From: an uncultured Clostridia bacterium
GTDB lineage: Bacteria; Bacillota; Clostridia; Oscillospirales; Acutalibacteraceae
Length of the DNA stretch: 64,000 nucleotides
Assembly (NCBI GenBank): GCA_944385105.1
Contig: CALWVR010000027.1
Span: 96,249-160,248, forward strand
Reading direction: 5' to 3'
Shown here: positions 1 to 64,000 of the stretch, in pieces
How the letters are laid out: the number at the start of each line of letters is the position of its first letter
Position numbering within the stretch: position 1 is the first letter of the stretch
Program-made: the position numbers and the translations under genes
Notes under the pieces: model-generated
Told to the model about the DNA's origin: nothing
The model's input: the letters and a program-made list of their open reading frames with translations, nothing else
The model's database searches: none

Positions 1-1
1 G

Positions 2-328
2 ATAAAAGCAGGTTCACCATTTACTCTCATAAGAAAAAGTGGAAAAATTATTAGAGTTGATAAACCGTCATTGCCAATAGGAATTTTAAAGGATGTAAAT
101 ATTTCTTTAAGCGAGGAAAAAATATCAAAGGATGATAGAATTTTAATGATATCAGATGGAGCTATATCGTCGAATGATGCCTGGATTGAAAGTGAGGTTA
201 AAAATTGGAAGGATGAAGACTCACAGTCCTTTGCCGACCGTATAGTTGAACTGGCAACTAAGAAAAGAGAAAATGACTTTGATGATGATATAACAGCAAT
301 CACAATAAAGATGATGGAATATTATTAA
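2..328 (+). CDS. spoIIE: PP2C-type phosphatase C-terminus, SpoIIE-like (5'-truncated by window edge)
   Basis: The frame is open from base 2, so the track's start at 71 is internal. The tail ...DDRILMISDGA...DDDITAITIKM resembles the C-terminal PP2C motifs of SpoIIE. Confidence 0.55.
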   Translation: MKAGSPFTLIRKSGKIIRVDKPSLPIGILKDVNISLSEEKISKDDRILMISDGAISSNDAWIESEVKNWKDEDSQSFADRIVELATKKRENDFDDDITAITIKMMEYY

Positions 329-350
329 AAAACTGATGTACTTTTATACA

Positions 351-1121
351 TCAGTTTTTTATTTTACTAAATAGATTGTAAACATTTTCAGAAGTTATAG
401 ATAAAAGTTCATTTATATCCATACCTTTAAGCTCCGCGATTTTATTAGCAGTATAACTTATCATAGAAGAGTCGCATCGCTTTCCTCTAAAGGGCACAGG
501 AGCCATGTAAGGACAATCAGTTTCCAGTAATAAATTTTTAAGAGGTACACTTTTAGCAACCATGAGAGGATGTTTTGCGTTTTTGAAGGTCACGCTGCCT
601 CCAAGCCCAATATACATATTCAGTTTAATGACTTCATTCATTATTTCCTGACTACCTGAAAAGCAATGTACAACTCCTTTAGGTCTATATTTACTTAGTA
701 GAGATAAAGTATCAGAAAACGCCTCTCTACTATGGATAATTACAGGAATATCATATTGAGTAGCAAGGGCTAATTGTTCTTCAAAGAACTTCTTTTGGAG
801 TTCACGCGGTGATTCATCGTAATGATAATCGAGTCCAATTTCACCTATAGCTACAACCTTTTTGTGTTCCAACATTTTTTTTAAACTTTCTAAATAGTCA
901 TCTTCAGTATAAATTGAATTATGAGGGTAAATGCCAACAGCTGCCCAAATAAAAGGATATTTTTCAGTAAGTTCGATGCATTCAAAAGAGGTCTTTATAT
1001 CAACTCCTACATTAATAATTCCACAAACACCGTTTTTATTCATCTTATTTAAGAGCACGTCTCTATCACAATCAAACCTCTCATCATTATAATGAGCATG
1101 CGAATCAAAAATAGCTACCAT
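351..1121 (-). CDS. tatD: TatD-family metal-dependent hydrolase (YabD-like)
   Basis: 256 aa with N-terminal DSHAH, then HSREA and LLETDCPYM motifs. It sits directly downstream of metG, as in Bacillus metS-yabD. Confidence 0.9.
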   Translation of the reverse strand: MVAIFDSHAHYNDERFDCDRDVLLNKMNKNGVCGIINVGVDIKTSFECIELTEKYPFIWAAVGIYPHNSIYTEDDYLESLKKMLEHKKVVAIGEIGLDYHYDESPRELQKKFFEEQLALATQYDIPVIIHSREAFSDTLSLLSKYRPKGVVHCFSGSQEIMNEVIKLNMYIGLGGSVTFKNAKHPLMVAKSVPLKNLLLETDCPYMAPVPFRGKRCDSSMISYTANKIAELKGMDINELLSITSENVYNLFSKIKN

Positions 1122-1132
1122 AATTGCACTTC

Positions 1133-2704
1133 CTATTTTATAATATCATTTAATTCTGCAATTTCTTTGTCTACATCGATCCTAGGAAACAGTACATCTC
1201 CTTTTTTTATTTTTATTCCACGAGGAAGTACTCCCCACTCGTTTGCGCTTTCCCAAGTACTCATTTCATGGGTTATTCCCAATTGTTCTTGTATCTTTGG
1301 AGTAGTGTTGGGCATAAATGGAGTTAAGAGAATAGAAACTATTCTTAGTGACTCACAGAGATTATAAAGTACGCATGCAAGTCTGCTACGATTTTTTTCA
1401 TCTTTACTAAGTGCCCAGGGCATAGTTTCATCTATATACTTATTACTGCGTGAGATAAATTTAAATACGCAAGCTAAAGCATTTGAAAATTTAAAGCTCT
1501 CCATACTATCTTCATAGTTTTTTCTTAGTGAGCGTGCCATATTAATTAATTCATCATCGATAGATTCACTTTGAATTTCTTGAGGCAATACACCATTAAA
1601 ATATTTTTCAACCATAGCAGTGGTCCTTGAAACCAAATTTCCAAGATCATTTGCTAAGTCAGAATTAATTCTATTTATTAATGCTTCATTTGTAAATATA
1701 CTATCAGAGCCAAATGGAATTTCACGTAGAAGAAAGTACTTAACAGCATCTACTCCGTATCTATCACATAAAGTTTGAGGATCGACTACATTACCCTTTG
1801 ATTTAGACATCTTAGTCCCGTCTCCAAAAAGTAACCAACCATGTCCATATATATGTTTTGGTAAAGGTAGCTCTAGCGCCATGAGAATAGCTGGCCATAT
1901 GATTGCGTGGAATCTAATTATTTCTTTGCCTACAAAATGTACGTCAGCAGGCCAATATTTTTTAAAGTCCTCATCATTATCAGAACCGTAACCCAGAGCT
2001 GTAATATAATTTGTTAGAGCATCGAGCCAAACATATATAACGTGATTTTTATCAAAAGGTACTTTTATTCCCCAATCGAAACTAGTGCGGGTAACACATA
2101 AGTCACTAAGTCCATTTTTTATAAAACTAATCATTTCATTGCGTCTACTTTCAGGCATCAAAAACTCTGGATTTTCTTCATAAAGATTTAATAATTTATT
2201 AGAGTATTTAGAAAGCTTGAAAAAGTAAGCTTCCTCCTTAGCCTTTTGAACCTCTCTACCGCAATCTGGGCATTTTTTATCAACCAGTTGAGTTTCTGTA
2301 AAGAAAGACTCGCATGGAGTGCAATACCATCCTTCATAAATACCTTTGTATATTTCACCCTTATCATATAAAGTCTGAAAGATTTTCTGAACAGATTTTT
2401 TATGACTCTCATCAGTAGTTCGTATGTAGCGATCATTAGAAATATCCATAATGCTCCATAAATTTCTAAACTCAGCTACTAGTTTATCAACAAACTCTTG
2501 AGGTGGCAAATTTTCCTTTTGTGCATTTGTTTGTATCTTTTGGCCATGCTCGTCAGTTCCAGTTAAAAACATAACGTCATATCCACAAAGGCGCTTATAT
2601 CTAGCCATTGCATCTGTGGCGACAGTGCAGTAACTATGCCCAAGGTGAGGATTACCTGAAGGGTAATATATGGGTGTGGTTATATAAAAAGTTTTATTAT
2701 TCAT
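1133..2704 (-). CDS. metG: Methionyl-tRNA synthetase
   Basis: Class I signatures HLGH (GNPHLGHSY) and KMSKS (TKMSKSKGN), plus a zinc knuckle CTPC...CPDCG. 523 aa. Confidence 0.95.
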   Translation of the reverse strand: MNNKTFYITTPIYYPSGNPHLGHSYCTVATDAMARYKRLCGYDVMFLTGTDEHGQKIQTNAQKENLPPQEFVDKLVAEFRNLWSIMDISNDRYIRTTDESHKKSVQKIFQTLYDKGEIYKGIYEGWYCTPCESFFTETQLVDKKCPDCGREVQKAKEEAYFFKLSKYSNKLLNLYEENPEFLMPESRRNEMISFIKNGLSDLCVTRTSFDWGIKVPFDKNHVIYVWLDALTNYITALGYGSDNDEDFKKYWPADVHFVGKEIIRFHAIIWPAILMALELPLPKHIYGHGWLLFGDGTKMSKSKGNVVDPQTLCDRYGVDAVKYFLLREIPFGSDSIFTNEALINRINSDLANDLGNLVSRTTAMVEKYFNGVLPQEIQSESIDDELINMARSLRKNYEDSMESFKFSNALACVFKFISRSNKYIDETMPWALSKDEKNRSRLACVLYNLCESLRIVSILLTPFMPNTTPKIQEQLGITHEMSTWESANEWGVLPRGIKIKKGDVLFPRIDVDKEIAELNDIIK

Positions 2705-2723
2705 TTAAAAACTCCCTTTCATT

Positions 2724-2837
2724 TTAATATAATAAAGTTAAAAAGAGTGTACCGAACATTAAGAGGGCACAAATACTAGCAACTATTTTCACAGCAAGGC
2801 CATACTCACTTTTAAATTTCTTATTTTTTTTAGACAT
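2724..2837 (-). CDS. Possible 37-aa single-pass membrane peptide (MSKKNKKFKSEYGLAVKIVASICALLMFGTLFLTLLY)
   Basis: Hand-translated; it is below the ORF-track size cut-off. It has an ATG preceded by AGAGGTG, a basic N-terminus and one hydrophobic helix. It lies between the ABC ATPase and metG on the same strand. Confidence 0.3.
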   Translation of the reverse strand: MSKKNKKFKSEYGLAVKIVASICALLMFGTLFLTLLY

Positions 2838-2920
2838 AGAAACACACCTCTACTTAGATTTAATATAACTTTAATTATAACTTACTAAGAAATCTAATTC
2901 AAGATTGATAAAATAACAAT

Positions 2921-3613
2921 TCAGTTTTTTGAATCACTTATAAGTCTACCATCGTGTATTTTTACTATTCTAGAAGCCTTGCTTGCAATTTTATCGTCGT
3001 GTGTTATTAAAATTATAGTTTTACCTAGAAGATTTAGTTCTTCTAAAACTCTTATAATGTCTTTGCTACAAGCAGAGTCGAGGTTACCTGTAGGCTCATC
3101 GGCTAAAATTATAGGTGTATCAAGTGCTATTGCCCTTGCAATAGCTACTCGCTGTTGCTGTCCACCGGATAATTCACAAGGATGATGATTTATTCTTTCT
3201 TTAAGACCGACTATCTCTAAAGCTTCAGTAGCCCGTTTTATACGTTTAGACTTATTCATTTTTCTATACATTAAAGGTAGTGCTACGTTCTCAAGCGAAC
3301 TGAGTCCGGGAATAAGATTGAAGCTTTGAAATATAAAACTAATTTGCATATTTCTGATTTTAGACAATTTATTTTCATCCATATTAAAAACAGGTGTACT
3401 ATTTAAGAAATATGTGCCAGAAGAAGGGATGTCCAGGCATCCAAGAATATTCATAAGTGTTGACTTACCAGAGCCAGACTTACCTATAATTGCCATAAAT
3501 TCGCCTTTATCTATATCAAGACTTATGTTGTCTATTGCTCTTATTAGGCTATTACCAACAGAATAAACTTTAGATATATTTTTGAGAGACATTAGTTTTG
3601 ACAAAGTTTTCAC
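2921..3613 (-). CDS. ABC transporter ATP-binding protein (MacB/LolD/FtsE-like), no adjacent permease
   Basis: Walker A GKSGSGKST, signature LSGGQQQR, Walker B ILADEPTGNLD and an H-loop ITHD. The start is uncertain: the GTG at 3613 lies inside the GAGGTG RBS, so TTG at 3604 or ATG at 3592 is more likely. Confidence 0.85.
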   Translation of the reverse strand: MKTLSKLMSLKNISKVYSVGNSLIRAIDNISLDIDKGEFMAIIGKSGSGKSTLMNILGCLDIPSSGTYFLNSTPVFNMDENKLSKIRNMQISFIFQSFNLIPGLSSLENVALPLMYRKMNKSKRIKRATEALEIVGLKERINHHPCELSGGQQQRVAIARAIALDTPIILADEPTGNLDSACSKDIIRVLEELNLLGKTIILITHDDKIASKASRIVKIHDGRLISDSKN

Positions 3614-3700
3614 CTCGCTGTTTAACTGTAATTTTAGTATGCAAAAAAAAACACCAATAATTCTATAATATAAACTAGTAAATAGAATTAATTTATAATA

Positions 3701-3730
3701 TAATTTATAGAATGATAATTTATAGAATGA
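3701..3730 (+). repeat. Perfect 15-bp tandem duplication (TAATTTATAGAATGA x2) upstream of the phosphohexomutase gene
   Basis: Read directly from the sequence. Each copy carries a TAGAAT -10-like hexamer. Confidence 0.8.
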
Positions 3731-3752
3731 TGATTAATAAGGGGTATTAAAA

Positions 3753-5261
3753 ATGGATAACAATATTATGAACTTAAAAAGCGGAACAGATATAAGGGGG
3801 ATAGCAATTGATTCAGTAGAAGGAGAAGAAGTAAATTTAACTAATGAAGTGATAGAGAAGATAGCTTATGGATTTGCTATGTGGCTGGTTGAAAAAAAGG
3901 AAAAGCTTGTTAAAGAGCTATCTATAGCTATTGGCCATGACTCAAGACTATCCGCAGATAGAATAAAGGGAGTCTTAATTAAAACTCTTGCAAGAATAGG
4001 GGTAAAGATTGTTGATTGTTCATTGTCATCAACACCAGCTATGTTTATGACTACCATTGATTTAAATTGTGATGCAGCTATAGAAATTACAGCTAGTCAT
4101 CATCCCTTTAATAGAAATGGTTTAAAGTTTTTTACAAAGGAAGGAGGACTTAATGGAAAAGATATAGAAAAAATATTAGAAAATACTATGAATATAGCTA
4201 ATTTTCAAAAAGTAGAAAAATTGGATATTAAAAGTGAAAATTATATGAAGAAATATGCTCAGACTTTAAGGGAAATGGTTTGTAGGGAAGTAAATTCTAA
4301 AAATTATAAAAAACCTCTAGAAGGCTTTAAAATTATAGTTGATGCAGGTAATGGAGCGGGAGGATTTTATGCATATGATGTATTAGAGCCTCTGGGAGCT
4401 GATATCACAGGGAGCCAGTTTTTAGAGCCGGATGGGCACTTTAAAAACCATATCCCAAATCCAGAAGATGAAATAGCCATGAAAAGTATAGTGGACGCAA
4501 CATTAAAATATAATGCTGATCTTGGAGTTATATTTGATACGGATGTTGATAGGGCAGGAGCCGTTAATTCAGATGGAGAAGAAATTAATAGAAATAGTTT
4601 GATAGCAATAGCTTCAAATATAGTTCTTGAAAAAAATAAGGGTGCGACCATTGTGACAGATTCTATAACGTCTGATGGACTTAGTGAATATATAGAAAAA
4701 GAACTAGGTGGAGTACATGATAGATTTAAACGAGGATATAACAATGTTATAAGCGAGGCAAAAAGGTTGAATGCTCTGGGAATAAATGCACCTCTTGCTA
4801 TCGAGACGTCAGGGCATGCTGCGATGAGAGAAAATTATTTTTTAGATGATGGTGCATATCTTATTACTAAGATAATAATAAAAATGGTAAAATTGAAAAA
4901 TGAAGGTAAAGACTTTTCACATATATTAAATAAACTAAAAAAACCTAAGGAAAATTTTGAGTATAGATTTAAAATTAAAGAGGATAATTTTAGAGAATAT
5001 GGAAAAAATATAATAAATGAACTAGAAAATTTTTCTAAATCAAGAAAAGATTTTAAAATTGCTCCTAATAATAAAGAAGGAATTAGAGTATCGTTTGACA
5101 AAAATAACGGAGATGGTTGGTTTCTTCTAAGGCTTAGTGTTCACGATCCTGTAATGGCGCTTAACGTTGAAAGTAATCAATTAGGAGGATGCGAGGTTAT
5201 TTTGGAAAAGATAAAAGGTTTTTTGCAGAGATACAAGGGATTAATACTTAATTTTGACTAA
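3753..5261 (+). CDS. Alpha-D-phosphohexomutase (phosphomannomutase/phosphoglucomutase family)
   Basis: Active-site loop TASHHP, Mg-binding loop DTDVDR and sugar-binding ETSGH. 502 aa. Confidence 0.9.
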   Translation: MDNNIMNLKSGTDIRGIAIDSVEGEEVNLTNEVIEKIAYGFAMWLVEKKEKLVKELSIAIGHDSRLSADRIKGVLIKTLARIGVKIVDCSLSSTPAMFMTTIDLNCDAAIEITASHHPFNRNGLKFFTKEGGLNGKDIEKILENTMNIANFQKVEKLDIKSENYMKKYAQTLREMVCREVNSKNYKKPLEGFKIIVDAGNGAGGFYAYDVLEPLGADITGSQFLEPDGHFKNHIPNPEDEIAMKSIVDATLKYNADLGVIFDTDVDRAGAVNSDGEEINRNSLIAIASNIVLEKNKGATIVTDSITSDGLSEYIEKELGGVHDRFKRGYNNVISEAKRLNALGINAPLAIETSGHAAMRENYFLDDGAYLITKIIIKMVKLKNEGKDFSHILNKLKKPKENFEYRFKIKEDNFREYGKNIINELENFSKSRKDFKIAPNNKEGIRVSFDKNNGDGWFLLRLSVHDPVMALNVESNQLGGCEVILEKIKGFLQRYKGLILNFD

Positions 5262-5270
5262 TATAATATT

Positions 5271-5310
5271 GTCTCAAAGTGACTTAATTGTGCTTTGAGA
5301 CATTTTTTAT
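5271..5310 (+). terminator. Rho-independent terminator
   Basis: Hairpin GTCTCAAAG...CTTTGAGAC followed by a T-run, right after the stop at 5261. Confidence 0.8.
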
Positions 5311-5351
5311 TCAAAAATACGCAAAAAAAATAAGAATAAAAAATTTTTTTA

Positions 5352-5380
5352 TTGACAATCATAAAATATAATGTTACAAT
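5352..5380 (+). promoter_or_regulatory. SigmaA-type promoter of the Nif11-peptide export locus
   Basis: TTGACA (5352-5357), a 17-nt spacer, then TACAAT (5375-5380). A leader of about 130 nt with two hairpins follows. Confidence 0.6.
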
Positions 5381-5513
5381 ATGATATAAATAAAATATTG
5401 CTTACAAAATTTTTAGGCAATATTTATTATGAGGGGGTGAGCAAATTTTTAGATTAAGTACAGCTTTCTGCTTAAGGCTGTATTATGTATTAAAAATTTA
5501 AATTAGCAGAGAA

Positions 5514-6662
5514 ATGGAGAGGAAGATGAAAAGATTAATAGCTTTAATATTAATGATGACATTCTGTGCAGCTTTTCTTGCAGGCTGCAGTAATTCAGAA
5601 AGTACAGTTTGGAATCCCCTGTCTAATGGAGGGACGCTTAATATCGCTATTTTAGGGTCAGATGAGGAATTTGAAACAAGAACAGACTTTATGGCTGGAG
5701 TTGACCTAGCTATAGAAGACTTAGCAAATAAAGGCGTAAAAGTATCTTATACTAAGTTTAGCGATGCAGAAAATTATGACCAAGCAGTAACCAATGCTAA
5801 GAACGTTATAAATGATGAGCAGTATATATTAGCTATAACCTTACAGTCTGAAGAAGTTGTAGATACAATTTCTAAATTATTTAATGATGCGAACAAGCCC
5901 CTTATAGTGGCAAATACTTGTGAAGAAAATAATAAAAGCCAAGATTATAAATATGTTTTAAATGGTCTTATTACAGGTGAACAAGCAGGAGAGGCTTTAG
6001 GAAATTATGCTATTAGCAATAATTTTAACAGTTTGGCAGCTATACACTCAGCATCAGAACGTAATGTTGCAATAGTAGAGGGAATTGAGAATTCAGTTTC
6101 TAAAAATGCAAATACACTGTTAGTAGATGCGTTTCTACCCGAGGGAGACAAGGCATTTTTAGATGTAATAGAAAGATGGCAAATATTAGGAATTGACGCA
6201 ATTGTAGTAGCGCTTGAAGATATAGATTTAGCAAGTAATTTTATAAAACTTTTAAAGGAAAGAGCTCCTGAAATTTTGGTAATGGGAGATTACACTTTTA
6301 ATAACCAAAAATATCTTGATAGTTATGGATCATATTTAGAAGGAATGATATTATCAGCATCATATCCAGTGGATTCAAATGAAAAATTAGAACAATTTTA
6401 TGCTCAATATGAACCTAAAATTACTTATGTGGATATCACTAGTATAACGGCTCAAGCTTATGATTTTGTGAATATGATAGTTGAAAAATTAGATGGAACA
6501 TCAAATTCAGAAGAATTTATAAATAATATGAAATCTTCAGAAGGATATGAAGGAATAACAGGAGTTAGATTTGATGAAAATGGAAATTTAAATAAAGAAT
6601 CTGATTATTGGATTATTAAAGATAGTAAAGTTTATAGGTTAGATAACAATAATATTGCATAA
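5514..6662 (+). CDS. Lipoprotein with type-1 periplasmic-binding-protein fold (Leu/Ile/Val-binding-like)
   Basis: Signal peptide with lipobox LAGC. The alternating beta-alpha pattern is typical of PBP1/ABC substrate-binding proteins. The true start may be the ATG at 5526 (MKRLIAL). Confidence 0.6.
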   Translation: MERKMKRLIALILMMTFCAAFLAGCSNSESTVWNPLSNGGTLNIAILGSDEEFETRTDFMAGVDLAIEDLANKGVKVSYTKFSDAENYDQAVTNAKNVINDEQYILAITLQSEEVVDTISKLFNDANKPLIVANTCEENNKSQDYKYVLNGLITGEQAGEALGNYAISNNFNSLAAIHSASERNVAIVEGIENSVSKNANTLLVDAFLPEGDKAFLDVIERWQILGIDAIVVALEDIDLASNFIKLLKERAPEILVMGDYTFNNQKYLDSYGSYLEGMILSASYPVDSNEKLEQFYAQYEPKITYVDITSITAQAYDFVNMIVEKLDGTSNSEEFINNMKSSEGYEGITGVRFDENGNLNKESDYWIIKDSKVYRLDNNNIA

Positions 6663-6698
6663 TATTGATATAAATTAAATTGAAGGGAGATCGGGAGA

Positions 6699-7583
6699 AT
6701 GGCTGGAAATAAAATATTTAGGGATAAAGCTCTTGACACTGTCTCGAACCCAGAACAGCTGGACCAACATATAAGGATTACAAAACCATATGTATGGGTT
6801 ATTATGGTTGGTATAATAAGCTTAATTATTGGTGTAGGTGTATGGGCTTGTACAGGTGACGTGTCAACTGGAATTGATATAAATGGAGTTATATTCCCTG
6901 CACAAGGTGTAGCTATTACTGGTGCGTCACATGATGGCAGGGTAACGGATGTATTAGTAAAAGAAGGACAATCAGTGGAAAAGGGAGACATATTGTTGGT
7001 AGTTCCAGATGAAAATATACTTGCTCAAATTCAAGGGAAGCAAAATGCAACAAGCCAGGAACTTCAACTTCTTAAAAATCAATATGCTTTTAATTCATTT
7101 GTAAGAGCAGATAGGTCAGGTACAATTGATAGCATCGCGTCGATCGGTGACGAAGTTACTACTGGTGATACTTTATCTACCAATGTTCCTAATGATGCTA
7201 CTTCAAATTCAAGAGAGATACTAGCATATGTTCCATATACAGTTGCAAAAAGCATAAATGTTGGTGATAATGCAGAAGTTTCATTAAGCAATGCTCCAAG
7301 AGAAGAGTATGGCTATATGATAGGTACAGTAACTAGCGTTGGAACATCAGTTATTACTGAAGAGAGCATAATGAAAACTATGGGTACTATGAAATATGTA
7401 AGTTCATTAAATCTTTCTTCAGACTGCGTTGAAGTTAGAATAAGAATTAATGCTGATAGTTCAAGTGTCAGTGGATATGAATGGTCTAACGATAAAGGAA
7501 AGCAAATGAAGGTAGAGATTGGAGAGATATGCAATGTTAAAATTGTAGGGGCACCTGTAAGACCTATAGACTTGCTTTTCTAA
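6699..7583 (+). CDS. HlyD-family membrane-fusion/secretion adaptor (NHLP/Nif11 bacteriocin-system type)
   Basis: N-terminal cytoplasmic stretch ending NPEQLD, one TM helix (VWVIMVGIISLIIGVGVWA), then barrel-sandwich-like segments. It lies immediately upstream of two ABC exporters. Confidence 0.75.
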   Translation: MAGNKIFRDKALDTVSNPEQLDQHIRITKPYVWVIMVGIISLIIGVGVWACTGDVSTGIDINGVIFPAQGVAITGASHDGRVTDVLVKEGQSVEKGDILLVVPDENILAQIQGKQNATSQELQLLKNQYAFNSFVRADRSGTIDSIASIGDEVTTGDTLSTNVPNDATSNSREILAYVPYTVAKSINVGDNAEVSLSNAPREEYGYMIGTVTSVGTSVITEESIMKTMGTMKYVSSLNLSSDCVEVRIRINADSSSVSGYEWSNDKGKQMKVEIGEICNVKIVGAPVRPIDLLF

Positions 7584-7618
7584 CTAATTAGAACGGTTTA
7601 CCAATAAATGGAGAAAGG

Positions 7619-9796
7619 ATGGCTTTTATGGGAGAAAAAATAAAAAATGTGCCGGTAATTCTCCAGATGGAGGCGCTAGAATGTGGTGCAGCTTCTCTTG
7701 CTATGATACTTGCAAACTTTGGTAAATATGTTCCACTTGAAAGATTGCGTATAGAATGTGGTGTTTCAAGGGATGGTTGTAATGCAAAAAATATTTTAGC
7801 AGCAGCCAGGCATAATGGACTTAAAGCAAAGGGATTTTCTTATAAAAATATAAATACATTAAAAGAGAGAGTAACACTTCCTGCGATAATTCACTGGAAT
7901 TTTAACCACTTTTTAGTATTACGTGGTTTTAAAGGAGAAAAGGCTTATTTAGCCGATCCGGCTTCAGGAAATAGAACAGTAAGCTTAGAAGAATTTGAAA
8001 AGTCATTTACAGGTATTGTTATGACTTTTGAACCTACAGAAGAGTTCGTAGCAGACGGACAAAAGAAAAGCGTTATTAGCTTCTTGCTAAATAGAATGAA
8101 AGGTGCATATATTCCGCTAGCTTTCGTATTACTAGCGAGTCTATTGTTAGCTTTCAGTTCTTCAATTACATCAATATTCTATCAGATATTTACGGATAGT
8201 ATACTGGTTGGTACAAATAGAGATTTTATGACACCATTATTATATGCGATGGGAGCAACTCTTGTAATCACATTTATTTTGTATTCGATGAAGTCAATAT
8301 ATCTTTTAAAGATACAAGGAAAAATGAGTGCAACTTCGGGATCAAAATTTATGTGGCATGTTTTAAGAATGCCTGTAGAGTTTTTCTCACAGCGACTAGT
8401 TGGTGACATTAGTTCAAGACAAAATAGTAACGATACTGTTTCAGAAATAATATGTAAGAAAGTAGCACCAATAGCACTTAATGTGGTTATGATATTTGTT
8501 TATTTAGCTATTTTGCTATTCTATGATTGGGCAATGACGCTTATAGGCGTAGTAGTAGCTATTATAAATGTTATTGTTATAAAACTTATTTCTAAACAGA
8601 ATGAGAATGACAACAAAGCACTCTCAAGAGATGGAGGTAAATTACAAGGAACCATTGCTGCGGGTGTAAGTATGATAGAAACAATAAAGTCAAGTGGGTG
8701 TGAAGCAGGATATTTCCAAAAAATAATAGGTTATCAAACTAAGTATAATAACTCACTTGAAAGGATAAGAGAGAGAAATGCATATGTAAACCAAATACCG
8801 TCTTTATTACAAAGTCTTGCAAATGCCGCAATATTATTTATAGGAGTTTACAATATATTAAAGGGTAACTTTACTATTGGTACATTGCAGGCTTTCCAAG
8901 GATTTATGTCGTCATTTTTGACACCTGTAAATGACTTGGTAGGTATAGGACAACAGATACAATCATCTAGTGGTGATATAGAGAAAATAGAGGATGTTTT
9001 AAATTATAAACCTGATGTTTATATAGACTTCTCAGAGACTAGTAAACCAGATTTTAATGAAAAAGTATATAAAAAGCTAGATGGTAACGTAGAGATACAA
9101 AACCTTTCATTCTCATATAGTCCTCTTGCTGAGAATTTAATTGAAGACTTTAGTCTATCTGTTAGTAAGGGACAAATGGTTGCATTAGTAGGAGGAAGTG
9201 GAAGCGGAAAATCTACTATAGCAAAACTTATAGCAGGTTTATATGAACCTACTAAGGGGAAGATTTTGTTTGACGGAAAAGAAATGAAAGACATAGATAG
9301 AAATGTATTTAGAAGCTCATTAGCCATGGTAAACCAAGAAATAACAATGTTCCAAGATACGATAAGAAATAACATTACAATGTGGGACGAGACTATAGGA
9401 GATGAAACACTTAAATTGGCTTGCCAGGACGCATGCATACATGAGGATATACTTCTAAGAGAACAAGGCTATGACTATGAATTGATAGAAAATGGTAAAG
9501 ACTTTTCAGGAGGACAACGTCAAAGATTTGAAATAGCAAGGTCATTTGTTATGGAGCCTACGATAATGTTATTAGATGAAGCAACGAGTGCCCTTGATCC
9601 AACAACAGAAAAGAAAGTTATGGATGCTGTAAAACGTAGGGGAATAACATGCTTTGTTGTTGCACATAGACTGTCTACTATTAGAGATGCAGATGAAATT
9701 ATAATGCTTGAAAAGGGAAAAGTAGTAGAAAGAGGAACTCATGAGCAATTAATTGAGTTAAACGGAAAATATGCAAACTTAGTAAAGAGTGAATAG
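7619..9796 (+). CDS. ABC exporter with N-terminal C39 double-glycine peptidase domain (peptidase/permease/ATPase)
   Basis: C39 catalytic Cys context QMEALECGAASLAMIL and His context IIHWNFNHFLVL. It has 6 TM segments, Walker A GGSGSGKST, signature FSGGQRQR and Walker B MLLDEATSALD. Confidence 0.92.
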   Translation: MAFMGEKIKNVPVILQMEALECGAASLAMILANFGKYVPLERLRIECGVSRDGCNAKNILAAARHNGLKAKGFSYKNINTLKERVTLPAIIHWNFNHFLVLRGFKGEKAYLADPASGNRTVSLEEFEKSFTGIVMTFEPTEEFVADGQKKSVISFLLNRMKGAYIPLAFVLLASLLLAFSSSITSIFYQIFTDSILVGTNRDFMTPLLYAMGATLVITFILYSMKSIYLLKIQGKMSATSGSKFMWHVLRMPVEFFSQRLVGDISSRQNSNDTVSEIICKKVAPIALNVVMIFVYLAILLFYDWAMTLIGVVVAIINVIVIKLISKQNENDNKALSRDGGKLQGTIAAGVSMIETIKSSGCEAGYFQKIIGYQTKYNNSLERIRERNAYVNQIPSLLQSLANAAILFIGVYNILKGNFTIGTLQAFQGFMSSFLTPVNDLVGIGQQIQSSSGDIEKIEDVLNYKPDVYIDFSETSKPDFNEKVYKKLDGNVEIQNLSFSYSPLAENLIEDFSLSVSKGQMVALVGGSGSGKSTIAKLIAGLYEPTKGKILFDGKEMKDIDRNVFRSSLAMVNQEITMFQDTIRNNITMWDETIGDETLKLACQDACIHEDILLREQGYDYELIENGKDFSGGQRQRFEIARSFVMEPTIMLLDEATSALDPTTEKKVMDAVKRRGITCFVVAHRLSTIRDADEIIMLEKGKVVERGTHEQLIELNGKYANLVKSE

Positions 9797-9808
9797 GGAG
9801 GTGAAATT

Positions 9809-11995
9809 GTGAATTTTTCTGAAAAAGTAAAGGCAAAAAAGAAAGAAGAGAAGGAACAATATATACTTTCTTGTGAATTAATAGAAAAAGAGGCACTTGG
9901 ATTAAAAGACAAGAAACGTAAGTTACCTTCTGATATTAAAGAAAGACGAGGACAGTTACAAGAGGCAATAAACTTTGTTACACATTTTTATGATCTTGAT
10001 AGTATTGAGTTGCCAGAAAGGGCAGTTGGTAATGAATCTGAGATAGATACAGTTCTTGGAACTATAGGACTTACCAAGAGGAAAGTCGCTTTGACCAAAA
10101 AATGGTGGGTTAGAGGAGAAGGGCCAGTAATAGGTGTTGACCCTGATAATAATATAATTTGCTTAACCCCTCTTAAATTTGGTGGCTATAGCTATATAGA
10201 TCCAAAAACTAGAAAAGAGATTAGGGTAAGTAGAAGAAATGCAAAGAATATAGGGGGTACAGCATATTGTTTCTATAAACCATTCCCTATTAAATCAATG
10301 TCTATAAAAGACTTTATATTATATATGTTAAGATCTTTTACTAGATTTGACTTTGCATTCCTTGCCGTATTAGCATTATCGGCATCTTTGCTAGGTCTTA
10401 TTACCCCAGCTATAAACCAAATGATTTATAGTAATATTGTACCTTCAGGTAGAATAGACGATATTTTTCCACTAATATCACTAATGGTAGGTGCCATTAT
10501 AACAATAGTTATATTTAATTTGTTTGAAACTTTATGGATATTGAGGATAGGTGATAAAATACAGTTTAGTACGCAGGGAGCTTTGTGGATACGACTTCTT
10601 AATCTACCTATGAGTTTCTTTAAAGATTATAGCGCCGGTGACCTTACAATGCGTACGTTTAGTTTAAATTCAGTTTGTAATACAATTAGTAGTAGCCTAA
10701 TACCGTCTGTTTTAACAGCAGTATTCTCAGTTGTATATTTAGGACAGATAGCTTCTATTTCATCTGTACTACTAACACCTACAATCCTAATAATAATTGT
10801 AACCATCATTGTAATGCTATTAAATGGATACCTTAATGTAAAACTTAATAAGAAATCGAATGAATTATCACCAAAACTTTCAGGTCTTATTAACCAACTC
10901 TTTTCAGGTGTATCCAAAATAAAACTAGCAGGTGCAGAGGTTAGAGCTTTCGCAAAATGGTCTGACTTATACTCACAAATGGCTAAAATTAAATATAATC
11001 CAAATTTGTTTATAAAGATGTATTCAGCTGTTAATGCAGCGGTTAGCCTTGGTGGAACAATGTTACTATACTTTGTTGCATATCAAAACAACTTAGCTGT
11101 GGCTGACTTCATAGCATTTAATACAGCATATGGTTCATTTTCAGCAGCTATAACAAGAGTTGCGAGTATAGTTCTTGAAATAGCAAACTTAAAGCCTACG
11201 ATAGACTTGCTTGAACCTATATTTGAAGCAGTTCCAGAGGGAGGACAGTTAAAAACCAGAGTTGATGATATAACGGGAAAAATTGATATTAATAATCTTA
11301 AATTTAGATATACAAAAGATGGTCCTCTAATTATAAATGATCTTAATTTATCTATAAAACCTGGAGAATATTTGGGAATAGTTGGTTCTACAGGATGCGG
11401 TAAGTCTACATTGTTTAGACTACTGTTAGGTTTTGAGAAACCAGAATCAGGAGCTATATATTATGATAATAAAAACATGGAAAATTTAGATTTGCATAGT
11501 GTAAGAAGGCGCATAGGAATAGTACTACAAAATGGTTCCATGTTCTCAGATAGTATATATTCTAATATAACAATAACAAACCCTACAGCTTCAATGGATG
11601 AAGCATGGGAAGCAGCAGAGAAAGCTGGATGTGCTGATGACATAAAGTCTATGCCAATGGGTATGCATACTATGGTTTCAGAAGATGGAGGAGGCCTATC
11701 AGGAGGACAACGTCAAAGAATGATGATAGCAAGAGCCCTAATTTCGTCTCCACAATTACTAATGTTTGATGAAGCAACTAGTGCTCTTGATAATATTTCC
11801 CAGGCAACAGTTGTTGACACACTTGCAAAAATGGATATAACAAGAATTGTAATAGCACATAGACTTTCAACGATAAAGAAGTGCGATAGAATAATATACT
11901 TGCACAAAGGAAAGATAGTTGAAGAAGGAACTTACGATGAACTGATGAACCTAAATGGAAGATTTGCAGAACTTGCTAGAAGACAATTAGTGTAA
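9809..11995 (+). CDS. Second ABC exporter (permease/ATPase) lacking C39 catalytic motifs
   Basis: GTG start after GGAGGTG. The N-terminal domain of about 165 aa has no Cys/His peptidase motifs. A TM domain follows, then Walker A GSTGCGKST, signature LSGGQRQR and Walker B LMFDEATSALD. Confidence 0.9.
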   Translation: MNFSEKVKAKKKEEKEQYILSCELIEKEALGLKDKKRKLPSDIKERRGQLQEAINFVTHFYDLDSIELPERAVGNESEIDTVLGTIGLTKRKVALTKKWWVRGEGPVIGVDPDNNIICLTPLKFGGYSYIDPKTRKEIRVSRRNAKNIGGTAYCFYKPFPIKSMSIKDFILYMLRSFTRFDFAFLAVLALSASLLGLITPAINQMIYSNIVPSGRIDDIFPLISLMVGAIITIVIFNLFETLWILRIGDKIQFSTQGALWIRLLNLPMSFFKDYSAGDLTMRTFSLNSVCNTISSSLIPSVLTAVFSVVYLGQIASISSVLLTPTILIIIVTIIVMLLNGYLNVKLNKKSNELSPKLSGLINQLFSGVSKIKLAGAEVRAFAKWSDLYSQMAKIKYNPNLFIKMYSAVNAAVSLGGTMLLYFVAYQNNLAVADFIAFNTAYGSFSAAITRVASIVLEIANLKPTIDLLEPIFEAVPEGGQLKTRVDDITGKIDINNLKFRYTKDGPLIINDLNLSIKPGEYLGIVGSTGCGKSTLFRLLLGFEKPESGAIYYDNKNMENLDLHSVRRRIGIVLQNGSMFSDSIYSNITITNPTASMDEAWEAAEKAGCADDIKSMPMGMHTMVSEDGGGLSGGQRQRMMIARALISSPQLLMFDEATSALDNISQATVVDTLAKMDITRIVIAHRLSTIKKCDRIIYLHKGKIVEEGTYDELMNLNGRFAELARRQLV

Positions 11996-12024
11996 ACGTT
12001 AGACTAAGGAGGTGAATAGTTTTT

Positions 12025-12327
12025 ATGAGTAATGAGTTGGAAAAATTCTTTTTAAGGATTATAGAGGATCCGGATTTCAGAGACATTTTTTGTTCGGCTA
12101 CATCAGTAGAGGAGGGCTATAAATTAGCCCTACCATACATTGATGGCGTCTCTTTTGAAGAATTTAAAAAAGGATTACATGATATACAGAATAAGTCAAA
12201 GCATAAACAAAAAATATCTAATGAAAAATTGAAGAAGGTTTTAGGTGGAACTGATTTATTAGATAATGCTTTGAAAATATTATCTAGCTATTCATCAAAG
12301 GAAGAGTTTTTATCTCAAGTGCATTGA
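12025..12327 (+). CDS. Divergent Nif11-like-leader precursor; cleavage motif KKVLGG; core TDLLDNALKILSSYSSKEEFLSQVH
   Basis: RBS AAGGAGGTG. The N-terminal segment F..II.DPDFRD resembles a Nif11 domain, followed by a GG motif and a 25-aa core predicted to be helical. Confidence 0.65.
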   Translation: MSNELEKFFLRIIEDPDFRDIFCSATSVEEGYKLALPYIDGVSFEEFKKGLHDIQNKSKHKQKISNEKLKKVLGGTDLLDNALKILSSYSSKEEFLSQVH

Positions 12328-12343
12328 AGAAAAGAGGTAAATA

Positions 12344-12664
12344 ATGGAGAAGTTTTTAAATTTATTAGTAGAAGATGAGAAAATTAGAGAGCAATTTTTG
12401 CTACAAAGGACTCCTGAAGGCGCGTACAGAATAGCAAAACCCTACCTTGACGATATGACAAGTGATGAATTTAAAGACAGTTTAGCAGGCCTTATTGAAT
12501 CATTTGAATCTGATGATGACTCTAAGAAAATAGTTGACGATAAAAAATTGGGAGATGTTTCAGGAGGAAAAGCAGCGGAATATATAATAAATAACATGGA
12601 AGATTATATTAATAAAGATTTAAAAGAAGCTTTATCGGTAACATTTGATTTTGCAAAACAGTAG
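12344..12664 (+). CDS. Divergent Nif11-like-leader precursor; cleavage motif GDVSGG; core KAAEYIINNMEDYINKDLKEALSVTFDFAKQ
   Basis: RBS AAGAGG. Nif11-like N-terminus, acidic linker, GG motif and a 31-aa helical-looking core. Confidence 0.65.
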   Translation: MEKFLNLLVEDEKIREQFLLQRTPEGAYRIAKPYLDDMTSDEFKDSLAGLIESFESDDDSKKIVDDKKLGDVSGGKAAEYIINNMEDYINKDLKEALSVTFDFAKQ

Positions 12665-12680
12665 TAAAGGAGGAAAACTA

Positions 12681-12872
12681 ATGGAAGGCATTACAGAGCT
12701 TAAAGAAAAGCTTGAAGAGGATTCTAAATTTAGGGCTTTATTCTTGGAAATTGAGCATTTAGATGATGCCGTGGCTATTGCAAGAGAAAATGGATATGAT
12801 ATTTCTATAGATGATTTAGAAGAAGACGTAGAGTTATTTGATAACTTAATTGATATAAGTACAGGTAGCTAG
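12681..12872 (+). CDS. Stand-alone Nif11-like domain protein, 63 aa, no double-glycine motif and no core
   Basis: The real start is ATG 12681 after AAAGGAGGA; the track ORF from 12645 overlaps the previous gene. AVAIARENGYDISIDDLEED matches the leader consensus, but the protein ends ...DISTGS. Confidence 0.6.
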   Translation: MEGITELKEKLEEDSKFRALFLEIEHLDDAVAIARENGYDISIDDLEEDVELFDNLIDISTGS

Positions 12873-12958
12873 ATTAAGCAGAAACAATATAGTAACTTTT
12901 AAGAACATTTATTGCAATGAACAAGTGATTTATAAAAATATGTAAGGGAGGTGATGCT

Positions 12959-13204
12959 TTGGATAATATGGAGGAGTTTAAGAAAAGGATGGAAGATCCA
13001 GATTTTGTAAAACTATTTAGGAATGCAAACACAAATGAAGAAATAATAGAAATAGCAAGGCAGCAAGGATATAATATTGATGAAGAAATGGTGGAAAAAT
13101 TTAAGCTGTCTGAAGATATGCTTGAAGAAATTGCGGGTGGGAGTAAGGATACCTATAGAGCAGGGAAGGATCTTAATATAATTACTACAATTTCTTATAA
13201 ATAG
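12959..13204 (+). CDS. Nif11-like-leader precursor; leader ends EEIAGG; core SKDTYRAGKDLNIITTISYK
   Basis: GGAGGTG RBS. Start is TTG 12959 or ATG 12968. The leader IIEIARQQGYNIDEEMV...LSEDMLEEIAGG is homologous to the downstream array. Confidence 0.8.
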   Translation: MDNMEEFKKRMEDPDFVKLFRNANTNEEIIEIARQQGYNIDEEMVEKFKLSEDMLEEIAGGSKDTYRAGKDLNIITTISYK

Positions 13205-13284
13205 TTAAAAGATTGCCTTTTAGGATTAATATGATGTAGCTAGAAGTGTTAATAAGTTTAAAAAATAAATCATACTTGAAAATT

Positions 13285-13448
13285 TCCAGTGGTATTTAGT
13301 AATGCAGAAACAGATGAGGCAGTAATATAACAAGGGTGTTAATAACTAAAAGATTTTTAAAGTATTTGAAATAACATGTGATACACTCAATTTTGTGGCT
13401 GTAGAAAAACGTGTTACAGCCAGTGAAGATAAATTTATGTGTAACTAA
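13285..13448 (+). pseudogene. Decayed copy of a Nif11-like precursor gene
   Basis: The DNA aligns by eye to the paralog leaders: TATTTAGTAATGCAGAAACAGATGAGG, then TTTGAAATAACATGTGATACACTCAATTTTGTGGCTGTAGAAAAA versus TTTGAAATGACGGATGAAATGCTCGAATCCGTGGCTGGAGG. It has in-frame stops, no start codon or RBS, and GG is replaced by VE. Confidence 0.7.
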
Positions 13449-13502
13449 AAGCTAATTACAAAGAGTATAAAATATTTTTATAAATTTAAGGAGGAAAATA
13501 AA

Positions 13503-13766
13503 ATGAAAAATGCTAAAGAATTTGAAAAAAGAATGCATGATGAGGAATTTGCAAAGCTATTTAGTAATGCAGAGACAAACGAAGATATAATAAGGATAGC
13601 ACACGAGCAGGGTTATGAAATAAGTAAAGAGGATATTAAGCATTTTAAAATGACAGATGAAATGCTAGAATCCGTAGCCGGAGGAAAACATGACACAGCG
13701 GGTAGAGATATAAACAGACATACTTATATAGAGGTATATGCAAATCCCAATATAACTACTCACTAA
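13503..13766 (+). CDS. Nif11-like-leader precursor (N-type leader); core KHDTAGRDINRHTYIEVYANPNITTH
   Basis: RBS AAGGAGGAAAATAAAATG. The 61-aa leader ends MTDEMLESVAGG. Confidence 0.9.
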   Translation: MKNAKEFEKRMHDEEFAKLFSNAETNEDIIRIAHEQGYEISKEDIKHFKMTDEMLESVAGGKHDTAGRDINRHTYIEVYANPNITTH

Positions 13767-13816
13767 TCATAAAGATGGGAAGGTATTTTCGTTAACTTAT
13801 AAGGAGGGGGAAGTAA

Positions 13817-14086
13817 ATGAAAAGTGCTAAAGAATTTGAAGAAAGAATGCATGATGAGGAATTTGCAAAGCTATTTAGTGATGCAGAGACCAACGAAGAT
13901 ATAATAAGGATAGCACATGAGCAGGGTTATGAAATAGGCAAAGAGGATATTAAGCATTTTAAAATGACAGATGAAATGCTAGAATCCGTAGCCGGAGGAA
14001 AATATGATACAGCAGGTAGAGATATGACAACAAGTACTTATGTAAATATATATGCAAGTCCATATATAACTACGCACTCATCATAA
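13817..14086 (+). CDS. Nif11-like-leader precursor (N-type leader); core KYDTAGRDMTTSTYVNIYASPYITTHSS
   Basis: RBS AAGGAGGGGG. The leader is near-identical to 13503. Confidence 0.9.
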   Translation: MKSAKEFEERMHDEEFAKLFSDAETNEDIIRIAHEQGYEIGKEDIKHFKMTDEMLESVAGGKYDTAGRDMTTSTYVNIYASPYITTHSS

Positions 14087-14130
14087 AGATGGTGAAGTAT
14101 TTTAGTTAATCTATAAGGAGGAGAAAATAA

Positions 14131-14394
14131 ATGAAAGGTGCTAAAGAATTTGAGCAAAGAATGAATGACAAGGAATTCGCAAAGCTATTTAGTAATGCAG
14201 AGACAAACGAAGATATAATAAGGATAGCACATGAGCAGGGTTATGAAATAGGCAAAGAGGATATTAAGAATTTTAAAATGACAGATGAAATGCTAGAATC
14301 CGTAGCCGGAGGAAAATATGATAAAGCAGGTAGAGACATAAACAGAATTACTTATATAGAGTTTGGTATAAATCCAAATATAAAGTCAAAGTAA
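14131..14394 (+). CDS. Nif11-like-leader precursor (N-type leader); core KYDKAGRDINRITYIEFGINPNIKSK
   Basis: RBS AAGGAGGAG. Conserved leader ending SVAGG. Confidence 0.9.
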   Translation: MKGAKEFEQRMNDKEFAKLFSNAETNEDIIRIAHEQGYEIGKEDIKNFKMTDEMLESVAGGKYDKAGRDINRITYIEFGINPNIKSK

Positions 14395-14440
14395 AGATGC
14401 TAATGAATTTTTATTGATTTGTAACAGGAGGAAAAATAAA

Positions 14441-14680
14441 ATGAAGAATGCTAAAGAATTTAAAGAAAGAATGCATGATGAGGAGTTTGCAAAGCTATTT
14501 AGCAATGCAGAAACAGATGAGGAGATAATAAAGATAGCCGCAGAGCAGGGGTATGAGATAACAAAAGAGGACATACAAGACTTTGAGATGACGGACGAAA
14601 TGCTCGAATCTGTGGCAGGGGGCAAAGGAGAAACAACTTATAATGCATACGGAAATATGACAATTTACGTAGATCAATAG
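14441..14680 (+). CDS. Nif11-like-leader precursor (D-type leader); core KGETTYNAYGNMTIYVDQ
   Basis: True start is ATG 14441 after AGGAGGAAAAATAAA; the track ORF begins upstream at 14414. Leader is NAETDEEIIKIAAEQGYEITKEDIQDFEMTDEMLESVAGG. Confidence 0.9.
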   Translation: MKNAKEFKERMHDEEFAKLFSNAETDEEIIKIAAEQGYEITKEDIQDFEMTDEMLESVAGGKGETTYNAYGNMTIYVDQ

Positions 14681-14828
14681 AGTAGATTGGTATTTAAGCC
14701 AAAAAAGATTTAATATTATTATAAATAGAATAATATTAAATTTAGAAAGGACCCTTGTGTAAAGAATGTTGAAAGAAAACGACAGCTTTTAAAAATGTTA
14801 ATTATAAGTTTTGGAGGTGAAAAATAAA

Positions 14829-15068
14829 ATGAAAAATGCTAAAGAATTTAAAGAAAGAATGCATGAAGAGGAATTTGCAAAGCTATTTAGCAATGCAGAA
14901 ACAGATGAGGATATAATAAGGATAGCTGCAGAACAGGGCTATGAGATAACAAAAGACGATATACAAGACTTTGAGATGACGGACGAAATGCTCGAATCCG
15001 TGGCAGGCGGAAAAGGAGAAACAACTTATACTGCATACGGAAATATGACAATTTACGTAGATCAATAG
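14829..15068 (+). CDS. Nif11-like-leader precursor (D-type leader); core KGETTYTAYGNMTIYVDQ
   Basis: True start is ATG 14829 after GGAGGTGAAAAATAAA. The core differs from 14441 by one residue (N to T). Confidence 0.9.
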   Translation: MKNAKEFKERMHEEEFAKLFSNAETDEDIIRIAAEQGYEITKDDIQDFEMTDEMLESVAGGKGETTYTAYGNMTIYVDQ

Positions 15069-15245
15069 GATAGATTGGTGTTTAAGTTAAAAAATGCAAT
15101 ATTATTATAAATAGAATAATATTGAATTTAAGGTCAACTTTTATACAAATAGGAAGTAATGTCTTTTAGAACAAATAAAAGTCTTGCAAGTATTGTAAGA
15201 AAGAGGTAGAGGTGTAATAATTATAAGATTAAGAAGGGAAATAAA

Positions 15246-15494
15246 ATGAAAAGTGCTGAAGAATTTAAAGAAAGAATGCATGAAGAAGAATTTGCAAAGC
15301 TATTTAGCAATGCAGAAACAGATGAGGAGATAATAAAGATAGCCGCAGAGCAGGGCTATGAGATAACAAAAGAGGATATAGAAAACTTTGAAATGACGGA
15401 TGAAATGCTCGAATCCGTGGCTGGAGGTAAGGGTACTACTATAATATCTGATGGGGATATATATGTAGAGTCATATACGACCGTAATAATATAA
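15246..15494 (+). CDS. Nif11-like-leader precursor (D-type leader); core KGTTIISDGDIYVESYTTVII
   Basis: Conserved leader ending SVAGG. RBS AAGAAGGGAAATAAA. Confidence 0.88.
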   Translation: MKSAEEFKERMHEEEFAKLFSNAETDEEIIKIAAEQGYEITKEDIENFEMTDEMLESVAGGKGTTIISDGDIYVESYTTVII

Positions 15495-15536
15495 AAGTAT
15501 AGTGAAAATTTTTATAAATTTAAGGAGGAAAATAAA

Positions 15537-15803
15537 ATGAAAAATGCTAAAGAATTTAAAGAGAGAATGCATGAAGAGGAATTTGCAAAGCTATTTAGCA
15601 ATGCAGAAACAGATGAGGATATAATAAAGATAGCCGCAGAGCAGGGCTATGAGATAACAAAAGAGGATATACAAAACTTTGAAATGACGGACGAAATGCT
15701 CGAATCCGTGGCTGGCGGAAAAAATGACCATTATGAAGCCGGTGGAAGTATAACTACTAATACCTATACGGATATAGAAATAAGCCCTAACATAGGTTTA
15801 TAA
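15537..15803 (+). CDS. Nif11-like-leader precursor (D-type leader); core KNDHYEAGGSITTNTYTDIEISPNIGL
   Basis: RBS AAGGAGGAAAATAAA and the conserved leader. A second internal GG lies 8 residues after the first. Confidence 0.9.
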   Translation: MKNAKEFKERMHEEEFAKLFSNAETDEDIIKIAAEQGYEITKEDIQNFEMTDEMLESVAGGKNDHYEAGGSITTNTYTDIEISPNIGL

Positions 15804-15845
15804 AATATTAGTAAAAAGCTTTATAAAATTAAGGAGGAAAATAAA

Positions 15846-16118
15846 ATGAAGAATGCTAAAGAATTTAAAGAAAGAATGCATGAAGAGGAATTTGCAAAAC
15901 TATTTAGCAATGCAGAAACAGATGAGGATATAATAAAGATAGCCGCAGAGCAGGGCTATGAGATAACAAAAGAGGATATACAAAACTTTGAAATGACGGA
16001 CGAAATGCTCGAATCCGTGGCTGGAGGGAAAAATGACGATTATAGTGCCGGTGGAAGTATAACTACTAATGACTATACGAATATAGAAATAAATCCGACT
16101 ATAAAAAAAGGTCTATAA
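15846..16118 (+). CDS. Nif11-like-leader precursor (D-type leader); core KNDDYSAGGSITTNDYTNIEINPTIKKGL
   Basis: The leader DNA differs from 15537 by only a handful of substitutions, while the core is diverged. Confidence 0.9.
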   Translation: MKNAKEFKERMHEEEFAKLFSNAETDEDIIKIAAEQGYEITKEDIQNFEMTDEMLESVAGGKNDDYSAGGSITTNDYTNIEINPTIKKGL

Positions 16119-16152
16119 TGAAAAATTTTGAAAAATTAAGGAGGAAAATAAA

Positions 16153-16419
16153 ATGAAAAATGCTAAAGAATTTAAAGAAAGAATGAATGAAGAGGAATTT
16201 GCAAAGCTATTTAGCAATGCAGAAACAGATGAGGATATAATAAGGATAGCCGCAGAACAGGGCTATGAGATAACAAAAGAGGATATACAAAACTTTGAAA
16301 TGACGGACGAAATGCTCGAATCCGTGGCTGGAGGGAAAGGTGACGATTATAGTGCCGGTGGAGATATAACCACTACCTCAAGTACGACGGTACAAATAAG
16401 TCCTAACATAGGTTTATAA
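16153..16419 (+). CDS. Nif11-like-leader precursor (D-type leader); core KGDDYSAGGDITTTSSTTVQISPNIGL
   Basis: RBS AAGGAGGAAAATAAA. Conserved leader ending SVAGG. Confidence 0.9.
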   Translation: MKNAKEFKERMNEEEFAKLFSNAETDEDIIRIAAEQGYEITKEDIQNFEMTDEMLESVAGGKGDDYSAGGDITTTSSTTVQISPNIGL

Positions 16420-16460
16420 AATAGCAGTAGGAAATTTTTAAAAGTAAGGAGAAGGATAAA

Positions 16461-16751
16461 GTGAAGAATGCTAAGGAATTTAAAGAAAGAATGCATGATG
16501 AGGAATTTGCAAAGCTATTTAGCAATGCAGAAACAGATGAGGAGATAATAAAGATAGCCGCAGAGCAGGGCTATGAGATAACAAAAGAGGATGTACAAGA
16601 CTTTGAAATGACGGATGAAATGCTCGAATCTGTGGCAGGGGGAAAAGGACTGTTTGGCAACAAAACTGATGAAATTCATGCAGAAGGAGAAGTAAACAGT
16701 ACTTCGAGTTTTAGTATAAATGGTGTAACTTTATTTACAAAGAAAAATTGA
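16461..16751 (+). CDS. Nif11-like-leader precursor (D-type leader); core KGLFGNKTDEIHAEGEVNSTSSFSINGVTLFTKKN
   Basis: GTG start after AAGGAGAAGG. Conserved leader and the longest core, which is unrelated to the others. Confidence 0.85.
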   Translation: MKNAKEFKERMHDEEFAKLFSNAETDEEIIKIAAEQGYEITKEDVQDFEMTDEMLESVAGGKGLFGNKTDEIHAEGEVNSTSSFSINGVTLFTKKN

Positions 16752-16839
16752 AATAATAGTAAAATTTTTGTTTAATAACTATAATAAGTGGCTTTTAATA
16801 TTAGAAGGTTTTATATTTAAATGTGAGAGGTGAAGAAAG

Positions 16840-17721
16840 TTGGGAGAAAATAAAAGAGAAAAGGAACTTCTCAAATCACTTGGGGCAGATGACAAGGTTT
16901 GTGAGGAGCTTTTAGAATACACTAAAAATAGATTTAATGTAGATGGATACGTGGAACAAGAAATAGAAGATGAACCATTTATCCAAATTTGGCGGAGAAT
17001 AGCTGATAGAAGCAAGAATGAACCTATAGAAGAGGTTATGAATGATGAAATACCTCATAGCGATAGTCCTATTAAACTAAAACACCCTGAACTAGTTAAT
17101 ATAGAAATATATAATTCTATAGCGGGAAATATACCTGTTATATATGCAAGGGATGAAGAGGACTTCTATGAAATAGTAAAGCAAATTATATATAAAGGTA
17201 AGGAAGCAAAAAATCTTGAGAAAACGGGTGCAAGTTTTGCTTATGGGAAAAACAATAAGTTTATTATTCTTTCAAATAAGCCATATAGTAATATTCAAGC
17301 GGAAAGTATAGGACTTGAAGAAGACCAGTGGAGAAGTTTTTCAGTTATTATAAGAAGAGAACATGAATGTACACACTATTTTACTAAGAGGTTTTTAGGG
17401 TCTTCTCAAAATAATATGCATGATGAGCTTATTGCTGACTTTGCAGGGATTACTTGCGCAATAGGGAAATTTAATGCTAAATGGTTTTTGATGGGCATGG
17501 GGATAGATAAGTATCCGCATGCTCAAGAAGATGGACGTTTTCCAGTTTATACGACTAGTTTATCAAATGAGGCTAAAGACATATTAAAGAGGATTATGGT
17601 AAAGGTAGCGTATAACGTTGAAAAATGGTCAGAATTAGAAGAGACTAAAATGATGAGTCGTAATGAAAGAGTACTGTTCTTGTGTAAAAATAGTATATTA
17701 GATCTTTATAAAATGTATTAG
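16840..17721 (+). CDS. Hypothetical 293-aa protein with zincin-like HExxH motif (REHECTHYF...MHDE); last gene of the peptide locus
   Basis: TTG start after GAGAGGTGAAG. It has HECTH followed 14 residues later by HDE, and no signal peptide or TM helix. I do not recognise the family. Confidence 0.6.
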   Translation: MGENKREKELLKSLGADDKVCEELLEYTKNRFNVDGYVEQEIEDEPFIQIWRRIADRSKNEPIEEVMNDEIPHSDSPIKLKHPELVNIEIYNSIAGNIPVIYARDEEDFYEIVKQIIYKGKEAKNLEKTGASFAYGKNNKFIILSNKPYSNIQAESIGLEEDQWRSFSVIIRREHECTHYFTKRFLGSSQNNMHDELIADFAGITCAIGKFNAKWFLMGMGIDKYPHAQEDGRFPVYTTSLSNEAKDILKRIMVKVAYNVEKWSELEETKMMSRNERVLFLCKNSILDLYKMY

Positions 17722-17749
17722 TATATTGATGAATTTTAATCTATAGGTA

Positions 17750-17785
17750 AAAAGTAGTCAAGGTAAGTATTGACTACTTTTTTAT
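17750..17785 (+). terminator. Rho-independent terminator closing the peptide locus
   Basis: Hairpin AGTAGTCA-loop-TGACTACT followed by TTTTT. Confidence 0.8.
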
Positions 17786-17802
17786 ATATAGAAAATTTTG
17801 TA

Positions 17803-17829
17803 ACACTAAGATTTAACTTACATATTATA
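17803..17829 (+). promoter_or_regulatory. Possible mother-cell (sigmaK-like) promoter
   Basis: An AC dinucleotide about 16 nt upstream of CATATTATA (consensus AC-N16/17-CATAnnnTA), in front of a coat-protein-like gene. This rests on pattern match only. Confidence 0.3.
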
Positions 17830-17860
17830 AGATGATAAGTTTTTTTTACATTTAGAATTT

Positions 17861-18574
17861 ATGGAGGTGCCAAGATTGGATAATTCAAACAATAACTTGC
17901 CCACAAATCCAAGTACTTTAAACCAACAAATGGACTTAGCAAGGATATATGGAATGAATATTGCTGATAATAACCTACCTACGGAAGGAACTATTGATGA
18001 CTATTCCCTGACACCAGTTCCTTCTTTAAATCAAGATTGTGCTAATTGTGCAGCAGAGAGCTTAAGTGAAGTATCGTTGCAGTTTCCACAATTAGAGCCA
18101 AATGATATGAACATAACAATGCCTAGAGCAGGTCAATCTAGTGAAACACAGAGAATAATGCAACAAAATAGGATAACAACTCCTCAAAGACAAATTGAAC
18201 AAACTTTACCTATAACAAATCCAACGACATCTAACTCAACGGGTAGCTCGAATACAACAACTAGCTCTGAAATGACGAGTAGCCCAATGACTATAAGTCA
18301 ACCAAATATGTTGTTTAATGAAAACGTAAATGGAAGTAATATAATGAATTTAGTTAATCCATGTGGAGACATGAACAATTTTTTAAGAACACAAATAGGA
18401 AAAGTATTGAATGTACAATTTTTATTGGGGACGAATGCGTTAGTAGAGAAAACAGGTGTTTTATTAGGAGTTGGAAGCAATTATATAGTGTTGAGAGATA
18501 GCGAAACTAATGATTTGATTTTATGCAACTTTGATGATATAAAATTTATACGCTTTGAAAATAATACACAGTAA
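17861..18574 (+). CDS. Spore coat protein GerQ-like (conserved C-terminal domain, Asn/Thr/Ser/Gln-rich N-terminus)
   Basis: The C-terminus GKVLNVQFLLGTNALVEKTGVLLGVGSNYIVLRDSETNDLILCNFDDIKFIRF resembles the GerQ/YwdL family pattern. The start may be TTG 17876, because ATGGAGGTG itself looks like the RBS. Confidence 0.45.
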   Translation: MEVPRLDNSNNNLPTNPSTLNQQMDLARIYGMNIADNNLPTEGTIDDYSLTPVPSLNQDCANCAAESLSEVSLQFPQLEPNDMNITMPRAGQSSETQRIMQQNRITTPQRQIEQTLPITNPTTSNSTGSSNTTTSSEMTSSPMTISQPNMLFNENVNGSNIMNLVNPCGDMNNFLRTQIGKVLNVQFLLGTNALVEKTGVLLGVGSNYIVLRDSETNDLILCNFDDIKFIRFENNTQ

Positions 18575-18753
18575 TTATGTGTTTTTAAGCTGCCTCGTAC
18601 TGATTATTAGTATTAGGCAGCTTTACAATTAGTTAAAAAGTTGACAGTACATATGTATAGCTGTTAAAATAAATATTAATAGCACTATAATTTAATAACT
18701 AGTGTTTTATAATTTATAGGAAAAGTAAAGATCATTTTATAGATTTTGGAGTA

Positions 18754-19038
18754 GTGATTTTTATGAAATTTATCAACATAGGTTTTGGCAATATGGTTTC
18801 TGTTTCAAGGATAGTTACTATAGTAAGTCCAGACTCAGCCCCTATTAAACGTTTGATAACTGATACAAGGGACAAAAATGAATTAATTGATGCCACTTGT
18901 GGAAGGAGAACAAGATCTGTAATAATTATGGATAGTGGCCATATAGTACTCTCGGCTATACAGCCTGAAACTGTTGCTAATAGACTAAAGGGAGAAGAAT
19001 CTTTAGCTGAGGAGGAGTCTTACTTATATGAACAATAA
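18754..19038 (+). CDS. remA: RemA (DUF370) extracellular-matrix/biofilm regulatory protein
   Basis: [32 protein letters not shown]...[25 protein letters not shown] is the canonical RemA/YlzA sequence. The likely start is ATG 18763. Confidence 0.9.
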
Positions 19039-19639
19039 AGGTTTGCTTATTATTCTCTCAGGGCCGTCAGGAGCTGGAAAGGATACGATTTTAGGAAGAC
19101 TTTTTCTAAAAAATGATAAAATAATAAAATCGATTTCAGCAACTACTAGAAAGAAAAGAGATAAGGAAATTGAAGGAAAAGACTATCACTTTATTTCTAA
19201 AGATGAATTTAATGACAAAATATTGGATGGGGATATGCTAGAATATGCCTGCTATTGTGAAAACTACTATGGAACCTCAAAAAGTGAAGTTGAAAAATTA
19301 AGAAATGATGGGTACGATGTTATCCTAAAAATAGAAGTTGAAGGGGCAAAGCAAGTCATGAATAAGTGTGGAGATGCCCTAAGTATATTTATAGTTCCCC
19401 CGTCTATTAAGATTCTTAAGGAAAGACTTTTTAATAGGGGAACAGAAAGTGAAAAAGAATTAGAATTAAGACTAGATAGAGCAAGAGAAGAAATAAATTG
19501 TGCGGTTAATTATGATTATATTGTTGTAAATGATGATCAAGATAAATGTGCAGAAGATATATATGAAATTATCTGTGCAGAAAAGATGAGATCATACAGA
19601 ATAAAAAATATTATTAATGAGGTGTTGAAAGAATGTTAA
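19028..19639 (+). CDS. gmk: Guanylate kinase
   Basis: P-loop GPSGAGKDT, and TTR...E..G.DYHF. Conserved remA-gmk-rpoZ order. Confidence 0.95.
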
Positions 19640-19836
19640 GACCATCAATAGACGATATGCTTTCAGGGAAAAAAAGTAGATATTCGCTTGTTATAGGTGT
19701 AGCAAAGAGAGCTAGGGAGATTGCGCAAGAAGCGGCGCAGGAGGGGAAAATAATTACAGAAAAACCTGTAAATTTGGCAATAGAAGATTTTAAAGCGCAC
19801 AGGTATGCGATATTAGAACCGGAAGTTAATAATTAG
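19633..19836 (+). CDS. rpoZ: DNA-directed RNA polymerase omega subunit
   Basis: 67 aa with SRYSLVIGVAKRAREI. Position after gmk. Confidence 0.9.
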   Translation: MLRPSIDDMLSGKKSRYSLVIGVAKRAREIAQEAAQEGKIITEKPVNLAIEDFKAHRYAILEPEVNN

Positions 19837-19849
19837 GCTTTTAAGTTCG

Positions 19850-22315
19850 GTGGTTAAGATGGTAGACTATACTATAGCAAAAGTCTATATAGATGAGATG
19901 GTATATAGTAAAGATGTCACTTTTGACTATACTATTCCATATGATTTTCAAGGCAAAGTAAAAACCGGCGTTAGAGTTATTGTTCCTTTTGGTGTAGGAA
20001 ATAAAAAGCGCCAAGGGATTGTCTTTGAAACGACATCTGTATCAGAATTTGATAAGCTTAAGAAAATTTTCGCGGTGCTCGATGAAGCACCGCTTCTTAA
20101 TAGTGAGATGATGGATCTTGCTAAATTTATAAAGGAAAAATATTTTTGCACTTTTTTTGATGCAGTTAAATTAATGTTTCCAAGAGGAATGGATTTTAAA
20201 ATGTATGAATCTTATATTTTAAATTCAGAGATAGAATCATATAACTTAGAAAATCTTGATGATACCCAGAAAGCTATATTTAAATATATAAGTTTAAAAA
20301 AAGATCAAGTGTTAAAAGAAAAAATATTAAATAAGTTTGGACCTATTTCTATTAAGTGCTTGGATAAATTGGTAGAACTAAAGCTTTTGACTAAAAGCGA
20401 ATTACAGAAAAGAAGAGTAAATGACGCTACAATAAAAATGCTTAGATTAAGTAAAGGCATTGATTATTCAAAGAAATTTACAAAAAAGCAAGAAATGATA
20501 ATTGAAGCATTGAGTAATAAATTTGAAGGCATGTCACAAAAGGAACTGATGTATTTAACCGGAGTTAGTACGTCAGTTATAAATACTCTTATAGTAAAGG
20601 GAGCAATAGAGTGCTTTGATGAAGAAACTTATAGAGACCCATTTGTTAATAGAAACTTTGAAAAAAGAAAAAATAATATAGTTTTAACAGAAGAACAGGA
20701 AAATGCATATAAATCGATAATTTCACAATATAAGGAAAATAAATATAGGGTATCATTATTATACGGCATAACAGGTAGTGGTAAGACGGCTGTATTTATG
20801 AAGGCAATAGAAAAAGTCATAAGTGATGGAGAAAATGTTATTGTTATGGTACCGGAAATTGCACTTACTTCACAAATGATATCTATATTTAAGTCGAGGT
20901 TTGGGCAAGAAGTAGCAGTACTACACAGTGGACTTTCAAAAGGTGAAAGATTAGATGAATATAAGAGAATAAAAGATGGGCTTGCTAAAGTTGTAGTTGG
21001 GACAAGATCAGCTGTGTTTGCGCCATTTAGAAGTGTTGGACTTATAATAATGGATGAAGAGCAGGAACAAAGCTATAAATCAGACACTAATCCTCGATAT
21101 CATGCACGTGACATAGCTAAGTTTAGATGTTACTATCATAATAGTTTATTACTTTTATCTTCAGCAACCCCTTCTATTGAGAGTTTCTATTTTGCTAAAA
21201 TAGGAAGATATACTTTAAATTCATTAAAGCACAGGTATGGTAAAGCAGTATTACCTTGTGTATCTGTAGTAAATATGAATGAAGAGGTTCAGAATGGAAA
21301 TATGAGTCCCTTTAGTTCTGCACTTGTGAATAGACTAAAGGAAAATTTAGATAAGAAAAAGCAATCAATATTGCTTCTTAACCGTAGAGGATATAATACG
21401 TTTGTTTCATGTCGGATATGTGATGAAGTTGTAACGTGCCCTAAATGTAGCATATCAATGACTTACCACTTTGCGAATGGAAGGCTAATGTGCCATTACT
21501 GTGGGTATTCTTTAAAGATTAGTGATGAGTGCCCCAACTGTCATGAGCATAAATTGAGATATATGGGAGTTGGTACTCAAAAGATAGAACAAGACTTATT
21601 GACTCTGTTGCCGTCAGCAAGGGTACTGAGGATGGATACAGATACAATAGTTTCAAGATTTTCGTATGAACAGAATCTAAGGGATTTTTCTGAAGGCAAA
21701 TATGATATAATGCTTGGGACACAAATGGTAGCTAAAGGACTAGATTTTAAGGATGTAACTCTTGTAGGAGTTATATCTGCAGACCAGTCTCTTTATAGCG
21801 ACGATTTTAGAAGCTATGAAAGAACGTTCTCGCTTTTGACACAAGTGGTTGGAAGGGCAGGACGAGCTTTGGACATAGGAAGTGCTATAATACAAACTAG
21901 GACTCCAGAAAATGAAGTTATAAAGCTTGCAGCAAAACAAGACTATGAATCTTTTTATAAAACTGAGATTAAAATGAGAAAAGCACTTCTTTATCCACCG
22001 TTTGTAAGTATTTGTGTTATTGTCTTTAGTGGGACAAAGGAGAATAATGTATTAAATTCAGCATCTAACTTTTTTAATGATATAAAAAGCTTTTCTAATG
22101 AAAAGTATAAAACTATATCGCTTAGGGCTATGGGGCCCTCTCCTGCCCTGATTACCAAGATAAATAATAGATTCAGATACAAAATAATCATTAAGTTTAA
22201 AAATGAGAAAATGTTTAGAGCATTAGTAAATGATGCGATTGAAAGCTTTGGGAAAAATAAAGAAAATAGAGGAGTCAACGTACTTGTTGACATAAATCCA
22301 ACAGCAATTTTATAA
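19850..22315 (+). CDS. priA: Primosomal protein N' (replication restart helicase)
   Basis: Walker A GITGSGKT, DEEQE box, and Cys-rich zinc region CRICDEVVTCPKCS...CHYCGY...CPNC. 821 aa. Confidence 0.95.
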   Translation: MVKMVDYTIAKVYIDEMVYSKDVTFDYTIPYDFQGKVKTGVRVIVPFGVGNKKRQGIVFETTSVSEFDKLKKIFAVLDEAPLLNSEMMDLAKFIKEKYFCTFFDAVKLMFPRGMDFKMYESYILNSEIESYNLENLDDTQKAIFKYISLKKDQVLKEKILNKFGPISIKCLDKLVELKLLTKSELQKRRVNDATIKMLRLSKGIDYSKKFTKKQEMIIEALSNKFEGMSQKELMYLTGVSTSVINTLIVKGAIECFDEETYRDPFVNRNFEKRKNNIVLTEEQENAYKSIISQYKENKYRVSLLYGITGSGKTAVFMKAIEKVISDGENVIVMVPEIALTSQMISIFKSRFGQEVAVLHSGLSKGERLDEYKRIKDGLAKVVVGTRSAVFAPFRSVGLIIMDEEQEQSYKSDTNPRYHARDIAKFRCYYHNSLLLLSSATPSIESFYFAKIGRYTLNSLKHRYGKAVLPCVSVVNMNEEVQNGNMSPFSSALVNRLKENLDKKKQSILLLNRRGYNTFVSCRICDEVVTCPKCSISMTYHFANGRLMCHYCGYSLKISDECPNCHEHKLRYMGVGTQKIEQDLLTLLPSARVLRMDTDTIVSRFSYEQNLRDFSEGKYDIMLGTQMVAKGLDFKDVTLVGVISADQSLYSDDFRSYERTFSLLTQVVGRAGRALDIGSAIIQTRTPENEVIKLAAKQDYESFYKTEIKMRKALLYPPFVSICVIVFSGTKENNVLNSASNFFNDIKSFSNEKYKTISLRAMGPSPALITKINNRFRYKIIIKFKNEKMFRALVNDAIESFGKNKENRGVNVLVDINPTAIL

Positions 22316-22330
22316 AAAGGAGGATATATT

Positions 22331-22804
22331 ATGGCTAAGAGAAATATAGTATTTCAAGGAGACCCTATTTTAAGCAAGAAATCAAGGAAGGTTGAGAATT
22401 TTGACGAAAGGCTTTATCAATTATTGGATGATATGAAGGAGACATTGATTGATCAAAATGGTGTAGGCTTAGCAGCGCCACAGGTGGGAGTTCTAAGAAG
22501 AGTTGTGATTATAATGGAACACGAGGATGGAGATGTAATTGAACTTATTAACCCGGAAATTATTGAAACAAGTGGAAGACAAGAAAATGTAGAAGGATGT
22601 TTGTCTTGCCCTGGTGAATATGGAATAACGTTGAGGCCAATGAAAGTGAAGGTAAAAGCTTATGATAGATATGGAAAGGAACATATATACACAGGTGAAG
22701 AATTGCTTGCAAGGGCTTTTTGTCATGAGATAGACCATCTAGATGGAATCTTATTTAAAGAACATGTTATAAGGATGCTTGATGATTCAGAATTAGAAAA
22801 TTAA
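22331..22804 (+). CDS. def: Peptide deformylase
   Basis: Motifs GVGLAAPQVG, EGCLS and HEIDHLDG. Confidence 0.95.
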   Translation: MAKRNIVFQGDPILSKKSRKVENFDERLYQLLDDMKETLIDQNGVGLAAPQVGVLRRVVIIMEHEDGDVIELINPEIIETSGRQENVEGCLSCPGEYGITLRPMKVKVKAYDRYGKEHIYTGEELLARAFCHEIDHLDGILFKEHVIRMLDDSELEN

Positions 22805-22823
22805 TTTAGAAAAGAGTGATACT

Positions 22824-23744
22824 ATGAAAATTGTTTTTATGGGAACACCTGACTTTGCCGTACCATGTTTTGAGGCATTAGTAAAATCAGAATATGATAT
22901 TATTGGGGTATTTACAAACCCCGACAAGAAAAAAGGTAGAGGATATGCCGTTTCTATGCCACCAGTCAAGGAAATAGCTTTGCTAAATGGAGTAAAGGTA
23001 TTTCAACCCAAAACCTTACGAAGTGATGAGAGTTACGAGATATTAAAGGAATTGGCCCCAGACTTAATTGTTGTTGTTGCATATGGAAAAATACTGCCTA
23101 AAAATATATTAGAACTTCCACCTATGGGATGCATTAATGTGCATGGTTCACTCTTACCAAAGTATAGAGGAGCCGCCCCAATACAATGGTCTATAATAAA
23201 TGGTGAAGAAATTACGGGAATTACAACAATGTATATGAATGAGGGGCTTGACACTGGGGATATGTTGCTTCAGGAGGAAGTTAGTATAGGAGAAAATGAA
23301 ACGTCAGGAGAGCTTTTTGATCGGCTATGTAAAGTAGGCTCTGAGCTTTTAATTAAGACGATTAAAGGAATTGAGAATGGAAGTATTAAAAGAGTAAAGC
23401 AACGAGATGAAGAGGCAACTTATGCTCCAATGCTTACAAAGGAGATATCAAGAATTGACTGGACTAAAAATGCAAGAGATATTCATAACTTAGTAAGAGG
23501 CTTAAATCCATGGCCTAAAGCTTTTACTATGTTAGATGGAAAGGTATTAAAAATTTATAAAACAAATGTATTGCAAAATGTTATAGGAAAACCGGGAGAG
23601 ATTAAAAGTTTGGACCCATTTATAGTTTGCTGTGGAGATGGTAATGCCATTAAGATTTTAGAACTGCAGTTTGATTCTAGAAAGCGTATGAGGGCAGAAG
23701 ACTTTTTTAGGGGCTATAAGAATAGGAAAATAAATTTTGGTTAG
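22824..23744 (+). CDS. fmt: Methionyl-tRNA formyltransferase
   Basis: MKIVFMGTPDFAV, HGSLLPKYRGAAPIQW, and position after def. Confidence 0.95.
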   Translation: MKIVFMGTPDFAVPCFEALVKSEYDIIGVFTNPDKKKGRGYAVSMPPVKEIALLNGVKVFQPKTLRSDESYEILKELAPDLIVVVAYGKILPKNILELPPMGCINVHGSLLPKYRGAAPIQWSIINGEEITGITTMYMNEGLDTGDMLLQEEVSIGENETSGELFDRLCKVGSELLIKTIKGIENGSIKRVKQRDEEATYAPMLTKEISRIDWTKNARDIHNLVRGLNPWPKAFTMLDGKVLKIYKTNVLQNVIGKPGEIKSLDPFIVCCGDGNAIKILELQFDSRKRMRAEDFFRGYKNRKINFG

Positions 23745-23755
23745 GAGGGGAAATA

Positions 23756-24538
23756 ATGAATATAATAAGTATGTATATTTATGTTTTTTTTGCAATTTTT
23801 GTAGTGGTTATGTTATTAGTACTGCTACCAATTTACATATTTTTTTTTATTAGGGAATCATTAATTTTATCAAAGAATTCAAAGATAGATAATTCGGAAA
23901 ATTTAACGGGATATGAAGTAGCCCGGAAGATGTTATTAGGTGAAGGTATAAGGGATTTTAATATACGTGAATATTTAGGCTATCATTTATGGCCATCTAT
24001 AGACATAAACTTTTCTGGAAAGTATAACAAAAAGTATTTTAGAGCATCTTGTATTCTTCGAAAAAATGAAATAAGATTATCAGAAGATGTCTATTCAGGC
24101 AAGAATATATCAGCAGTTGCGATATCGGCTTATGAGGCTTGTCTTTTGATACAATATAATCAGGGGAATTTATTAGCAAAAATGCGGAATTTAATATACA
24201 AAATAGAATTTATAGGGGCGCTTTTATTTATTCCACTAGTACTTGTAGAATTTATTGTTATGAGACAGCAAAATCAGGTTTTTAGTCTTATAATAATAAT
24301 GTTTTTGAATATAATAATAGCTTTTGATATTTTAGCATTTGCTCTAGAGATAGCTTATAACCGTCGAAACATTAGTATACTGGAACGAAGTGAAGTGTTA
24401 TATGGAGAAGACCTTAAAAGGGCAAAGAAGGTAATAAATGCTGCATCATATTCATACCTTATATCAATGTTTGTAGAGATTATATATCTACTAATAAAAA
24501 TATCTTCCATAATAGATAAATTTAAAGAAAACAAATGA
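23756..24538 (+). CDS. Membrane protein, degenerate paralog of the YugP-type zinc metallopeptidase (HExxH lost)
   Basis: It aligns with the next gene (LTGYEVARKML / IRLSEDVYSGKNISAVAISAYEACLLIQ), but HEAGH is replaced by YEACL and an insertion disrupts the DHYDP region. Confidence 0.7.
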   Translation: MNIISMYIYVFFAIFVVVMLLVLLPIYIFFFIRESLILSKNSKIDNSENLTGYEVARKMLLGEGIRDFNIREYLGYHLWPSIDINFSGKYNKKYFRASCILRKNEIRLSEDVYSGKNISAVAISAYEACLLIQYNQGNLLAKMRNLIYKIEFIGALLFIPLVLVEFIVMRQQNQVFSLIIIMFLNIIIAFDILAFALEIAYNRRNISILERSEVLYGEDLKRAKKVINAASYSYLISMFVEIIYLLIKISSIIDKFKENK

Positions 24539-24656
24539 ATGGTATAGGCTTTTTTGATAATGTCTTTTAATGGTGGACATTATTATAATATAGTTTTTAA
24601 TGAAGCGGCAATGAGAGAAGTTTTTTAGAAAGAATAATTTTAGGTTAGGGGGAAAA

Positions 24657-25367
24657 ATGATGTATGGATTTTATTATTATGATTACACATACTTTTTATT
24701 TATGCTACCGGCATTCTTAATTGCTATGTATGCACAAATTAAAGTACAGTATACTTTTTCAAAGTATTCGACAATATACAATACAAGAGGATTAACAGGA
24801 GCACAGGCAGCACAACGAGTACTAATGAATAATAATGTTACGAATGTAGCAATTGAACGGGTTTCAGGACATCTTAGTGATCACTATGATCCTAGTACTA
24901 ATGTAATAAGGCTATCGGATGACGTTTATTCAAGTACATCAGTGGCTGCAGCTGGAGTAGCTGCCCATGAAGCTGGTCATGCGGTACAGCAAAATCAGGG
25001 ATATTTACCTATTAAAATAAGAAGTGCAATGGTTCCAGTTACAAAATTAGGCTCGTTTTTGTCAATGCCAATTATACTTTTGGGCTTACTACTACCAGTA
25101 CAGTATAGCTTCGTTGTTAATATAGGAATAATATTATTTAGCATGATAGTGGTTTTTGAACTTATAACGCTACCGGTAGAGATTAATGCTAGTCGTCGAG
25201 CAATTGACACACTAGAACAAACAGATACGTTATATGGTGAAGAGCTTGATGGAGCGAAGGAAGTATTAAGGGCAGCAGCATTTACTTACCTTGCATCAGT
25301 ATTTTCATCAGCCATGTCATTATTAAGAATATTGCTGATTACAGGGAATAGAAGAGGAAGAGATTAA
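24657..25367 (+). CDS. Membrane zinc metallopeptidase, YugP/Zn_peptidase_2 family
   Basis: LSDHYDP, VAAHEAGHAVQ, and C-terminal TM helices with EINASRRA. Confidence 0.85.
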   Translation: MMYGFYYYDYTYFLFMLPAFLIAMYAQIKVQYTFSKYSTIYNTRGLTGAQAAQRVLMNNNVTNVAIERVSGHLSDHYDPSTNVIRLSDDVYSSTSVAAAGVAAHEAGHAVQQNQGYLPIKIRSAMVPVTKLGSFLSMPIILLGLLLPVQYSFVVNIGIILFSMIVVFELITLPVEINASRRAIDTLEQTDTLYGEELDGAKEVLRAAAFTYLASVFSSAMSLLRILLITGNRRGRD

Positions 25368-26698
25368 TGAAGAACGCAAGACTTGTGGCACTTGATGCTT
25401 TATTGAGGGTTGACTTTGATGGTGGTTACTCTAATATAGTTTTAAACGAGGCAGTAAAGGAAGAGAGTTTAGATTCTAGAGATGTATCGTTAGTTTCAGC
25501 AATTTTTTATGGTGTATTGGAAAGGCGTTTAACTCTTGATTATATAATTTCCCAATTTTCAAAAATTAGAATAAATAAATTATCTAAAGAGGTTCATGAA
25601 ATACTTAGAATAGGGTTATATCAGCTTATTTACATGGATAAAGTTCCTGATGCTGCTGTGGTTGATGAATGTGTTAAATTAACTAAGGTAAAAAGACAAC
25701 AAAGTGCGGGGAAATTTATCAATGGTGTTTTAAGGGCTTTTTTAAGGGCTGATAAGTTATTTCAAATGCCAATGGATGAAATGGAATATTTAAGTATAAA
25801 ATATTCTTGTTCTAAATATATAGTTGAAATATTTATTAATTCATATGGTAAAGAAAACGCAATAAAAATATTGGAAAGTTTTTTAGGGGCGCCTTTGATA
25901 AATATACGTGTAAATACTTTAAAGACAACTACGGAGGAATTACTTGAAAAACTTAAAGAGGAAGGAGTAAGGGCAGAGCGCTCGAAGATTTTAGATAACT
26001 CGATAACTATTAACACAACGGGTAGAATAGATAAATTAAAGAGCTTTGTGGATGGTTTATTTCATGTTCAAGATGTTGCATCTCAAATCTGCTGTAAAAT
26101 ATTAAATCCAAAACCAGGTGAAAGGGTAATTGATGTTTGTGCAGCACCAGGAGGAAAAACCTTCACAATGGCTGAATATATGAAAAATAAAGGAGAGATA
26201 TTATCGTTTGACCAATATGATAGCAAAGTTAACTTAATAAAAAATGGTGCTGCTAGACTATCAATAAAGATAGTATCAGCTTCCAAAAGGGATGCGAGAA
26301 ATGCTGATAAAAAGTTGGCTTTAGCTGACAAAGTCCTTTGCGATGTTCCTTGCTCTGGACTTGGAATAATAGGAAGGAAACCTGAAATAAAGTATAAAAC
26401 GGAGAAGGATATCAAGGAATTACCAAAGGTACAGTATGATATACTGTGCAAGTCATCGGAGCTAGTAAAAATTGGGGGAACCTTAATGTTTTCAACATGT
26501 ACCTTAAATATGGTTGAAAATAATTATATTGCAGATAAATTTTTAAAAGAACATATGAATTATGAGAAAGATATAATAGACTTCCAAGAATTAGGATTAA
26601 AAAACAATTGGTTTGATGGAGACAATCAATTGACACTACTGCCAACTGTCTATGGTACAGATGGGTTTTTTATATCAGTATTTAAGAGGGTGAGGTGA
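25367..26698 (+). CDS. rsmB: 16S rRNA (cytosine967-C5)-methyltransferase
   Basis: NusB-like N-domain, SAM motif DVCAAPGGKT, and catalytic DVPCSGLG and FSTCT. Confidence 0.92.
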   Translation: MKNARLVALDALLRVDFDGGYSNIVLNEAVKEESLDSRDVSLVSAIFYGVLERRLTLDYIISQFSKIRINKLSKEVHEILRIGLYQLIYMDKVPDAAVVDECVKLTKVKRQQSAGKFINGVLRAFLRADKLFQMPMDEMEYLSIKYSCSKYIVEIFINSYGKENAIKILESFLGAPLINIRVNTLKTTTEELLEKLKEEGVRAERSKILDNSITINTTGRIDKLKSFVDGLFHVQDVASQICCKILNPKPGERVIDVCAAPGGKTFTMAEYMKNKGEILSFDQYDSKVNLIKNGAARLSIKIVSASKRDARNADKKLALADKVLCDVPCSGLGIIGRKPEIKYKTEKDIKELPKVQYDILCKSSELVKIGGTLMFSTCTLNMVENNYIADKFLKEHMNYEKDIIDFQELGLKNNWFDGDNQLTLLPTVYGTDGFFISVFKRVR

Positions 26699-26702
26699 TA
26701 TC

Positions 26703-27746
26703 TTGAATTTAATTGATATTAAGTCTAAGTCCTTAGAGGAAGTTATAGAAGAGTTTAAAAATATAGGAGAACCTAAATTTAGAGCTAAACAGGTTTATGC
26801 TTGGCTTACTAAGGGGACCATGAGTTTTAATGACATGTCAGACTTATCTTTGAAGCTTAGAGATAAATTATCAAGTTTTTATTACATAGCTAATGCAAAA
26901 ATAGAGCGAAAGTTAATTTCTAAGATAGATGGTACTATAAAGTATTTATTTAAACTGAATGATGGGGAATTTATAGAATCAGTATTAATGAGATATCATC
27001 ATGGTTATACTATTTGCATATCTAGTCAGGTAGGCTGTAAAATGGGCTGTAAGTTTTGCGCGACAGGAAAAAGTGGATTTTCAAGAAACTTAACTGCATC
27101 TGAGATGATTTCACAAATACAATCAGCGCAAATGGACAATAATATAAGAATATCCAATGTAGTACTTATGGGTATGGGCGAGCCTTTAGACAACTATGAT
27201 AATGTTATTAAGTTTTTAAAACTTGTATCATCAGAGAATGGTTTAAATATAGGAATGAGACATATTTCTCTATCTACTTGTGGACTAGTTGATAAGATTT
27301 ATGAGTTATCAAAAGAAAAGTTACAACTTACACTCTCAGTTTCACTTCATGCCCCTAACGATGAAATAAGAAATAAGTTAATGCCTATAAATAATAGATT
27401 TAATGTGGACGAGCTGATAAAAGCTTGTAGATATTATGTGGAAAAAACCGGTAGACGAATATCCTTTGAATATGCTATGATATCACTAGTAAATGATAGC
27501 GATATGTGTGCAAATGAGTTAGTTAAGAGATTATCAAATATGTTATGTCATGTAAATTTAATACCTGTAAATGATTCAGGAAATTTAAAAAGTGGATATA
27601 AAAAGAGCAGTAAGGATCGTTTAGAAAGGTTTAGTAAAATATTATTGGAAAATGGAATAAACGTTACTGTAAGGAGAACGTTGGGTTCTGACATAAATGC
27701 TTCATGCGGACAGCTGAGAAGAACCATACAGGATATGGAGGGATAA
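26703..27746 (+). CDS. rlmN: 23S rRNA/tRNA (adenine2503-C2)-methyltransferase, radical SAM
   Basis: CKMGCKFCATG (CxxxCxxC), MGMGEPLDN, and C-terminal SCGQL. Conserved position. Confidence 0.93.
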   Translation: MNLIDIKSKSLEEVIEEFKNIGEPKFRAKQVYAWLTKGTMSFNDMSDLSLKLRDKLSSFYYIANAKIERKLISKIDGTIKYLFKLNDGEFIESVLMRYHHGYTICISSQVGCKMGCKFCATGKSGFSRNLTASEMISQIQSAQMDNNIRISNVVLMGMGEPLDNYDNVIKFLKLVSSENGLNIGMRHISLSTCGLVDKIYELSKEKLQLTLSVSLHAPNDEIRNKLMPINNRFNVDELIKACRYYVEKTGRRISFEYAMISLVNDSDMCANELVKRLSNMLCHVNLIPVNDSGNLKSGYKKSSKDRLERFSKILLENGINVTVRRTLGSDINASCGQLRRTIQDMEG

Positions 27747-27749
27747 CAG

Positions 27750-28475
27750 TTGCAAATATATAGTAAAAGTGATGTGGGATTAAAAAGGACTTCAAACCAG
27801 GATAATTTTGCATGTGCTCAAGATGATAGTGTCACATGGGCTGTGGTTTGTGATGGAATGGGTGGACTAAGTGGTGGAGATATTGCTAGTAAAATAGCAG
27901 TAGACACCGTAAGAGAAGCAATCTCATCCAAAAAATACGGAAGTATAAATGAGGAGAACGTAAGAGATATATTCATAAAAATATTTAATAAGGCTAACGA
28001 GGAAATTTTTTGTGCATCTATGAAAAATGAAGAGCTAAAAGGTATGGGAACAACAATGGTTTTAAGTGCTATATTGGGTTGTAAGGTCCATGTTGCTCAT
28101 GTGGGAGATAGTAGGGCTTATTTATTGGGGAAGGATAATATAAAGCAATTGACTATAGACCATTCTATGGTACAGCAGATGATAGACAAGGGAGAGATAA
28201 CGGTAGAAGAAGCAAAAGAACACCCAAAGAAAAACATTATTACGAGAGCTATTGGTGCTGAAGATTTTGTAGTGGCAGATTATATTTGTGAAGACTTTAA
28301 GGACGAAGACACTTTATTAATGTGTACAGATGGGCTTACAAACTATATTGATAATGATGAATTATTAAAAATTTGCAATGACTACCATGGTGATGAGTTA
28401 GTGGATGTGCTTATTAGTACTGCTAACAATTGTGGTGGTAGTGATAATATTACTGTTGTAGTTATACAAAGGTAG
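27750..28475 (+). CDS. stp: PP2C-family Ser/Thr protein phosphatase
   Basis: NQDNF, DGMGG, HVGDSRAY, CTDGL and DNITVVV motifs. It precedes prkC. Confidence 0.92.
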   Translation: MQIYSKSDVGLKRTSNQDNFACAQDDSVTWAVVCDGMGGLSGGDIASKIAVDTVREAISSKKYGSINEENVRDIFIKIFNKANEEIFCASMKNEELKGMGTTMVLSAILGCKVHVAHVGDSRAYLLGKDNIKQLTIDHSMVQQMIDKGEITVEEAKEHPKKNIITRAIGAEDFVVADYICEDFKDEDTLLMCTDGLTNYIDNDELLKICNDYHGDELVDVLISTANNCGGSDNITVVVIQR

Positions 28476-28500
28476 GTAAGTCTTTTATAGGAGGCATAAT

Positions 28501-30555
28501 ATGGATAAATATATTGGCAAAAGACTAGATGCGAGGTATGAAATAAACGAGCTTTTAGGCTGTGGAGGAATGGCTAGGGTTTATAGTGCCTATGATACTA
28601 TAGATGATAAAACTGTTGCGATAAAGATATTAAAAGATGAGTTTTTGGGTAATCAGGAGTTTATTAGAAGATTTAAGAACGAGTCCAAAGCTATAGCTGT
28701 CTTATCACATCCGAATATAGTCAAGGTATACGATGTAAGTTTTGGTGATAGGATACAATATATAGTAATGGAAAATATAGATGGAATAACTCTTAAGGAT
28801 TATATAGACCGTCAAAAGGAGATAAATTGGAAGGAAGCACTTCACTTCACAACTCAAATACTTAGAGCTCTTGAACATGCACATGAAAAGGGGATAGTAC
28901 ATAGAGACATAAAACCACAGAATATAATGCTTTTAAAGGATGGAACTATAAAGGTAACTGACTTTGGAATAGCAAGGTTTTCAAAAAGGGAGACTCGCAC
29001 TATAACAGATAAAGCAATAGGTTCTGTACATTATATATCACCAGAACAGGCAAGGGGTGATGTTACTGATGAGAAGTCTGACATATACTCTGTAGGAGTA
29101 ATGCTATATGAGATGCTTACAGGAAGACTTCCATTCGAAGCTGATAATGCTGTATCAGTAGCAATTATGCAGCTGCAGTCAGAGCCTAAAAAACCTAGAG
29201 ATATAAATAAGAATATTCCTCAGGGATTAGAAGATATAACATTAAAATCCATGCAAAAAAGACCGGAGTTTAGATATAAATCAGCAAGTGAAATGCTAGA
29301 GGATATAGATACATTTAGAAGAAATCCAAGTATAAGATTTGAATATAAATATTTTTCTGATGAAGAGCCAACGAAATATTTAGATGCAATAAATAGTGTT
29401 AAAAGTGAAAAGCCAGGATATAATGATGATTTTTCTTACGAAGATGATAGTAAAAAAGAAAAGAGTTCAAAAGCTTTAAATGTAGTTATCGGAGTAGGAA
29501 TAGCAGTAATATTATTTCTTATACTTTTGGGAACAGGCTTAGTATTTGGATGGTTTGGTAATAAGGATGTTGATATTCCAAATTTTATTGGACTTAAAGC
29601 TGTTGATGTAATGAATGATGAAAAATATAAGTTTAAATGGAAGACCGAATATGCCTACGATTCAGATAAACCTGAGGGAATAATAATAGACCAGGATCCA
29701 AAGGCTGGGAGCAAGAGAATTAAGGAAAACGCTACTATTACACTCACAGTAAACAGTTCTGGAGCTATGGTTACTATACCAATGGTAAGGGGACTTACAG
29801 TAGAGGCAGCAAAAGCAAAATTTAAAGAAGCGGGTCTTTTATATGAGATTTTGACTGTGGAAGATGATGAGACTGCAGAAGGAATAGTAAAGGGAACAAA
29901 TCCTAAAGAAGGTTCTGAAGTTATTGCGAATAGTATAGTTAGAATAATAGTAAGTAAGGGTCCGGCAGAAAAGAAGGTACAAGTACCTAATGTAGTCGGA
30001 AAAAGTATAACTGAAGCTACAAATGAGCTAGTTTCCTGTGGCCTTAAAGTATCTGAGAATATTTTAAGAGAAAATAATTCTAAGAGTAAAGATACAGTTA
30101 TATCAACAAATCCACTACCTGGAGTGGAAGTAAATGAAGGAACTTCCGTAACATTGGTTGTAAGCTCTGGGGAAGCTGAGGAGAAAACATTAAGTACTTC
30201 TGTTGATCTTCCAAGTAATGTAACGCAAGAAGTTGATATGAAAGTTTATATTAATGGAGTATTAGATGCATCAAACTCAAAGACTATAGTTCCGGCGTAT
30301 AATTCAACGTATGTTTTAAGAGTTACTGGTAATAGTGGAATAAAAAGTGTAGTTGTTAATCTTGACGGGCAAAAGTATAGAGTATATGAGTTTAATTTTG
30401 ATACAAATAGTGTAACACTAAAGGAATCAAATGAAGTTACCGTAACGTCATATACAAGAGGATCTAACCATCGAATGTCAAATTCTTTAGATACTAGCAG
30501 TAGTTCAGTTTCAAGACCATCTAATACAGCCCATTCAAGGAATAGTAGAAGGTAA
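28501..30555 (+). CDS. prkC: Ser/Thr protein kinase with TM and PASTA repeats
   Basis: GGMARVY, HRDIKPQN, DFGIA and SPEQ motifs, one TM helix, and three PASTA-like repeats (PNFIGL.., VTIPMVRGL.., VQVPNVVGK..). Confidence 0.93.
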   Translation: MDKYIGKRLDARYEINELLGCGGMARVYSAYDTIDDKTVAIKILKDEFLGNQEFIRRFKNESKAIAVLSHPNIVKVYDVSFGDRIQYIVMENIDGITLKDYIDRQKEINWKEALHFTTQILRALEHAHEKGIVHRDIKPQNIMLLKDGTIKVTDFGIARFSKRETRTITDKAIGSVHYISPEQARGDVTDEKSDIYSVGVMLYEMLTGRLPFEADNAVSVAIMQLQSEPKKPRDINKNIPQGLEDITLKSMQKRPEFRYKSASEMLEDIDTFRRNPSIRFEYKYFSDEEPTKYLDAINSVKSEKPGYNDDFSYEDDSKKEKSSKALNVVIGVGIAVILFLILLGTGLVFGWFGNKDVDIPNFIGLKAVDVMNDEKYKFKWKTEYAYDSDKPEGIIIDQDPKAGSKRIKENATITLTVNSSGAMVTIPMVRGLTVEAAKAKFKEAGLLYEILTVEDDETAEGIVKGTNPKEGSEVIANSIVRIIVSKGPAEKKVQVPNVVGKSITEATNELVSCGLKVSENILRENNSKSKDTVISTNPLPGVEVNEGTSVTLVVSSGEAEEKTLSTSVDLPSNVTQEVDMKVYINGVLDASNSKTIVPAYNSTYVLRVTGNSGIKSVVVNLDGQKYRVYEFNFDTNSVTLKESNEVTVTSYTRGSNHRMSNSLDTSSSSVSRPSNTAHSRNSRR

Positions 30556-30561
30556 GACTAA

Positions 30562-31458
30562 ATGAATAGTTTAATAGGAATGATATTAAAAGGAATAGGT
30601 GGATTTTATTACGTCGAAACTAAAGAGGGAACATTTGAGTGTAGGGCTCGGGGAATATTTAGAAAGGATGGCGTAACACCATATGTGGGAGATAGAGTTG
30701 AACTTTCAGAAATCGACTCAAAAGAAAAAAAAGCATCAATAGAAAAGATTTTGCCAAGAAAGAATAGTTTAGTAAGGCCACCAGTTGCAAATATAGACCA
30801 ACTGATAATAGTAGCCTCTGTTTGCAAACCTAACTTTAATGCCTTAGTTATAGATAAGTTAATTGCTGTAGCGTATAGTAATGATATTAAACCAGTAATT
30901 GTTATTTCTAAATCGGATCTTAACGATCCTGAAAAATTTTTAAATATGTATTCTAAATCTGGAGTTGATATTATAAATAGCTCTAAGTATGATGAAGAGT
31001 CTCATAAGAGGATAAGAAATATTTTAAGTGGTAAAGTGAGTGCATTTACAGGTAACTCTGGAGTGGGAAAATCAACTCTTCTTAATTGCTTATATAAAGG
31101 GCTTTTCTTAAAAACAGGAGATGTTAGTAAAAAATTAAAGAGAGGTAGACACACAACGAGGCATGTAGAACTATTTCCAATAGAAAATAACGGTTATGTT
31201 GCTGATACGCCGGGTTTTTCTAGCATTGACATAAGTAGGTTTAATGTAGTCAATAAGGATGAATTAAAATATTGCTTTAAAGAGTTTTCGCCTTTTATGT
31301 GCAAATGTAAATTTAATTCTTGCAATCATATATGTGAAAAAGGTTGTGAAGTGATTGAGGCTGTGAATAAGGGGGAGATTTGTAGGTCTAGGTATAATAG
31401 CTACGTAAATATATATAATGAGATAAAAGACATAAAAGAGTGGGATGTAAAGCAATGA
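30562..31458 (+). CDS. rsgA: Ribosome small-subunit-dependent GTPase A
   Basis: OB-fold N-terminus GGFYYV, circularly permuted GTPase (SKSDL then GNSGVGKSTLLN), and a C-terminal zinc finger CKFNSCNH..C. Confidence 0.93.
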   Translation: MNSLIGMILKGIGGFYYVETKEGTFECRARGIFRKDGVTPYVGDRVELSEIDSKEKKASIEKILPRKNSLVRPPVANIDQLIIVASVCKPNFNALVIDKLIAVAYSNDIKPVIVISKSDLNDPEKFLNMYSKSGVDIINSSKYDEESHKRIRNILSGKVSAFTGNSGVGKSTLLNCLYKGLFLKTGDVSKKLKRGRHTTRHVELFPIENNGYVADTPGFSSIDISRFNVVNKDELKYCFKEFSPFMCKCKFNSCNHICEKGCEVIEAVNKGEICRSRYNSYVNIYNEIKDIKEWDVKQ

Positions 31459-32081
31459 GGGTCTTGATAATAGGAGCAGCACCAATAGGAAAAAAGGAAA
31501 AGTTATCTAAGATAATAAAGGACATAGACTATGTTATTTGTGCCGATGGAGGATTTAATAATGCAAAAAGTCTTGGAATAAGACCTGATTTAGTAATGGG
31601 GGATATGGACTCAATAAAAGGGGCTTTACCAAAGAAGATTAATTTTATTAAATTTCCGGTAGAAAAAGATGACACAGATATGATGCTTTGCGTAAAAAAA
31701 GCACTTGAAATGGGAGCGGAAGAAATTATAATTATTGGAGGTACAGGTGGAGATAGGATTGATCATACGATAGCAAATATTTGTATTTTAAAGTTCCTTG
31801 ATGAGATAAATATATCGCATAGATTAATTAGTGACACTCAGGAGCTGTTAATATTGGGAGAAGGAAAATCGCTTAAGATTAAAAATCTTGAGGGGCATAC
31901 TATATCTGTATTTCCTTTTGGAAGTGATCTTTGTAAAGTTTGGTATGATGGTCTTTATTATAAAATGAGTGGAGATAATATATATATAAATAGCCCTGTT
32001 GGCATAAGCAACAGGGTTATTTCAAGAAATTCAATAGTTAAAATTCTAAAAGGTAGTGCTCTTCTTATTATATCTAAATAA
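31440..32081 (+). CDS. thiN: Thiamine pyrophosphokinase
   Basis: GDMDS, DDTDM and GGTGGDRIDH motifs. The probable start is ATG 31455, forming an ATGA overlap with the rsgA stop. Confidence 0.85.
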   Translation: MGCKAMRVLIIGAAPIGKKEKLSKIIKDIDYVICADGGFNNAKSLGIRPDLVMGDMDSIKGALPKKINFIKFPVEKDDTDMMLCVKKALEMGAEEIIIIGGTGGDRIDHTIANICILKFLDEINISHRLISDTQELLILGEGKSLKIKNLEGHTISVFPFGSDLCKVWYDGLYYKMSGDNIYINSPVGISNRVISRNSIVKILKGSALLIISK

Positions 32082-32997
32082 TAACTATCGACTGTTTTTG
32101 AAGTTTGGAAAATCTATCTTGTACTAGTTCTTTATTAAATCCTCTTACTCCATTACTAAGAGGATCATTAAAATAATATTTTTCATTGTCATATCCAACT
32201 AATACTAAGCAATGTTCTCCTTTTTTCCATGTAAATTTCTCATCTTTACCGTTAATGTACCATGATGTACCATTAGTAATATCCTTCATTTCAGAGCTTG
32301 CCCAAATTAGGACTGGATTATTTTTACTAATATACTTTGAAATCAAATCTTCAATATCAGTGCCAGTAGTGTTTATAATATTCAAAGAATTTGATGTGGC
32401 TTTTTTCATAGCTTTGATAATAACAGGAGCATAGCATCCATAACCATTATAACTTCTAGGGTCACCAATAAAGGAGTTGTTTGGACTATCAGCGACTAAT
32501 TTGTTGTTAATCATAGTAGGTGCTGCAGATTTATTTAGAAAATTATTGATAAAGTCATCAAGGGATATTTTGATACCTTTATAATTTAAAAGCATAACAG
32601 CACTAGCGCTTTCACATCCAGTAGGGAACCCCATAGACTTTTGATTTATGTGACTTATGTTTATTATAAATTTGCCAGTTTGATTTTCCTTTTTAAAGTA
32701 TTTGTTGACAAAGTTATTATTTTGCTGGTTAAGGATGTTATGCTTTTGATGATTATGTAAATTTTCAAAGATGCTTTTTGACGTGTTTTTTAAAATATTA
32801 CTGTCAATAGTTTCTTTTTTATCTTGAGCCATGTTTGTAGTACTGTTAGGGACTAAGGGATTTGTACCAGTCTTTGTGATTTTATATGATATAGCGTCAA
32901 TAGGGAGTCTTAGCCCTATTGAAGTAAATAGTGTTACTGTTAAGATAATCAATTTTTTAGTTAATTCTTTTTTATTTATGTTAAATACCTTTTTCAT
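32074..32997 (-). CDS. Membrane-anchored or secreted C39-like cysteine peptidase (Peptidase_C39_2 / YvpB-like)
   Basis: N-terminal TM/signal anchor, Asn/Gln-rich linker, Cys context GFPTGCESASAVML and His context GEHCLVLVGYD...NDP. Confidence 0.65.
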   Translation of the reverse strand: MKKVFNINKKELTKKLIILTVTLFTSIGLRLPIDAISYKITKTGTNPLVPNSTTNMAQDKKETIDSNILKNTSKSIFENLHNHQKHNILNQQNNNFVNKYFKKENQTGKFIINISHINQKSMGFPTGCESASAVMLLNYKGIKISLDDFINNFLNKSAAPTMINNKLVADSPNNSFIGDPRSYNGYGCYAPVIIKAMKKATSNSLNIINTTGTDIEDLISKYISKNNPVLIWASSEMKDITNGTSWYINGKDEKFTWKKGEHCLVLVGYDNEKYYFNDPLSNGVRGFNKELVQDRFSKLQKQSIVII

Positions 32998-33114
32998 TTG
33001 TAGTCTCCAACTTTTCTTTAGTGGCTATATTATATCACAATGAGAAAAGAGGATAATTATGAATAAGAAATTATGTAATTTTTATAATATATTACAAAAA
33101 TAAAGGTAATGTAA

Positions 33115-33152
33115 ATAAAAAATAGAGCACATTTATAATGTGCTCTATTTTT
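33115..33152 (-). terminator. Terminator of rnpB (palindrome AATAGAGCAC...GTGCTCTATT with flanking A/T runs)
   Basis: Perfect 10-bp stem with T-runs on both strands. Confidence 0.75.
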
Positions 33153-33500
33153 ATGACCAAACCTATAAGCCGAGTTCTGTTAAAAGCAATCATCTATCTT
33201 GGCTGAATGTTACCATTACAGCTCAGTGCCACCTTCTCGAGACGTATCGGGCAAATACAAAATGTCTCTCTGCGGTGTTGCTCCGGATAGGGTTTACAGA
33301 GCCGTATAGTCTCCTATACGCTGGTGAGCTCTTACCTCGCCTTTCCACCCTTACCTAAAAATTAGGCGGTATATTTCTGTTGCACTTTCCCTAGGGTCGC
33401 CCCCGGCGGCCGTTAGCCGTTATCCTGCCCTTTGGAGCTCGGACTTTCCTCGGGCAAAGCCTTTCAGCATTAATGTCCGCAATTGCTCAGTTTGCTCACA
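33153..33500 (-). ncRNA. rnpB: RNase P RNA (bacterial type B)
   Basis: A GC-rich island in AT-rich DNA. The reverse complement contains GAGGAAAGTCCGAGCTCC (P4 5' strand) and ACAGAACTCGGCTTATAG (P4 3' strand). The ends pair as P1, and TTGACA-18-TAGAAT lies upstream at about 33506-33535. The ends are approximate. Confidence 0.88.
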
Positions 33501-33548
33501 TGTTTATTCTAATATATAATCTGTTACATTGTCAATAGTTTTTATAGG

Positions 33549-35654
33549 CTAAATACTAAATAGAATGTCAGAGTATGAAGGGAATGGCCAGACTTCTTTT
33601 GACGTATTTTTCTCAAGTGTATCGGAAATTTTTCTTATTTTATTCATTTTTGAAATTATGCTGTCACGATAGAATATGGAGCGTGCTGGTAAATCAATAA
33701 GTTCGTGTGCCTCATTGAGAGAATCTTCAAGCTTTTTTACTTCATTATATAATTCAAAATTCAAACTTGATAAATTGTTTACGATATCTTCTTCTACGTA
33801 ACATTCAAGGTTTGAATTAAGAGACTTTTTTGTCAATGCAGTTTCACTTATTTCCTTAATATATTTTAGCACAGCTGGTATAATTTGTTTCTTTGTCATT
33901 TCTAGCATAACTTTAGCTTCAATAGAAATAACCCTACAATAATTCTGAAGTAGCATATTATGTCGTGACATTATTTCTGATTTTGTATATATGTTATGTT
34001 TTGTAAATAAATGTATATTTTTTTCGGCAATTAATTGAGGAATAGCATCTGCAGAGGTTTCAAGGTTATGAAGTCTACGCTTTTTAGCTTCTTTTGTCCA
34101 TTCGTCTGAATAACTATTACCATTGAATATAATTCTCTTATGATCCTTTATAGTCTTTACTATTAATTTATTTAAAGTGTCATTAAAGTTATCACAATTT
34201 TCAAGTATATCAGCAAATTTGCAGAGTTCTTCAGCTACAATAGTATTAAGCATGATATTAGGGCAAGCTGGGGAAAGGCTAGAACCTACCATTCTAAATT
34301 CAAATTTATTTCCAGTAAATGCAAAAGGAGATGTCCTATTACGGTCAGTATTGTCTTTTTGAAATTCGGGTAATGTATGAACGCCTATTTTTATTTTCAT
34401 TACTTCTTTGTTGCCGTATTTTACTCCATTTTCTATTGCATTTAATATATCAGTTAATTCATCGCCTAAGAATATTGATATAATAGCAGGAGGTGCTTCA
34501 TTAGAACCCAGTCTATGATCATTCCCTGCACTAGCGACAGAAGCTCTTAGTAGGTCTTGATATTCATCAACACCTTTTATTACAGCACATAAAAACAGTA
34601 AAAATTGTGCATTTTCATATGGAGAATTTCCAGGTTCAAATAAGTTAATACCAGTATTAGTTATAAGTGACCAGTTATTATGTTTACCGCTTCCGTTAAC
34701 GCCAGCAAAAGGTTTTTCATGGAGAATACAAGATAAGTTATGGCGTTCTGCGACGTTCTTCATTATTTCCATTATAAGTTGATTGTGATCAATGGCAATG
34801 TTTGAGGTAGTAAATAAAGGAGCTATCTCATATTGAGCAGGAGCAACTTCATTGTGTTTAGTTTTAGCCGGAATGCCAAGTTTCCAAAGCTCTTTATCAA
34901 GATCTTTCATAAATTTTGAAACTTTAGGACGTAAAGCACCAAAATAATGGTCTTCTAAATCTTGTCCTTTTGGGGGCTTAGCACCAAATAAGGTCCTTCC
35001 ACAAGAAACAAGATCCTGCCTTTTATTAAACATATTTTTGTCTACTAAGAAATACTTCTGTTCAGCTCCTAATGTAGGCATTACTCTTTTAATATTGTAG
35101 TTACCAAATAGTTTTAATATTCTTAAAGAATGAGTGTTTATTAATTCTATAGACTTTAATAATGGTGTTTTTTTATCGAGAACTTCTCCACTATAGGAAC
35201 AGAATATAGTTGGAATGTATAAGGTATTATTTTTTACAAACGCATAAGAGGTAGGGTCCCATGCTGTGTACCCTCTGGCCTCAAATGTAGCACGAAGGCC
35301 TCCAGATGGAAAACTAGAAGCATCAGGTTCGCCTTTTATAAGTTCCTTACCTGAAAACTCCATTATGACTTTTCCGCCTTTGTAGTTTGATATAAAGCTA
35401 TCATGCTTTTCGGCTGTAAGGCCAATCATTGGTTGAAACCAATGAGTATAGTGAGTAGCACCTTTTTTTATAGCCCAATCTTTCATAGCATTAGCCACAA
35501 TATTGCTTATATTGATATCTAAGGGTTTTCCTTCTGTTATAGTCTCCTTAAGCTGCATATATATATCTTTAGGTAGGTGGGCCCTCATAGCGTGTTCATT
35601 AAAAACCATACTTCCAAAGATTTCAGGAACATTTATCATATTTTTAAACTCCAT
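33549..35654 (-). CDS. glnA: Glutamine synthetase, type III
   Basis: 701 aa. The GSIII-type N-terminus is VPEIFGSMVFNEHAMRAHLPKDIY, and the catalytic region is NGSGKHNNWS ... HRLG.NEAPPAIIS. Confidence 0.88.
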   Translation of the reverse strand: MEFKNMINVPEIFGSMVFNEHAMRAHLPKDIYMQLKETITEGKPLDINISNIVANAMKDWAIKKGATHYTHWFQPMIGLTAEKHDSFISNYKGGKVIMEFSGKELIKGEPDASSFPSGGLRATFEARGYTAWDPTSYAFVKNNTLYIPTIFCSYSGEVLDKKTPLLKSIELINTHSLRILKLFGNYNIKRVMPTLGAEQKYFLVDKNMFNKRQDLVSCGRTLFGAKPPKGQDLEDHYFGALRPKVSKFMKDLDKELWKLGIPAKTKHNEVAPAQYEIAPLFTTSNIAIDHNQLIMEIMKNVAERHNLSCILHEKPFAGVNGSGKHNNWSLITNTGINLFEPGNSPYENAQFLLFLCAVIKGVDEYQDLLRASVASAGNDHRLGSNEAPPAIISIFLGDELTDILNAIENGVKYGNKEVMKIKIGVHTLPEFQKDNTDRNRTSPFAFTGNKFEFRMVGSSLSPACPNIMLNTIVAEELCKFADILENCDNFNDTLNKLIVKTIKDHKRIIFNGNSYSDEWTKEAKKRRLHNLETSADAIPQLIAEKNIHLFTKHNIYTKSEIMSRHNMLLQNYCRVISIEAKVMLEMTKKQIIPAVLKYIKEISETALTKKSLNSNLECYVEEDIVNNLSSLNFELYNEVKKLEDSLNEAHELIDLPARSIFYRDSIISKMNKIRKISDTLEKNTSKEVWPFPSYSDILFSI

Positions 35655-35676
35655 TCGCTTAGGTTAAAATTTTAAT

Positions 35677-35713
35677 AAAATAGATGCTTTGATTATATCA
35701 AAGCATCTATTTT
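35677..35713 (-). terminator. Terminator after asnB
   Basis: A 17-bp palindrome AAAATAGATGCTTTGAT/ATCAAAGCATCTATTTT with flanking T-runs. Confidence 0.8.
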
Positions 35714-35756
35714 AATTATATGATATAAAATTAATATTGTGAATATAAAGAAAGAA

Positions 35757-37598
35757 TTATTTGTCGAAATACATATTATACCAGACTATGAAAGTATAAA
35801 TATTCCAAATTTTTCTGCTATTGTCTTCCTTACCGGTGTAGTGACTGTTAAGATAGGCCATCAATACATCTATATTAAAAAACTGATTTGCTACTTTAGA
35901 TGTAAATGCTTCTTTTACGATATTATAATATTTTTCTTGTTTTAGCCATACCCTAATAGGCACAGGAAAACCAAGTTTTTTCTTTTCAGCAGTAGCTTTA
36001 GGTAGCCGTTTAAGTGCTGCCTTTCTTAGAGCGTATTTTGTATTTTCATTATTTACCTTTAACTTCACAGGTAGGCGACTTGCAACTTTAAATACCTCAA
36101 TATCTAAAAATGGAACACGCAATTCAAGAGAATTAGCCATACTCATTCTATCTGCTTTTAATAAGATATCTCCTAGCATCCATAAGTTTATATCAAGATA
36201 TTGCATTTTTGTTATGTCTTCATAGTCCTGACATTTGTTATATATAACTTTGCAAAAGTCTTGAGGACGCGTTGCAATGGAGGGATCTTTTAGTATAGCT
36301 CTTTTGTCGTCGTAGTTAAATATAAATGCATTTCCAATAAATCTTTCTTCTAAGCTTTTGGCACCTCTTGATATAAAGCTTTTTCCTTTAAAGTTCAATG
36401 GAATAAGATTTGCTAACTTTGAAAAAAGTAGTCTTAGAGATCTAGGAACAAAACTTTGATACTTTGATAAGGAAAGGGGTTCGTGATAAATATTGTAACC
36501 TCCAAATAATTCATCAGCTCCTTCACCTGATAAAACAACCTTTACGTAATCCTTTGCAAGGTTTGAGACAAAATAAAGAGCAATGCATGCTGGATCTGCA
36601 AGAGGTTGATCTAGCATATATTGTATGTGTGGAATAATATCCCAAAATTCCTCAGGTGAAATAATTTTACTGTGATGTTCAATGTTTAATTTTTTGGATA
36701 GGTTATCTGCAAATGAAATTTCATTATATTTTTCACCATTGTCAAATCCAACAGTGAAAGCCTTTTTACCTTCAAAAAAAGTTGAAACATAGCTTGAGTC
36801 TATTCCACTTGATAAGAAACAGCCAACTTCCACATCACTTATTTTATGAACATTAATTGAATCTTCAAAAGTATTCTCTATTTGAGTTATAGCGTCATTA
36901 AGCGACAAATTTGGATCTTCATTAAATTTAGGATCGAAATATCTTTGAATTTCTATTTTACCGTTTTTATAATAAAGATAGTGCCCTGGAAGGAGGCAGT
37001 ATATATTTTGAAAAAGAGTTTCAGGTGCAGGTGCATACTGGAAGGATAGATAATTATCAAGAGCCTTTAAATTAAGTCTTTTTTCAAGACTTGGAAACTC
37101 AAGTAAACTTTTAATTTCAGATGCATATAGAAAATTATTATTACACATTGCATAATGTAAAGGCTTTATACCAAAAAAATCACGAGCTAGAAACAGAGTA
37201 TTTTCAACGGTGTTGAATATAGCAAAGCTAAACATACCTCTGAGTTTATATAGAAGATTTTCTTTCCACTGCTCAAAACCGTGTATTAAAACTTCTGAAT
37301 CAGTGTCGGTATTAAAAGTATGATTTTCATTTATTAGTTCTTCTTTTAACTCTTTGTAGTTATATATTTCACCGTTGAAAGTTAAGACAAGTGTCTTATC
37401 TTCATTGAAAATAGGCTGATTGCCTTGATTAAGATCAATAATACTAAGGCGTCTAAAACCCATAGCAATATTTTCATCAGTAAAAAATCCGGAGCTATCA
37501 GGCCCTCTGTGGGTGATTAAATTGGTCATTTCTTTTATTATTTTATCTTTATTATCAATTTCTCCTGTGAAGCCACAAATACCACACATATAGTACAC
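35757..37598 (-). CDS. asnB: Asparagine synthase (glutamine-hydrolysing)
   Basis: Ntn-amidotransferase N-terminus MCGICGF (the true start is probably 37589) and PP-loop LSSGIDSS. Confidence 0.93.
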   Translation of the reverse strand: MYYMCGICGFTGEIDNKDKIIKEMTNLITHRGPDSSGFFTDENIAMGFRRLSIIDLNQGNQPIFNEDKTLVLTFNGEIYNYKELKEELINENHTFNTDTDSEVLIHGFEQWKENLLYKLRGMFSFAIFNTVENTLFLARDFFGIKPLHYAMCNNNFLYASEIKSLLEFPSLEKRLNLKALDNYLSFQYAPAPETLFQNIYCLLPGHYLYYKNGKIEIQRYFDPKFNEDPNLSLNDAITQIENTFEDSINVHKISDVEVGCFLSSGIDSSYVSTFFEGKKAFTVGFDNGEKYNEISFADNLSKKLNIEHHSKIISPEEFWDIIPHIQYMLDQPLADPACIALYFVSNLAKDYVKVVLSGEGADELFGGYNIYHEPLSLSKYQSFVPRSLRLLFSKLANLIPLNFKGKSFISRGAKSLEERFIGNAFIFNYDDKRAILKDPSIATRPQDFCKVIYNKCQDYEDITKMQYLDINLWMLGDILLKADRMSMANSLELRVPFLDIEVFKVASRLPVKLKVNNENTKYALRKAALKRLPKATAEKKKLGFPVPIRVWLKQEKYYNIVKEAFTSKVANQFFNIDVLMAYLNSHYTGKEDNSRKIWNIYTFIVWYNMYFDK

Positions 37599-37633
37599 TC
37601 CCTATATTAATTATGACTGTCGTTAATTTTAAT

Positions 37634-39004
37634 TTAATTTTTATCTTTGGATTTACTCTCCTCATCTTTGATAGATATACTTATCTTTGATATTCTTCTA
37701 TCTTCAACTGAAGATACAATAAGTCTTACATTTTTAAAGTCGATATATGGATGTTCACCTTTTTTAGGTATATATCCTAAATGTTTTACCATAAAACCTG
37801 CTATTGTATCATAGTCCCCATCAGGGATTTTTATGTGCAAGAGATTAGACACTTCATCAATAGAAGTCATACCGTCTACAGTAAAACTGTTGTCACTTAT
37901 TTTAGTTATTTCTTCGTCTTCATTATCGTACTCATCTTGTATATTACCTACAATAGATTCCATAAGATCCTCAATAGTAATTAGCCCTTCAGTTCCTCCA
38001 TATTCATCAACAATTATAGCAATTTGAGTTTTTTTATCTGTAAGCTCTTTGAATAATTCACTGCAACGTTTTGTGCTAGGAATGTATATTACATTTCTCA
38101 TTATATCAGTAAGTCGTACCTTTGATTTATCAATAGAGTCATCAATATATTTAAGAAGATCTTTAACGTATATCATTCCTATTATATCGTCAATATCACT
38201 TTTAAATACTGGTATTCTTGAAAAGCCATATATAGTAGCAAGATTTATAGCTTTAGATAAAGATTCTATATCTTGTATAGCTATAATATCGGTTCTATGG
38301 GTCATAATTTCATTTGCAGTTTTGTCATCAAAGTCAAAAATATTCTCTATCATATTCTTGATGCTTTCCTCGATAACACCTTTTTCTTTACCTGCATCAA
38401 TCATCATTAATATTTCTTCTTCTGTGACAACTTCCTCATTTAAATTTGGATCAATTCCAAATAACCGCACAACAAAATTGGTGGATGAAGATAGGAGCTT
38501 TACAAAAGGATTAAATATTTTTTGAAAAGTGTCAATTATCCCAATTACTTTGAATGATATTTTTTCAGCATTTTGCATAGCAATTTTTTTAGGAACTAAT
38601 TCACCTAATACAAGTGAAAAGTATGATAAAATGATAGTTATTATTACTGTTGAAATAACATTTAAGAGATTTTTAGACAATGGTAGAAATGAAAGTGCGC
38701 TAGCAAGTTTTTCTGAAAAGAGAGTGGAGGCAGAAGCAGAAGTTAGAAAACCAGATAATGTAACTCCTACCTGAATTGTAGCGAGGAATTGACTAGAATT
38801 TTTAGTTACACTTAAGACCTTGATAGCACCCTTGTGTCCAGTTTTTGACATGTTTTTTATTTTATTATCGTTCAGAGTTATAATAGCAATTTCAGACATA
38901 GCAAAAAATGCATTAATCATTATTAGTATAAAAAGTAATATAATTTGGAAGGGAATACTCTCCATGAAATCATTTACGCTAAACTTGAGTAGGAATAAGT
39001 TCAT
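37634..39004 (-). CDS. CNNM/DUF21-CBS-CorC_HlyC family transporter (hemolysin-C-like)
   Basis: Four N-terminal TM helices, a CBS pair (IMTHRTDI..., IYVKDLL) and a CorC/HlyC C-terminal domain. Confidence 0.88.
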   Translation of the reverse strand: MNLFLLKFSVNDFMESIPFQIILLFILIMINAFFAMSEIAIITLNDNKIKNMSKTGHKGAIKVLSVTKNSSQFLATIQVGVTLSGFLTSASASTLFSEKLASALSFLPLSKNLLNVISTVIITIILSYFSLVLGELVPKKIAMQNAEKISFKVIGIIDTFQKIFNPFVKLLSSSTNFVVRLFGIDPNLNEEVVTEEEILMMIDAGKEKGVIEESIKNMIENIFDFDDKTANEIMTHRTDIIAIQDIESLSKAINLATIYGFSRIPVFKSDIDDIIGMIYVKDLLKYIDDSIDKSKVRLTDIMRNVIYIPSTKRCSELFKELTDKKTQIAIIVDEYGGTEGLITIEDLMESIVGNIQDEYDNEDEEITKISDNSFTVDGMTSIDEVSNLLHIKIPDGDYDTIAGFMVKHLGYIPKKGEHPYIDFKNVRLIVSSVEDRRISKISISIKDEESKSKDKN

Positions 39005-39245
39005 AAAATATTCACCTCGACGATAATTAATTTTATTTTAAAGAAAATAATTTTAAAAGTCAACTCATATTTTGTAATTTAAACAACATTAAATTATAAT
39101 AAATAATATATTTAGGTATATGTTATACAAAAGTTGTTAGCTATTTTGTCTTTACATAATGCAATAAAAGTGATAAAATATGATTAATATGATTATGTGA
39201 CATTGTCAATTATTACATAATGTTAACCTTAAAGGAGGAAAAGTT

Positions 39246-42200
39246 ATGTCTAGAAAAATGAAAACTATGGATGGAAACAGTGCAGCTGCTCACGTATCTT
39301 ATGCTTTTACGGAGGTTGCAGCTATTTATCCTATTACCCCTTCTTCTGTTATGGCAGATGAGACTGATAAATATTCTTTCTCAGGAAGAAAAAATATATT
39401 TGGAAAAGAAGTAAAAGTGACCGAAATGCAATCTGAAGCTGGTGCTGCTGGTGCAGTTCATGGTTCACTTGCTGCAGGAGCTTTAACTACAACATACACA
39501 GCTTCACAAGGCTTACTCTTAATGATACCTAACATGTACAAAATGGCTGGAGAACTATTACCAAGTGTAATTCATGTATCAGCTCGAGCTCTTACTAGCC
39601 ACGCTCTTTCAATTTTTGGCGATCATTCGGACATTTATGCATGCCGTCAAACTGGATATGCAATGTTATGCTCAAGCAATCCTCAAGAGGTAATGGACTT
39701 AGGAGCAGTTGCCCATTTAGCAGCAATTAAAGGTAGAGTTCCATTTTTACATTTCTTCGATGGCTTTAGAACTTCACATGAAATTCAAAAGATTGCAGTT
39801 TGGGACTATGAAGAGCTTTCTGATATGCTAGACTTTAATGCTGTTAATGCATTTAGAAGAAGAGCTTTGAACCCTGAACATCCGGTTTTAAGAGGATCTG
39901 CACAAAATGATGATATATTCTTTCAGGCAAGAGAGGCTTGTAATACTTATTATGATAAGGTTCCTGAAGTCGTCGTTGAATATATGGATAAGGTGAATGA
40001 GAGAATAGGGACTGACTATAAACCATTTAATTATTATGGTGCCCAAGATGCAGAGCGAATAATAGTTGCAATGGGTTCAGTGTGTGATACTATTGAGGAA
40101 GTAGTAGACTATCTTAACGCAGCTGGAGACAAAGTAGGTGTTATAAAGGTTAGACTATATAGACCATTTGTTGCAAAGTATTTACTAGACGTCATCCCCA
40201 AAACAGTAAAAAATATTTCTGTACTCGATAGGACAAAAGAACCAGGCTCAATAGGAGAACCTCTATATTTAGATGTACTTGCAGCCCTTTCAGATTCTGA
40301 GTTTTCTAATATACCCATATATGCAGGAAGATATGGGTTAGGTTCGAAAGATACATGTCCTGGAGATATAGTGGCAGTTTTTCGTAACATGCATAGCGTG
40401 ATTGCTAAAAAACGTTTTACTATAGGAATAGTAGATGATGTTACAAATTTATCGCTTGATGTTTTAACGAATCCGGATACTACTAAAGAAGGTACCACAT
40501 CATGTAAGTTTTGGGGACTAGGCTCTGACGGAACAGTAGGTGCTAATAAAAACTCAATTAAGATAATTGGTGACCACACAGATCTTTATGTACAAGGTTA
40601 TTTTGCCTATGATTCTAAGAAATCAGGGGGAATAACTATATCACACTTAAGATTTGGAAAACAACCAATTAAGTCTACATATTATATAACAAAAGCAGAC
40701 TTTGTTGCTTGTCATAATCCGTCATACGTTGATAAATATGATATGGTTCAGGATTTAAAACCTGGAGGGAAATTTTTACTTAATTGTTCTTGGGATACAA
40801 AAGAACTAGATAAAAGATTGCCTGGCCGTGTGAAGAAATATATTGCTGAAAATGATATTAAGTTTTATATAATAGATGGAATTAAGATTGGAAAGGAAAT
40901 TGGACTTGGTGGAAGAATTAATACAATTTTACAATCTGCTTTCTTTAAAATTGCAAACATTATAAATCCAGAAGATGCTATTAAATATATGAAGGAGGCA
41001 GCTACAAAATCATATAGTAAAAAAGGTGAAAAAATTGTAGCTATGAATCATATGGCAATTGAGAGAGGAATGCAGGACCTAAGATGTATTGAGGTTCCGG
41101 ATGAATGGAAAAATGCAGTAGATAGTACTAAAGAAAACATAGAAACAGGAGAAAGAAAAGACCTAATTAAGTATGTGAATAACATTTTAAAACCAGTTAA
41201 CGCATATAAGGGAAATGAATTACCTGTTTCGGCATTTATGGATAGTGTTGATGGAACAGTTCCACAGGGATCTTCTGCGTACGAAAAACGGGGAATAGCT
41301 GTTGATGTACCTGAGTGGAAGCCAGAAAATTGTATTCAATGTAATTTCTGTTCACTTGTGTGCCCCCATGCAGTAATTCGTCCGGTAGCAATGACCGAAG
41401 AAGAACTTAAGAATGCGCCATCATGTACAAAGTCTAAAGACATGATAGGAGTACCTTCAATGAAATTTGCGGTAACAATATCACCTCTTGATTGCACAGG
41501 ATGTGGTTCATGTGCAAATGTATGCCCTGGAATGAAAGGCAAAAAAGCATTAGAAATGAAGAGTATAGATTCACAAAGAGAGCAACAGTCTGTATTTAAT
41601 TATGCAGTTAATTTACCGGAAAAAGAGGAAGTTAAAGATAAGTTTAAAGGGACTACTATAAAAGGAAGTCAATTTAGAAAACCTTTACTTGAGTTTTCCG
41701 GAGCTTGTGCAGGATGTGGAGAGACTCCATATGCAAAGCTTGCAACGCAACTCTTTGGAGACAGAATGTTTATTGCGAATGCTACGGGTTGTTCTTCAAT
41801 TTGGGGTGGTTCTGCACCGGCAACTCCTTATACAGTAAATAAAAAGGGACATGGTCCAGCATGGCAAAACTCATTATTTGAAGACAATGCAGAGTTTGGC
41901 TATGGAATGGCGCTAGCTCAAAATGCAGTTCGAGATAGACTAAGAGAATATATTGAAAAAATACACGAATCTACTAATGATGAGAATTTAAAAAGTAGAT
42001 GTCAAGCCTATTTTGATACTTTTGATGATAGTGGAAAGAATAGAAAAGCAACAGATGAATTAATAGAAAGTTTAGAAAAACTTTCAAAGGGTTCAAGTGA
42101 AATTAGTGAACTTGCAAGTAAGATATTAAATGATAAAGACTATTTAGCCAAGAAGTCGATGTGGATATTCGGCGGAGATGGATGGGCATATGATATAGGA

Positions 42201-42806
42201 TTTGGAGGGCTTGACCATGTTATTGCATCTGGAGAAAATGTCAATATTTTAGTATTTGATACTGAGGTATATTCAAATACAGGCGGGCAGGCATCGAAAG
42301 CAACGCCTATAGGCTCTATAGCACAATTTGCTGCGGCCGGTAAGAAAACTAAGAAGAAAGACTTAGCGGCAATAGCCATGAGTTATGGATACGTATATGT
42401 AGCGCAAGTTGCAATGGGTGCAGATTTTAATCAGTGTGTAAAAGCCTTTAACGAAGCTGAGAGTTATAATGGTCCGTCAATTATAATTGCCTATGCGCCA
42501 TGCATCAATCATGGCATAAAAGGCGGGATGGGTATTGGCCAATCTGAAGAGAAAAAAGCTGTTGAGTCAGGCTATTGGAATTTATTTAGATTTGATCCTA
42601 GGAAAGAAGGAGATAATCCATTTACACTTGATAGCAAGGCTCCAAAATCAAGTTACCGAGATTTCATTATGGGTGAAGTTAGATATAATTCTCTTGTACG
42701 TTCATCACCGGAAGTAGCAGAAAAGCTATTTGATAAAGCTGAGAAAGAAGCGCTTAATAAATATGATTACTTATTGAAGCTTTCTAGTTTATACAATAAT
42801 AATTAA
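39246..42806 (+). CDS. nifJ: Pyruvate:ferredoxin (flavodoxin) oxidoreductase
   Basis: 1186 aa, with two 4Fe-4S motifs (CIQCNFCSLVCP, CTGCGSCANVCP) and a TPP-binding region GGDGWAYDIG. Confidence 0.95.
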   Translation: MSRKMKTMDGNSAAAHVSYAFTEVAAIYPITPSSVMADETDKYSFSGRKNIFGKEVKVTEMQSEAGAAGAVHGSLAAGALTTTYTASQGLLLMIPNMYKMAGELLPSVIHVSARALTSHALSIFGDHSDIYACRQTGYAMLCSSNPQEVMDLGAVAHLAAIKGRVPFLHFFDGFRTSHEIQKIAVWDYEELSDMLDFNAVNAFRRRALNPEHPVLRGSAQNDDIFFQAREACNTYYDKVPEVVVEYMDKVNERIGTDYKPFNYYGAQDAERIIVAMGSVCDTIEEVVDYLNAAGDKVGVIKVRLYRPFVAKYLLDVIPKTVKNISVLDRTKEPGSIGEPLYLDVLAALSDSEFSNIPIYAGRYGLGSKDTCPGDIVAVFRNMHSVIAKKRFTIGIVDDVTNLSLDVLTNPDTTKEGTTSCKFWGLGSDGTVGANKNSIKIIGDHTDLYVQGYFAYDSKKSGGITISHLRFGKQPIKSTYYITKADFVACHNPSYVDKYDMVQDLKPGGKFLLNCSWDTKELDKRLPGRVKKYIAENDIKFYIIDGIKIGKEIGLGGRINTILQSAFFKIANIINPEDAIKYMKEAATKSYSKKGEKIVAMNHMAIERGMQDLRCIEVPDEWKNAVDSTKENIETGERKDLIKYVNNILKPVNAYKGNELPVSAFMDSVDGTVPQGSSAYEKRGIAVDVPEWKPENCIQCNFCSLVCPHAVIRPVAMTEEELKNAPSCTKSKDMIGVPSMKFAVTISPLDCTGCGSCANVCPGMKGKKALEMKSIDSQREQQSVFNYAVNLPEKEEVKDKFKGTTIKGSQFRKPLLEFSGACAGCGETPYAKLATQLFGDRMFIANATGCSSIWGGSAPATPYTVNKKGHGPAWQNSLFEDNAEFGYGMALAQNAVRDRLREYIEKIHESTNDENLKSRCQAYFDTFDDSGKNRKATDELIESLEKLSKGSSEISELASKILNDKDYLAKKSMWIFGGDGWAYDIGFGGLDHVIASGENVNILVFDTEVYSNTGGQASKATPIGSIAQFAAAGKKTKKKDLAAIAMSYGYVYVAQVAMGADFNQCVKAFNEAESYNGPSIIIAYAPCINHGIKGGMGIGQSEEKKAVESGYWNLFRFDPRKEGDNPFTLDSKAPKSSYRDFIMGEVRYNSLVRSSPEVAEKLFDKAEKEALNKYDYLLKLSSLYNNN

Positions 42807-42815
42807 TAAAAGCTA

Positions 42816-42848
42816 AAAAGGGTTGCTGCAAAAAGGCAATCCTTTTTA
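42816..42848 (+). terminator. Rho-independent terminator after nifJ
   Basis: Hairpin AAAAGGGTTGC...GCAATCCTTTTT. Confidence 0.8.
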
Positions 42849-43082
42849 GTAGTTTTGTATCCTTGAAATACAAAAGATATCTTGCTATTTAATTGACTAG
42901 GATTTATTAGTTGATCACAAGGGTGTGCAATATATATATATTATCTAAAAAAAGAAAAATAAAAGTATATATATTTGCAGAAAAAGAGTCATATTTCTTA
43001 TAAGTAAAAATATTTGATTTGATTTATGATAAACTTAGTTTTGTCAATTCGACAAAAATTAAAATTTTTAGGAGAGTTCATT

Positions 43083-44219
43083 ATGAAAAAAAAGGTAATA
43101 TCAATAGTTTTAGCGGCAGCTATGCCATTAAGTGCAATTGGTGGTCTAAATTGCTTTGCTAGTACTGAAGGGAAAGCTTCATTAGATAGTTTAAGGAATT
43201 TTGGTAGTGCTAGGTTACTTTCTGCGATGCAGGCTAACGGCGATTCTAATTTAACAGATGATGAGCAAGAAGGATGGGAGATAAAAGAGGATAGCTCTGA
43301 AAGTATTAATTTATATGACTCCTCAAGTGAAAGTGAGGGAGAAGAATTATCAGAAGAAGAGCAAGCGGAAGAAGAAGAAGAAGAAGATCAAGCAGAAGAA
43401 GATCAACCAGAAGAATCTTCTACGTTACGCAGGGGAATATCAAATTTGAAGGAACATGCATCTAATGCGTCTAAAAAAGTAAGTGATAAATTTTCATCTT
43501 TAAAACAAGGTGTATCTAATGCATCTAAAAAAGCATGCAACACAATTTCAACACATAAACTTGAAACTGCATTATGTGTAGGAGGTATAGCCTTGGCAGC
43601 AGGGACTGCATATAGTCTATATAGAATTAATAGTCGCTTAAATGACTTGTATGAATTAACTGGTAATAAAAATTATGAAGAAGAAGTATGTAATGCTGAT
43701 GGAGTACAAGCTAAATTAGAGAATTTCAAAGGTTTAACTAAAGCTGGTTTTATATCAGCTGCAAGTAAAACAAAGAGTACTTTTGCGAATTTAAAGGATT
43801 CAGCTAAAGATGGTTTAACATCAGCTGCAAGTAAAACAAAGAATACTTTTGTGAGCTTAAAAGATTCAGCTAAGAATAAAGCATCAGCAATTTTTGAAGC
43901 GATGAAAGCTAAGAGAATTGATAAAGCTAATAAAAAGTTACGTGAATTCTATGGATTAAATGATAAAGTAAGTAAAGTAAGTGAAGAATGCCCTAATATC
44001 AAGGAAAAAGTATGTAAGACAAGTTCATTAAGAAATCTTGCATTCAAGACTAAAAATTGGGTTGTGAACAACATAAGTGGTAAGTTAGGAAAAAATAATT
44101 CAAATGAAGGCCAAATAGCACAGTATAGTATAAATAAAAATAATAACAATTTAGGAAAGGATAAAATTTGGACATATTATCAAATAGGTAATTGCTATTG
44201 TGCTTGTTCAGAGGAATAA
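43083..44219 (+). CDS. Hypothetical secreted/membrane protein with acidic low-complexity tract and internal repeats
   Basis: ATG 43083 follows AGGAGAG. Signal peptide is MKKKVISIVLAAAMPLSAIGGLNCFAS. It has a Glu-rich run (EEEQAEEEEEEDQAEEDQPEE), repeated SNASKK and SAASKTK.TF..LKDSAK units, one internal hydrophobic helix, and a C-terminal CYCAC. Confidence 0.55.
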   Translation: MKKKVISIVLAAAMPLSAIGGLNCFASTEGKASLDSLRNFGSARLLSAMQANGDSNLTDDEQEGWEIKEDSSESINLYDSSSESEGEELSEEEQAEEEEEEDQAEEDQPEESSTLRRGISNLKEHASNASKKVSDKFSSLKQGVSNASKKACNTISTHKLETALCVGGIALAAGTAYSLYRINSRLNDLYELTGNKNYEEEVCNADGVQAKLENFKGLTKAGFISAASKTKSTFANLKDSAKDGLTSAASKTKNTFVSLKDSAKNKASAIFEAMKAKRIDKANKKLREFYGLNDKVSKVSEECPNIKEKVCKTSSLRNLAFKTKNWVVNNISGKLGKNNSNEGQIAQYSINKNNNNLGKDKIWTYYQIGNCYCACSEE

Positions 44220-44278
44220 AAATTTAACCTTTTAATAGACTACATCTGTTTTTATCTTATTGAAGTGATGATAATTGT

Positions 44279-44320
44279 AAAAGCATGCTTTCTTAGAAAT
44301 CTTAGGAGGCATGCTTTTTA
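44279..44320 (+). terminator. Rho-independent terminator
   Basis: Hairpin AAAAGCATGC...GCATGCTTTTT. Confidence 0.75.
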
Positions 44321-44615
44321 ATGATTGTGCGTGTTAACAAAGATTGTTGGGTTGCATGGCACCTTATTCGTAATAGAATAGCAAAATCCATATTTTTCTT
44401 TTATGAAAAAATAGTATTGTACTTTATGGTAAAATATAATTAAATGTGAACAAGTATTTACTTAGTTGAATATTTGCTATTAAAGCAAATAAATTTGTGT
44501 TATAGGAAGATTGAAAAGGCAAGTGTGCCATTAAATATTAAGTTGTGGAAATTTTATAATAAAAATATTAATTTTATTTTTTAATTTCATTTGCATTATA
44601 ATTTTGGATATCTAA

Positions 44616-44644
44616 TTGACTAAAATTTTTTTTAGTGATATAAT
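44616..44644 (+). promoter_or_regulatory. Near-consensus sigmaA promoter with extended -10
   Basis: TTGACT, a 17-nt spacer containing TG-a, then TATAAT (44639-44644). It lies 34 nt upstream of the ATG at 44678. Confidence 0.6.
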
Positions 44645-44677
44645 TTAATAAATTTTTATATAGGGGTAGGTTAGGAC

Positions 44678-46051
44678 ATGAAGAAATTATTGTCAATATT
44701 TTGTACTTTATTATTAATAAGTATGATTTCTATTAGTTCATTTGCAGGAGGTAATTTAGAATCAAATGTGATAAAGGTGACTGGAAAATCAAGTCCAACA
44801 TCACAAGCTCCCATTAATTTTATTCTTAAAGAATGTACTGCTAATTTAAGCTACGATCCACCTAGCTTTGAACACCTTGAGTGCGATTTAGACCAAAGGG
44901 TATTTTTTTCAAGTAAGGGAAGTGTAATGCTTAAGGATACTGATAATTGGATAAAAAATGGCTATATATCAGTTAGAATAAAAAAACCTAAGTTAAAAAG
45001 GTCTTTTAATTTGTTTCACCCTACTACGTTCTGTAAAAAGGTTCCAGTGAATGCAGATGTAAATAGGTTTTATATACAAGGGCCAAAATTGAGAGCACCA
45101 TTTTGGCATCCAATAAAGAAATTAAAGTATTGGTGGAATCCTCAGTATATAACAATAAACTATGGTCTTGCTCTAACAGATAAAGATGATGAAAAAATTT
45201 ATTCACTGCCTAAGTTAGACATGGGGATGAAAACTAAAGCTCAGGAAGATGAAGAAAGGTTAGATAAGGCAATAGAAAGCCATAATCCACAACAGAAAGC
45301 TAAAGTCAAGGGTTCATTTAGGATGTATGACACATTTTTATTGAATTCAGAGAAAAAAAATGCAAAGTATTATACAGCTGAAGCAGCTAAGAAGGAAAAT
45401 GTAGAGAATGAAAAAAAGAGGGAAGAATTTAGACGTAAGCTTGCCAATTTAAATAAAGAAGAAATGCTTATTGAGGGAGAAATAGCACGTCTTACACCTG
45501 ATAATCCTGTTTGTAATTTTAGATTAGTTATCAATAATAATGAAGGGCTAAATGCGGACAGAATGGCTTTGTTATTAAGTGCGCAACAAGATGCAGAACT
45601 TTGTTTTGAAGATAATTCTAAATTGGATTTAGAGTTTGTTTATGTATATCCGTTGCCAGATAGATTAAAGCCTGCGAAAGAAGATGCTCTTACCTTAAAA
45701 GGCTTATTGAATCCGAATGAAGACTCCCGTATAAATTTAGTAAAGGAAATGAATAGTGCTGTGAATGCACATAGGAGACCATTATTAAGTATGATACGTA
45801 AGGTTGTTGGTAGTAAAGGTGTTTTAGAGCCAAAGAAGCCGATACAAAAAGTTATAAACGGTGGTGTTCCTGATAAAACTGAAAAATCTGTTCAAACGCA
45901 AGAATTAAAAGAAACTGAAAAAAGAGATAAAAAAGATGTTGAAATTGAAATGATAACAGAAAGCAAAGTGGAAAAAGAAAATCTAGATAGCCAGATTGAC
46001 ATACCTACTTTTGAGGTATATACTGTGGATAAAAGTGAAGAAGAAGACTAG
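44678..46051 (+). CDS. Hypothetical secreted protein (457 aa), Lys/Glu-rich C-terminal half
   Basis: Signal peptide MKKLLSIFCTLLLISMISISSFAGG and RBS TAGGGGTAGG. I recognise no family motif. Confidence 0.6.
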   Translation: MKKLLSIFCTLLLISMISISSFAGGNLESNVIKVTGKSSPTSQAPINFILKECTANLSYDPPSFEHLECDLDQRVFFSSKGSVMLKDTDNWIKNGYISVRIKKPKLKRSFNLFHPTTFCKKVPVNADVNRFYIQGPKLRAPFWHPIKKLKYWWNPQYITINYGLALTDKDDEKIYSLPKLDMGMKTKAQEDEERLDKAIESHNPQQKAKVKGSFRMYDTFLLNSEKKNAKYYTAEAAKKENVENEKKREEFRRKLANLNKEEMLIEGEIARLTPDNPVCNFRLVINNNEGLNADRMALLLSAQQDAELCFEDNSKLDLEFVYVYPLPDRLKPAKEDALTLKGLLNPNEDSRINLVKEMNSAVNAHRRPLLSMIRKVVGSKGVLEPKKPIQKVINGGVPDKTEKSVQTQELKETEKRDKKDVEIEMITESKVEKENLDSQIDIPTFEVYTVDKSEEED

Positions 46052-46220
46052 ACGAAGAAACAAAAAAGAGCAAAGTGAAAAGGCGGAAGTAACAAAAAGA
46101 GATCAATTTGAAAAATAAATGTAATCTAACAAAAGTAGTTTGTTTAAAAGCTAAAATAAATTGATGTATAAATATTACCCAGTTACTAGATGTAAGAAGT
46201 AAGACTAATTTCTATTAAAT

Positions 46221-46258
46221 AAAACAAGCAGTAAGTTATAACTTACTGCTTGTTTTTC
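46221..46258. terminator. Bidirectional terminator between convergent genes
   Basis: A 16-bp stem AAAACAAGCAGTAAGT/ACTTACTGCTTGTTTT with A/T runs on both sides. Confidence 0.8.
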
Positions 46259-46288
46259 TATAGTCAAGGAACTATACATAGAGAAAAT

Positions 46289-48229
46289 TTATATCTTTTT
46301 TAATTTAGGAATAATGAGAGATATAAAGGTCCAAAGAACATTGTATAAAATAAGTTCTGCCTCCTTCAATTGATTTAATCCAAAGTAAGGAAATAGTATA
46401 CATGTAATAGATAGACTTAAAAGTATGCAAACTACTTGAAAGAATATAGACATATTTATCTTAATATTAGCATTTCTACATAAACATAATGATTTAATAA
46501 GAGACTTTATATTACCAAATGAAGCTATTGAAGCAAATGTTCTACTGTATATTTTATTTTCAATTAATCTAGAATTTAAATTTTCCTCAAATGGTAATAT
46601 TTCGACTATTTCTTCAGAAATATTAAAGTCAAGTGATATTTTATACTTAGAAATATTGCAATCCACATTTCTTATAAGTAACTTTATGTTATTCTTTTCT
46701 AATAATTTTAAGTAATTTAGAAACTTTAAGTTAGGGATATATTCCAAGATAAACATGGCTACAAGTCTCTTACCGACTGCAAAATATGTTAGTTCACGAT
46801 TATTATTTCGGTATTTTTTTTCATAATCTCGGCTAGGGGGAGATATTCTATACTTCTTTAATAAATCTCTATTACCAACTAAAATTCTTTGTCCATTAAC
46901 CCAGCCCACAGCTCCAAGATTATCTTGATATTCAATATCAGAAGCTTTAGTTAGGATTGTTCGTTTTCCTAATATTATTTTATCAAACACTCTACACAAA
47001 GGACCATCAATAGCACATACAACGGCTGCAGCGGATAAGATTGCTTCATCTATTCTTTGCCCGTTAAATGTTTTTATTCCACGCAATACAACATTATCAG
47101 CAGGATAAAGTGAACATTCATTTAAGATTATAGAATTCATTTTAGAAATATTTTTTATACAATTTTCTCCTACAATCATAGAACCACTTTTTAAAGATTT
47201 TTTACAAAGGGAATTTACAAAGAAGTTTACACAAAAAGGAAAAGAAAAAGGAGTACAAATAAGTAGAGAAACGACTAATGAAGTAGTACCATAAATAACG
47301 TTAAAACTATTTATAAAACTAAATGCAAATATAAATATTGAAAAAGTTATTGTAAATGGAATAATTTTAGTAAAAATAGAGTCACTAAAAGAGAACGAAT
47401 TTGAGGAAGCTATAAACGACTGTAAAAAATTTGATTTAGCTTGGTATGCTACATTCAAAAAGTTTTTATTTGTAGCAGTAGTAATACAAGATAAATTGTA
47501 AGAATCTATTTGATATTTTTGCTTCTTAGAAGAAACGAATTTTAAATTTCTTATAATCCTTAATTTGATAAGTAGATAATTAAATACGACTATTAAGAAC
47601 TCAAAAATAAAAAGACCTACATATGACTCATAAAAGGCAGAGCTATTAGAATTATGAACGACTAATGTTGTACAATGTGTTAAAAGAGCAATACAAGATA
47701 AAAAAATAGCACAACTTGGTGTGAACTTTAATTTAATTAAAGATAGAAACCCATCTTTAAGTGTGCTAAAGCCAATAAGTACTGAGAGAAGATATAACAT
47801 ACATGAAATATATGTATATAGTTGTGTTATAGGAACATTAATAAAGCTTAGAAGCACAGAAGAATAACTAGTAATTATAATTGTGGACAAATATAATAAA
47901 AGCAAAATAGATAATCCAATTGACTGAAATTTTAAACTCTTAATCAATTTACGTAGTTCTGATTTAACTTTTGTATAGTCCTTCTCAGACTTATATTCAG
48001 TGTATTTATATGAGTCCTTGTTTATTAAGTAATTAGGTGCTTTATAACTATACGTATGTTTAGTAAACATATTTTTATCAATATTGTCATCTATTTCTAA
48101 TGGACTTGTATTATGAACATTTATCTTATTGTCAGACGTACTAAATATTTCTGTAAAATAATCTTTGCCTGGGGGCTTTTTAGAAAAACAAAAGGATCTT
48201 TTTTTTAATGAACGCAAAATATTACTCAT
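46289..48229 (-). CDS. Polytopic membrane protein related to P1B-type ATPases but lacking catalytic motifs
   Basis: The layout is collinear with heavy-metal P-type ATPases. NECSLY replaces DKTGT, NVDCN replaces TGDN, ICTPFSFPF replaces CPC-ALGLATP, and there is no TGES actuator domain. Confidence 0.5.
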   Translation of the reverse strand: MSNILRSLKKRSFCFSKKPPGKDYFTEIFSTSDNKINVHNTSPLEIDDNIDKNMFTKHTYSYKAPNYLINKDSYKYTEYKSEKDYTKVKSELRKLIKSLKFQSIGLSILLLLYLSTIIITSYSSVLLSFINVPITQLYTYISCMLYLLSVLIGFSTLKDGFLSLIKLKFTPSCAIFLSCIALLTHCTTLVVHNSNSSAFYESYVGLFIFEFLIVVFNYLLIKLRIIRNLKFVSSKKQKYQIDSYNLSCITTATNKNFLNVAYQAKSNFLQSFIASSNSFSFSDSIFTKIIPFTITFSIFIFAFSFINSFNVIYGTTSLVVSLLICTPFSFPFCVNFFVNSLCKKSLKSGSMIVGENCIKNISKMNSIILNECSLYPADNVVLRGIKTFNGQRIDEAILSAAAVVCAIDGPLCRVFDKIILGKRTILTKASDIEYQDNLGAVGWVNGQRILVGNRDLLKKYRISPPSRDYEKKYRNNNRELTYFAVGKRLVAMFILEYIPNLKFLNYLKLLEKNNIKLLIRNVDCNISKYKISLDFNISEEIVEILPFEENLNSRLIENKIYSRTFASIASFGNIKSLIKSLCLCRNANIKINMSIFFQVVCILLSLSITCILFPYFGLNQLKEAELILYNVLWTFISLIIPKLKKI

Positions 48230-48248
48230 TACAATTACTACCTATCTT

Positions 48249-49019
48249 CTAATTTATACTGGACATGTTTAAACGCTGACGGCATACTTCATACATTAAG
48301 ATTCCACCGGCAACAGATGCATTTAAAGAATTTATATTTCCACAGAGTGGCAAAGACAATATATCATCACATTTTTCCTTTACTAATCTGCTAAGCCCTA
48401 ATCCTTCACTTCCTATAACTAGTGCAATAGGACCTTTTAAATCAGTACGGCACCATGCTTGTCCGTTTATATCAGCACCATAAATAAAAATGCCTTTTTT
48501 CTTTAATTCGTCAATGGAATTAGATATGTTAGTAACACGTGCCACTTTCATATACTCTAATGCACCAGCAGAGGCTTTAGAAACGGTGTAATTAAGGCCA
48601 ACACATCTCCTATTTTGTATAATTATTCCGTGAGCTCCAGCACATTCAGCAGAGCGAATTATGGCTCCTAAATTGTGAGGATCTTCTATACAATCAGCTA
48701 TTATAATAAAGGGTGGCTCTGACTTTTCTTCTGCACACTTTAGTATATCATCGATACAAGAGTATTGATAAGCTGCAACTATGGCGATAATGCCTTGATG
48801 TTTACTGTTACCGCATATTGAATCTAACTTTTTAATGTCTACCTCTTTTATAGGAATTTTTAATTCCCTTGCCTTGCTTATAATAGGTAATATAGAACCA
48901 AAGTGTTTTCCTTTGGATATTAATAAGTGATCTATATTTCTACCTGACTTTAAAGCTTCCTTTACTGAATTTCTTCCTATAATTAATTCTTTTTTATTTT
49001 CTAAATTTATGTTTTCCAA
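48249..49019 (-). CDS. rlmB: 23S rRNA (guanosine-2'-O)-methyltransferase, SpoU/TrmH family
   Basis: SpoU_sub_bind-like N-terminus (GRNSVKEAL), then HNLGAIIRSAE, LVIGSEGLGLS and SLNASVAGGILMYE. Confidence 0.85.
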   Translation of the reverse strand: MENINLENKKELIIGRNSVKEALKSGRNIDHLLISKGKHFGSILPIISKARELKIPIKEVDIKKLDSICGNSKHQGIIAIVAAYQYSCIDDILKCAEEKSEPPFIIIADCIEDPHNLGAIIRSAECAGAHGIIIQNRRCVGLNYTVSKASAGALEYMKVARVTNISNSIDELKKKGIFIYGADINGQAWCRTDLKGPIALVIGSEGLGLSRLVKEKCDDILSLPLCGNINSLNASVAGGILMYEVCRQRLNMSSIN

Positions 49020-49212
49020 TTTAAGCTCCTTCCTAGTGCTTTAATGTTATATTAAATGTTTACATAATTATATCATATTTTTTTAAAATATACACTTTTA
49101 AATTTCTATTATATACTTAAAGTTATGAATGTTTAAGATGGCTTTCTTGATTAGGAAAAAGTATGGTGATATAATAAAGCGGTAATTTATTTTGAATGGA
49201 GAAATAAGTATT

Positions 49213-49977
49213 ATGAATTTAGTTTCATGGAATGTAAATGGCTTTAGGGCATGTTTAAATAAGGGATTTATGGACTTTTTTAAAAATAAGAATGCTGACT
49301 TTTTCTGTCTACAAGAAACAAAGATGCAAGAAGGGCAAGTAACTCTTGATTTAGAAGGGTACTACCAATATTTTAATAGCGCAGAGCGAAAGGGATATTC
49401 AGGGACTGCAGTTTTTACAAAGCATAAGCCGCTTGATGTTAAATATGATATTAATATAGAGGAACACTCACATGAAGGAAGAGTTATAACCCTTGAAATG
49501 AATAATTTTTATTTAGTGAATTGTTATACCCCTAATTCTAAAGAAAAATTAGCAAGGATAGACTATAGGATGAAGTGGGAAGATGATTTTAGAAAATACT
49601 TATTGGAATTGGATACTAAAAAGCCAGTGATATTATGCGGAGATCTAAATGTGGCACATAATGAGATTGATCTTAAAAATCCTAAAACTAATCATAAAAA
49701 TGCAGGTTTTTCTGATGAAGAAAGAGGTAAAATGACAGAACTTTTGTCTTCTGGATTTATAGATACATTTAGGTATCTTTATAAAGATGTAGCGAATAAG
49801 TATACTTGGTGGTCCTATAGATTTAATGCTAGAAAGAATAATTCTGGTTGGCGTATTGACTATTTTATTGTCTCTGATAGAATAAAAGACATAGTCATGG
49901 ACTCTATAATTCATGATGACATACAAGGAAGTGATCACTGTCCAGTTGAACTTATAATAAAGGAGGAAGAGATTTGA
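49213..49977 (+). CDS. xth: Exodeoxyribonuclease III (AP endonuclease)
   Basis: SWNVNG, LQETK, GDLNVAH and SDHCPV motifs. ATG 49213 follows GGAGAA; the track ORF starts at 49192. Confidence 0.92.
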   Translation: MNLVSWNVNGFRACLNKGFMDFFKNKNADFFCLQETKMQEGQVTLDLEGYYQYFNSAERKGYSGTAVFTKHKPLDVKYDINIEEHSHEGRVITLEMNNFYLVNCYTPNSKEKLARIDYRMKWEDDFRKYLLELDTKKPVILCGDLNVAHNEIDLKNPKTNHKNAGFSDEERGKMTELLSSGFIDTFRYLYKDVANKYTWWSYRFNARKNNSGWRIDYFIVSDRIKDIVMDSIIHDDIQGSDHCPVELIIKEEEI

Positions 49978-50291
49978 AACGTTCAATGAAAGCGGCATTT
50001 TCATATGTGGGTCTATTTATAACAGGACTAACTTTTTTAGTTATAGAAAAGGAGGACATTTTTATAAGAAAAAGTGCAGCTCAATCTACAGTGCTAGGTT
50101 TTTTTATATTCGCCTTACAACTAATAGTTAATTTTATTCCTTTTATTGGCTGGTTTCTTAATTTAATACTTTATGTGTTAGCTCTTATTATTTTAATTAT
50201 TCTAATAATTAAAGCTAGTAGTGGCATATATTATAAGTTACCTATTATTGGAGATATTTCAGAAAAGTATGTGCTAAGTTGGTTTAAGTAA
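49974..50291 (+). CDS. Small 3-TM membrane protein (DUF4870-like)
   Basis: 105 aa with three hydrophobic helices. It has a TTG start overlapping the xth stop. The family assignment is from memory of the pattern only. Confidence 0.45.
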   Translation: MKRSMKAAFSYVGLFITGLTFLVIEKEDIFIRKSAAQSTVLGFFIFALQLIVNFIPFIGWFLNLILYVLALIILIILIIKASSGIYYKLPIIGDISEKYVLSWFK

Positions 50292-50313
50292 TTTTTATAG
50301 GGAGTGAAGTAAA

Positions 50314-51378
50314 ATGATCGAGGTAAAAAATATTAGCAAGAAATATGGCTCTAAGCTAGCTCTTGATAACATTAATTTTTCATTAAAGGATGGAGAAATT
50401 TTAGGATTTTTGGGTCCTAATGGAGCAGGAAAAAGCACAACCATGAATATAATTACTGGATATATATCATCTACAACTGGCACGGTAATGGTTGACGAAG
50501 ACGAAATAATGGAAAATCCAATTAATGTAAAAAAGAAAATAGGATACCTTCCAGAGCAACCACCTTTGTACCAGGATATGACTGTTAAAGAGTATTTAAG
50601 TTTTATGTATGACCTTAAAAAAGTTAAGTTGAATAAGAAAGAGCATATAGAGTCCATATGCAATCTTGTGAAGATTAGTGATGTATATGATAGGCTAATC
50701 AAGAATTTATCAAAAGGATATAAACAAAGAGTAGGCATAGCGCAGGCTTTGCTAGGTGATCCAGAGGTATTAATATTAGATGAGCCAACAGTAGGACTTG
50801 ATCCAAACCAAATAATGGAGATAAGAAGTCTTATAAAAAGGCTAGGGGAAAAACACACTATTATATTGTCATCTCATATTTTGTCAGAAATCCAGTCAGT
50901 TTGTAGTAGAATAATAGTTATAGATAAAGGTAAAATTGTAGCTGATGATACTGCAAGTAACTTATCTTCATCCTTATCTATGGACTCTAGACTATTAATA
51001 TCTATAGAAGGTGAACCTAATGATGTAATAGAATCTTTAAAGGATATAGAAGGAGTAAAGACAGTGGTATTAGGTGAACAGAAAGACCAAAATACTTTTG
51101 AGTATATTGTTACTTATGATAAGAATATAGATGTAAGAAAGAATGTTTTCTCAGTAATGGCTCAGAAGGAGTGTCCTATAGTTTCTATGAATAATGTTGA
51201 TATGAGTCTTGAGGATATATTTTTGAGATTAACACAAGGCGATGAGGAAGTAGTAGAAGAAAAAAGTGTAACAGATGAAATGCCAGATAATGACAAAGTA
51301 TCTGAAGAAAAAAACAATAAAATTTTAGAACAAGAAGAAAACTTAGACAAAGAACAAAAGGACGGGAGTGAAGAATAA
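50314..51378 (+). CDS. ABC-2-type transporter ATP-binding protein (GldA-like) with acidic C-terminal tail
   Basis: Walker A GPNGAGKST, signature LSKGYKQRV, Walker B ILDEPTVGLD, and a C-terminal extension of about 50 aa rich in Glu, Asp and Lys. Confidence 0.9.
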   Translation: MIEVKNISKKYGSKLALDNINFSLKDGEILGFLGPNGAGKSTTMNIITGYISSTTGTVMVDEDEIMENPINVKKKIGYLPEQPPLYQDMTVKEYLSFMYDLKKVKLNKKEHIESICNLVKISDVYDRLIKNLSKGYKQRVGIAQALLGDPEVLILDEPTVGLDPNQIMEIRSLIKRLGEKHTIILSSHILSEIQSVCSRIIVIDKGKIVADDTASNLSSSLSMDSRLLISIEGEPNDVIESLKDIEGVKTVVLGEQKDQNTFEYIVTYDKNIDVRKNVFSVMAQKECPIVSMNNVDMSLEDIFLRLTQGDEEVVEEKSVTDEMPDNDKVSEEKNNKILEQEENLDKEQKDGSEE

Positions 51379-52082
51379 TGTTAGCAATAATGAAACGAGA
51401 ATTTTCATCATATTTTTTATCAGCGATAGGCTATATAATTTTGTCAGTATTTTATGTATTTGGTGGTTTTTATTTTTATGCAATATCACTTTTGAACAAT
51501 ACGACCAGCCTTACATATGTGTTTAACAGCCTATTTGTAATACTAATATTTCTAATACCAATTTTAACAATGAGACTTTTTAGTGAAGAAAAAAAGCAAA
51601 AGACAGAGCAGGCATTACTAACAGCACCAGTTAATCTTTGGGAGATAGTGTTAGGAAAATATGTAGCAGCTTTACTTATGTTTTTAATTTGTATAGTAGT
51701 TACTATTTTTTATGCCATAACAATATCATTCTTTAATATGCCGTCGTGGTCTACTATATTTGGAAGCTTTATAGGTCTTTTTTTATTAGGAGCTTCTTTA
51801 ATTTCCATAGGAATGTTCTTTTCTTCTATTACAGAGAATCAAATAATAGCTGCAGTAAGTGCTATTGCAGTTGGTGTGTTTATATTACTTATAGACTCAA
51901 TTTCACAATCAATGTCTATTAGCTTTATAAGAAATATTTTAAACAGTGTGTCCTTTATGTCTAGATACAATAATTTTAATGTGGGAGTTATAAATTTAAC
52001 AGATGTAGTGTTTTTTATAAGTGTGTGCTTTATATTTAACTTTTTGACTATAAGAGTATTTGAAAAGAAAAGATGGAGCTAA
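51378..52082 (+). CDS. ABC-2 family permease (GldF-like)
   Basis: 234 aa with six hydrophobic segments. Its start overlaps the stop of the ATPase gene. Confidence 0.8.
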   Translation: MLAIMKREFSSYFLSAIGYIILSVFYVFGGFYFYAISLLNNTTSLTYVFNSLFVILIFLIPILTMRLFSEEKKQKTEQALLTAPVNLWEIVLGKYVAALLMFLICIVVTIFYAITISFFNMPSWSTIFGSFIGLFLLGASLISIGMFFSSITENQIIAAVSAIAVGVFILLIDSISQSMSISFIRNILNSVSFMSRYNNFNVGVINLTDVVFFISVCFIFNFLTIRVFEKKRWS

Positions 52083-52098
52083 GGGGAGGAATAGTATA

Positions 52099-53535
52099 AT
52101 GAACGATAATAAGTCACAAAAAGCATCTTATTTTAAGACTAAGAAATTTAAAGTTGGTAGTACAGCTACGTTGATAACTGTAGTGGTTATAGCAATTGTA
52201 ATAGTACTGAATTTAATAGTTGGAAGTCTTTCAAAAAATTATAATTTAAGTTTAGACTTAACCCCTAATAAGGCATTTTCATTAACTAAGCCTACAATTG
52301 ATTTTTTAAAGTCCCTAAATAAAGATGTAAATATTATTTTATTGGGAGAAGAAAGTGAGTTTTCTAAAGGCAATGAATACTTTATGCAAGCTAATTCTGT
52401 AATAAACCAATATGCGAAAACTTCTGAAAAAATAAGAATAGAGTATGTTGACACGGTGAGGAACCCCTCTTATTTAAATGACTATAGAAATGATAATCTT
52501 ACTCAGAACAGTGTAATAGTAAGAAGTGGAGATAAATATAGGGTTATAACAATTCAGGACCTATTTGATATACAATATAGTTATTACGGGAGCAATATAA
52601 CAGGCTCGAAAGCAGAGCAAGAATTAACTTCTGCTATTGTTTACGTTACTAGCGATGATCAAATTAAGATAGCTGTTTTAAATGGGTATGGTGAAGGTGA
52701 ATCTCATGAATTTATAGAGCTACTAAGAAAAAACAATTTTGATATTATAGAGGTGTCTATACTTACGGAAGATATACCTGAGTCTGCAGCACTTGCATTA
52801 ATCTATGGTCCAGAGAGAGACTATGATGAGAAAACAATAGAAAAAGTAAATAAGTTTTTGTCATTAGGGAATAAGGCCCTATTTTATGCCGTTAACCCAG
52901 CTCAGCCAGAAGCGCCAAATATTGCATCATTGATAAATAAATGTGGAATAAAAGTAAACGAAGGATTAGTGTATGAGACGAATACACAAAGAATTTTATC
53001 AAATCCACTTGAAGCTGTAGTGGATTATGTTGATGAAGAGTATAAATCTAATCTTACAAACTCGAATATACCAGTTCTTGTGCCAGCTAGCAGGCCAATT
53101 GAGGTGCAGGGAAATGATGTGCGTGTTCTTTTGCAATATTCAAAAGATTCAGGAATTCTTCCAAAAGATGCAGGTAAGGACTTTAATTATAGGGAGAATA
53201 TATCAGGACCAATTCCAGCTCTAGTGTTGTCTGATCTTAGTGTTTCAGAAGACTTAAGATCAAAAGTCTGTGTACTAGGTTCCTATGGAGCTCTAACGGG
53301 TGAATGTTTGTCAGCTAATGCTCTTAACAATTCTACTTATTTTATAAATGTAATAAATAAACTTACAGATAAAGAGGATAACTCAATTATAATAGAGTCT
53401 AAAACTTTAGGTGGAGAGGAACTCGGAATAAATAAGGCCCAAGCTAATGTTATAGGAATTCTTTATTCTGCTGTTTTGCCTATTTTTATACTGATATTAG
53501 GAACGATAGTATTTATAAGAAGGAAAAATAAATAA
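52099..53535 (+). CDS. GldG-like ABC-transport auxiliary protein (N- and C-terminal TM anchors)
   Basis: ATG 52099 follows AAGGGGAGGA. TM helices lie at both ends around a large extracytoplasmic domain. Position after the GldA/GldF-like pair. Confidence 0.65.
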   Translation: MNDNKSQKASYFKTKKFKVGSTATLITVVVIAIVIVLNLIVGSLSKNYNLSLDLTPNKAFSLTKPTIDFLKSLNKDVNIILLGEESEFSKGNEYFMQANSVINQYAKTSEKIRIEYVDTVRNPSYLNDYRNDNLTQNSVIVRSGDKYRVITIQDLFDIQYSYYGSNITGSKAEQELTSAIVYVTSDDQIKIAVLNGYGEGESHEFIELLRKNNFDIIEVSILTEDIPESAALALIYGPERDYDEKTIEKVNKFLSLGNKALFYAVNPAQPEAPNIASLINKCGIKVNEGLVYETNTQRILSNPLEAVVDYVDEEYKSNLTNSNIPVLVPASRPIEVQGNDVRVLLQYSKDSGILPKDAGKDFNYRENISGPIPALVLSDLSVSEDLRSKVCVLGSYGALTGECLSANALNNSTYFINVINKLTDKEDNSIIIESKTLGGEELGINKAQANVIGILYSAVLPIFILILGTIVFIRRKNK

Positions 53536-53553
53536 TGCGGTGGGTGACTCATT

Positions 53554-54111
53554 GTGAATAAAGGGACAAAAACTCTTATATTTTTATCTATTGTATTAAT
53601 TTTATTTGTTGGGATTTTTATAGCAACTTCAAAGGTTGAAAAGAATAAAACAGACGATAATATGCAGCAGAATAATAATTCTATTTCATTAGGTATATCA
53701 GATAAGAATATAAATTTTGTAGATGTTAAGAATCAAGTAGACCAATATACAGTAAAAGTAGAAAGGGATGAGGGAAAAGAAACTTATTTTATATTAAATG
53801 AGAATAGAGAAGTATCACAAAGTATGCTTGAAATATTCATGGATACCTTAAAGAACATGAAACCACTGCAAATAGTTGATGAAACAAGTGAAGAGCTTTC
53901 TAAGTATGGTCTAGACCATGAAAATGCAAGTATAAATATAGTCTTTGAAGATGGAACTAATATGACTTTAAAGTTAGGGAATGACGCCCCGCTGTCGCAA
54001 GGAGCGTATATGCTTAGTGGTATAGATGGAAAGGTATACCTAATTTTGGAAAGTGATAAAGAAATATTTTTAAACACAAAGGAGTTTTATCTTAATCCTA
54101 AAAATGATTAA
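53554..54111 (+). CDS. DUF4340-like anchored protein
   Basis: GTG start and an N-terminal anchor. The context GldA-GldF-GldG-DUF4340 is a recurring cassette. This protein looks shorter than typical. Confidence 0.5.
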   Translation: MNKGTKTLIFLSIVLILFVGIFIATSKVEKNKTDDNMQQNNNSISLGISDKNINFVDVKNQVDQYTVKVERDEGKETYFILNENREVSQSMLEIFMDTLKNMKPLQIVDETSEELSKYGLDHENASINIVFEDGTNMTLKLGNDAPLSQGAYMLSGIDGKVYLILESDKEIFLNTKEFYLNPKND

Positions 54112-54116
54112 AATGG

Positions 54117-54160
54117 TCCCACTATGCTGTTATGTATTAGTATAGTGGGATTTAATTTTA
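54117..54160 (+). terminator. Rho-independent terminator
   Basis: Hairpin TCCCACTAT...ATAGTGGGA followed by a T-rich tract. Confidence 0.7.
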
Positions 54161-54195
54161 AAATAGTAATAATTTTTTAAATTTTAAAAAAAGTG

Positions 54196-54224
54196 TTGAC
54201 AAGTGAAGCATAATGTGATAAAGT
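54196..54224 (+). promoter_or_regulatory. SigmaA promoter for the tRNA pair
   Basis: TTGACA, a 17-nt spacer with TG-a, then TAAAGT. It lies about 27 nt upstream of tRNA-Thr. Confidence 0.6.
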
Positions 54225-54250
54225 AATAAACTGTAGGGAGTAAACTGTGC

Positions 54251-54326
54251 GCTGGTGTAGCTCAGTTGGTAGAGCAGCTGATTTGTAATCAGCAGGTCGG
54301 GGGTTCAAGTCCGTCCACCAGCTCCA
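54251..54326 (+). tRNA. tRNA-Thr (anticodon UGU), CCA encoded
   Basis: Manual fold gives acceptor GCTGGTG/CACCAGC, a D arm GCTC-AGTTGGTA-GAGC, an anticodon stem GCTGA/TCAGC with loop TTTGTAA, a T loop TTCAAGT, and a 3' TCCA. There is one mismatch in the T stem. Confidence 0.88.
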
Positions 54327-54436
54327 TTTAGTTTATAGGGGTACAATATTGTTCCTTTAAGTAATTAATTAGCGTGAAGCTTTATATTTTTATTATAAGC
54401 TAACGTTTTAAATTAATAGATTCAGGGATTTTATTT

Positions 54437-54521
54437 GGGAGATTTCCCGAGTGGCCAAAGGGGGCAGACTGTAAATCTGTTGTCTCTGACTTCGGTGGTT
54501 CGAATCCACCATCTCCCACCA
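54437..54521 (+). tRNA. tRNA-Tyr (anticodon GUA), long variable arm, CCA encoded
   Basis: Acceptor GGGAGAT/ATCTCCC, anticodon loop CTGTAAA, a class II variable arm, and T arm GGTGG-TTCGAAT-CCACC. Confidence 0.9.
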
Positions 54522-54549
54522 ATTATTATAGTTACTTAGGTAATGTATT

Positions 54550-54586
54550 AAAGAGCTTTGAGAAATCAAAGCTCTTTAATATTTTT
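54550..54586 (+). terminator. Terminator after the tRNA pair
   Basis: Hairpin AAAGAGCTTTG...CAAAGCTCTTT followed by a T-run. Confidence 0.8.
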
Positions 54587-55054
54587 AAAGTAAAAATAGT
54601 TTGCGTTTTTATACATTCCATGTGCATACAAGATGGTGTGACATTAATCAGATAATTACTGTATGTTTGGAGTTTATGTATAAAAGCAAGCATGGCATGC
54701 ACCTATTCTAAACAATGCAAATGCAATTATTGTTATGAGAGAAGTTTCAATGTATATACAAAATAAAGGCTTGTTGCTGCTTCTAAAAATAAGGATAAGG
54801 TTTATTAAGAGGCATAATGAAGTATTTAATTTACTTGTTAATCAACTAAGTAAAACTGAAAAATTCATTTTTCAGTCTATGCATGTTAAAGGCTTAGCAA
54901 CAAAGATGTACAGAATTACAAATATAAAAATACTGATACCCATGCAGATAGTGAGGTTAGCTAATGCTAAACAAATATATTGTAAAGTTTTATATAGCTT
55001 GACGTAATTTTTAAATATAGTTATAATGCAAGGAAATAGAAAAAGAAGTGTTAT

Positions 55055-55342
55055 ATGAGGTTATATTGGAAGGAAAAAACAAATTTACATAAGGTATTGT
55101 CAGTTATAAGTGCTGTAGCAAGACTTATTTTTGTTTTAATTGTCATGCTTGAGATATTTGGTGTATTGAGTTGGGATGAGTGCTCCAACAAATCTTGATT
55201 GATTTTAGATATTTCTCTAATTTCACAATCAATTCTTATTTGGAAGAACAACCGTAATGTTGCTATTTTTATGTTGTGTGTGGGAATATTTAGTTTAGTA
55301 GTCATTGTAATAGGGGTTTTATTAGGCAATGGGAGTCTTTAA
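55055..55342 (+). pseudogene. Small membrane-protein ORF interrupted by one in-frame TGA (47 codons, stop, 47 codons)
   Basis: Hand translation gives MRLYWKEKTNLHKVLSVISAVARLIFVLIVMLEIFGVLSWDECSNKS*LILDISLISQSILIWKNNRNVAIFMLCVGIFSLVVIVIGVLLGNGSL. Both halves are in the same frame and both contain TM-like helices. Confidence 0.3.
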
Positions 55343-55617
55343 AGATTATGCGCGCTATGAGTTTTCATGTAGAACGATCCAATAAACCAGTGTTATAGAT
55401 GCTCCTGTGTAATTTTAATAAATGTAAGAGCTTATGAAAAAGGTGTATTTACGGAACATTCTAATTCAATATTTTAATAATCTATTATAAGTTAGAGATT
55501 GATATTTTTAATATTCATCTCTACTTTGTATATAAATCAATATAATATATAAATTTATATAAAAAGTCTATATAATTAGATATATTATCAATTAAGATAA
55601 ATTTTACAATAAAAATG

Positions 55618-55645
55618 TTGACTATTTCGAAAAAATATGTATAAT
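55618..55645 (+). promoter_or_regulatory. Strong sigmaA-type promoter for the orphan precursor
   Basis: TTGACT, a 16-nt spacer, then TATAAT. The RBS GAGGAGGAGA follows. Confidence 0.6.
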
Positions 55646-55686
55646 TTAATTAAATAAAGATTTATTTTAAGAGGAGGAGAAGGCTT

Positions 55687-55980
55687 ATGACATTTCAAGA
55701 ATTTATAGAAAAAAAACCTAACTTTATAAAGGAAGCAAAAAAATGTACTAGCGAAGAAGAATTTACTAATGTAGCTGAGGCATATGGAGTTAAATTTGGG
55801 AAAGACTCCTTTGATAAGGCGTATGAAATTATAGTTGGAGGTAAAGGAAAAACTAAACTTTCAGAAGATGCGTTAGATTCAGTTTCTGGTGGGACTAACA
55901 TAGAGGTAACTCAAGTTGATCTTGGTGGAATGTTTAAGGGAAATAATAATGAAAGTACTTTTATATTTAATATTAAATAG
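55687..55980 (+). CDS. Orphan Nif11-like-leader precursor; leader ends LSEDALDSVSGG; core TNIEVTQVDLGGMFKGNNNESTFIFNIK
   Basis: The 69-aa leader has EEEFTNVAEAYGVKFGKDSFD (Nif11-like) and the LSEDALDSVSGG cleavage motif. The 28-aa core has no Cys and looks beta-strand-prone. Confidence 0.75.
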   Translation: MTFQEFIEKKPNFIKEAKKCTSEEEFTNVAEAYGVKFGKDSFDKAYEIIVGGKGKTKLSEDALDSVSGGTNIEVTQVDLGGMFKGNNNESTFIFNIK

Positions 55981-55989
55981 AAATTAAAT

Positions 55990-56020
55990 AAGGGGTCCTC
56001 TTTTTATTAGAGGACCTCTT
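55990..56020. terminator. Bidirectional terminator shared with spoVAD
   Basis: Hairpin AAGGGGTCCTCT...AGAGGACCTCTT. Confidence 0.8.
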
Positions 56021-57032
56021 AAATTTTACTTTTGATATTTATTAAATGAGCAATGGAAGGAATGCTTTCACCTTGCTGAGTTGATGTTGGGGACATTAAA
56101 GCACCAGTAGCTAAAAAAATTATATTGTTTAATTCTCCCTCTTTTAGCTTGTTTAGTATAACGGAGCATAGAACAACAGCAGAGCAGCCACAACCGGAAC
56201 CCCCAGCATGTACATCTTGTGAGTCTTTATTGTAAATTAATAAACCACAGTCTTTATGGTTATCCTTAATTTCTATATTATCTTTTTCCAGTAAATCTTT
56301 TAGTAGTTTACTACCTACTTCTCCTAAATCTCCTGTTAGTATAAGGTCATAGTCGCTAGGAGATGTATTAGTATCGGAAAAGAAGTCTTTAAGAGTGCTA
56401 GCAGCAGCAGGAGCCATAGCTGCTCCCATATTATTTGCATCTTTTATTCCAAGATCTATAATACGTCCAGCTGTTACATGAGATATAATTGGACTTTGTC
56501 CATTGCTGCCCACAATAGCAGCTCCGGAACCAGTCACAGTCCATTGGGCGGTAGGAGTTCTTTGTCCTCCATATTCTAAAGGAAATCTAAATTGCCTTTC
56601 TGCCGAACAAAAGTGTGACGATGTTATAGCAATGCAGTGGCGTGCTATACCAGAATCTACCATTAAGGATGATAGTAAGAGTGTTTGCGCCATGGTTGAG
56701 CATGCTCCATATTGACCTAAAAATGGAATATTAAGTTTTCTTAACCCGAAGGTAGACGATATACATTGATTTAGTAAATCACCAGCAAATATATAGTCAA
56801 TTTCAGAACTTTCTACACCAGACTTTTTTATAGCGAGATTAACAGCCTCAGTTTGTAATTGACTTTCAGCCTTTTCCCATGATGATTGCCCTAAAGTGGT
56901 ATCCTCAAATGTTTTATCAAAGAATTTTCCAAGTGGTCCTTCGGCTTCTTTTTTGCCGCATACAGCAGCAAACCCTTCTATGGATGGGGAATTTTCAAGT
57001 TCTATTGTATAATTTCCTTTTCGCTTTGCCAT
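56019..57032 (-). CDS. spoVAD: Stage V sporulation protein AD (thiolase-fold, DPA channel component)
   Basis: 337 aa. It has IEGFAAVCGKKEAEGPLGKFFD, WEKAES, and QYGACSTMAQ with the conserved Cys, typical of SpoVAD. Confidence 0.88.
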   Translation of the reverse strand: MAKRKGNYTIELENSPSIEGFAAVCGKKEAEGPLGKFFDKTFEDTTLGQSSWEKAESQLQTEAVNLAIKKSGVESSEIDYIFAGDLLNQCISSTFGLRKLNIPFLGQYGACSTMAQTLLLSSLMVDSGIARHCIAITSSHFCSAERQFRFPLEYGGQRTPTAQWTVTGSGAAIVGSNGQSPIISHVTAGRIIDLGIKDANNMGAAMAPAAASTLKDFFSDTNTSPSDYDLILTGDLGEVGSKLLKDLLEKDNIEIKDNHKDCGLLIYNKDSQDVHAGGSGCGCSAVVLCSVILNKLKEGELNNIIFLATGALMSPTSTQQGESIPSIAHLINIKSKI

Positions 57033-57157
57033 ATAAACCTCGATTCTCCACTAAAATACGTGGTAAATTATATATTACTATTATTTAAGCAATAGCATAT
57101 ATTTATACGTTATAAACTAGAGAGAAAAATATATTTATATGGATTTATTGTTTATAA

Positions 57158-57724
57158 TTATAGTACGAGATTATTTGTAGACTTAATAGCATTTTTTATT
57201 GGTAAAGCAATAAAACTAACAGCTAGTGCTTTAAGGATATCAAAGAGAATAAATGGAATAATACAGGTTAATATAGCGGAAGAACATGGAACAGATAAAA
57301 CTATCATATAATGCAATGTTCCAAAGAGATAACATACGAATAAACCTATTATTGATGATATAAATACCTTTATAAAGTCGGGCATTTTAGTAAAAGAGAG
57401 ATGCTGATAAGAAATATTAGTTATCAATGCGACAAATAGGTAAGAAATTATATAGCCTCCGGTAGGGCCTATGATGACAAATATACCACCTTTAAATCCG
57501 GAAAAAACGGGTAATCCAATTATGCCGAGAAAAATAAAGATAAATGTAGATAGAAGCGCTCTTTTTAAACTTAGAATATTTGAAGCGAGTAATACACCAA
57601 ATATACCTAGTGATATAGGGATAGGACCTATAGGAATGGTTGTAACAGAACAAATACATAAAATTGCAGCAAACATAGAGCATATAGCTATATCATAAAA
57701 TTTTTTTCTTTGTGACATTTTCAT
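57158..57724 (-). CDS. bioY: Biotin transporter S-component BioY
   Basis: 188 aa with TM pattern PIPISLGIFGVLLA...GLPVFSGFKGG...GPTGGYI. Confidence 0.85.
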   Translation of the reverse strand: MKMSQRKKFYDIAICSMFAAILCICSVTTIPIGPIPISLGIFGVLLASNILSLKRALLSTFIFIFLGIIGLPVFSGFKGGIFVIIGPTGGYIISYLFVALITNISYQHLSFTKMPDFIKVFISSIIGLFVCYLFGTLHYMIVLSVPCSSAILTCIIPFILFDILKALAVSFIALPIKNAIKSTNNLVL

Positions 57725-57849
57725 TACCCCTATTCATATATGTGAATTAAGATTATTATATTAAATCAAATATTTGTAGTCAACAAAACTAACTAAAGTT
57801 TATTGACTGAAATAAATTGTAAAAATTTTATTAAGATGACAATTTATAC

Positions 57850-57878
57850 TTGATTTTTGGTGTGTATAAATATAAAAT
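57850..57878 (+). promoter_or_regulatory. groESL promoter
   Basis: TTGATT, a 17-nt spacer, then TAAAAT, immediately upstream of CIRCE. Confidence 0.5.
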
Positions 57879-57882
57879 ATTA

Positions 57883-58231
<349 letters not shown>

Positions 58232-58278
58232 ATCTTAATTTATATTTTACTTAATAAAGTCTATTATATTTTACTTAA

Positions 58279-59931
<1,653 letters not shown>

Positions 59932-59975
59932 AAGAAAATTTGAATAACTGTCATATGTGCAGATATGATAGTAAC

Positions 59976-60006
59976 AAAAAAGGAGGCTTTTGGCCTCCCT
60001 TTTTTG
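59976..60006. terminator. Bidirectional terminator (groEL and the convergent GG-leader peptide gene)
   Basis: A-run, GGAGGC-TTTTG-GCCTCC, then T-run. Confidence 0.85.
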
Positions 60007-60023
60007 TTGTCTAATTAAGAGTT

Positions 60024-60290
60024 CTAGTTTTCCCTAGCCATAGTATTATATAGGTGAGTATAATATTGAGCTTTTTCCTCGTTCTCCTTGGTATAATTAT
60101 ATTGACAAGCGTCTGCAAAATGATTTGCCATTTCCTTAAAATACTCTTGGGTTTGTTGCTTATTATAGTTGGTAACTTCCATAAAGTCTGCAATCTCTTG
60201 CTTAGTTTCCTGTTCGCCAAAATTGAAGTTTGCAGAACCTGCAAAACCTCCACTTACATTGTCTAAATTATTAAGGTCTAATTTTTTCAT
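60024..60290 (-). CDS. Double-glycine-leader secreted peptide/protein, 88 aa (15-aa leader MKKLDLNNLDNVSGG plus 73-aa acidic mature part)
   Basis: The leader is a classic class-II-bacteriocin/peptide-pheromone type (L..xxLxxVSGG). RBS is AAAGGATG and a terminator follows. Confidence 0.75.
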   Translation of the reverse strand: MKKLDLNNLDNVSGGFAGSANFNFGEQETKQEIADFMEVTNYNKQQTQEYFKEMANHFADACQYNYTKENEEKAQYYTHLYNTMAREN

Positions 60291-60510
60291 GTTTACACAT
60301 CCTTTCTTTGTATAGATATATTATACCAAATATATTTTAAAAAGCCCATAATTTTATTAAAATATTTTATAAAATATAAAATTTAATAATATTTAAAAGG
60401 AAAGACCAATATTTTATTTAAATATACTCAAAGTGCCTATGAATTTAGTGATGGATGAAATATATTAAAAAATTTAGATAATGTATTACGTGTATAGATA
60501 TGATTGTAAC

Positions 60511-60540
60511 AAAAAAGGAGGATAAAATCCTCCCTTTTTA
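60511..60540 (-). terminator. Terminator of the second GG-leader gene
   Basis: GGAGGA-TAAAA-TCCTCC with A/T runs. It is paralogous to the terminator at 59976. Confidence 0.8.
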
Positions 60541-60834
60541 TTACCACATTCCATGTAAATTTTGATCATATTTTCCCATTTCCATTGAATTATATAAGTG
60601 CGAATAATACTGAGCTTGTTTTAAACTTTTTTCATCTTGAGATATCTTATACGCGAAATTAAGGTCATCTGCCATGGCTTCAAGATATTGTAGCGTTTCA
60701 TACCTATCACCGTCGAAGGAGTCAATCCAACCATTGATTTCTTCTAAAGTTTCTGCTTCTCCGAAATTAAATTCATCGTAACCTTTAAGACCGCCACTAA
60801 TATTATCTAAATTATTAAGATCTAATTTTTTCAT
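60541..60834 (-). CDS. Double-glycine-leader secreted peptide/protein, 97 aa (leader MKKLDLNNLDNISGG plus 82-aa acidic mature part)
   Basis: Paralog of 60024. Shared motifs are FNFGE.ET..EI and AQYY(T/S)HLYN(T/S)M. Confidence 0.75.
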   Translation of the reverse strand: MKKLDLNNLDNISGGLKGYDEFNFGEAETLEEINGWIDSFDGDRYETLQYLEAMADDLNFAYKISQDEKSLKQAQYYSHLYNSMEMGKYDQNLHGMW

Positions 60835-61469
60835 GTTTACACATCCTTTCTTTATGTAGTTATATTATACTAAAAACACTTTAAAGAATCAATAATTTTA
60901 TTAATAACATTTTATAAATATAAAATATTATTATTCAAAAGACAAAATTAATATTTTATTAAAATATACTTTAAATGCCTATGAATTCAGTAATGATCGG
61001 GGAATATTAATGAACCTTAGTTCTAAAGTTTATATTTAGGATTCATTAAAATTTTAGTAGCTAATGCAAGGTAATATTTGTATTTAGAATCCTCGTGATA
61101 TGTTGATGGAAAGTTTTCGGCAAAAACAGCTCTATGGGTACAGTGTTTCATATGCTCAAGAAGCTTTTTATAGAGCTGTCATGCTATTAGCTTAAGCTTG
61201 CTTAGCCAATAATCTATTTCCTTATTTCTTTAATTATATAAGTATATTATATCCCAATATGTGAAGAAAAAATAAGTATGTATAAAAATATTTTCTATAC
61301 ATACTAAGTTTGGTAAAATATTAACAGCGTAATATAAGTTCCTTAAAAATGCACTAATATTTTAGGTCTGATAATTAATAAATAAGTTTCTAAATATGTG
61401 AGTTAAAAAGTTAAGCATATTTAAAATCTATTTTTATTCTTTATATAAAACCTAAAATGTTATGATAAT

Positions 61470-62993
61470 TTAAGCTTTCGTAAGACTGCGGAACCATTTA
61501 ATTTCTTCTCTACTTAATGTTCCGGAAAGAATTAAGAAGATAATATATAATATGATACTAATTGTAATTTCAATAGATACCTTAATTATAATTGACTGAG
61601 ATATATTACGAGAAAGAATGGTGAGAGCAAAAGTTGAGATAGAAGAACATAAAATGGGAGTTATGATCCAGTCGTTTATATTAATCTTTAAATGTGTAAC
61701 TTTTAAAAGGCGATTTATACTGAGAGTAGAATTTAGTATTGTGCTTGTAAAGACCATAATAATAAGTCCATTTATACCTATAAGAGGAAGTAAGATAAAG
61801 ATTAAAATAACTCTAATTATGGAGTCTATTATGTTATAAGACAGGTAAGAAAGCTGTTCGTTTAGTCCTTTTAACATACCATCAACAATTTTATCAAGAT
61901 ACATGAGTGGGACAAGAGGGGCAAATATACTTAGGTATATTCCACATTCTTTGCTTGAATATATACATTCGCCTAGATCTTTTGCAAAGAATATGAAAAT
62001 ATTCATAATCATTATAGAAAACAGCAAAGTTAGTTTAATTATTCTCGAAGCCATATAATGTATATTTTTTTTATGATTTATAATGTTTGCCTCAGACATC
62101 TCAGGGAGTATAAGCATAGAAAATGATACTAAAAATAATGTTGGGAAGCTTATGATGGGCATTACCATACCAGTAATCATACCATATATGGATAATGCTG
62201 AATATGAAGATGCTCCGTATTTCTTAAGTCCCGAAGGGATGAGTATATTTTCCACGCTACTTAGTCCTGCACGCAAAGATGCACTACCTGTTAAAGGGAA
62301 AAACAATTTAATTATTTTTGAAAAAAGTTTGTTTTTACTTTGGTTGGTTACTTTAATGTCTTTTACATCTGTAGAGTAAAGTATATATGAGTAAATACAA
62401 GAAAGTATTTCTGATATAGTAGTACCAGCTACAATGGCAGCGCATGCATATTCTATACCCATAGGGGCCATCTTACCAATTAATACAATAAATATTAAAA
62501 TTTCAATAATTTGTTCAAGCAGTTGCTCACTTGCAGTTTTAATTACCTTTCTAACTGCATAAAAGTATCCTCTAAAGCATGAAGATATAGCTACAAAAGG
62601 TAAGCTTGGGGCTAATATTTTTAGAGAAAGAATGGAATTATGATCGTGTATTATATAATTACCTATTTGTTCGGCAAATATAAACATAATACTTCCTGCC
62701 AATAAGCTTATTATAATTCCTAAAGTAAGACATTTTCTTATAGTGGATTTAGCCTTGTCATATTGCCTTTGAGCTATGAAATCAGTTACTAGGCGTGTAA
62801 CAGTAAGACTAATGCCAGTCGTTGAAAAGGTAGCAGCAAAAAAGTAAATTGATATTACAAGTTGATATAGTCCAATGCCTTGTGCTCCTACTTTATTTGA
62901 CATATATATCCTGAATAGTATGCCAATAGTCATATTTATAATGGACGTAAGAGAAAGTAGAAATGCATTTATTAAGAAGGTTTTCTTTTTCAT
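61470..62993 (-). CDS. spoVB: Stage V sporulation protein B / MurJ-like MOP-family flippase
   Basis: 507 aa with about 14 TM segments. The N-terminus FLINAFLLSLTSIINMTIGILFRIYMSNKVGAQGIGLYQLV is typical of SpoVB. Confidence 0.75.
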   Translation of the reverse strand: MKKKTFLINAFLLSLTSIINMTIGILFRIYMSNKVGAQGIGLYQLVISIYFFAATFSTTGISLTVTRLVTDFIAQRQYDKAKSTIRKCLTLGIIISLLAGSIMFIFAEQIGNYIIHDHNSILSLKILAPSLPFVAISSCFRGYFYAVRKVIKTASEQLLEQIIEILIFIVLIGKMAPMGIEYACAAIVAGTTISEILSCIYSYILYSTDVKDIKVTNQSKNKLFSKIIKLFFPLTGSASLRAGLSSVENILIPSGLKKYGASSYSALSIYGMITGMVMPIISFPTLFLVSFSMLILPEMSEANIINHKKNIHYMASRIIKLTLLFSIMIMNIFIFFAKDLGECIYSSKECGIYLSIFAPLVPLMYLDKIVDGMLKGLNEQLSYLSYNIIDSIIRVILIFILLPLIGINGLIIMVFTSTILNSTLSINRLLKVTHLKININDWIITPILCSSISTFALTILSRNISQSIIIKVSIEITISIILYIIFLILSGTLSREEIKWFRSLTKA

Positions 62994-63099
62994 ATGTATT
63001 TAAACACTCCGTTCTGCTTCCTAATATATGATAAAATATATATTGGTATTCTTTATAATTTGTGGTACAATAAAAAAATATAACTTAGGAGGTATATAA

Positions 63100-63603
63100 A
63101 TGGATTTTGATAGAATATTTAAAATTATGGATAGTTCATTTCCAGATAGTGAAATGAGAACATATAAGGATCAAAAGAAACTTTTAGATAATGAATTATA
63201 TCACATTAATATAGAGGTTAATGAAGAAAATAAAATAATAGGTTTTTTAGCTTACTGGGATTTACCAAGTTGTATATTCTTAGAGCATTTGGCTGTTTTA
63301 AAAGAAAAGAGAAATAAGGGAATAGGGAAAAAATTTTTGACTGATATTATTAATAATTCAAGAAAAAAAATCTTTTTAGAGGCAGAACCTCCAGTTGGTG
63401 AAATGTCAAAAAGAAGGATAAATTATTATAGGAGGCTTGGATTTAAACTAAATGAATTTTTTTATGAACAACCACCCTTAAGGGAAAGTGAAGGGCCACA
63501 ACGTTTAATGATTATGAGTTATCCTGATCCTGTTAATGAAGAACAATTTTTAAAATATAAAAAAGATATATTTAAAAATGTTTATAAAATTGATAATATA
63601 TAA
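63100..63603 (+). CDS. GNAT-family N-acetyltransferase
   Basis: 167 aa. Acetyl-CoA motif A is LAVLKEKRNKGIGKKF, and YYRRLGF lies in motif B. Confidence 0.75.
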   Translation: MDFDRIFKIMDSSFPDSEMRTYKDQKKLLDNELYHINIEVNEENKIIGFLAYWDLPSCIFLEHLAVLKEKRNKGIGKKFLTDIINNSRKKIFLEAEPPVGEMSKRRINYYRRLGFKLNEFFYEQPPLRESEGPQRLMIMSYPDPVNEEQFLKYKKDIFKNVYKIDNI

Positions 63604-63629
63604 TTAATAAAATAAGAGGTGCATATAGA

Positions 63630-64000
63630 ATGAATGATTATATTATTATTACAGATTCAACGAGTGATTTACCAGAGTATTTAGTAAAAGAATTAGGCAT
63701 AAAGGTAATGCCTATGAAGTACATAATAGATGGCGATAATTATTGTGATGAAAATGTAATGCCTATTACTGATTTCTACAAGATGATGAGAAACAAGAAA
63801 AGACTAACGACTTCTTCAATAAATGTTGCAACGTTTATTGAAGAATTTGAGAACCAAGTCAAAAATGGAAAAGATGTAATTTATATTTCACTTTCTTCAG
63901 GGATAAGTGGCAACTATTCTGCAGCAAAAATAGCAGCGCAGGAAATTATGGAAAGACATAAAGGTAGCAAGGTATTTGCTGTTGATTCACTGTGCGCCTC
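63630..64000 (+). CDS. DegV-family fatty-acid-binding protein (3'-truncated by window edge)
   Basis: Not in the ORF track because no stop lies within the window. ATG 63630 follows AAGAGGTG. Translation is MNDYIIITDSTSDLPEYLVKELGIKVMPMKY...TSSINV...IYISLSSGISGNY. Confidence 0.85.
   Translation, partial: MNDYIIITDSTSDLPEYLVKELGIKVMPMKYIIDGDNYCDENVMPITDFYKMMRNKKRLTTSSINVATFIEEFENQVKNGKDVIYISLSSGISGNYSAAKIAAQEIMERHKGSKVFAVDSLCA

Follow-up and report, generated by a model that had tools for sequence, protein, structure and literature searches.

A tandem array of predicted Nif11-type double-glycine precursors beside an NHLP-class export system

Ten small open reading frames follow one another on the + strand between positions 13503 and 16751 of the 64-kb stretch of DNA analyzed here (the window), which confirms the ten-gene array described in the original prediction. 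All ten frames are intact, each is preceded by an AGGAGG-like ribosome-binding site 7–8 nt upstream, and the start codon is ATG in nine and GTG in the remaining one (16461; Table 1). Tandem Repeats Finder recovers two repeat arrays in this region, one with a period of 314 (13487–14610) and the other with a period of 307–309 (15230–16646). The initial inventory was right for these ten genes, but missed an eleventh paralog, two GG peptides, a leader-only ORF and a decayed copy located between the exporter and the array, as well as the exporter genes further upstream and an orphan precursor far downstream. The latter has no Pfam match at E ≤ 0.001, and is possibly a further substrate of the array's exporter.

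Table 1. Features of the precursor locus and of the distant orphan precursor, with predicted core peptides.
Feature	Position	Strand	Core	Remarks
Promoter-like site, TTGACA-17-TACAAT with TG	5352..5380	+		5' of the operon's first gene; consensus match only
Peripla_BP_6 lipoprotein (PBP)	5514..6662	+		Lipobox LAGC; conserved operon gene 1 in related loci
HlyD-like secretion adaptor	6699..7583	+		TIGR03794 (NHLP bacteriocin system), 159.2 bits vs. cut-off 156.2
PCAT, ABC exporter with N-terminal C39 peptidase	7619..9796	+		TIGR03796, 944 bits vs. cut-off 853
Second ABC permease/ATPase (ABC2), without peptidase domain	9809..11995	+		TIGR03797, 735 bits vs. cut-off 709
GG-leader peptide	12025..12327	+	TDLLDNALKILSSYSSKEEFLSQVH	Orthologs in slot 1 after ABC2 in related loci
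GG-leader peptide	12344..12664	+	KAAEYIINNMEDYINKDLKEALSVTFDFAKQ	Slot 2 in related loci
Leader-only or truncated Nif11-domain ORF	12681..12872	+		63 aa; without GG site or core
Eleventh Nif11 precursor	12968..13204	+	SKDTYRAGKDLNIITTISYK	D-T-x-x-A-G-x-D motif in common
Decayed leader fragment (lost-copy remnant)	13281..13335	+		83% identity to repeat unit over 47 nt
Precursor 1, subtype A	13503..13766	+	KHDTAGRDINRHTYIEVYANPNITTH	TIGR03798, 50 bits vs. cut-off 32.3
Precursor 2, subtype A	13817..14086	+	KYDTAGRDMTTSTYVNIYASPYITTHSS	Ortholog in L084
Precursor 3, subtype A	14131..14394	+	KYDKAGRDINRITYIEFGINPNIKSK	
Precursor 4, subtype B	14441..14680	+	KGETTYNAYGNMTIYVDQ	
Precursor 5, subtype B	14829..15068	+	KGETTYTAYGNMTIYVDQ	
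Precursor 6, subtype B	15246..15494	+	KGTTIISDGDIYVESYTTVII	
Precursor 7, subtype B	15537..15803	+	KNDHYEAGGSITTNTYTDIEISPNIGL	
Precursor 8, subtype B	15846..16118	+	KNDDYSAGGSITTNDYTNIEINPTIKKGL	
Precursor 9, subtype B	16153..16419	+	KGDDYSAGGDITTTSSTTVQISPNIGL	
Precursor 10, subtype B	16461..16751	+	KGLFGNKTDEIHAEGEVNSTSSFSINGVTLFTKKN	GTG start
DUF7005 (PF22541)	16840..17721	+		Operon's last gene; cytosolic, predicted metal-dependent hydrolase
Orphan Nif11-like GG precursor	55687..55980	+		Distant from array; found only by iterated leader HMM

Pfam Nif11 matches were obtained for four of the ten array ORFs (13503, 14441, 15537, and 16461) and for ORF 12959–13204 (five positives among those peptide ORFs scanned), with precursor 13503 and ORF 12959–13204 also scoring above the TIGR03798 cut-off. 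Judged by their sequences, the ten genes and the eleventh at 12968 are Nif11-type (N11P, TIGR03798) double-glycine precursors, a known kind. Just upstream of the precursor region sits a three-gene NHLP/Nif11 export system, in which the HlyD-like adaptor, PCAT, and ABC2 each exceed their equivalog cut-off and the C39 domain of PCAT carries the catalytic Cys motif (LECGAAS). This trio of models was tied to NHLP/N11P precursors by Haft et al., so that such systems have been known since 2010 (PMC2887384). Neither the family nor the adjacent PCAT had been recognized in the original prediction, and both place the array within this known kind. One strong promoter-like site (by consensus match) precedes the operon's first gene; on the + strand, the peptide genes and the DNA behind them as far as position 19000 contain no terminator-like match, the only one (7673–7689) lying within the PCAT gene. 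The precursors and export machinery appear to form one operon, in which no immunity gene or regulator was recognized. The same order (PBP-HlyD-PCAT-ABC2, two conserved GG peptides, 2–14 Nif11 peptides, DUF7005) recurs in ~20 species-level genomes of Acutalibacteraceae/Oscillospiraceae-like Clostridia.

The 61-aa leader is strongly conserved, if less "frozen" or "almost invariant" than first described: mean pairwise amino acid identity is 87.7% (range 77–100%), and 43 of the 61 positions are invariant. Nucleotide identity is ~88% in the leader (0.84–0.92) and falls to 0.52–0.61 in the 30-column blocks past GG, and the abrupt divergence reported at this point is therefore real, as are the two leader subtypes and the near-identity of the 15537 and 15846 leaders (5 of 183 nt differ). 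However, the proposal that the leader was homogenized by concerted evolution is mostly wrong. Between subtypes, pS reaches 0.63 over the whole leader and 0.79 in codons 26–61 (lower, at 0.36, in codons 2–25), while pN is only ~0.10, and since synonymous sites are near saturation, this shows that the leader protein is held by purifying selection rather than its DNA being homogenized. Non-synonymous rates do differ greatly between leader and core as anticipated, both among paralogs (pN 0.06 vs. 0.44, omega ~0.15 vs. 0.81) and between orthologs from a related strain (omega 0.14 vs. 0.48, Fisher p = 0.007). In this strain an A-type core also follows a leader of subtype B, and pS is lower in orthologous cores than in their own leaders; with the lower pS in codons 2–25, this provides some evidence for recombination between leaders and cores.

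The cores are 18–35 aa long, start with Lys in 10/10 cases, and contain no Cys, and six of them bear the [SN]-P-[NYT]-I tail (vs. 0.04 expected from shuffling), all as originally described. The N-terminal K-x-D/E-x-x-A-G motif is only approximate, as its register is not the same in the 13503 and 15537 groups. Three cores do include a second GG (core positions 8–9), but the dual processing suggested there is not supported: Glu occupies −4 and Asp occupies −7 of this site, and mutagenesis with the LahT C39 domain shows that a charged residue, acidic or basic, at either position blocks cleavage (PMC6363468). Nor are the cores hypervariable: each has a recognizable ortholog in the related strain (four of them in the same order) with an omega of ~0.5, so that they are constrained, and two ortholog pairs differ at between 5 of 26 and 8 of 28 residues. 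Beyond this array, Lys makes up 32% of +1 residues after xAGG leaders in related arrays (vs. 8% Lys overall), and the [SN]P[NYT][IMV] motif, which the window contains far more often than shuffling would predict, is found again in L016, L018, and L019. In composition, the cores of the array are Thr-, Ser-, Asp-, and Lys-rich, neutral to acidic (net charge −3 to +3) and hydrophilic (GRAVY mostly −0.3 to −1.1). Because this is unlike a typical cationic, membrane-active unmodified bacteriocin, core composition does not support an antimicrobial role.

No LanM, YcaO, ATP-grasp, or RiPP-type radical-SAM enzyme was found among the scanned ORFs of the window, including the ATP-grasp gene already noted as absent. 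With no known class-defining RiPP enzyme at hand, linear or only slightly processed products are the most likely outcome, and the Cys-free cores exclude lanthionine, sactionine, and thiazole chemistry. A modifying enzyme could be encoded outside the 64-kb window, in the way that ProcM serves dispersed prochlorosin genes. Two parts of this locus are unstudied: the lack of any known modifying enzyme, and a conserved, uncharacterized HExxH protein and putative metalloprotein, DUF7005, which closes the operon.

DUF7005 is the operon's sole conserved non-transport protein and the only candidate partner for the peptides in the window. Its motif (H175-E-x-x-H179-Y, D195-E196...D200) has HExxH and D-E residues invariant across 42 diverse homologs, and its AF2 model (pLDDT 95) comprises a beta-sheet, the HExxH helix, and a second helix with D195/E196. 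Searches of the PDB yielded no significant structural or sequence relative (best Foldseek E-value 0.6, the top weak matches being M1 aminopeptidases), NCBIfam models gave only chance-level matches at E ≤ 10, and we found no mention of the family in the literature. It is predicted to be a gluzincin-like metal hydrolase, although not every HExxH protein of a RiPP cluster is a hydrolase (PMC12636437). Across 83 DUF7005 loci, 45 have a same-strand GG-type small ORF within 2 kb (0.51 per kb near the gene vs. 0.042 per kb further away), and 63 have a GG peptide, a Nif11 peptide, and/or a PCAT/ABC2 gene nearby; neither peptide nor exporter was seen near the other 20, and some genomes carry DUF7005 as an orphan amid housekeeping genes. 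The neighboring cores are Gly/Ala-rich (L002), Cys-rich (L040, L053, L089), or short and hydrophilic (L027, L029), and the gene co-occurs with YcaO, rSAM, and methyltransferase in L002 and with rSAM in L089. Since DUF7005 accompanies GG-leader peptides whatever the core type, it is most likely leader-directed, and probably acts on the leader itself.

The best overall explanation, to which we give a probability of about 70%, is that these N11P precursors are matured by their own exporter into linear products, with DUF7005 acting on the leader. Precursors would be translated in the cytosol, and the C-terminal leader helix (M-12, L-7, V-4, G-2, G-1) would dock into the C39 domain of PCAT, which would cut after Gly61 and export the core jointly with the HlyD-like adaptor and the second ABC subunit. 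The exported peptides would be linear or minimally processed, Thr/Ile/Tyr/Asn-rich, and neutral to acidic, with inter-bacterial competition or signaling in a gut community as their likeliest role. The array grew by tandem duplication. Purifying selection holds the leaders, since each paralog has to fit one protease/exporter, and the cores are under a weaker, paralog-specific constraint. DUF7005 may then be involved in leader turnover after cleavage, or in an auxiliary processing step.

Alternatively, DUF7005 might be a new tailoring enzyme, and the peptides a new RiPP class, the enzyme binding the Nif11/GG leader and modifying the core before export through hydrolytic trimming at the [SN]-P-N-I tail, cyclisation involving Lys1 or Asp/Glu, or another metal-dependent reaction. 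Its position as the only conserved non-transport protein, its invariant metal-binding-type motif and confident PDB-novel fold, the Lys opening every core and enriched at +1 elsewhere, the recurrent Pro-containing motif, and the precedent of HExxH proteins with unexpected RiPP chemistry (PMC12636437) all fit this idea. We nonetheless consider it rather unlikely, as the family accompanies wholly unrelated cores and also occurs in clusters with YcaO or rSAM maturases, findings better explained by a leader-directed or general role than by core-specific action; some members are orphans and no ATP-utilizing domain is available for condensation chemistry. A known maturase acting in trans from elsewhere in the genome (e.g., a proteusin-like radical-SAM epimerase, a glycosyltransferase, or an ATP-grasp enzyme), which would assign the array to an existing RiPP class, seems improbable: a single ProcM does serve dispersed prochlorosin genes, themselves Nif11 precursors (PMC2887384), the orphan precursor indicates that precursors can sit off-cluster, and Thr, Ser, Asp, and Lys are abundant in the cores, but the absence of Cys removes three chemistries, the scanned ORFs of the 64-kb window hold no such enzyme, and the enzyme-free operon is kept in ~20 related species. 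Finally, largely non-functional duplication debris, similar through recent duplication or gene conversion and with neutrally drifting cores, might account for the paralog core omega of ~0.8, the decayed copy, and the leader-only ORF, but is already contradicted by ten intact frames with strong ribosome-binding sites, a leader omega of ~0.15 despite near-saturated synonymous divergence between subtypes, and the four same-order core orthologs with their omega of ~0.5 and lower pS than the leaders.

Among known systems, the locus resembles N11P/NHLP (Haft, Basu and Mitchell, 2010; PMC2887384) in its long leader, which derives from Nif11 and ends in (V/I)AGG, its large paralogous family per genome, the directly adjacent HlyD-like, C39-ABC, and ABC genes, and the four HMMs passed here (TIGR03798, TIGR03794, TIGR03796, TIGR03797). 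The described examples differ in having LanM or cyclodehydratase and Cys/Ser/Thr-rich cores, whereas here the cores lack Cys, the locus lacks any known maturase, the host is a Clostridia-like anaerobe of low GC content, and two extra conserved genes (PBP lipoprotein and DUF7005) are present. Prochlorosins (ProcA/ProcM; named in PMC2887384) are the textbook case of the conserved-leader, variable-core pattern. Like the array, these marine cyanobacterial peptides form many Nif11-leader paralogs with highly divergent cores, but ProcA cores contain Cys and are cyclized by ProcM, and their genes are dispersed, while the present cores cannot form lanthionines.

Multi-peptide loci for class II (unmodified) bacteriocins or pheromones (blp/pln-type, with TIGR01847-type leaders) similarly combine several GG peptides with one PCAT and an accessory protein, and have no modification enzyme. 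There, the mature peptides tend to be cationic and amphiphilic, and immunity genes and a two-component regulator usually lie close by; the cores here are instead neutral to acidic and hydrophilic, and no immunity or regulatory gene was recognized in the operon. Leaders in those loci are also shorter (~15–25 aa vs. 61 aa). A GG-proximal motif is common to TIGR01847-type leaders and N11P (PMC2887384). [quoted passage not shown] However, it has no NCBIfam match beyond chance, its downstream D-E on the next helix better fits a gluzincin, and chemistry that depends on O2 is unlikely in its hosts, most of which are gut or rumen anaerobes. The LahA1-9/LahT system of Lachnospiraceae bacterium C6A11 likewise joins a Nif11-leader array (nine precursors) to diverse cores in gut or rumen Clostridia, within a lanthipeptide operon in that case; LahT150 cuts all nine peptides, and the C39 domain cleaves after GG with any P' sequence tolerated (PMC6363468). 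For the present peptides this cleavage is predicted, and V, L, and M of their leaders match the LahT recognition positions −4, −7, and −12 (PMC6363468).

The region 13503-16751 (+) holds ten intact small ORFs of 79-96 codons, nine opening with ATG and one with GTG and each preceded at 7-8 nt by an AGGAGG-like site, and Tandem Repeats Finder splits it in two, one array repeating every 314 bp and the other every 307-309 bp. Aligned as ten nucleotide units, these genes (named here by their start positions) are 84-92% identical over the 183-nt leader and drop to 52-61% straight after the Gly-Gly-Lys codons, which bears out the original prediction of a ten-gene array whose leader and core part company at the double glycine. 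The two leader subtypes that it described (A in the first three genes, B in the rest) are real, and the 61-aa leader is strongly conserved; to call it frozen was an overstatement, the mean protein identity being 87.7% with 43 of 61 positions invariant. Also as predicted, the cores are 18-35 aa long, begin with Lys and are free of Cys in all ten genes (none has Trp either), and six of the ten carry a (S/N)-P-(N/Y/T)-I tail, for which shuffling predicts 0.04. The cores abound in Thr, Ile, Gly, Tyr and Asn; their mean Chou-Fasman beta propensities of only ~1.0-1.16 are weak evidence for strands, and the AF2 model of precursor 13503, with a helical leader (pLDDT ~70-83) and disordered core residues 60-87 (pLDDT <50), neither helps nor hurts the idea of a beta-strand core. 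The array is a genuine, functional-looking set of Nif11-type precursors.

Precursor 13503 scores 50.0 bits against TIGR03798 (Nif11-like leader peptide family RiPP precursor, cut-off 32.3), followed by the ORFs at 12959-13204 (37.4 bits) and 12681 (33.3 bits). All six peptide ORFs scanned with PF07862 (Nif11) reach 27.7-35.3 bits for a cut-off of 23.8; four of the ten array genes were in that scan, and the other six share 77-100% leader identity. Every leader ends in M-T-D-E-M-L-E-S-V-A-G-G, which places Met at -12, Leu at -7, Val at -4 and Gly at -2 and -1 in 10/10 genes, and genes matching TIGR03794, TIGR03796 and TIGR03797 are found immediately upstream, in the same orientation. Haft, Basu and Mitchell (PMC2887384) defined the Nif11-like leader peptide (N11P) combination by long leaders derived from Nif11 that end in VAGG, by large families of paralogs and by co-clustering with TIGR03794/03796/03797; by its sequence the array belongs to this kind, known since 2010 (PMC2887384).

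Evolutionarily, leader and core behave very differently. Over all paralog pairs (Nei-Gojobori), pS and pN are 0.40 and 0.06 in the leader (ratio 0.15) vs. 0.54 and 0.44 in the core (ratio 0.81), and in the comparison with a metagenomic array of a related strain (L084), which has four orthologous cores in the same order, leader omega is 0.14 and core omega 0.48 (difference Fisher p = 0.007). Separate substitution counts thus recover, for paralogs and orthologs alike, the rate asymmetry that had been predicted. This points to a leader under strong purifying selection, and to cores that diversify faster than leaders, yet are each sufficiently conserved from strain to strain to be functional. We make no claim of positive selection on the cores: pN exceeds pS (0.33 vs. 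0.22) in one paralog pair, with tiny counts.

The original prediction had attributed the leader's uniformity to homogenisation by concerted evolution. Between subtype A and B leaders, pS is 0.63 overall and 0.79 in codons 26-61, near saturation, with a pN of only ~0.10: the leader DNA has diverged while its protein was held constant, which is the opposite of what concerted evolution should produce, and this explanation is not supported. Codons 2-25 have a lower pS between subtypes (0.36), an ortholog of the A-type core 13817 stands behind a B-type leader in the related array (L084 352-621), and pS is lower in the orthologous cores (0.23) than in their leaders (0.46), patterns that we read together as occasional leader/core recombination among paralogs, on a background of strong leader selection; the A-type core behind a B-type leader is direct evidence of such exchange.

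The ten genes make up the distal portion of a more extended same-strand unit, with exporter genes directly upstream that the original prediction had missed (see the table).

Features of the export and precursor unit, with one distal precursor (window positions)
Feature	Position	Strand	Remarks
Peripla_BP_6 family lipoprotein (PBP)	5514-6662	+	lipobox LAGC; without cognate permease
HlyD-like adaptor	6699-7583	+	TIGR03794 above equivalog cut-off
ABC exporter with N-terminal C39 peptidase (PCAT)	7619-9796	+	TIGR03796 above equivalog cut-off; catalytic Cys motif kept
Second ABC subunit (ABC2)	9809-11995	+	TIGR03797 above equivalog cut-off
GG-leader peptide, acidic helix-prone core	12025-12327	+	
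GG-leader peptide, acidic helix-prone core	12344-12664	+	
Nif11 domain alone, 63 aa, ends ...DISTGS, no GG site or core	12681-12872	+	TIGR03798 33.3 bits
Eleventh precursor, core motif in common with the ten	12968-13204	+	
Decayed leader fragment	13281-13335	+	83% identity over 47 nt to repeat unit; in 298-bp gap before gene 1
DUF7005 protein, 293 aa	16840-17721	+	last gene ahead of housekeeping gmk, priA, def, fmt
Orphan Nif11-like GG-leader precursor, core TNIEVTQVDLGGMFKGNNNESTFIFNIK	55687-55980	+	between tRNA-Thr/tRNA-Tyr and spoVAD

By consensus matching only, the first gene of the operon has a strong promoter-like site ahead of it, and the plus strand shows no terminator-like site within the peptide genes or beyond them as far as 19000, its one match falling inside the PCAT gene. 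The decayed fragment is the remnant of a lost copy, and the Nif11-only ORF is perhaps a truncated copy, or else a leader-like protein that stands alone. Orthologs of the two acidic-core peptides fill slots 1 and 2 after ABC2 in most related operons; these two are the most conserved peptides of the system, and their role may differ from that of the variable ones. In many related loci the PBP lipoprotein gene is conserved at the head of the export operon. The orphan precursor, 39 kb from the array, has similar distal counterparts in two other loci (L008 and L009).

Beyond the operon, a 237-aa ORF (17861-18574, +), with a compact C-terminal domain and a long stretch of low complexity rich in N/T/S/P/Q, was rejected as a cluster member, having no Pfam or NCBIfam match and no conservation beside DUF7005 in related loci. 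Between fmt and rsmB there are two adjacent paralogs (23756-24538 and 24657-25367, +) of Zn_peptidase_2, a family of putative neutral zinc metallopeptidases, and a stand-alone Peptidase_C39_2 protein of 307 aa is encoded 15 kb downstream of the array (32074-32997, -). Three further large ORFs of 397, 457 and 646 aa (43026-44219, +; 44678-46051, +; 46289-48229, -) have no Pfam match at E <= 1e-5.

Turning to the products, LanM, YcaO, ATP-grasp and RiPP-type radical-SAM genes are all absent among the ORFs scanned in the 64-kb window, as had been predicted for ATP-grasp, and the sole radical-SAM protein among them is RlmN (26703-27746), with its RlmN_N domain present. In the absence of a RiPP enzyme among these ORFs, the default reading is that the products would be exported as linear peptides. 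An unmodified class II bacteriocin would share the GG leader and the PCAT, with no modification enzyme, as found here. Classical unmodified bacteriocins are however cationic, amphiphilic or hydrophobic peptides accompanied by an immunity gene, whereas the ten cores have net charges of -3 to +3 (pI 4.1-4.7 in six of them) and are hydrophilic in nine cases (GRAVY < 0), and the operon has no recognised gene for a small membrane protein, immunity or regulation. Given this composition and the lack of a recognised immunity or regulatory gene, an antimicrobial function is possible but unsupported, with signalling and self-assembly as possible alternatives, and peptide function is the weakest part of our analysis.

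Established RiPP classes do not fit the array on what was scanned: a prochlorosin-like lanthipeptide (cores without Cys, no LanM/LanB/LanC-type domain among the ORFs scanned), a graspetide (ATP-grasp ligase absent among the window ORFs scanned), or a proteusin (RlmN as the only rSAM among the ORFs scanned, no epimerase beside the precursors). AsnB (35757-37598) was rejected as a lasso-type cyclase, as it has a full GATase domain, lies 19 kb off and adjoins glutamine synthetase.

DUF7005 (PF22541) is the HExxH protein encoded by the last gene of the operon. A word-indexed protein search returned 972 homologs, and the family occurs in 448 species-representative genomes, the best 80 of which are mostly Clostridia (Acutalibacteraceae, Oscillospiraceae, Ruminococcus, Lachnospiraceae), with some Treponema and Synergistaceae and one Chitinispirillia member. 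In the closest relatives (at least 59% identity) the order PBP-HlyD-PCAT-ABC2, two GG peptides, Nif11 array, DUF7005 is kept whole, with 2-14 Nif11-leader peptides per array, and among the genomes examined the operon is conserved in ~20 related gut or rumen Clostridia-like ones, its peptides mostly Cys-free. One operon in these related loci can hold very different cores, many of them syntenic orthologs across species, and 178 of 236 cores in other loci lack Cys. The window's own leader subfamily is rare, a search of a 5.8-billion-protein set with precursor 15537 having returned only 16 proteins, mostly its own paralogs and a few metagenome contigs, with no named relative among them. Cores of three sister arrays (L001 8037-8360, L005 7395-7724, L011 8110-8433) carry Q-x-(x)-G-x-G-N-x-A/G-Q-N-like motifs; such Q-x-G-x-G-N-x-A-like motifs presumably recall the repeats of curli CsgA.

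No paper in the searchable full-text literature mentions DUF7005 or PF22541. Across 42 aligned homologs (down to 38% identity), H175, E176, H179, Y180, D195, E196 and D200 (numbered within the protein) are invariant, and C177 and H194 nearly so. The very confident AlphaFold model (pLDDT 95, pTM 0.91) consists of a beta-sheet (86-145), then a long helix bearing HExxH (161-186), then a helix bearing H-D-E (192-208), so that the HExxH helix is followed by an acidic candidate third ligand on the next helix, as in gluzincins (MA clan). We take this order of helices and motifs to be the layout of gluzincin metallopeptidases such as thermolysin and the M1 family. A PDB sequence search with the DUF7005 profile found nothing at E <= 10, Foldseek of the model against PDB found nothing below E = 0.6 (best E 0.62, TM 0.28, the top weak matches being M1 aminopeptidases and anthrax lethal factor), and Pfam searches with the two halves at E <= 10 returned PF22541 only. 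From the model, a gluzincin-like layout can be argued, and the fold is not assignable. Neither a signal peptide nor a membrane segment is visible in the sequence.

The formal alternative is an HExxH oxygenase, as alpha-KG/Fe HExxH enzymes of this type have recently been found in RiPP pathways (PMC12636437). For the alpha-KG HExxH beta-hydroxylase family (IPR026337/TIGR04267), NCBIfam searches at E <= 10 with the window protein and three homologs gave chance-level unrelated matches only; DUF7005 shows no sequence relation to these oxygenases, and most of the organisms that carry it are anaerobes of gut or rumen.

In 45 of 83 DUF7005 loci a GG-type small ORF is encoded on the same strand at a distance of at most 2 kb, with a density 12-fold higher than further away, and the association extends to 63 of 83 loci when Nif11 matches and PCAT/ABC2 genes are included. 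The company it keeps is varied: Gly/Ala-rich cores with two YcaO proteins, an rSAM/SPASM protein and a methyltransferase in a Robinsoniella-like locus (L002, 10001-20846), Cys-rich cores with an rSAM protein in another (L089, 5009-12438), both with Nif11-type precursors and both flanked by SpoIIE/anti-sigma/STAS partner-switching genes. Two loci (L027 and L029) combine DUF7005 with a short-leader peptide and no exporter nearby, and part of the family occurs as orphans, flanked by housekeeping genes. The common denominator of the partners is the double-glycine leader, not the core. Because the partner cores are unrelated and the GG leader is common to them, we favour a leader-directed role, such as clearing the cleaved 61-aa leader or auxiliary cleavage, over core-specific modification.

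It is tempting to go further, to a proposal that we nonetheless consider improbable: DUF7005 could be a new RiPP-maturing enzyme of anaerobes that reads Nif11/GG leaders of any RiPP class, with a metal-dependent modification or cleavage not seen so far, acting on beta-prone cores that lack Cys (i.e., a new RiPP class), or else the first dedicated PCAT leader-disposal peptidase, and the Thr/Asn/Tyr-rich peptides, some with curli-like sister-array relatives, could be self-assembling matrix or signalling molecules, not antibiotics.

A conserved-leader, variable-core array is textbook N11P biology, and current annotation models would name this one automatically. What is unstudied is the operon's enzyme-free architecture, together with its conserved PBP lipoprotein and DUF7005, an uncharacterised and confidently folded HExxH protein; the searchable literature does not describe, as one operon, a Nif11 exporter with 2-14 mostly Cys-free peptides, no recognised maturase, a PBP lipoprotein and DUF7005. 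The operon is a reasonable genome-mining lead, of a kind that would not surprise specialists. Should DUF7005 act on leaders, it would fill a gap in PCAT handling of long, folded leaders; should it modify cores, a new RiPP class would be defined. Under either role it is a cheap, well-defined target for heterologous expression, and the peptides are themselves candidates for roles other than antibiosis in gut communities.

Among Clostridia, the closest case with experimental work is the lah cluster of Lachnospiraceae C6A11, with nine Nif11-leader precursors and diverse cores. Its C39 domain, LahT150, cuts the lah precursors after GG (PMC6363468), the recognition rule names hydrophobic residues at -4, -7 and -12, and charged substitutions at -4/-7 abolish cleavage by LahT150 (PMC6363468). 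The original prediction had allowed for dual processing in three cores (15537, 15846 and 16153) with a second GG. This site has Glu at -4 and Asp at -7, and because charged residues at these positions block LahT150, C39 processing at both GG sites is unlikely and was rejected. At the Gly-Gly that ends the leader, the lah-type recognition positions are occupied in the present precursors by V-4, L-7 and M-12.

What the first reader, a model, noticed from the sequence alone, without database searches (positions are those of the whole stretch)
59950..61010. Tandem pair of short-GG-leader genes encoding unusually long acidic mature domains
Seen in sequence: two paralogous minus-strand genes (88 aa and 97 aa) start with MKKLDLNNLDN(V/I)SGG. 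This is a textbook 15-aa double-glycine leader. The predicted mature parts are 73 aa and 82 aa, net acidic, and rich in Glu, Gln, Tyr and Asn. They lack a hydrophobic or cationic segment and share the blocks FNFGE.ET..EI and AQYY(T/S)HLYN(T/S)M. The whole unit is duplicated in tandem: terminator, gene, and about 170 bp of AT-rich upstream region containing short direct repeats. It sits directly behind groEL. No immunity gene, dedicated transporter or two-component system is adjacent. Established knowledge: GG leaders direct cleavage and export by C39-ABC transporters, and typical cargoes are small cationic or hydrophobic bacteriocins or pheromones. Inference: these are non-bacteriocin-like secreted proteins using the GG pathway, possibly through the 7619 exporter, with unknown function.
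Basis: partly seen in the sequence, partly recalled or inferred. Interest (0 to 1): 0.7.

Follow-up and report, generated by a model that had tools for sequence, protein, structure and literature searches.

The report
Orphan double-glycine-leader acidic secreted protein pair
Two tandem genes found in only one gut Clostridia lineage encode small acidic helical proteins whose 15-residue N-terminus matches the cleavage-and-export signal used by a peptide exporter 50 kb away, so they are probably secreted proteins of unknown function, not classical bacteriocins.

Summary
Two minus-strand paralogues, A88 (60024-60290) and B97 (60541-60834), both start MKKLDLNNLDN(V/I)SGG and sit in a tandem unit of about 540 bp behind groEL. 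The leader carries the residues a LahT-type C39 protease needs: L-12, L-7, V/I-4 and GG. A motif built only from the window's 14 Nif11-type precursors hits the six-frame translation 16 times: those 14 plus these two (0.1 expected). The C39 domain of the 7619 exporter is 62% identical to LahT150, which needs only the last 13 leader residues. The leader is under strong purifying selection (dN/dS 0.03), while the middle of the protein drifts freely. The mature parts (8.8 and 9.8 kDa, pI 4.7 and 4.2, no hydrophobic stretch) are predicted as a confident three-helix bundle. Nothing resembles them in sequence or fold. An exhaustive search of 1.84 billion representative proteins found only the two proteins themselves. 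The most likely reading is orphan substrates of the NHLP-type exporter at 6699-11995, cleaved after Gly15 and secreted. Their extracellular role is unknown. Cargo of 73-82 residues is within the known exporter range. This is a new member of a known kind and moderately interesting. Export itself is not proven.

The parts
60024..60290 (-). Gene A88 (88 aa). Leader codons are at 60246-60290 (MKKLDLNNLDNVSGG). The mature 73-aa acidic domain is at 60027-60245.
   Evidence: ORF. Paralogy. Charge and pI. AlphaFold2 predicts a three-helix bundle (H26-40, H44-64, H68-87) with core pLDDT 90-94 and pTM 0.71.
60541..60834 (-). Gene B97 (97 aa). Leader codons are at 60790-60834 (MKKLDLNNLDNISGG). The mature 82-aa acidic domain is at 60544-60789.
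   Evidence: ORF. AlphaFold2 predicts helices H26-39, H44-65 and H68-85, with core pLDDT 84-90 and a disordered leader.
59982..59998 (.). Bidirectional intrinsic terminator shared by groEL (+) and A88 (-).
   Evidence: GC-rich stem flanked by an A-run and a T-run.
60517..60533 (.). Intrinsic terminator of B97, homologous to the one after A88.
   Evidence: aligned.
60291..60425 (-). Conserved upstream region of A88. It holds an extended -10 box (TGGTATAAT, 60328-60320), an RBS (AAAGGA, 60305-60300) and an AT-rich region with a palindrome.
   Evidence: The two units are 73-90% identical here, although synonymous sites are saturated. Sequence.
60835..60967 (-). Conserved upstream region of B97. 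It holds -35 TTGATT (60892-60887), a 17-nt spacer and -10 TATAAT (60869-60864), with the same RBS and 5' UTR as A88.
59889..59933 (+). The true 3' end of groEL (...[10 protein letters not shown] stop), which forms the first segment of the tandem unit.
   Evidence: groEL ORF at 58300-59931; used as the reference copy.
60426..60470 (+). Degenerate relic of the groEL 3' end, lying between the B97 terminator and the A88 upstream region.
   Evidence: 29 of 45 nt identical to the groEL tail. It ties for the best non-self match among about 128,000 positions and is in register with the repeat.
60968..61012 (+). Second relic of the groEL 3' end, at the outer edge of the B97 unit, with no gene copy beyond it.
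   Evidence: 29 of 45 nt identical. No third gene copy was found by tblastn.
6699..7583 (+). HlyD-like secretion protein of the NHLP-type export cassette (proposed exporter, part 1).
   Evidence: TIGR03794 at 159.2 bits against a cut-off of 156.2; HlyD_3 and Biotin_lipoyl_2.
7619..9796 (+). C39 peptidase ABC exporter, LahT-like: the proposed leader protease and pump.
   Evidence: Peptidase_C39 at E 2.7e-34. TIGR03796 at 944 bits against 853. The N-terminal domain is 62% identical to LahT150, PDB 6MPZ.
9809..11995 (+). Second ABC subunit of the cassette, without a recognisable C39 domain.
   Evidence: TIGR03797 at 734.8 bits against 709.4; no Peptidase_C39 hit.

Best explanation
A88 and B97 are pre-proteins with a minimal 15-residue double-glycine leader.

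Proposed mechanism:
1. Each gene is transcribed on its own, from a sigma-A-type promoter to its own intrinsic terminator.
2. In the cytoplasm, the short leader helix docks on the C39 peptidase domain of the LahT-like exporter encoded at 7619-9796. Docking uses L-12, L-7 and V/I-4.
3. The protease cuts after Gly15.
4. The unfolded cargo of 8.8 or 9.8 kDa is pumped out by the NHLP-type cassette. That cassette comprises a HlyD-like protein (6699-7583), the ABC1 peptidase-exporter (7619-9796) and ABC2 (9809-11995).
5. Outside the cell the cargo folds into a soluble acidic three-helix bundle.

The bundle probably acts by binding a partner through its conserved face, rich in Tyr and His (FNFGE.ET..EI plus AQYYxHLYNxM). 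The fast-evolving middle helix would tune specificity. It is unlikely to insert into membranes as a classical bacteriocin does.

Shown directly: the gene anatomy, the leader determinants, the presence and completeness of the exporter, the selection pattern, and the absence of homologues. Inferred: cleavage, export through this particular exporter, and any extracellular role.
For: 1. **Leader motif.** A motif defined only by the residues seen in the window's 14 Nif11-type precursors, [ILVM]x4Lx2[IV][SAL]GG, occurs 16 times in the six-frame translation of the 64 kb. Those are the 14 precursors plus A88 and B97. Shuffles give 0.1.
2. **Leader position.** The motif sits at residues 4-15, directly after the only possible start codon.
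3. **Exporter cassette.** All three cassette genes pass their NCBIfam equivalog cut-offs: TIGR03796 at 944 bits against 853, TIGR03797 at 735 against 709, and TIGR03794 at 159 against 156.
4. **Protease domain.** The protease domain is 62% identical to LahT150 (PDB 6MPZ), E 9e-54. The catalytic Cys and His are kept. So is the Ile that LahT uses to contact V-4 (PMC6959990).
5. **LahT150 requirements.** LahT150 needs only the last 13 leader residues. Positions -4, -7 and -12 are critical, while -3, -5 and -8 are dispensable (PMC6363468). The leader here has all the critical residues.
6. **Selection.** dN/dS is 0.03 in the leader, about 0.9 in codons 35-72 and 0.08 in the C-terminal block, with dS saturated.
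7. **Fold.** AlphaFold2 leaves residues 1-15 disordered and outside the fold.
8. **Cargo size.** PCAT specificity lies in the leader alone, and the PCAT1 cavity is about 15,000 cubic angstroms (PMC6959990). Scaled from CtA, these cargos need about 10,000-11,200. [quoted passage not shown]
9. **Dispersed substrates.** A Nif11-type precursor lies at 55687-55980, only 4 kb away, with the leader end LDSVSGG. A related MAG carries five GG-leader genes, four of them with hydrophilic cargos of 43-70 aa, next to its SpoVB-like gene.
Against: - There is no experimental evidence of cleavage or secretion.
- The exporter is 50 kb away, and only 64 kb of the genome could be inspected. Another transporter, or none, may serve these genes.
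- The generic GG-leader model TIGR01847 scores below its cut-off, and E-8 is absent.
- A fast-folding helical bundle could resist export.
- With only two sequences, the AlphaFold2 model and the dN/dS estimates rest on little data.
- The extracellular role is a guess, because nothing resembles the cargo in sequence or fold.
Confidence: 0.55

Rival explanations
1. They are small acidic cytoplasmic proteins, for example DNA mimics or regulator-binding proteins. The N-terminus resembles a GG leader by coincidence, and they are never cleaved or exported.
For: Strong acidity, a helical bundle and the absence of any hydrophobic segment are typical of cytoplasmic mimic or adaptor proteins. No transporter is adjacent. 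TIGR01847 is below its cut-off.
Against: The motif occurs nowhere else in about 128,000 six-frame residues except in bona fide exporter substrates. It sits exactly at the N-terminus. It is the most strongly conserved part of the protein (dN/dS 0.03), yet lies outside the predicted fold.
Confidence: 0.15
2. They are exported as proposed but act as antimicrobial proteins: an anionic bacteriocin or a two-component pair. The immunity gene would be elsewhere in the genome.
For: They have a GG leader. They form a tandem pair with a rapidly diverging middle region, as in bacteriocin loci. Their size is under 10 kDa.
Against: They have no cationic, amphipathic or hydrophobic segment, and pI is 4.2-4.7. 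They hit no bacteriocin family in Pfam or NCBIfam. No immunity-like membrane protein is nearby. Each gene has its own promoter and terminator, whereas two-peptide bacteriocins normally share an operon.
Confidence: 0.15
3. They are precursors of signalling peptides. After export, the bundle is trimmed, and a short piece such as the divergent C-terminal tail acts as a pheromone.
For: GG leaders export pheromones such as ComC and BlpC (PMC7595303, listed). The C-terminal tails differ completely: MAREN against MEMGKYDQNLHGMW.
Against: There is no histidine kinase, response regulator or RNPP-type receptor nearby. The predicted domain is well folded and carries conserved blocks, unlike a disposable pro-region.
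Confidence: 0.08
4. The ORFs are chance reading frames in a duplicated intergenic spacer and encode nothing.
For: They are seen in a single lineage only.
Against: Both copies keep an open frame, the ribosome-binding site, the promoter and the terminator, although synonymous sites are saturated. Two blocks are under purifying selection. The fold prediction is confident. The overlapping alternative ORFs are not conserved between the two units.
Confidence: 0.02

Closest known systems
Substrates of LahT, the AMS/PCAT transporter of Lachnospiraceae bacterium C6A11 (LahA peptides; protease domain LahT150, PDB 6MPZ)
   Same: The window's exporter protease is 62% identical to LahT150. The leader ends of A88 and B97 carry the L-12, L-7, V/I-4 and GG determinants mapped for LahT150 (PMC6363468). 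LahT150 accepts leaders cut down to 13-14 residues, and it tolerates very diverse cargo.
   Different: LahA peptides have Nif11-type leaders of about 60 residues, sit in the transporter's own gene cluster and have short core peptides. A88 and B97 have a bare 15-residue leader, lie 50 kb from the exporter, and carry cargo of 73-82 residues that is predicted to fold.
CtA, the substrate of PCAT1 from Clostridium thermocellum
   Same: CtA is a GG-leader protein of a Clostridium. It has a long cargo (66 residues) and is recognised through the leader only, via the -12/-7 hydrophobic knot and position -4 (PMC6959990).
   Different: CtA has a 24-residue leader and was not detected as similar to A88/B97 in the PDB sequence search. 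Its exporter is a single homodimeric PCAT, not an ABC1/ABC2/HlyD cassette.
Colicin V and class II microcins (MccV type I secretion system)
   Same: Colicin V has a 15-residue GG leader and an unmodified cargo of about 88 residues (my own knowledge). Export depends on the leader and on cargo length, not on charge (PMC10231218).
   Different: Microcins belong to Gram-negative bacteria, are hydrophobic or Gly-rich antibacterials, and are encoded with immunity and export genes. A88 and B97 are strongly acidic and hydrophilic and have no immunity gene nearby.
Nif11-type (N11P) RiPP precursors with the NHLP export cassette (Haft et al. 2010, PMC2887384)
   Same: They share the same predicted exporter and the same cleavage motif. 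Precursor genes of this kind can be numerous per genome.
   Different: A88 and B97 have no Nif11 domain. TIGR03798 hits the window's precursors but not these two proteins. No modifying enzyme is in sight, and the cargo is Cys-poor and predicted to fold.

Membership tests
Double-glycine-leader substrates of C39 peptidase ABC exporters (PCAT/AMS) | N-terminal leader of about 14-30 residues ending in Gly-Gly (or GA/GS) | tested here: met
   Both proteins have a 15-residue leader ending SGG, and no upstream start codon is possible.
Double-glycine-leader substrates of C39 peptidase ABC exporters (PCAT/AMS) | Hydrophobic residues at -4, -7 and -12, the positions shown by mutagenesis to be required by LahT150, PCAT1 and ComA | tested here: met
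   V/I-4, L-7 and L-12 are present, as is M-15. The requirement comes from PMC6363468 and PMC6959990.
Double-glycine-leader substrates of C39 peptidase ABC exporters (PCAT/AMS) | Score at or above the cut-off of the curated leader model TIGR01847 (15.7 bits), including the consensus Glu at -8 | tested here: not met
   B97 scores 10.5 bits and A88 is not reported. Position -8 is Asn. In LahT150, Glu-8 is dispensable.
Double-glycine-leader substrates of C39 peptidase ABC exporters (PCAT/AMS) | A cognate C39-ABC exporter with an intact catalytic Cys and His in the same genome | tested here: met
   The product of 7619-9796 hits Peptidase_C39 at E 2.7e-34 and TIGR03796 at 944 bits. The Cys and His align with those of LahT150. 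The exporter is not adjacent; it lies 50 kb away.
Double-glycine-leader substrates of C39 peptidase ABC exporters (PCAT/AMS) | Demonstrated cleavage after GG and ATP-dependent export | not testable with these tools
   This needs an in vitro protease assay or a secretome analysis.
Class II (unmodified) bacteriocins | Cationic and/or hydrophobic, membrane-active mature peptide | tested here: not met
   pI is 4.7 and 4.2, charge is -6 and -11, and the highest 19-residue hydropathy mean is 0.05.
Class II (unmodified) bacteriocins | Adjacent immunity gene and membership of a known bacteriocin family | tested here: not met
   No small membrane-protein gene lies nearby. There are no Pfam or NCBIfam bacteriocin hits.
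Nif11-type RiPP precursors (TIGR03798 / PF07862) | Nif11-like leader domain of about 60 residues | tested here: not met
   A88 and B97 give no hit, whereas the window precursor at 15846-16118 scores 49.4 bits.
GG-type peptide pheromones (ComC/BlpC-like) | Short mature peptide encoded next to its histidine kinase and response regulator | tested here: not met
   The mature parts are 73 and 82 aa, and no two-component genes lie within about 5 kb.

The most novel reading that the evidence does not exclude
In this poorly sampled group of gut Clostridia, the LahT/NHLP-type exporter may act as a general secretion route for small folded proteins that are not antimicrobial, and not only as a RiPP or bacteriocin pump. 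A88 and B97 would then be the first members of a new class of secreted acidic three-helix effectors, for example binders of a host, phage or competitor molecule. Their genes are scattered around the chromosome and diversify in the middle helix.
Probability: 0.25. Interest if true: 0.6.

Novelty: new member of a known kind. Interest (0 to 1): 0.4.

Why it matters
Peptidase-containing ABC exporters are mostly studied as bacteriocin, pheromone and RiPP pumps. This pair is a clean in-silico case of something different. It has a minimal 15-residue leader, an orphan chromosomal location, and a folded, strongly acidic cargo of 9-10 kDa with no relatives. The co-resident exporter is closely related to LahT150, the best-characterised substrate-tolerant GG protease. 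That makes this a convenient test of whether these exporters also secrete small soluble proteins in gut anaerobes. It also offers a natural minimal secretion tag. The wider importance is limited, because the family is known from a single lineage and its function is unknown.

Tried and rejected
**Homologue searches**
- The word-indexed search of 5.8 billion protein clusters returned only the query for each protein.
- A profile HMMER search of 1.84 billion representative proteins found only the two proteins themselves.
- Back-translated pattern scans found no relative in the GTDB species genomes, JGI metagenomes or IMG/VR viral contigs.
- The only other occurrences are two short ENA metagenome contigs of the same strain, 100% and 99.9% identical, so they give no comparative information.

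**Family libraries**
- Pfam, NCBIfam, PHROGs and PADLOC gave nothing above threshold.
- A88 had a sub-threshold hit to the IMEF encapsulin ferritin-like cargo model TIGR04536: 21 bits against a cut-off of 100. B97 did not share it. I treated it as compositional.
- The weak PADLOC hits, at E 3.5e-4 and 7e-3, were also confined to A88 and were treated the same way.

**Structure**
- A PDB sequence search gave nothing better than E 0.57.
- Foldseek runs of both models against the PDB, and of the B97 model against BFVD, gave no match below E 0.4. The hits were generic helical bundles.

**Synteny**
- The closest genomes have a SpoVB-like protein only 64-67% identical and do not keep the groEL/SpoVB-like arrangement.

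**Third gene copy, regulation and RNA**
- tblastn found no third copy or pseudogene in 61010-61470.
- The conserved upstream words do not recur at other GG-precursor genes in the window.
- Rfam found no RNA family in the region.

**Other ideas considered**
- SASP and WXG100 were considered from memory. They were dropped for lack of any family hit or WXG motif.
- A radical-SAM or other RiPP modification was rejected. No such enzyme is nearby, and the only radical-SAM protein in the window is RlmN.
Full report
**1. The observation**

The ORF list shows two minus-strand genes. A88 lies at 60024-60290 (88 aa) and B97 at 60541-60834 (97 aa). Each starts at the first start codon after an in-frame stop, with MKKLDLNNLDN(V/I)SGG. 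They align without gaps over 84 residues at 45% identity, E 5e-25.

After Gly15 the proteins are 73 and 82 residues long, with masses of 8.76 and 9.76 kDa. Their pI is 4.69 and 4.22 and their net charge is -6 and -11. No stretch approaches membrane-like hydropathy. Conserved residues cluster in FNFGE.ET..EI, just before and into helix 1, and in AQYYxHLYNxM in helix 3.

The overlapping ORFs in other frames, and the hydrophobic antisense ORF at 60054-60266, are not conserved between the two units. I take them as artefacts.

**2. Anatomy of the repeat**

The two units align at the DNA level over about 540 bp (families D1-D6). Each unit contains:
- a GC-rich hairpin terminator flanked by an A-run and a T-run (59982-59998, shared with the convergent groEL, and 60517-60533);
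- the gene;
- a 5' UTR with an AAAGGA ribosome-binding site that is identical in both units;
- a perfect TATAAT -10 box (TGGTATAAT in unit A; TTGATT-17-TATAAT in unit B);
- roughly 130 bp of AT-rich upstream DNA.

The last 45 nt of groEL (59889-59933) were compared with all of about 128,000 positions on both strands. The two best non-self matches, 29 of 45 each, are exactly the two in-register sites in front of each upstream region, at 60426 and 60968. The next best match anywhere is 27, and then 25.

The duplicated segment therefore carried the groEL tail. This means the ancestral gene already sat behind groEL and the array grew in place. The third relic, which has no gene behind it, implies at least two duplication events or a lost third unit. 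tblastn finds no third gene copy.

The 'short direct repeats' in the upstream DNA are AT-rich words not clearly above chance, with 5 matches against 2.2 expected.

**3. Selection pattern**

| Region | dN | dS | dN/dS |
|---|---|---|---|
| Leader, codons 1-15 | 0.027 | 0.86 | 0.03 |
| Codons 35-72 | about 0.8 | saturated | about 0.9 |
| Codons 73-84 | 0.109 | 1.38 | 0.08 |

Nucleotide identity is 89% in the leader and 56% in the mature region. It is 73-90% in the core promoter and upstream blocks but only 64% in the groEL relic.

The duplication is therefore old. The leader, the C-terminal block and the regulatory DNA are held by purifying selection, and the middle of the protein is nearly free to vary. 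These estimates rest on two sequences and short segments, so they are indicative only.

**4. Is the N-terminus a real export leader?**

The window holds a complete NHLP-type export cassette. All three genes pass their NCBIfam equivalog cut-offs:

| Gene | Product | Model | Score (bits) | Cut-off (bits) |
|---|---|---|---|---|
| 6699-7583 | HlyD-like protein | TIGR03794 | 159 | 156 |
| 7619-9796 | C39 peptidase ABC exporter | TIGR03796 | 944 | 853 |
| 9809-11995 | Second ABC subunit, no C39 hit | TIGR03797 | 735 | 709 |

Thirteen Nif11-like GG precursors follow at 12025-16751. One more orphan precursor lies at 55687-55980.

From those 14 precursors alone I took the residues seen at -12, -7, -4, -3, -2 and -1. 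That gives the motif [ILVM]x4Lx2[IV][SAL]GG. In the six-frame translation of the whole window it matches 16 times: the 14 precursors plus A88 and B97, and nothing else. Shuffled sequence gives 0.1 matches. A looser pattern restricted to ORF N-termini added only two obvious false hits.

The protease domain of the 7619 product is 62% identical to LahT150 (PDB 6MPZ), E 9e-54. The catalytic Cys and His are aligned. By my count of the alignment, Ile137 of LahT is conserved as Ile133 here. PMC6959990 names that residue as the contact for V-4 of the substrate.

Two papers define what such a protease needs:
- For LahT150 (PMC6363468), the last 13 leader residues suffice. Positions -4, -7 and -12 are critical. 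Positions -3, -5 and -8 can be changed freely.
- For PCAT1 (PMC6959990), the -7/-12 'hydrophobic knot' and position -4 carry recognition. The cargo makes no specific contact, so specificity lies in the leader alone.

A88 and B97 have L-12, L-7, V/I-4 and GG. The missing Glu-8 explains the sub-threshold TIGR01847 score (10.5 bits against 15.7), but it should not matter to a LahT-type enzyme.

**5. Can the cargo be exported?**

The CtA cargo of PCAT1 is 66 residues, about 9,000 cubic angstroms, in a cavity of about 15,000. Scaled linearly, these cargos need about 10,000 and 11,200 cubic angstroms. In the MccV system, export was limited by length, with 66 aa exported and 116 aa exported poorly. 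It did not correlate with charge (PMC10231218). So cargo of 73-82 acidic residues lies within the known range, and 'unusually long' is an overstatement.

The window's own cluster cargos are also mostly acidic or neutral and free of Cys. A related MAG (L003) carries five GG-leader genes beside its SpoVB-like gene. Four have hydrophilic cargos of 43-70 residues, and one has a short 24-residue leader. Dispersed GG genes with hydrophilic cargos therefore look like a habit of this lineage.

**6. The cargo itself**

AlphaFold2 was run with only the two paralogues as alignment. It gives a three-helix bundle for both:
- A88: helices 26-40, 44-64 and 68-87, core pLDDT 90-94, pTM 0.71.
- B97: helices 26-39, 44-65 and 68-85, core pLDDT 84-90.

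Residues 1-15 are disordered and lie outside the fold in both models.

No similar fold stands out. Foldseek against the PDB and BFVD gives only generic helical bundles with E above 0.4. No sequence relative exists in any resource searched, and no family library gives a credible hit. The genes are seen in one NCBI assembly and in two metagenome contigs of the same strain.

The near-contiguous conservation of AQYYxHLYNxM covers more than one face of helix 3. That suggests a functional surface and not only a structural core. This is my inference, and its ligand is unknown.

**7. Verdict**

The most likely reading is that A88 and B97 are orphan substrates of the LahT-like NHLP exporter. They would be cleaved after Gly15 and secreted as soluble acidic three-helix proteins. 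They fail the defining features of class II bacteriocins, Nif11-type precursors and GG pheromones. They meet the experimentally defined features of GG-leader substrates.

The main rival is a cytoplasmic acidic protein whose N-terminus resembles a leader by coincidence. The specificity, position and conservation of the motif make that unlikely but do not exclude it.

This is a new, single-lineage cargo family for a known export mechanism. It is moderately interesting, mainly as a test of whether these exporters secrete small folded proteins in gut Clostridia. The source organism's nearest sequenced relatives are uncultured human-gut Clostridia MAGs and Clostridium sp. CAG:557, with a SpoVB-like protein 64-67% identical.

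Noticed in passing
window 5514-18574: This is a large NHLP/Nif11-type locus. It holds a HlyD-like gene (6699-7583), a C39-ABC exporter (7619-9796), a second ABC gene (9809-11995) and 13 tandem Nif11-like GG precursors (12025-16751). The precursors have Cys-free cores of 18-35 aa, rich in Thr, Tyr and Asn. A DUF7005 protein follows (16840-17721, E 1.2e-69), then a 237-aa protein with no family hit (17861-18574). No recognisable RiPP-modifying enzyme is present, so DUF7005 is a candidate modifier.
   Followed up: partly
window 55687-55980 (+): An orphan Nif11-like GG precursor of 97 aa, with leader end LSEDALDSVSGG and a 28-aa core. It lies 44 kb from the exporter and 4 kb from A88/B97. A homologue-like gene is present in the related MAG at L003:9019-9291.
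   Followed up: partly
L003 7564-9291 (-): A related gut MAG (CAKSIH010000002.1) has five GG-leader ORFs directly after its SpoVB-like gene. Four have Nif11-like leaders and one has a 24-aa leader. Four of the cargos are 43-70 aa and hydrophilic or acidic, and none of the five has a significant Pfam domain. Three of the cargos seem to share an (S/T)xEDEA... motif followed by probable beta-strands.
   Followed up: partly
window 12645-12872 (+): A 75-aa ORF has a Nif11-like N-terminal part but no GG site or core; it ends ...DISTGS. It may be a decayed precursor within the array.
   Followed up: no
window 59889-59933, 60426-60470, 60968-61012: The last 45 nt of groEL have two degenerate copies (29 of 45 identical each) in register with the tandem unit. 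These are the two best non-self matches in the whole window. The array therefore arose in place by duplications that included the groEL tail.
   Followed up: yes
window 46289-48229 (-): A 646-aa ORF has no Pfam family at E 1e-4.
   Followed up: no
L006 7959-12358 (-): In Clostridium sp. CAG:557, an NHLP-type ABC2/ABC1 exporter pair lies directly beside the SpoVB-like gene. The same neighbourhood therefore holds exporter genes in one relative and GG-cargo genes in others.
   Followed up: no
window 33150-33498 (-); 54251-54521 (+): RNase P RNA (269 bits), and tRNA-Thr(TGT) plus tRNA-Tyr(GTA). These are ordinary housekeeping RNAs.
   Followed up: yes
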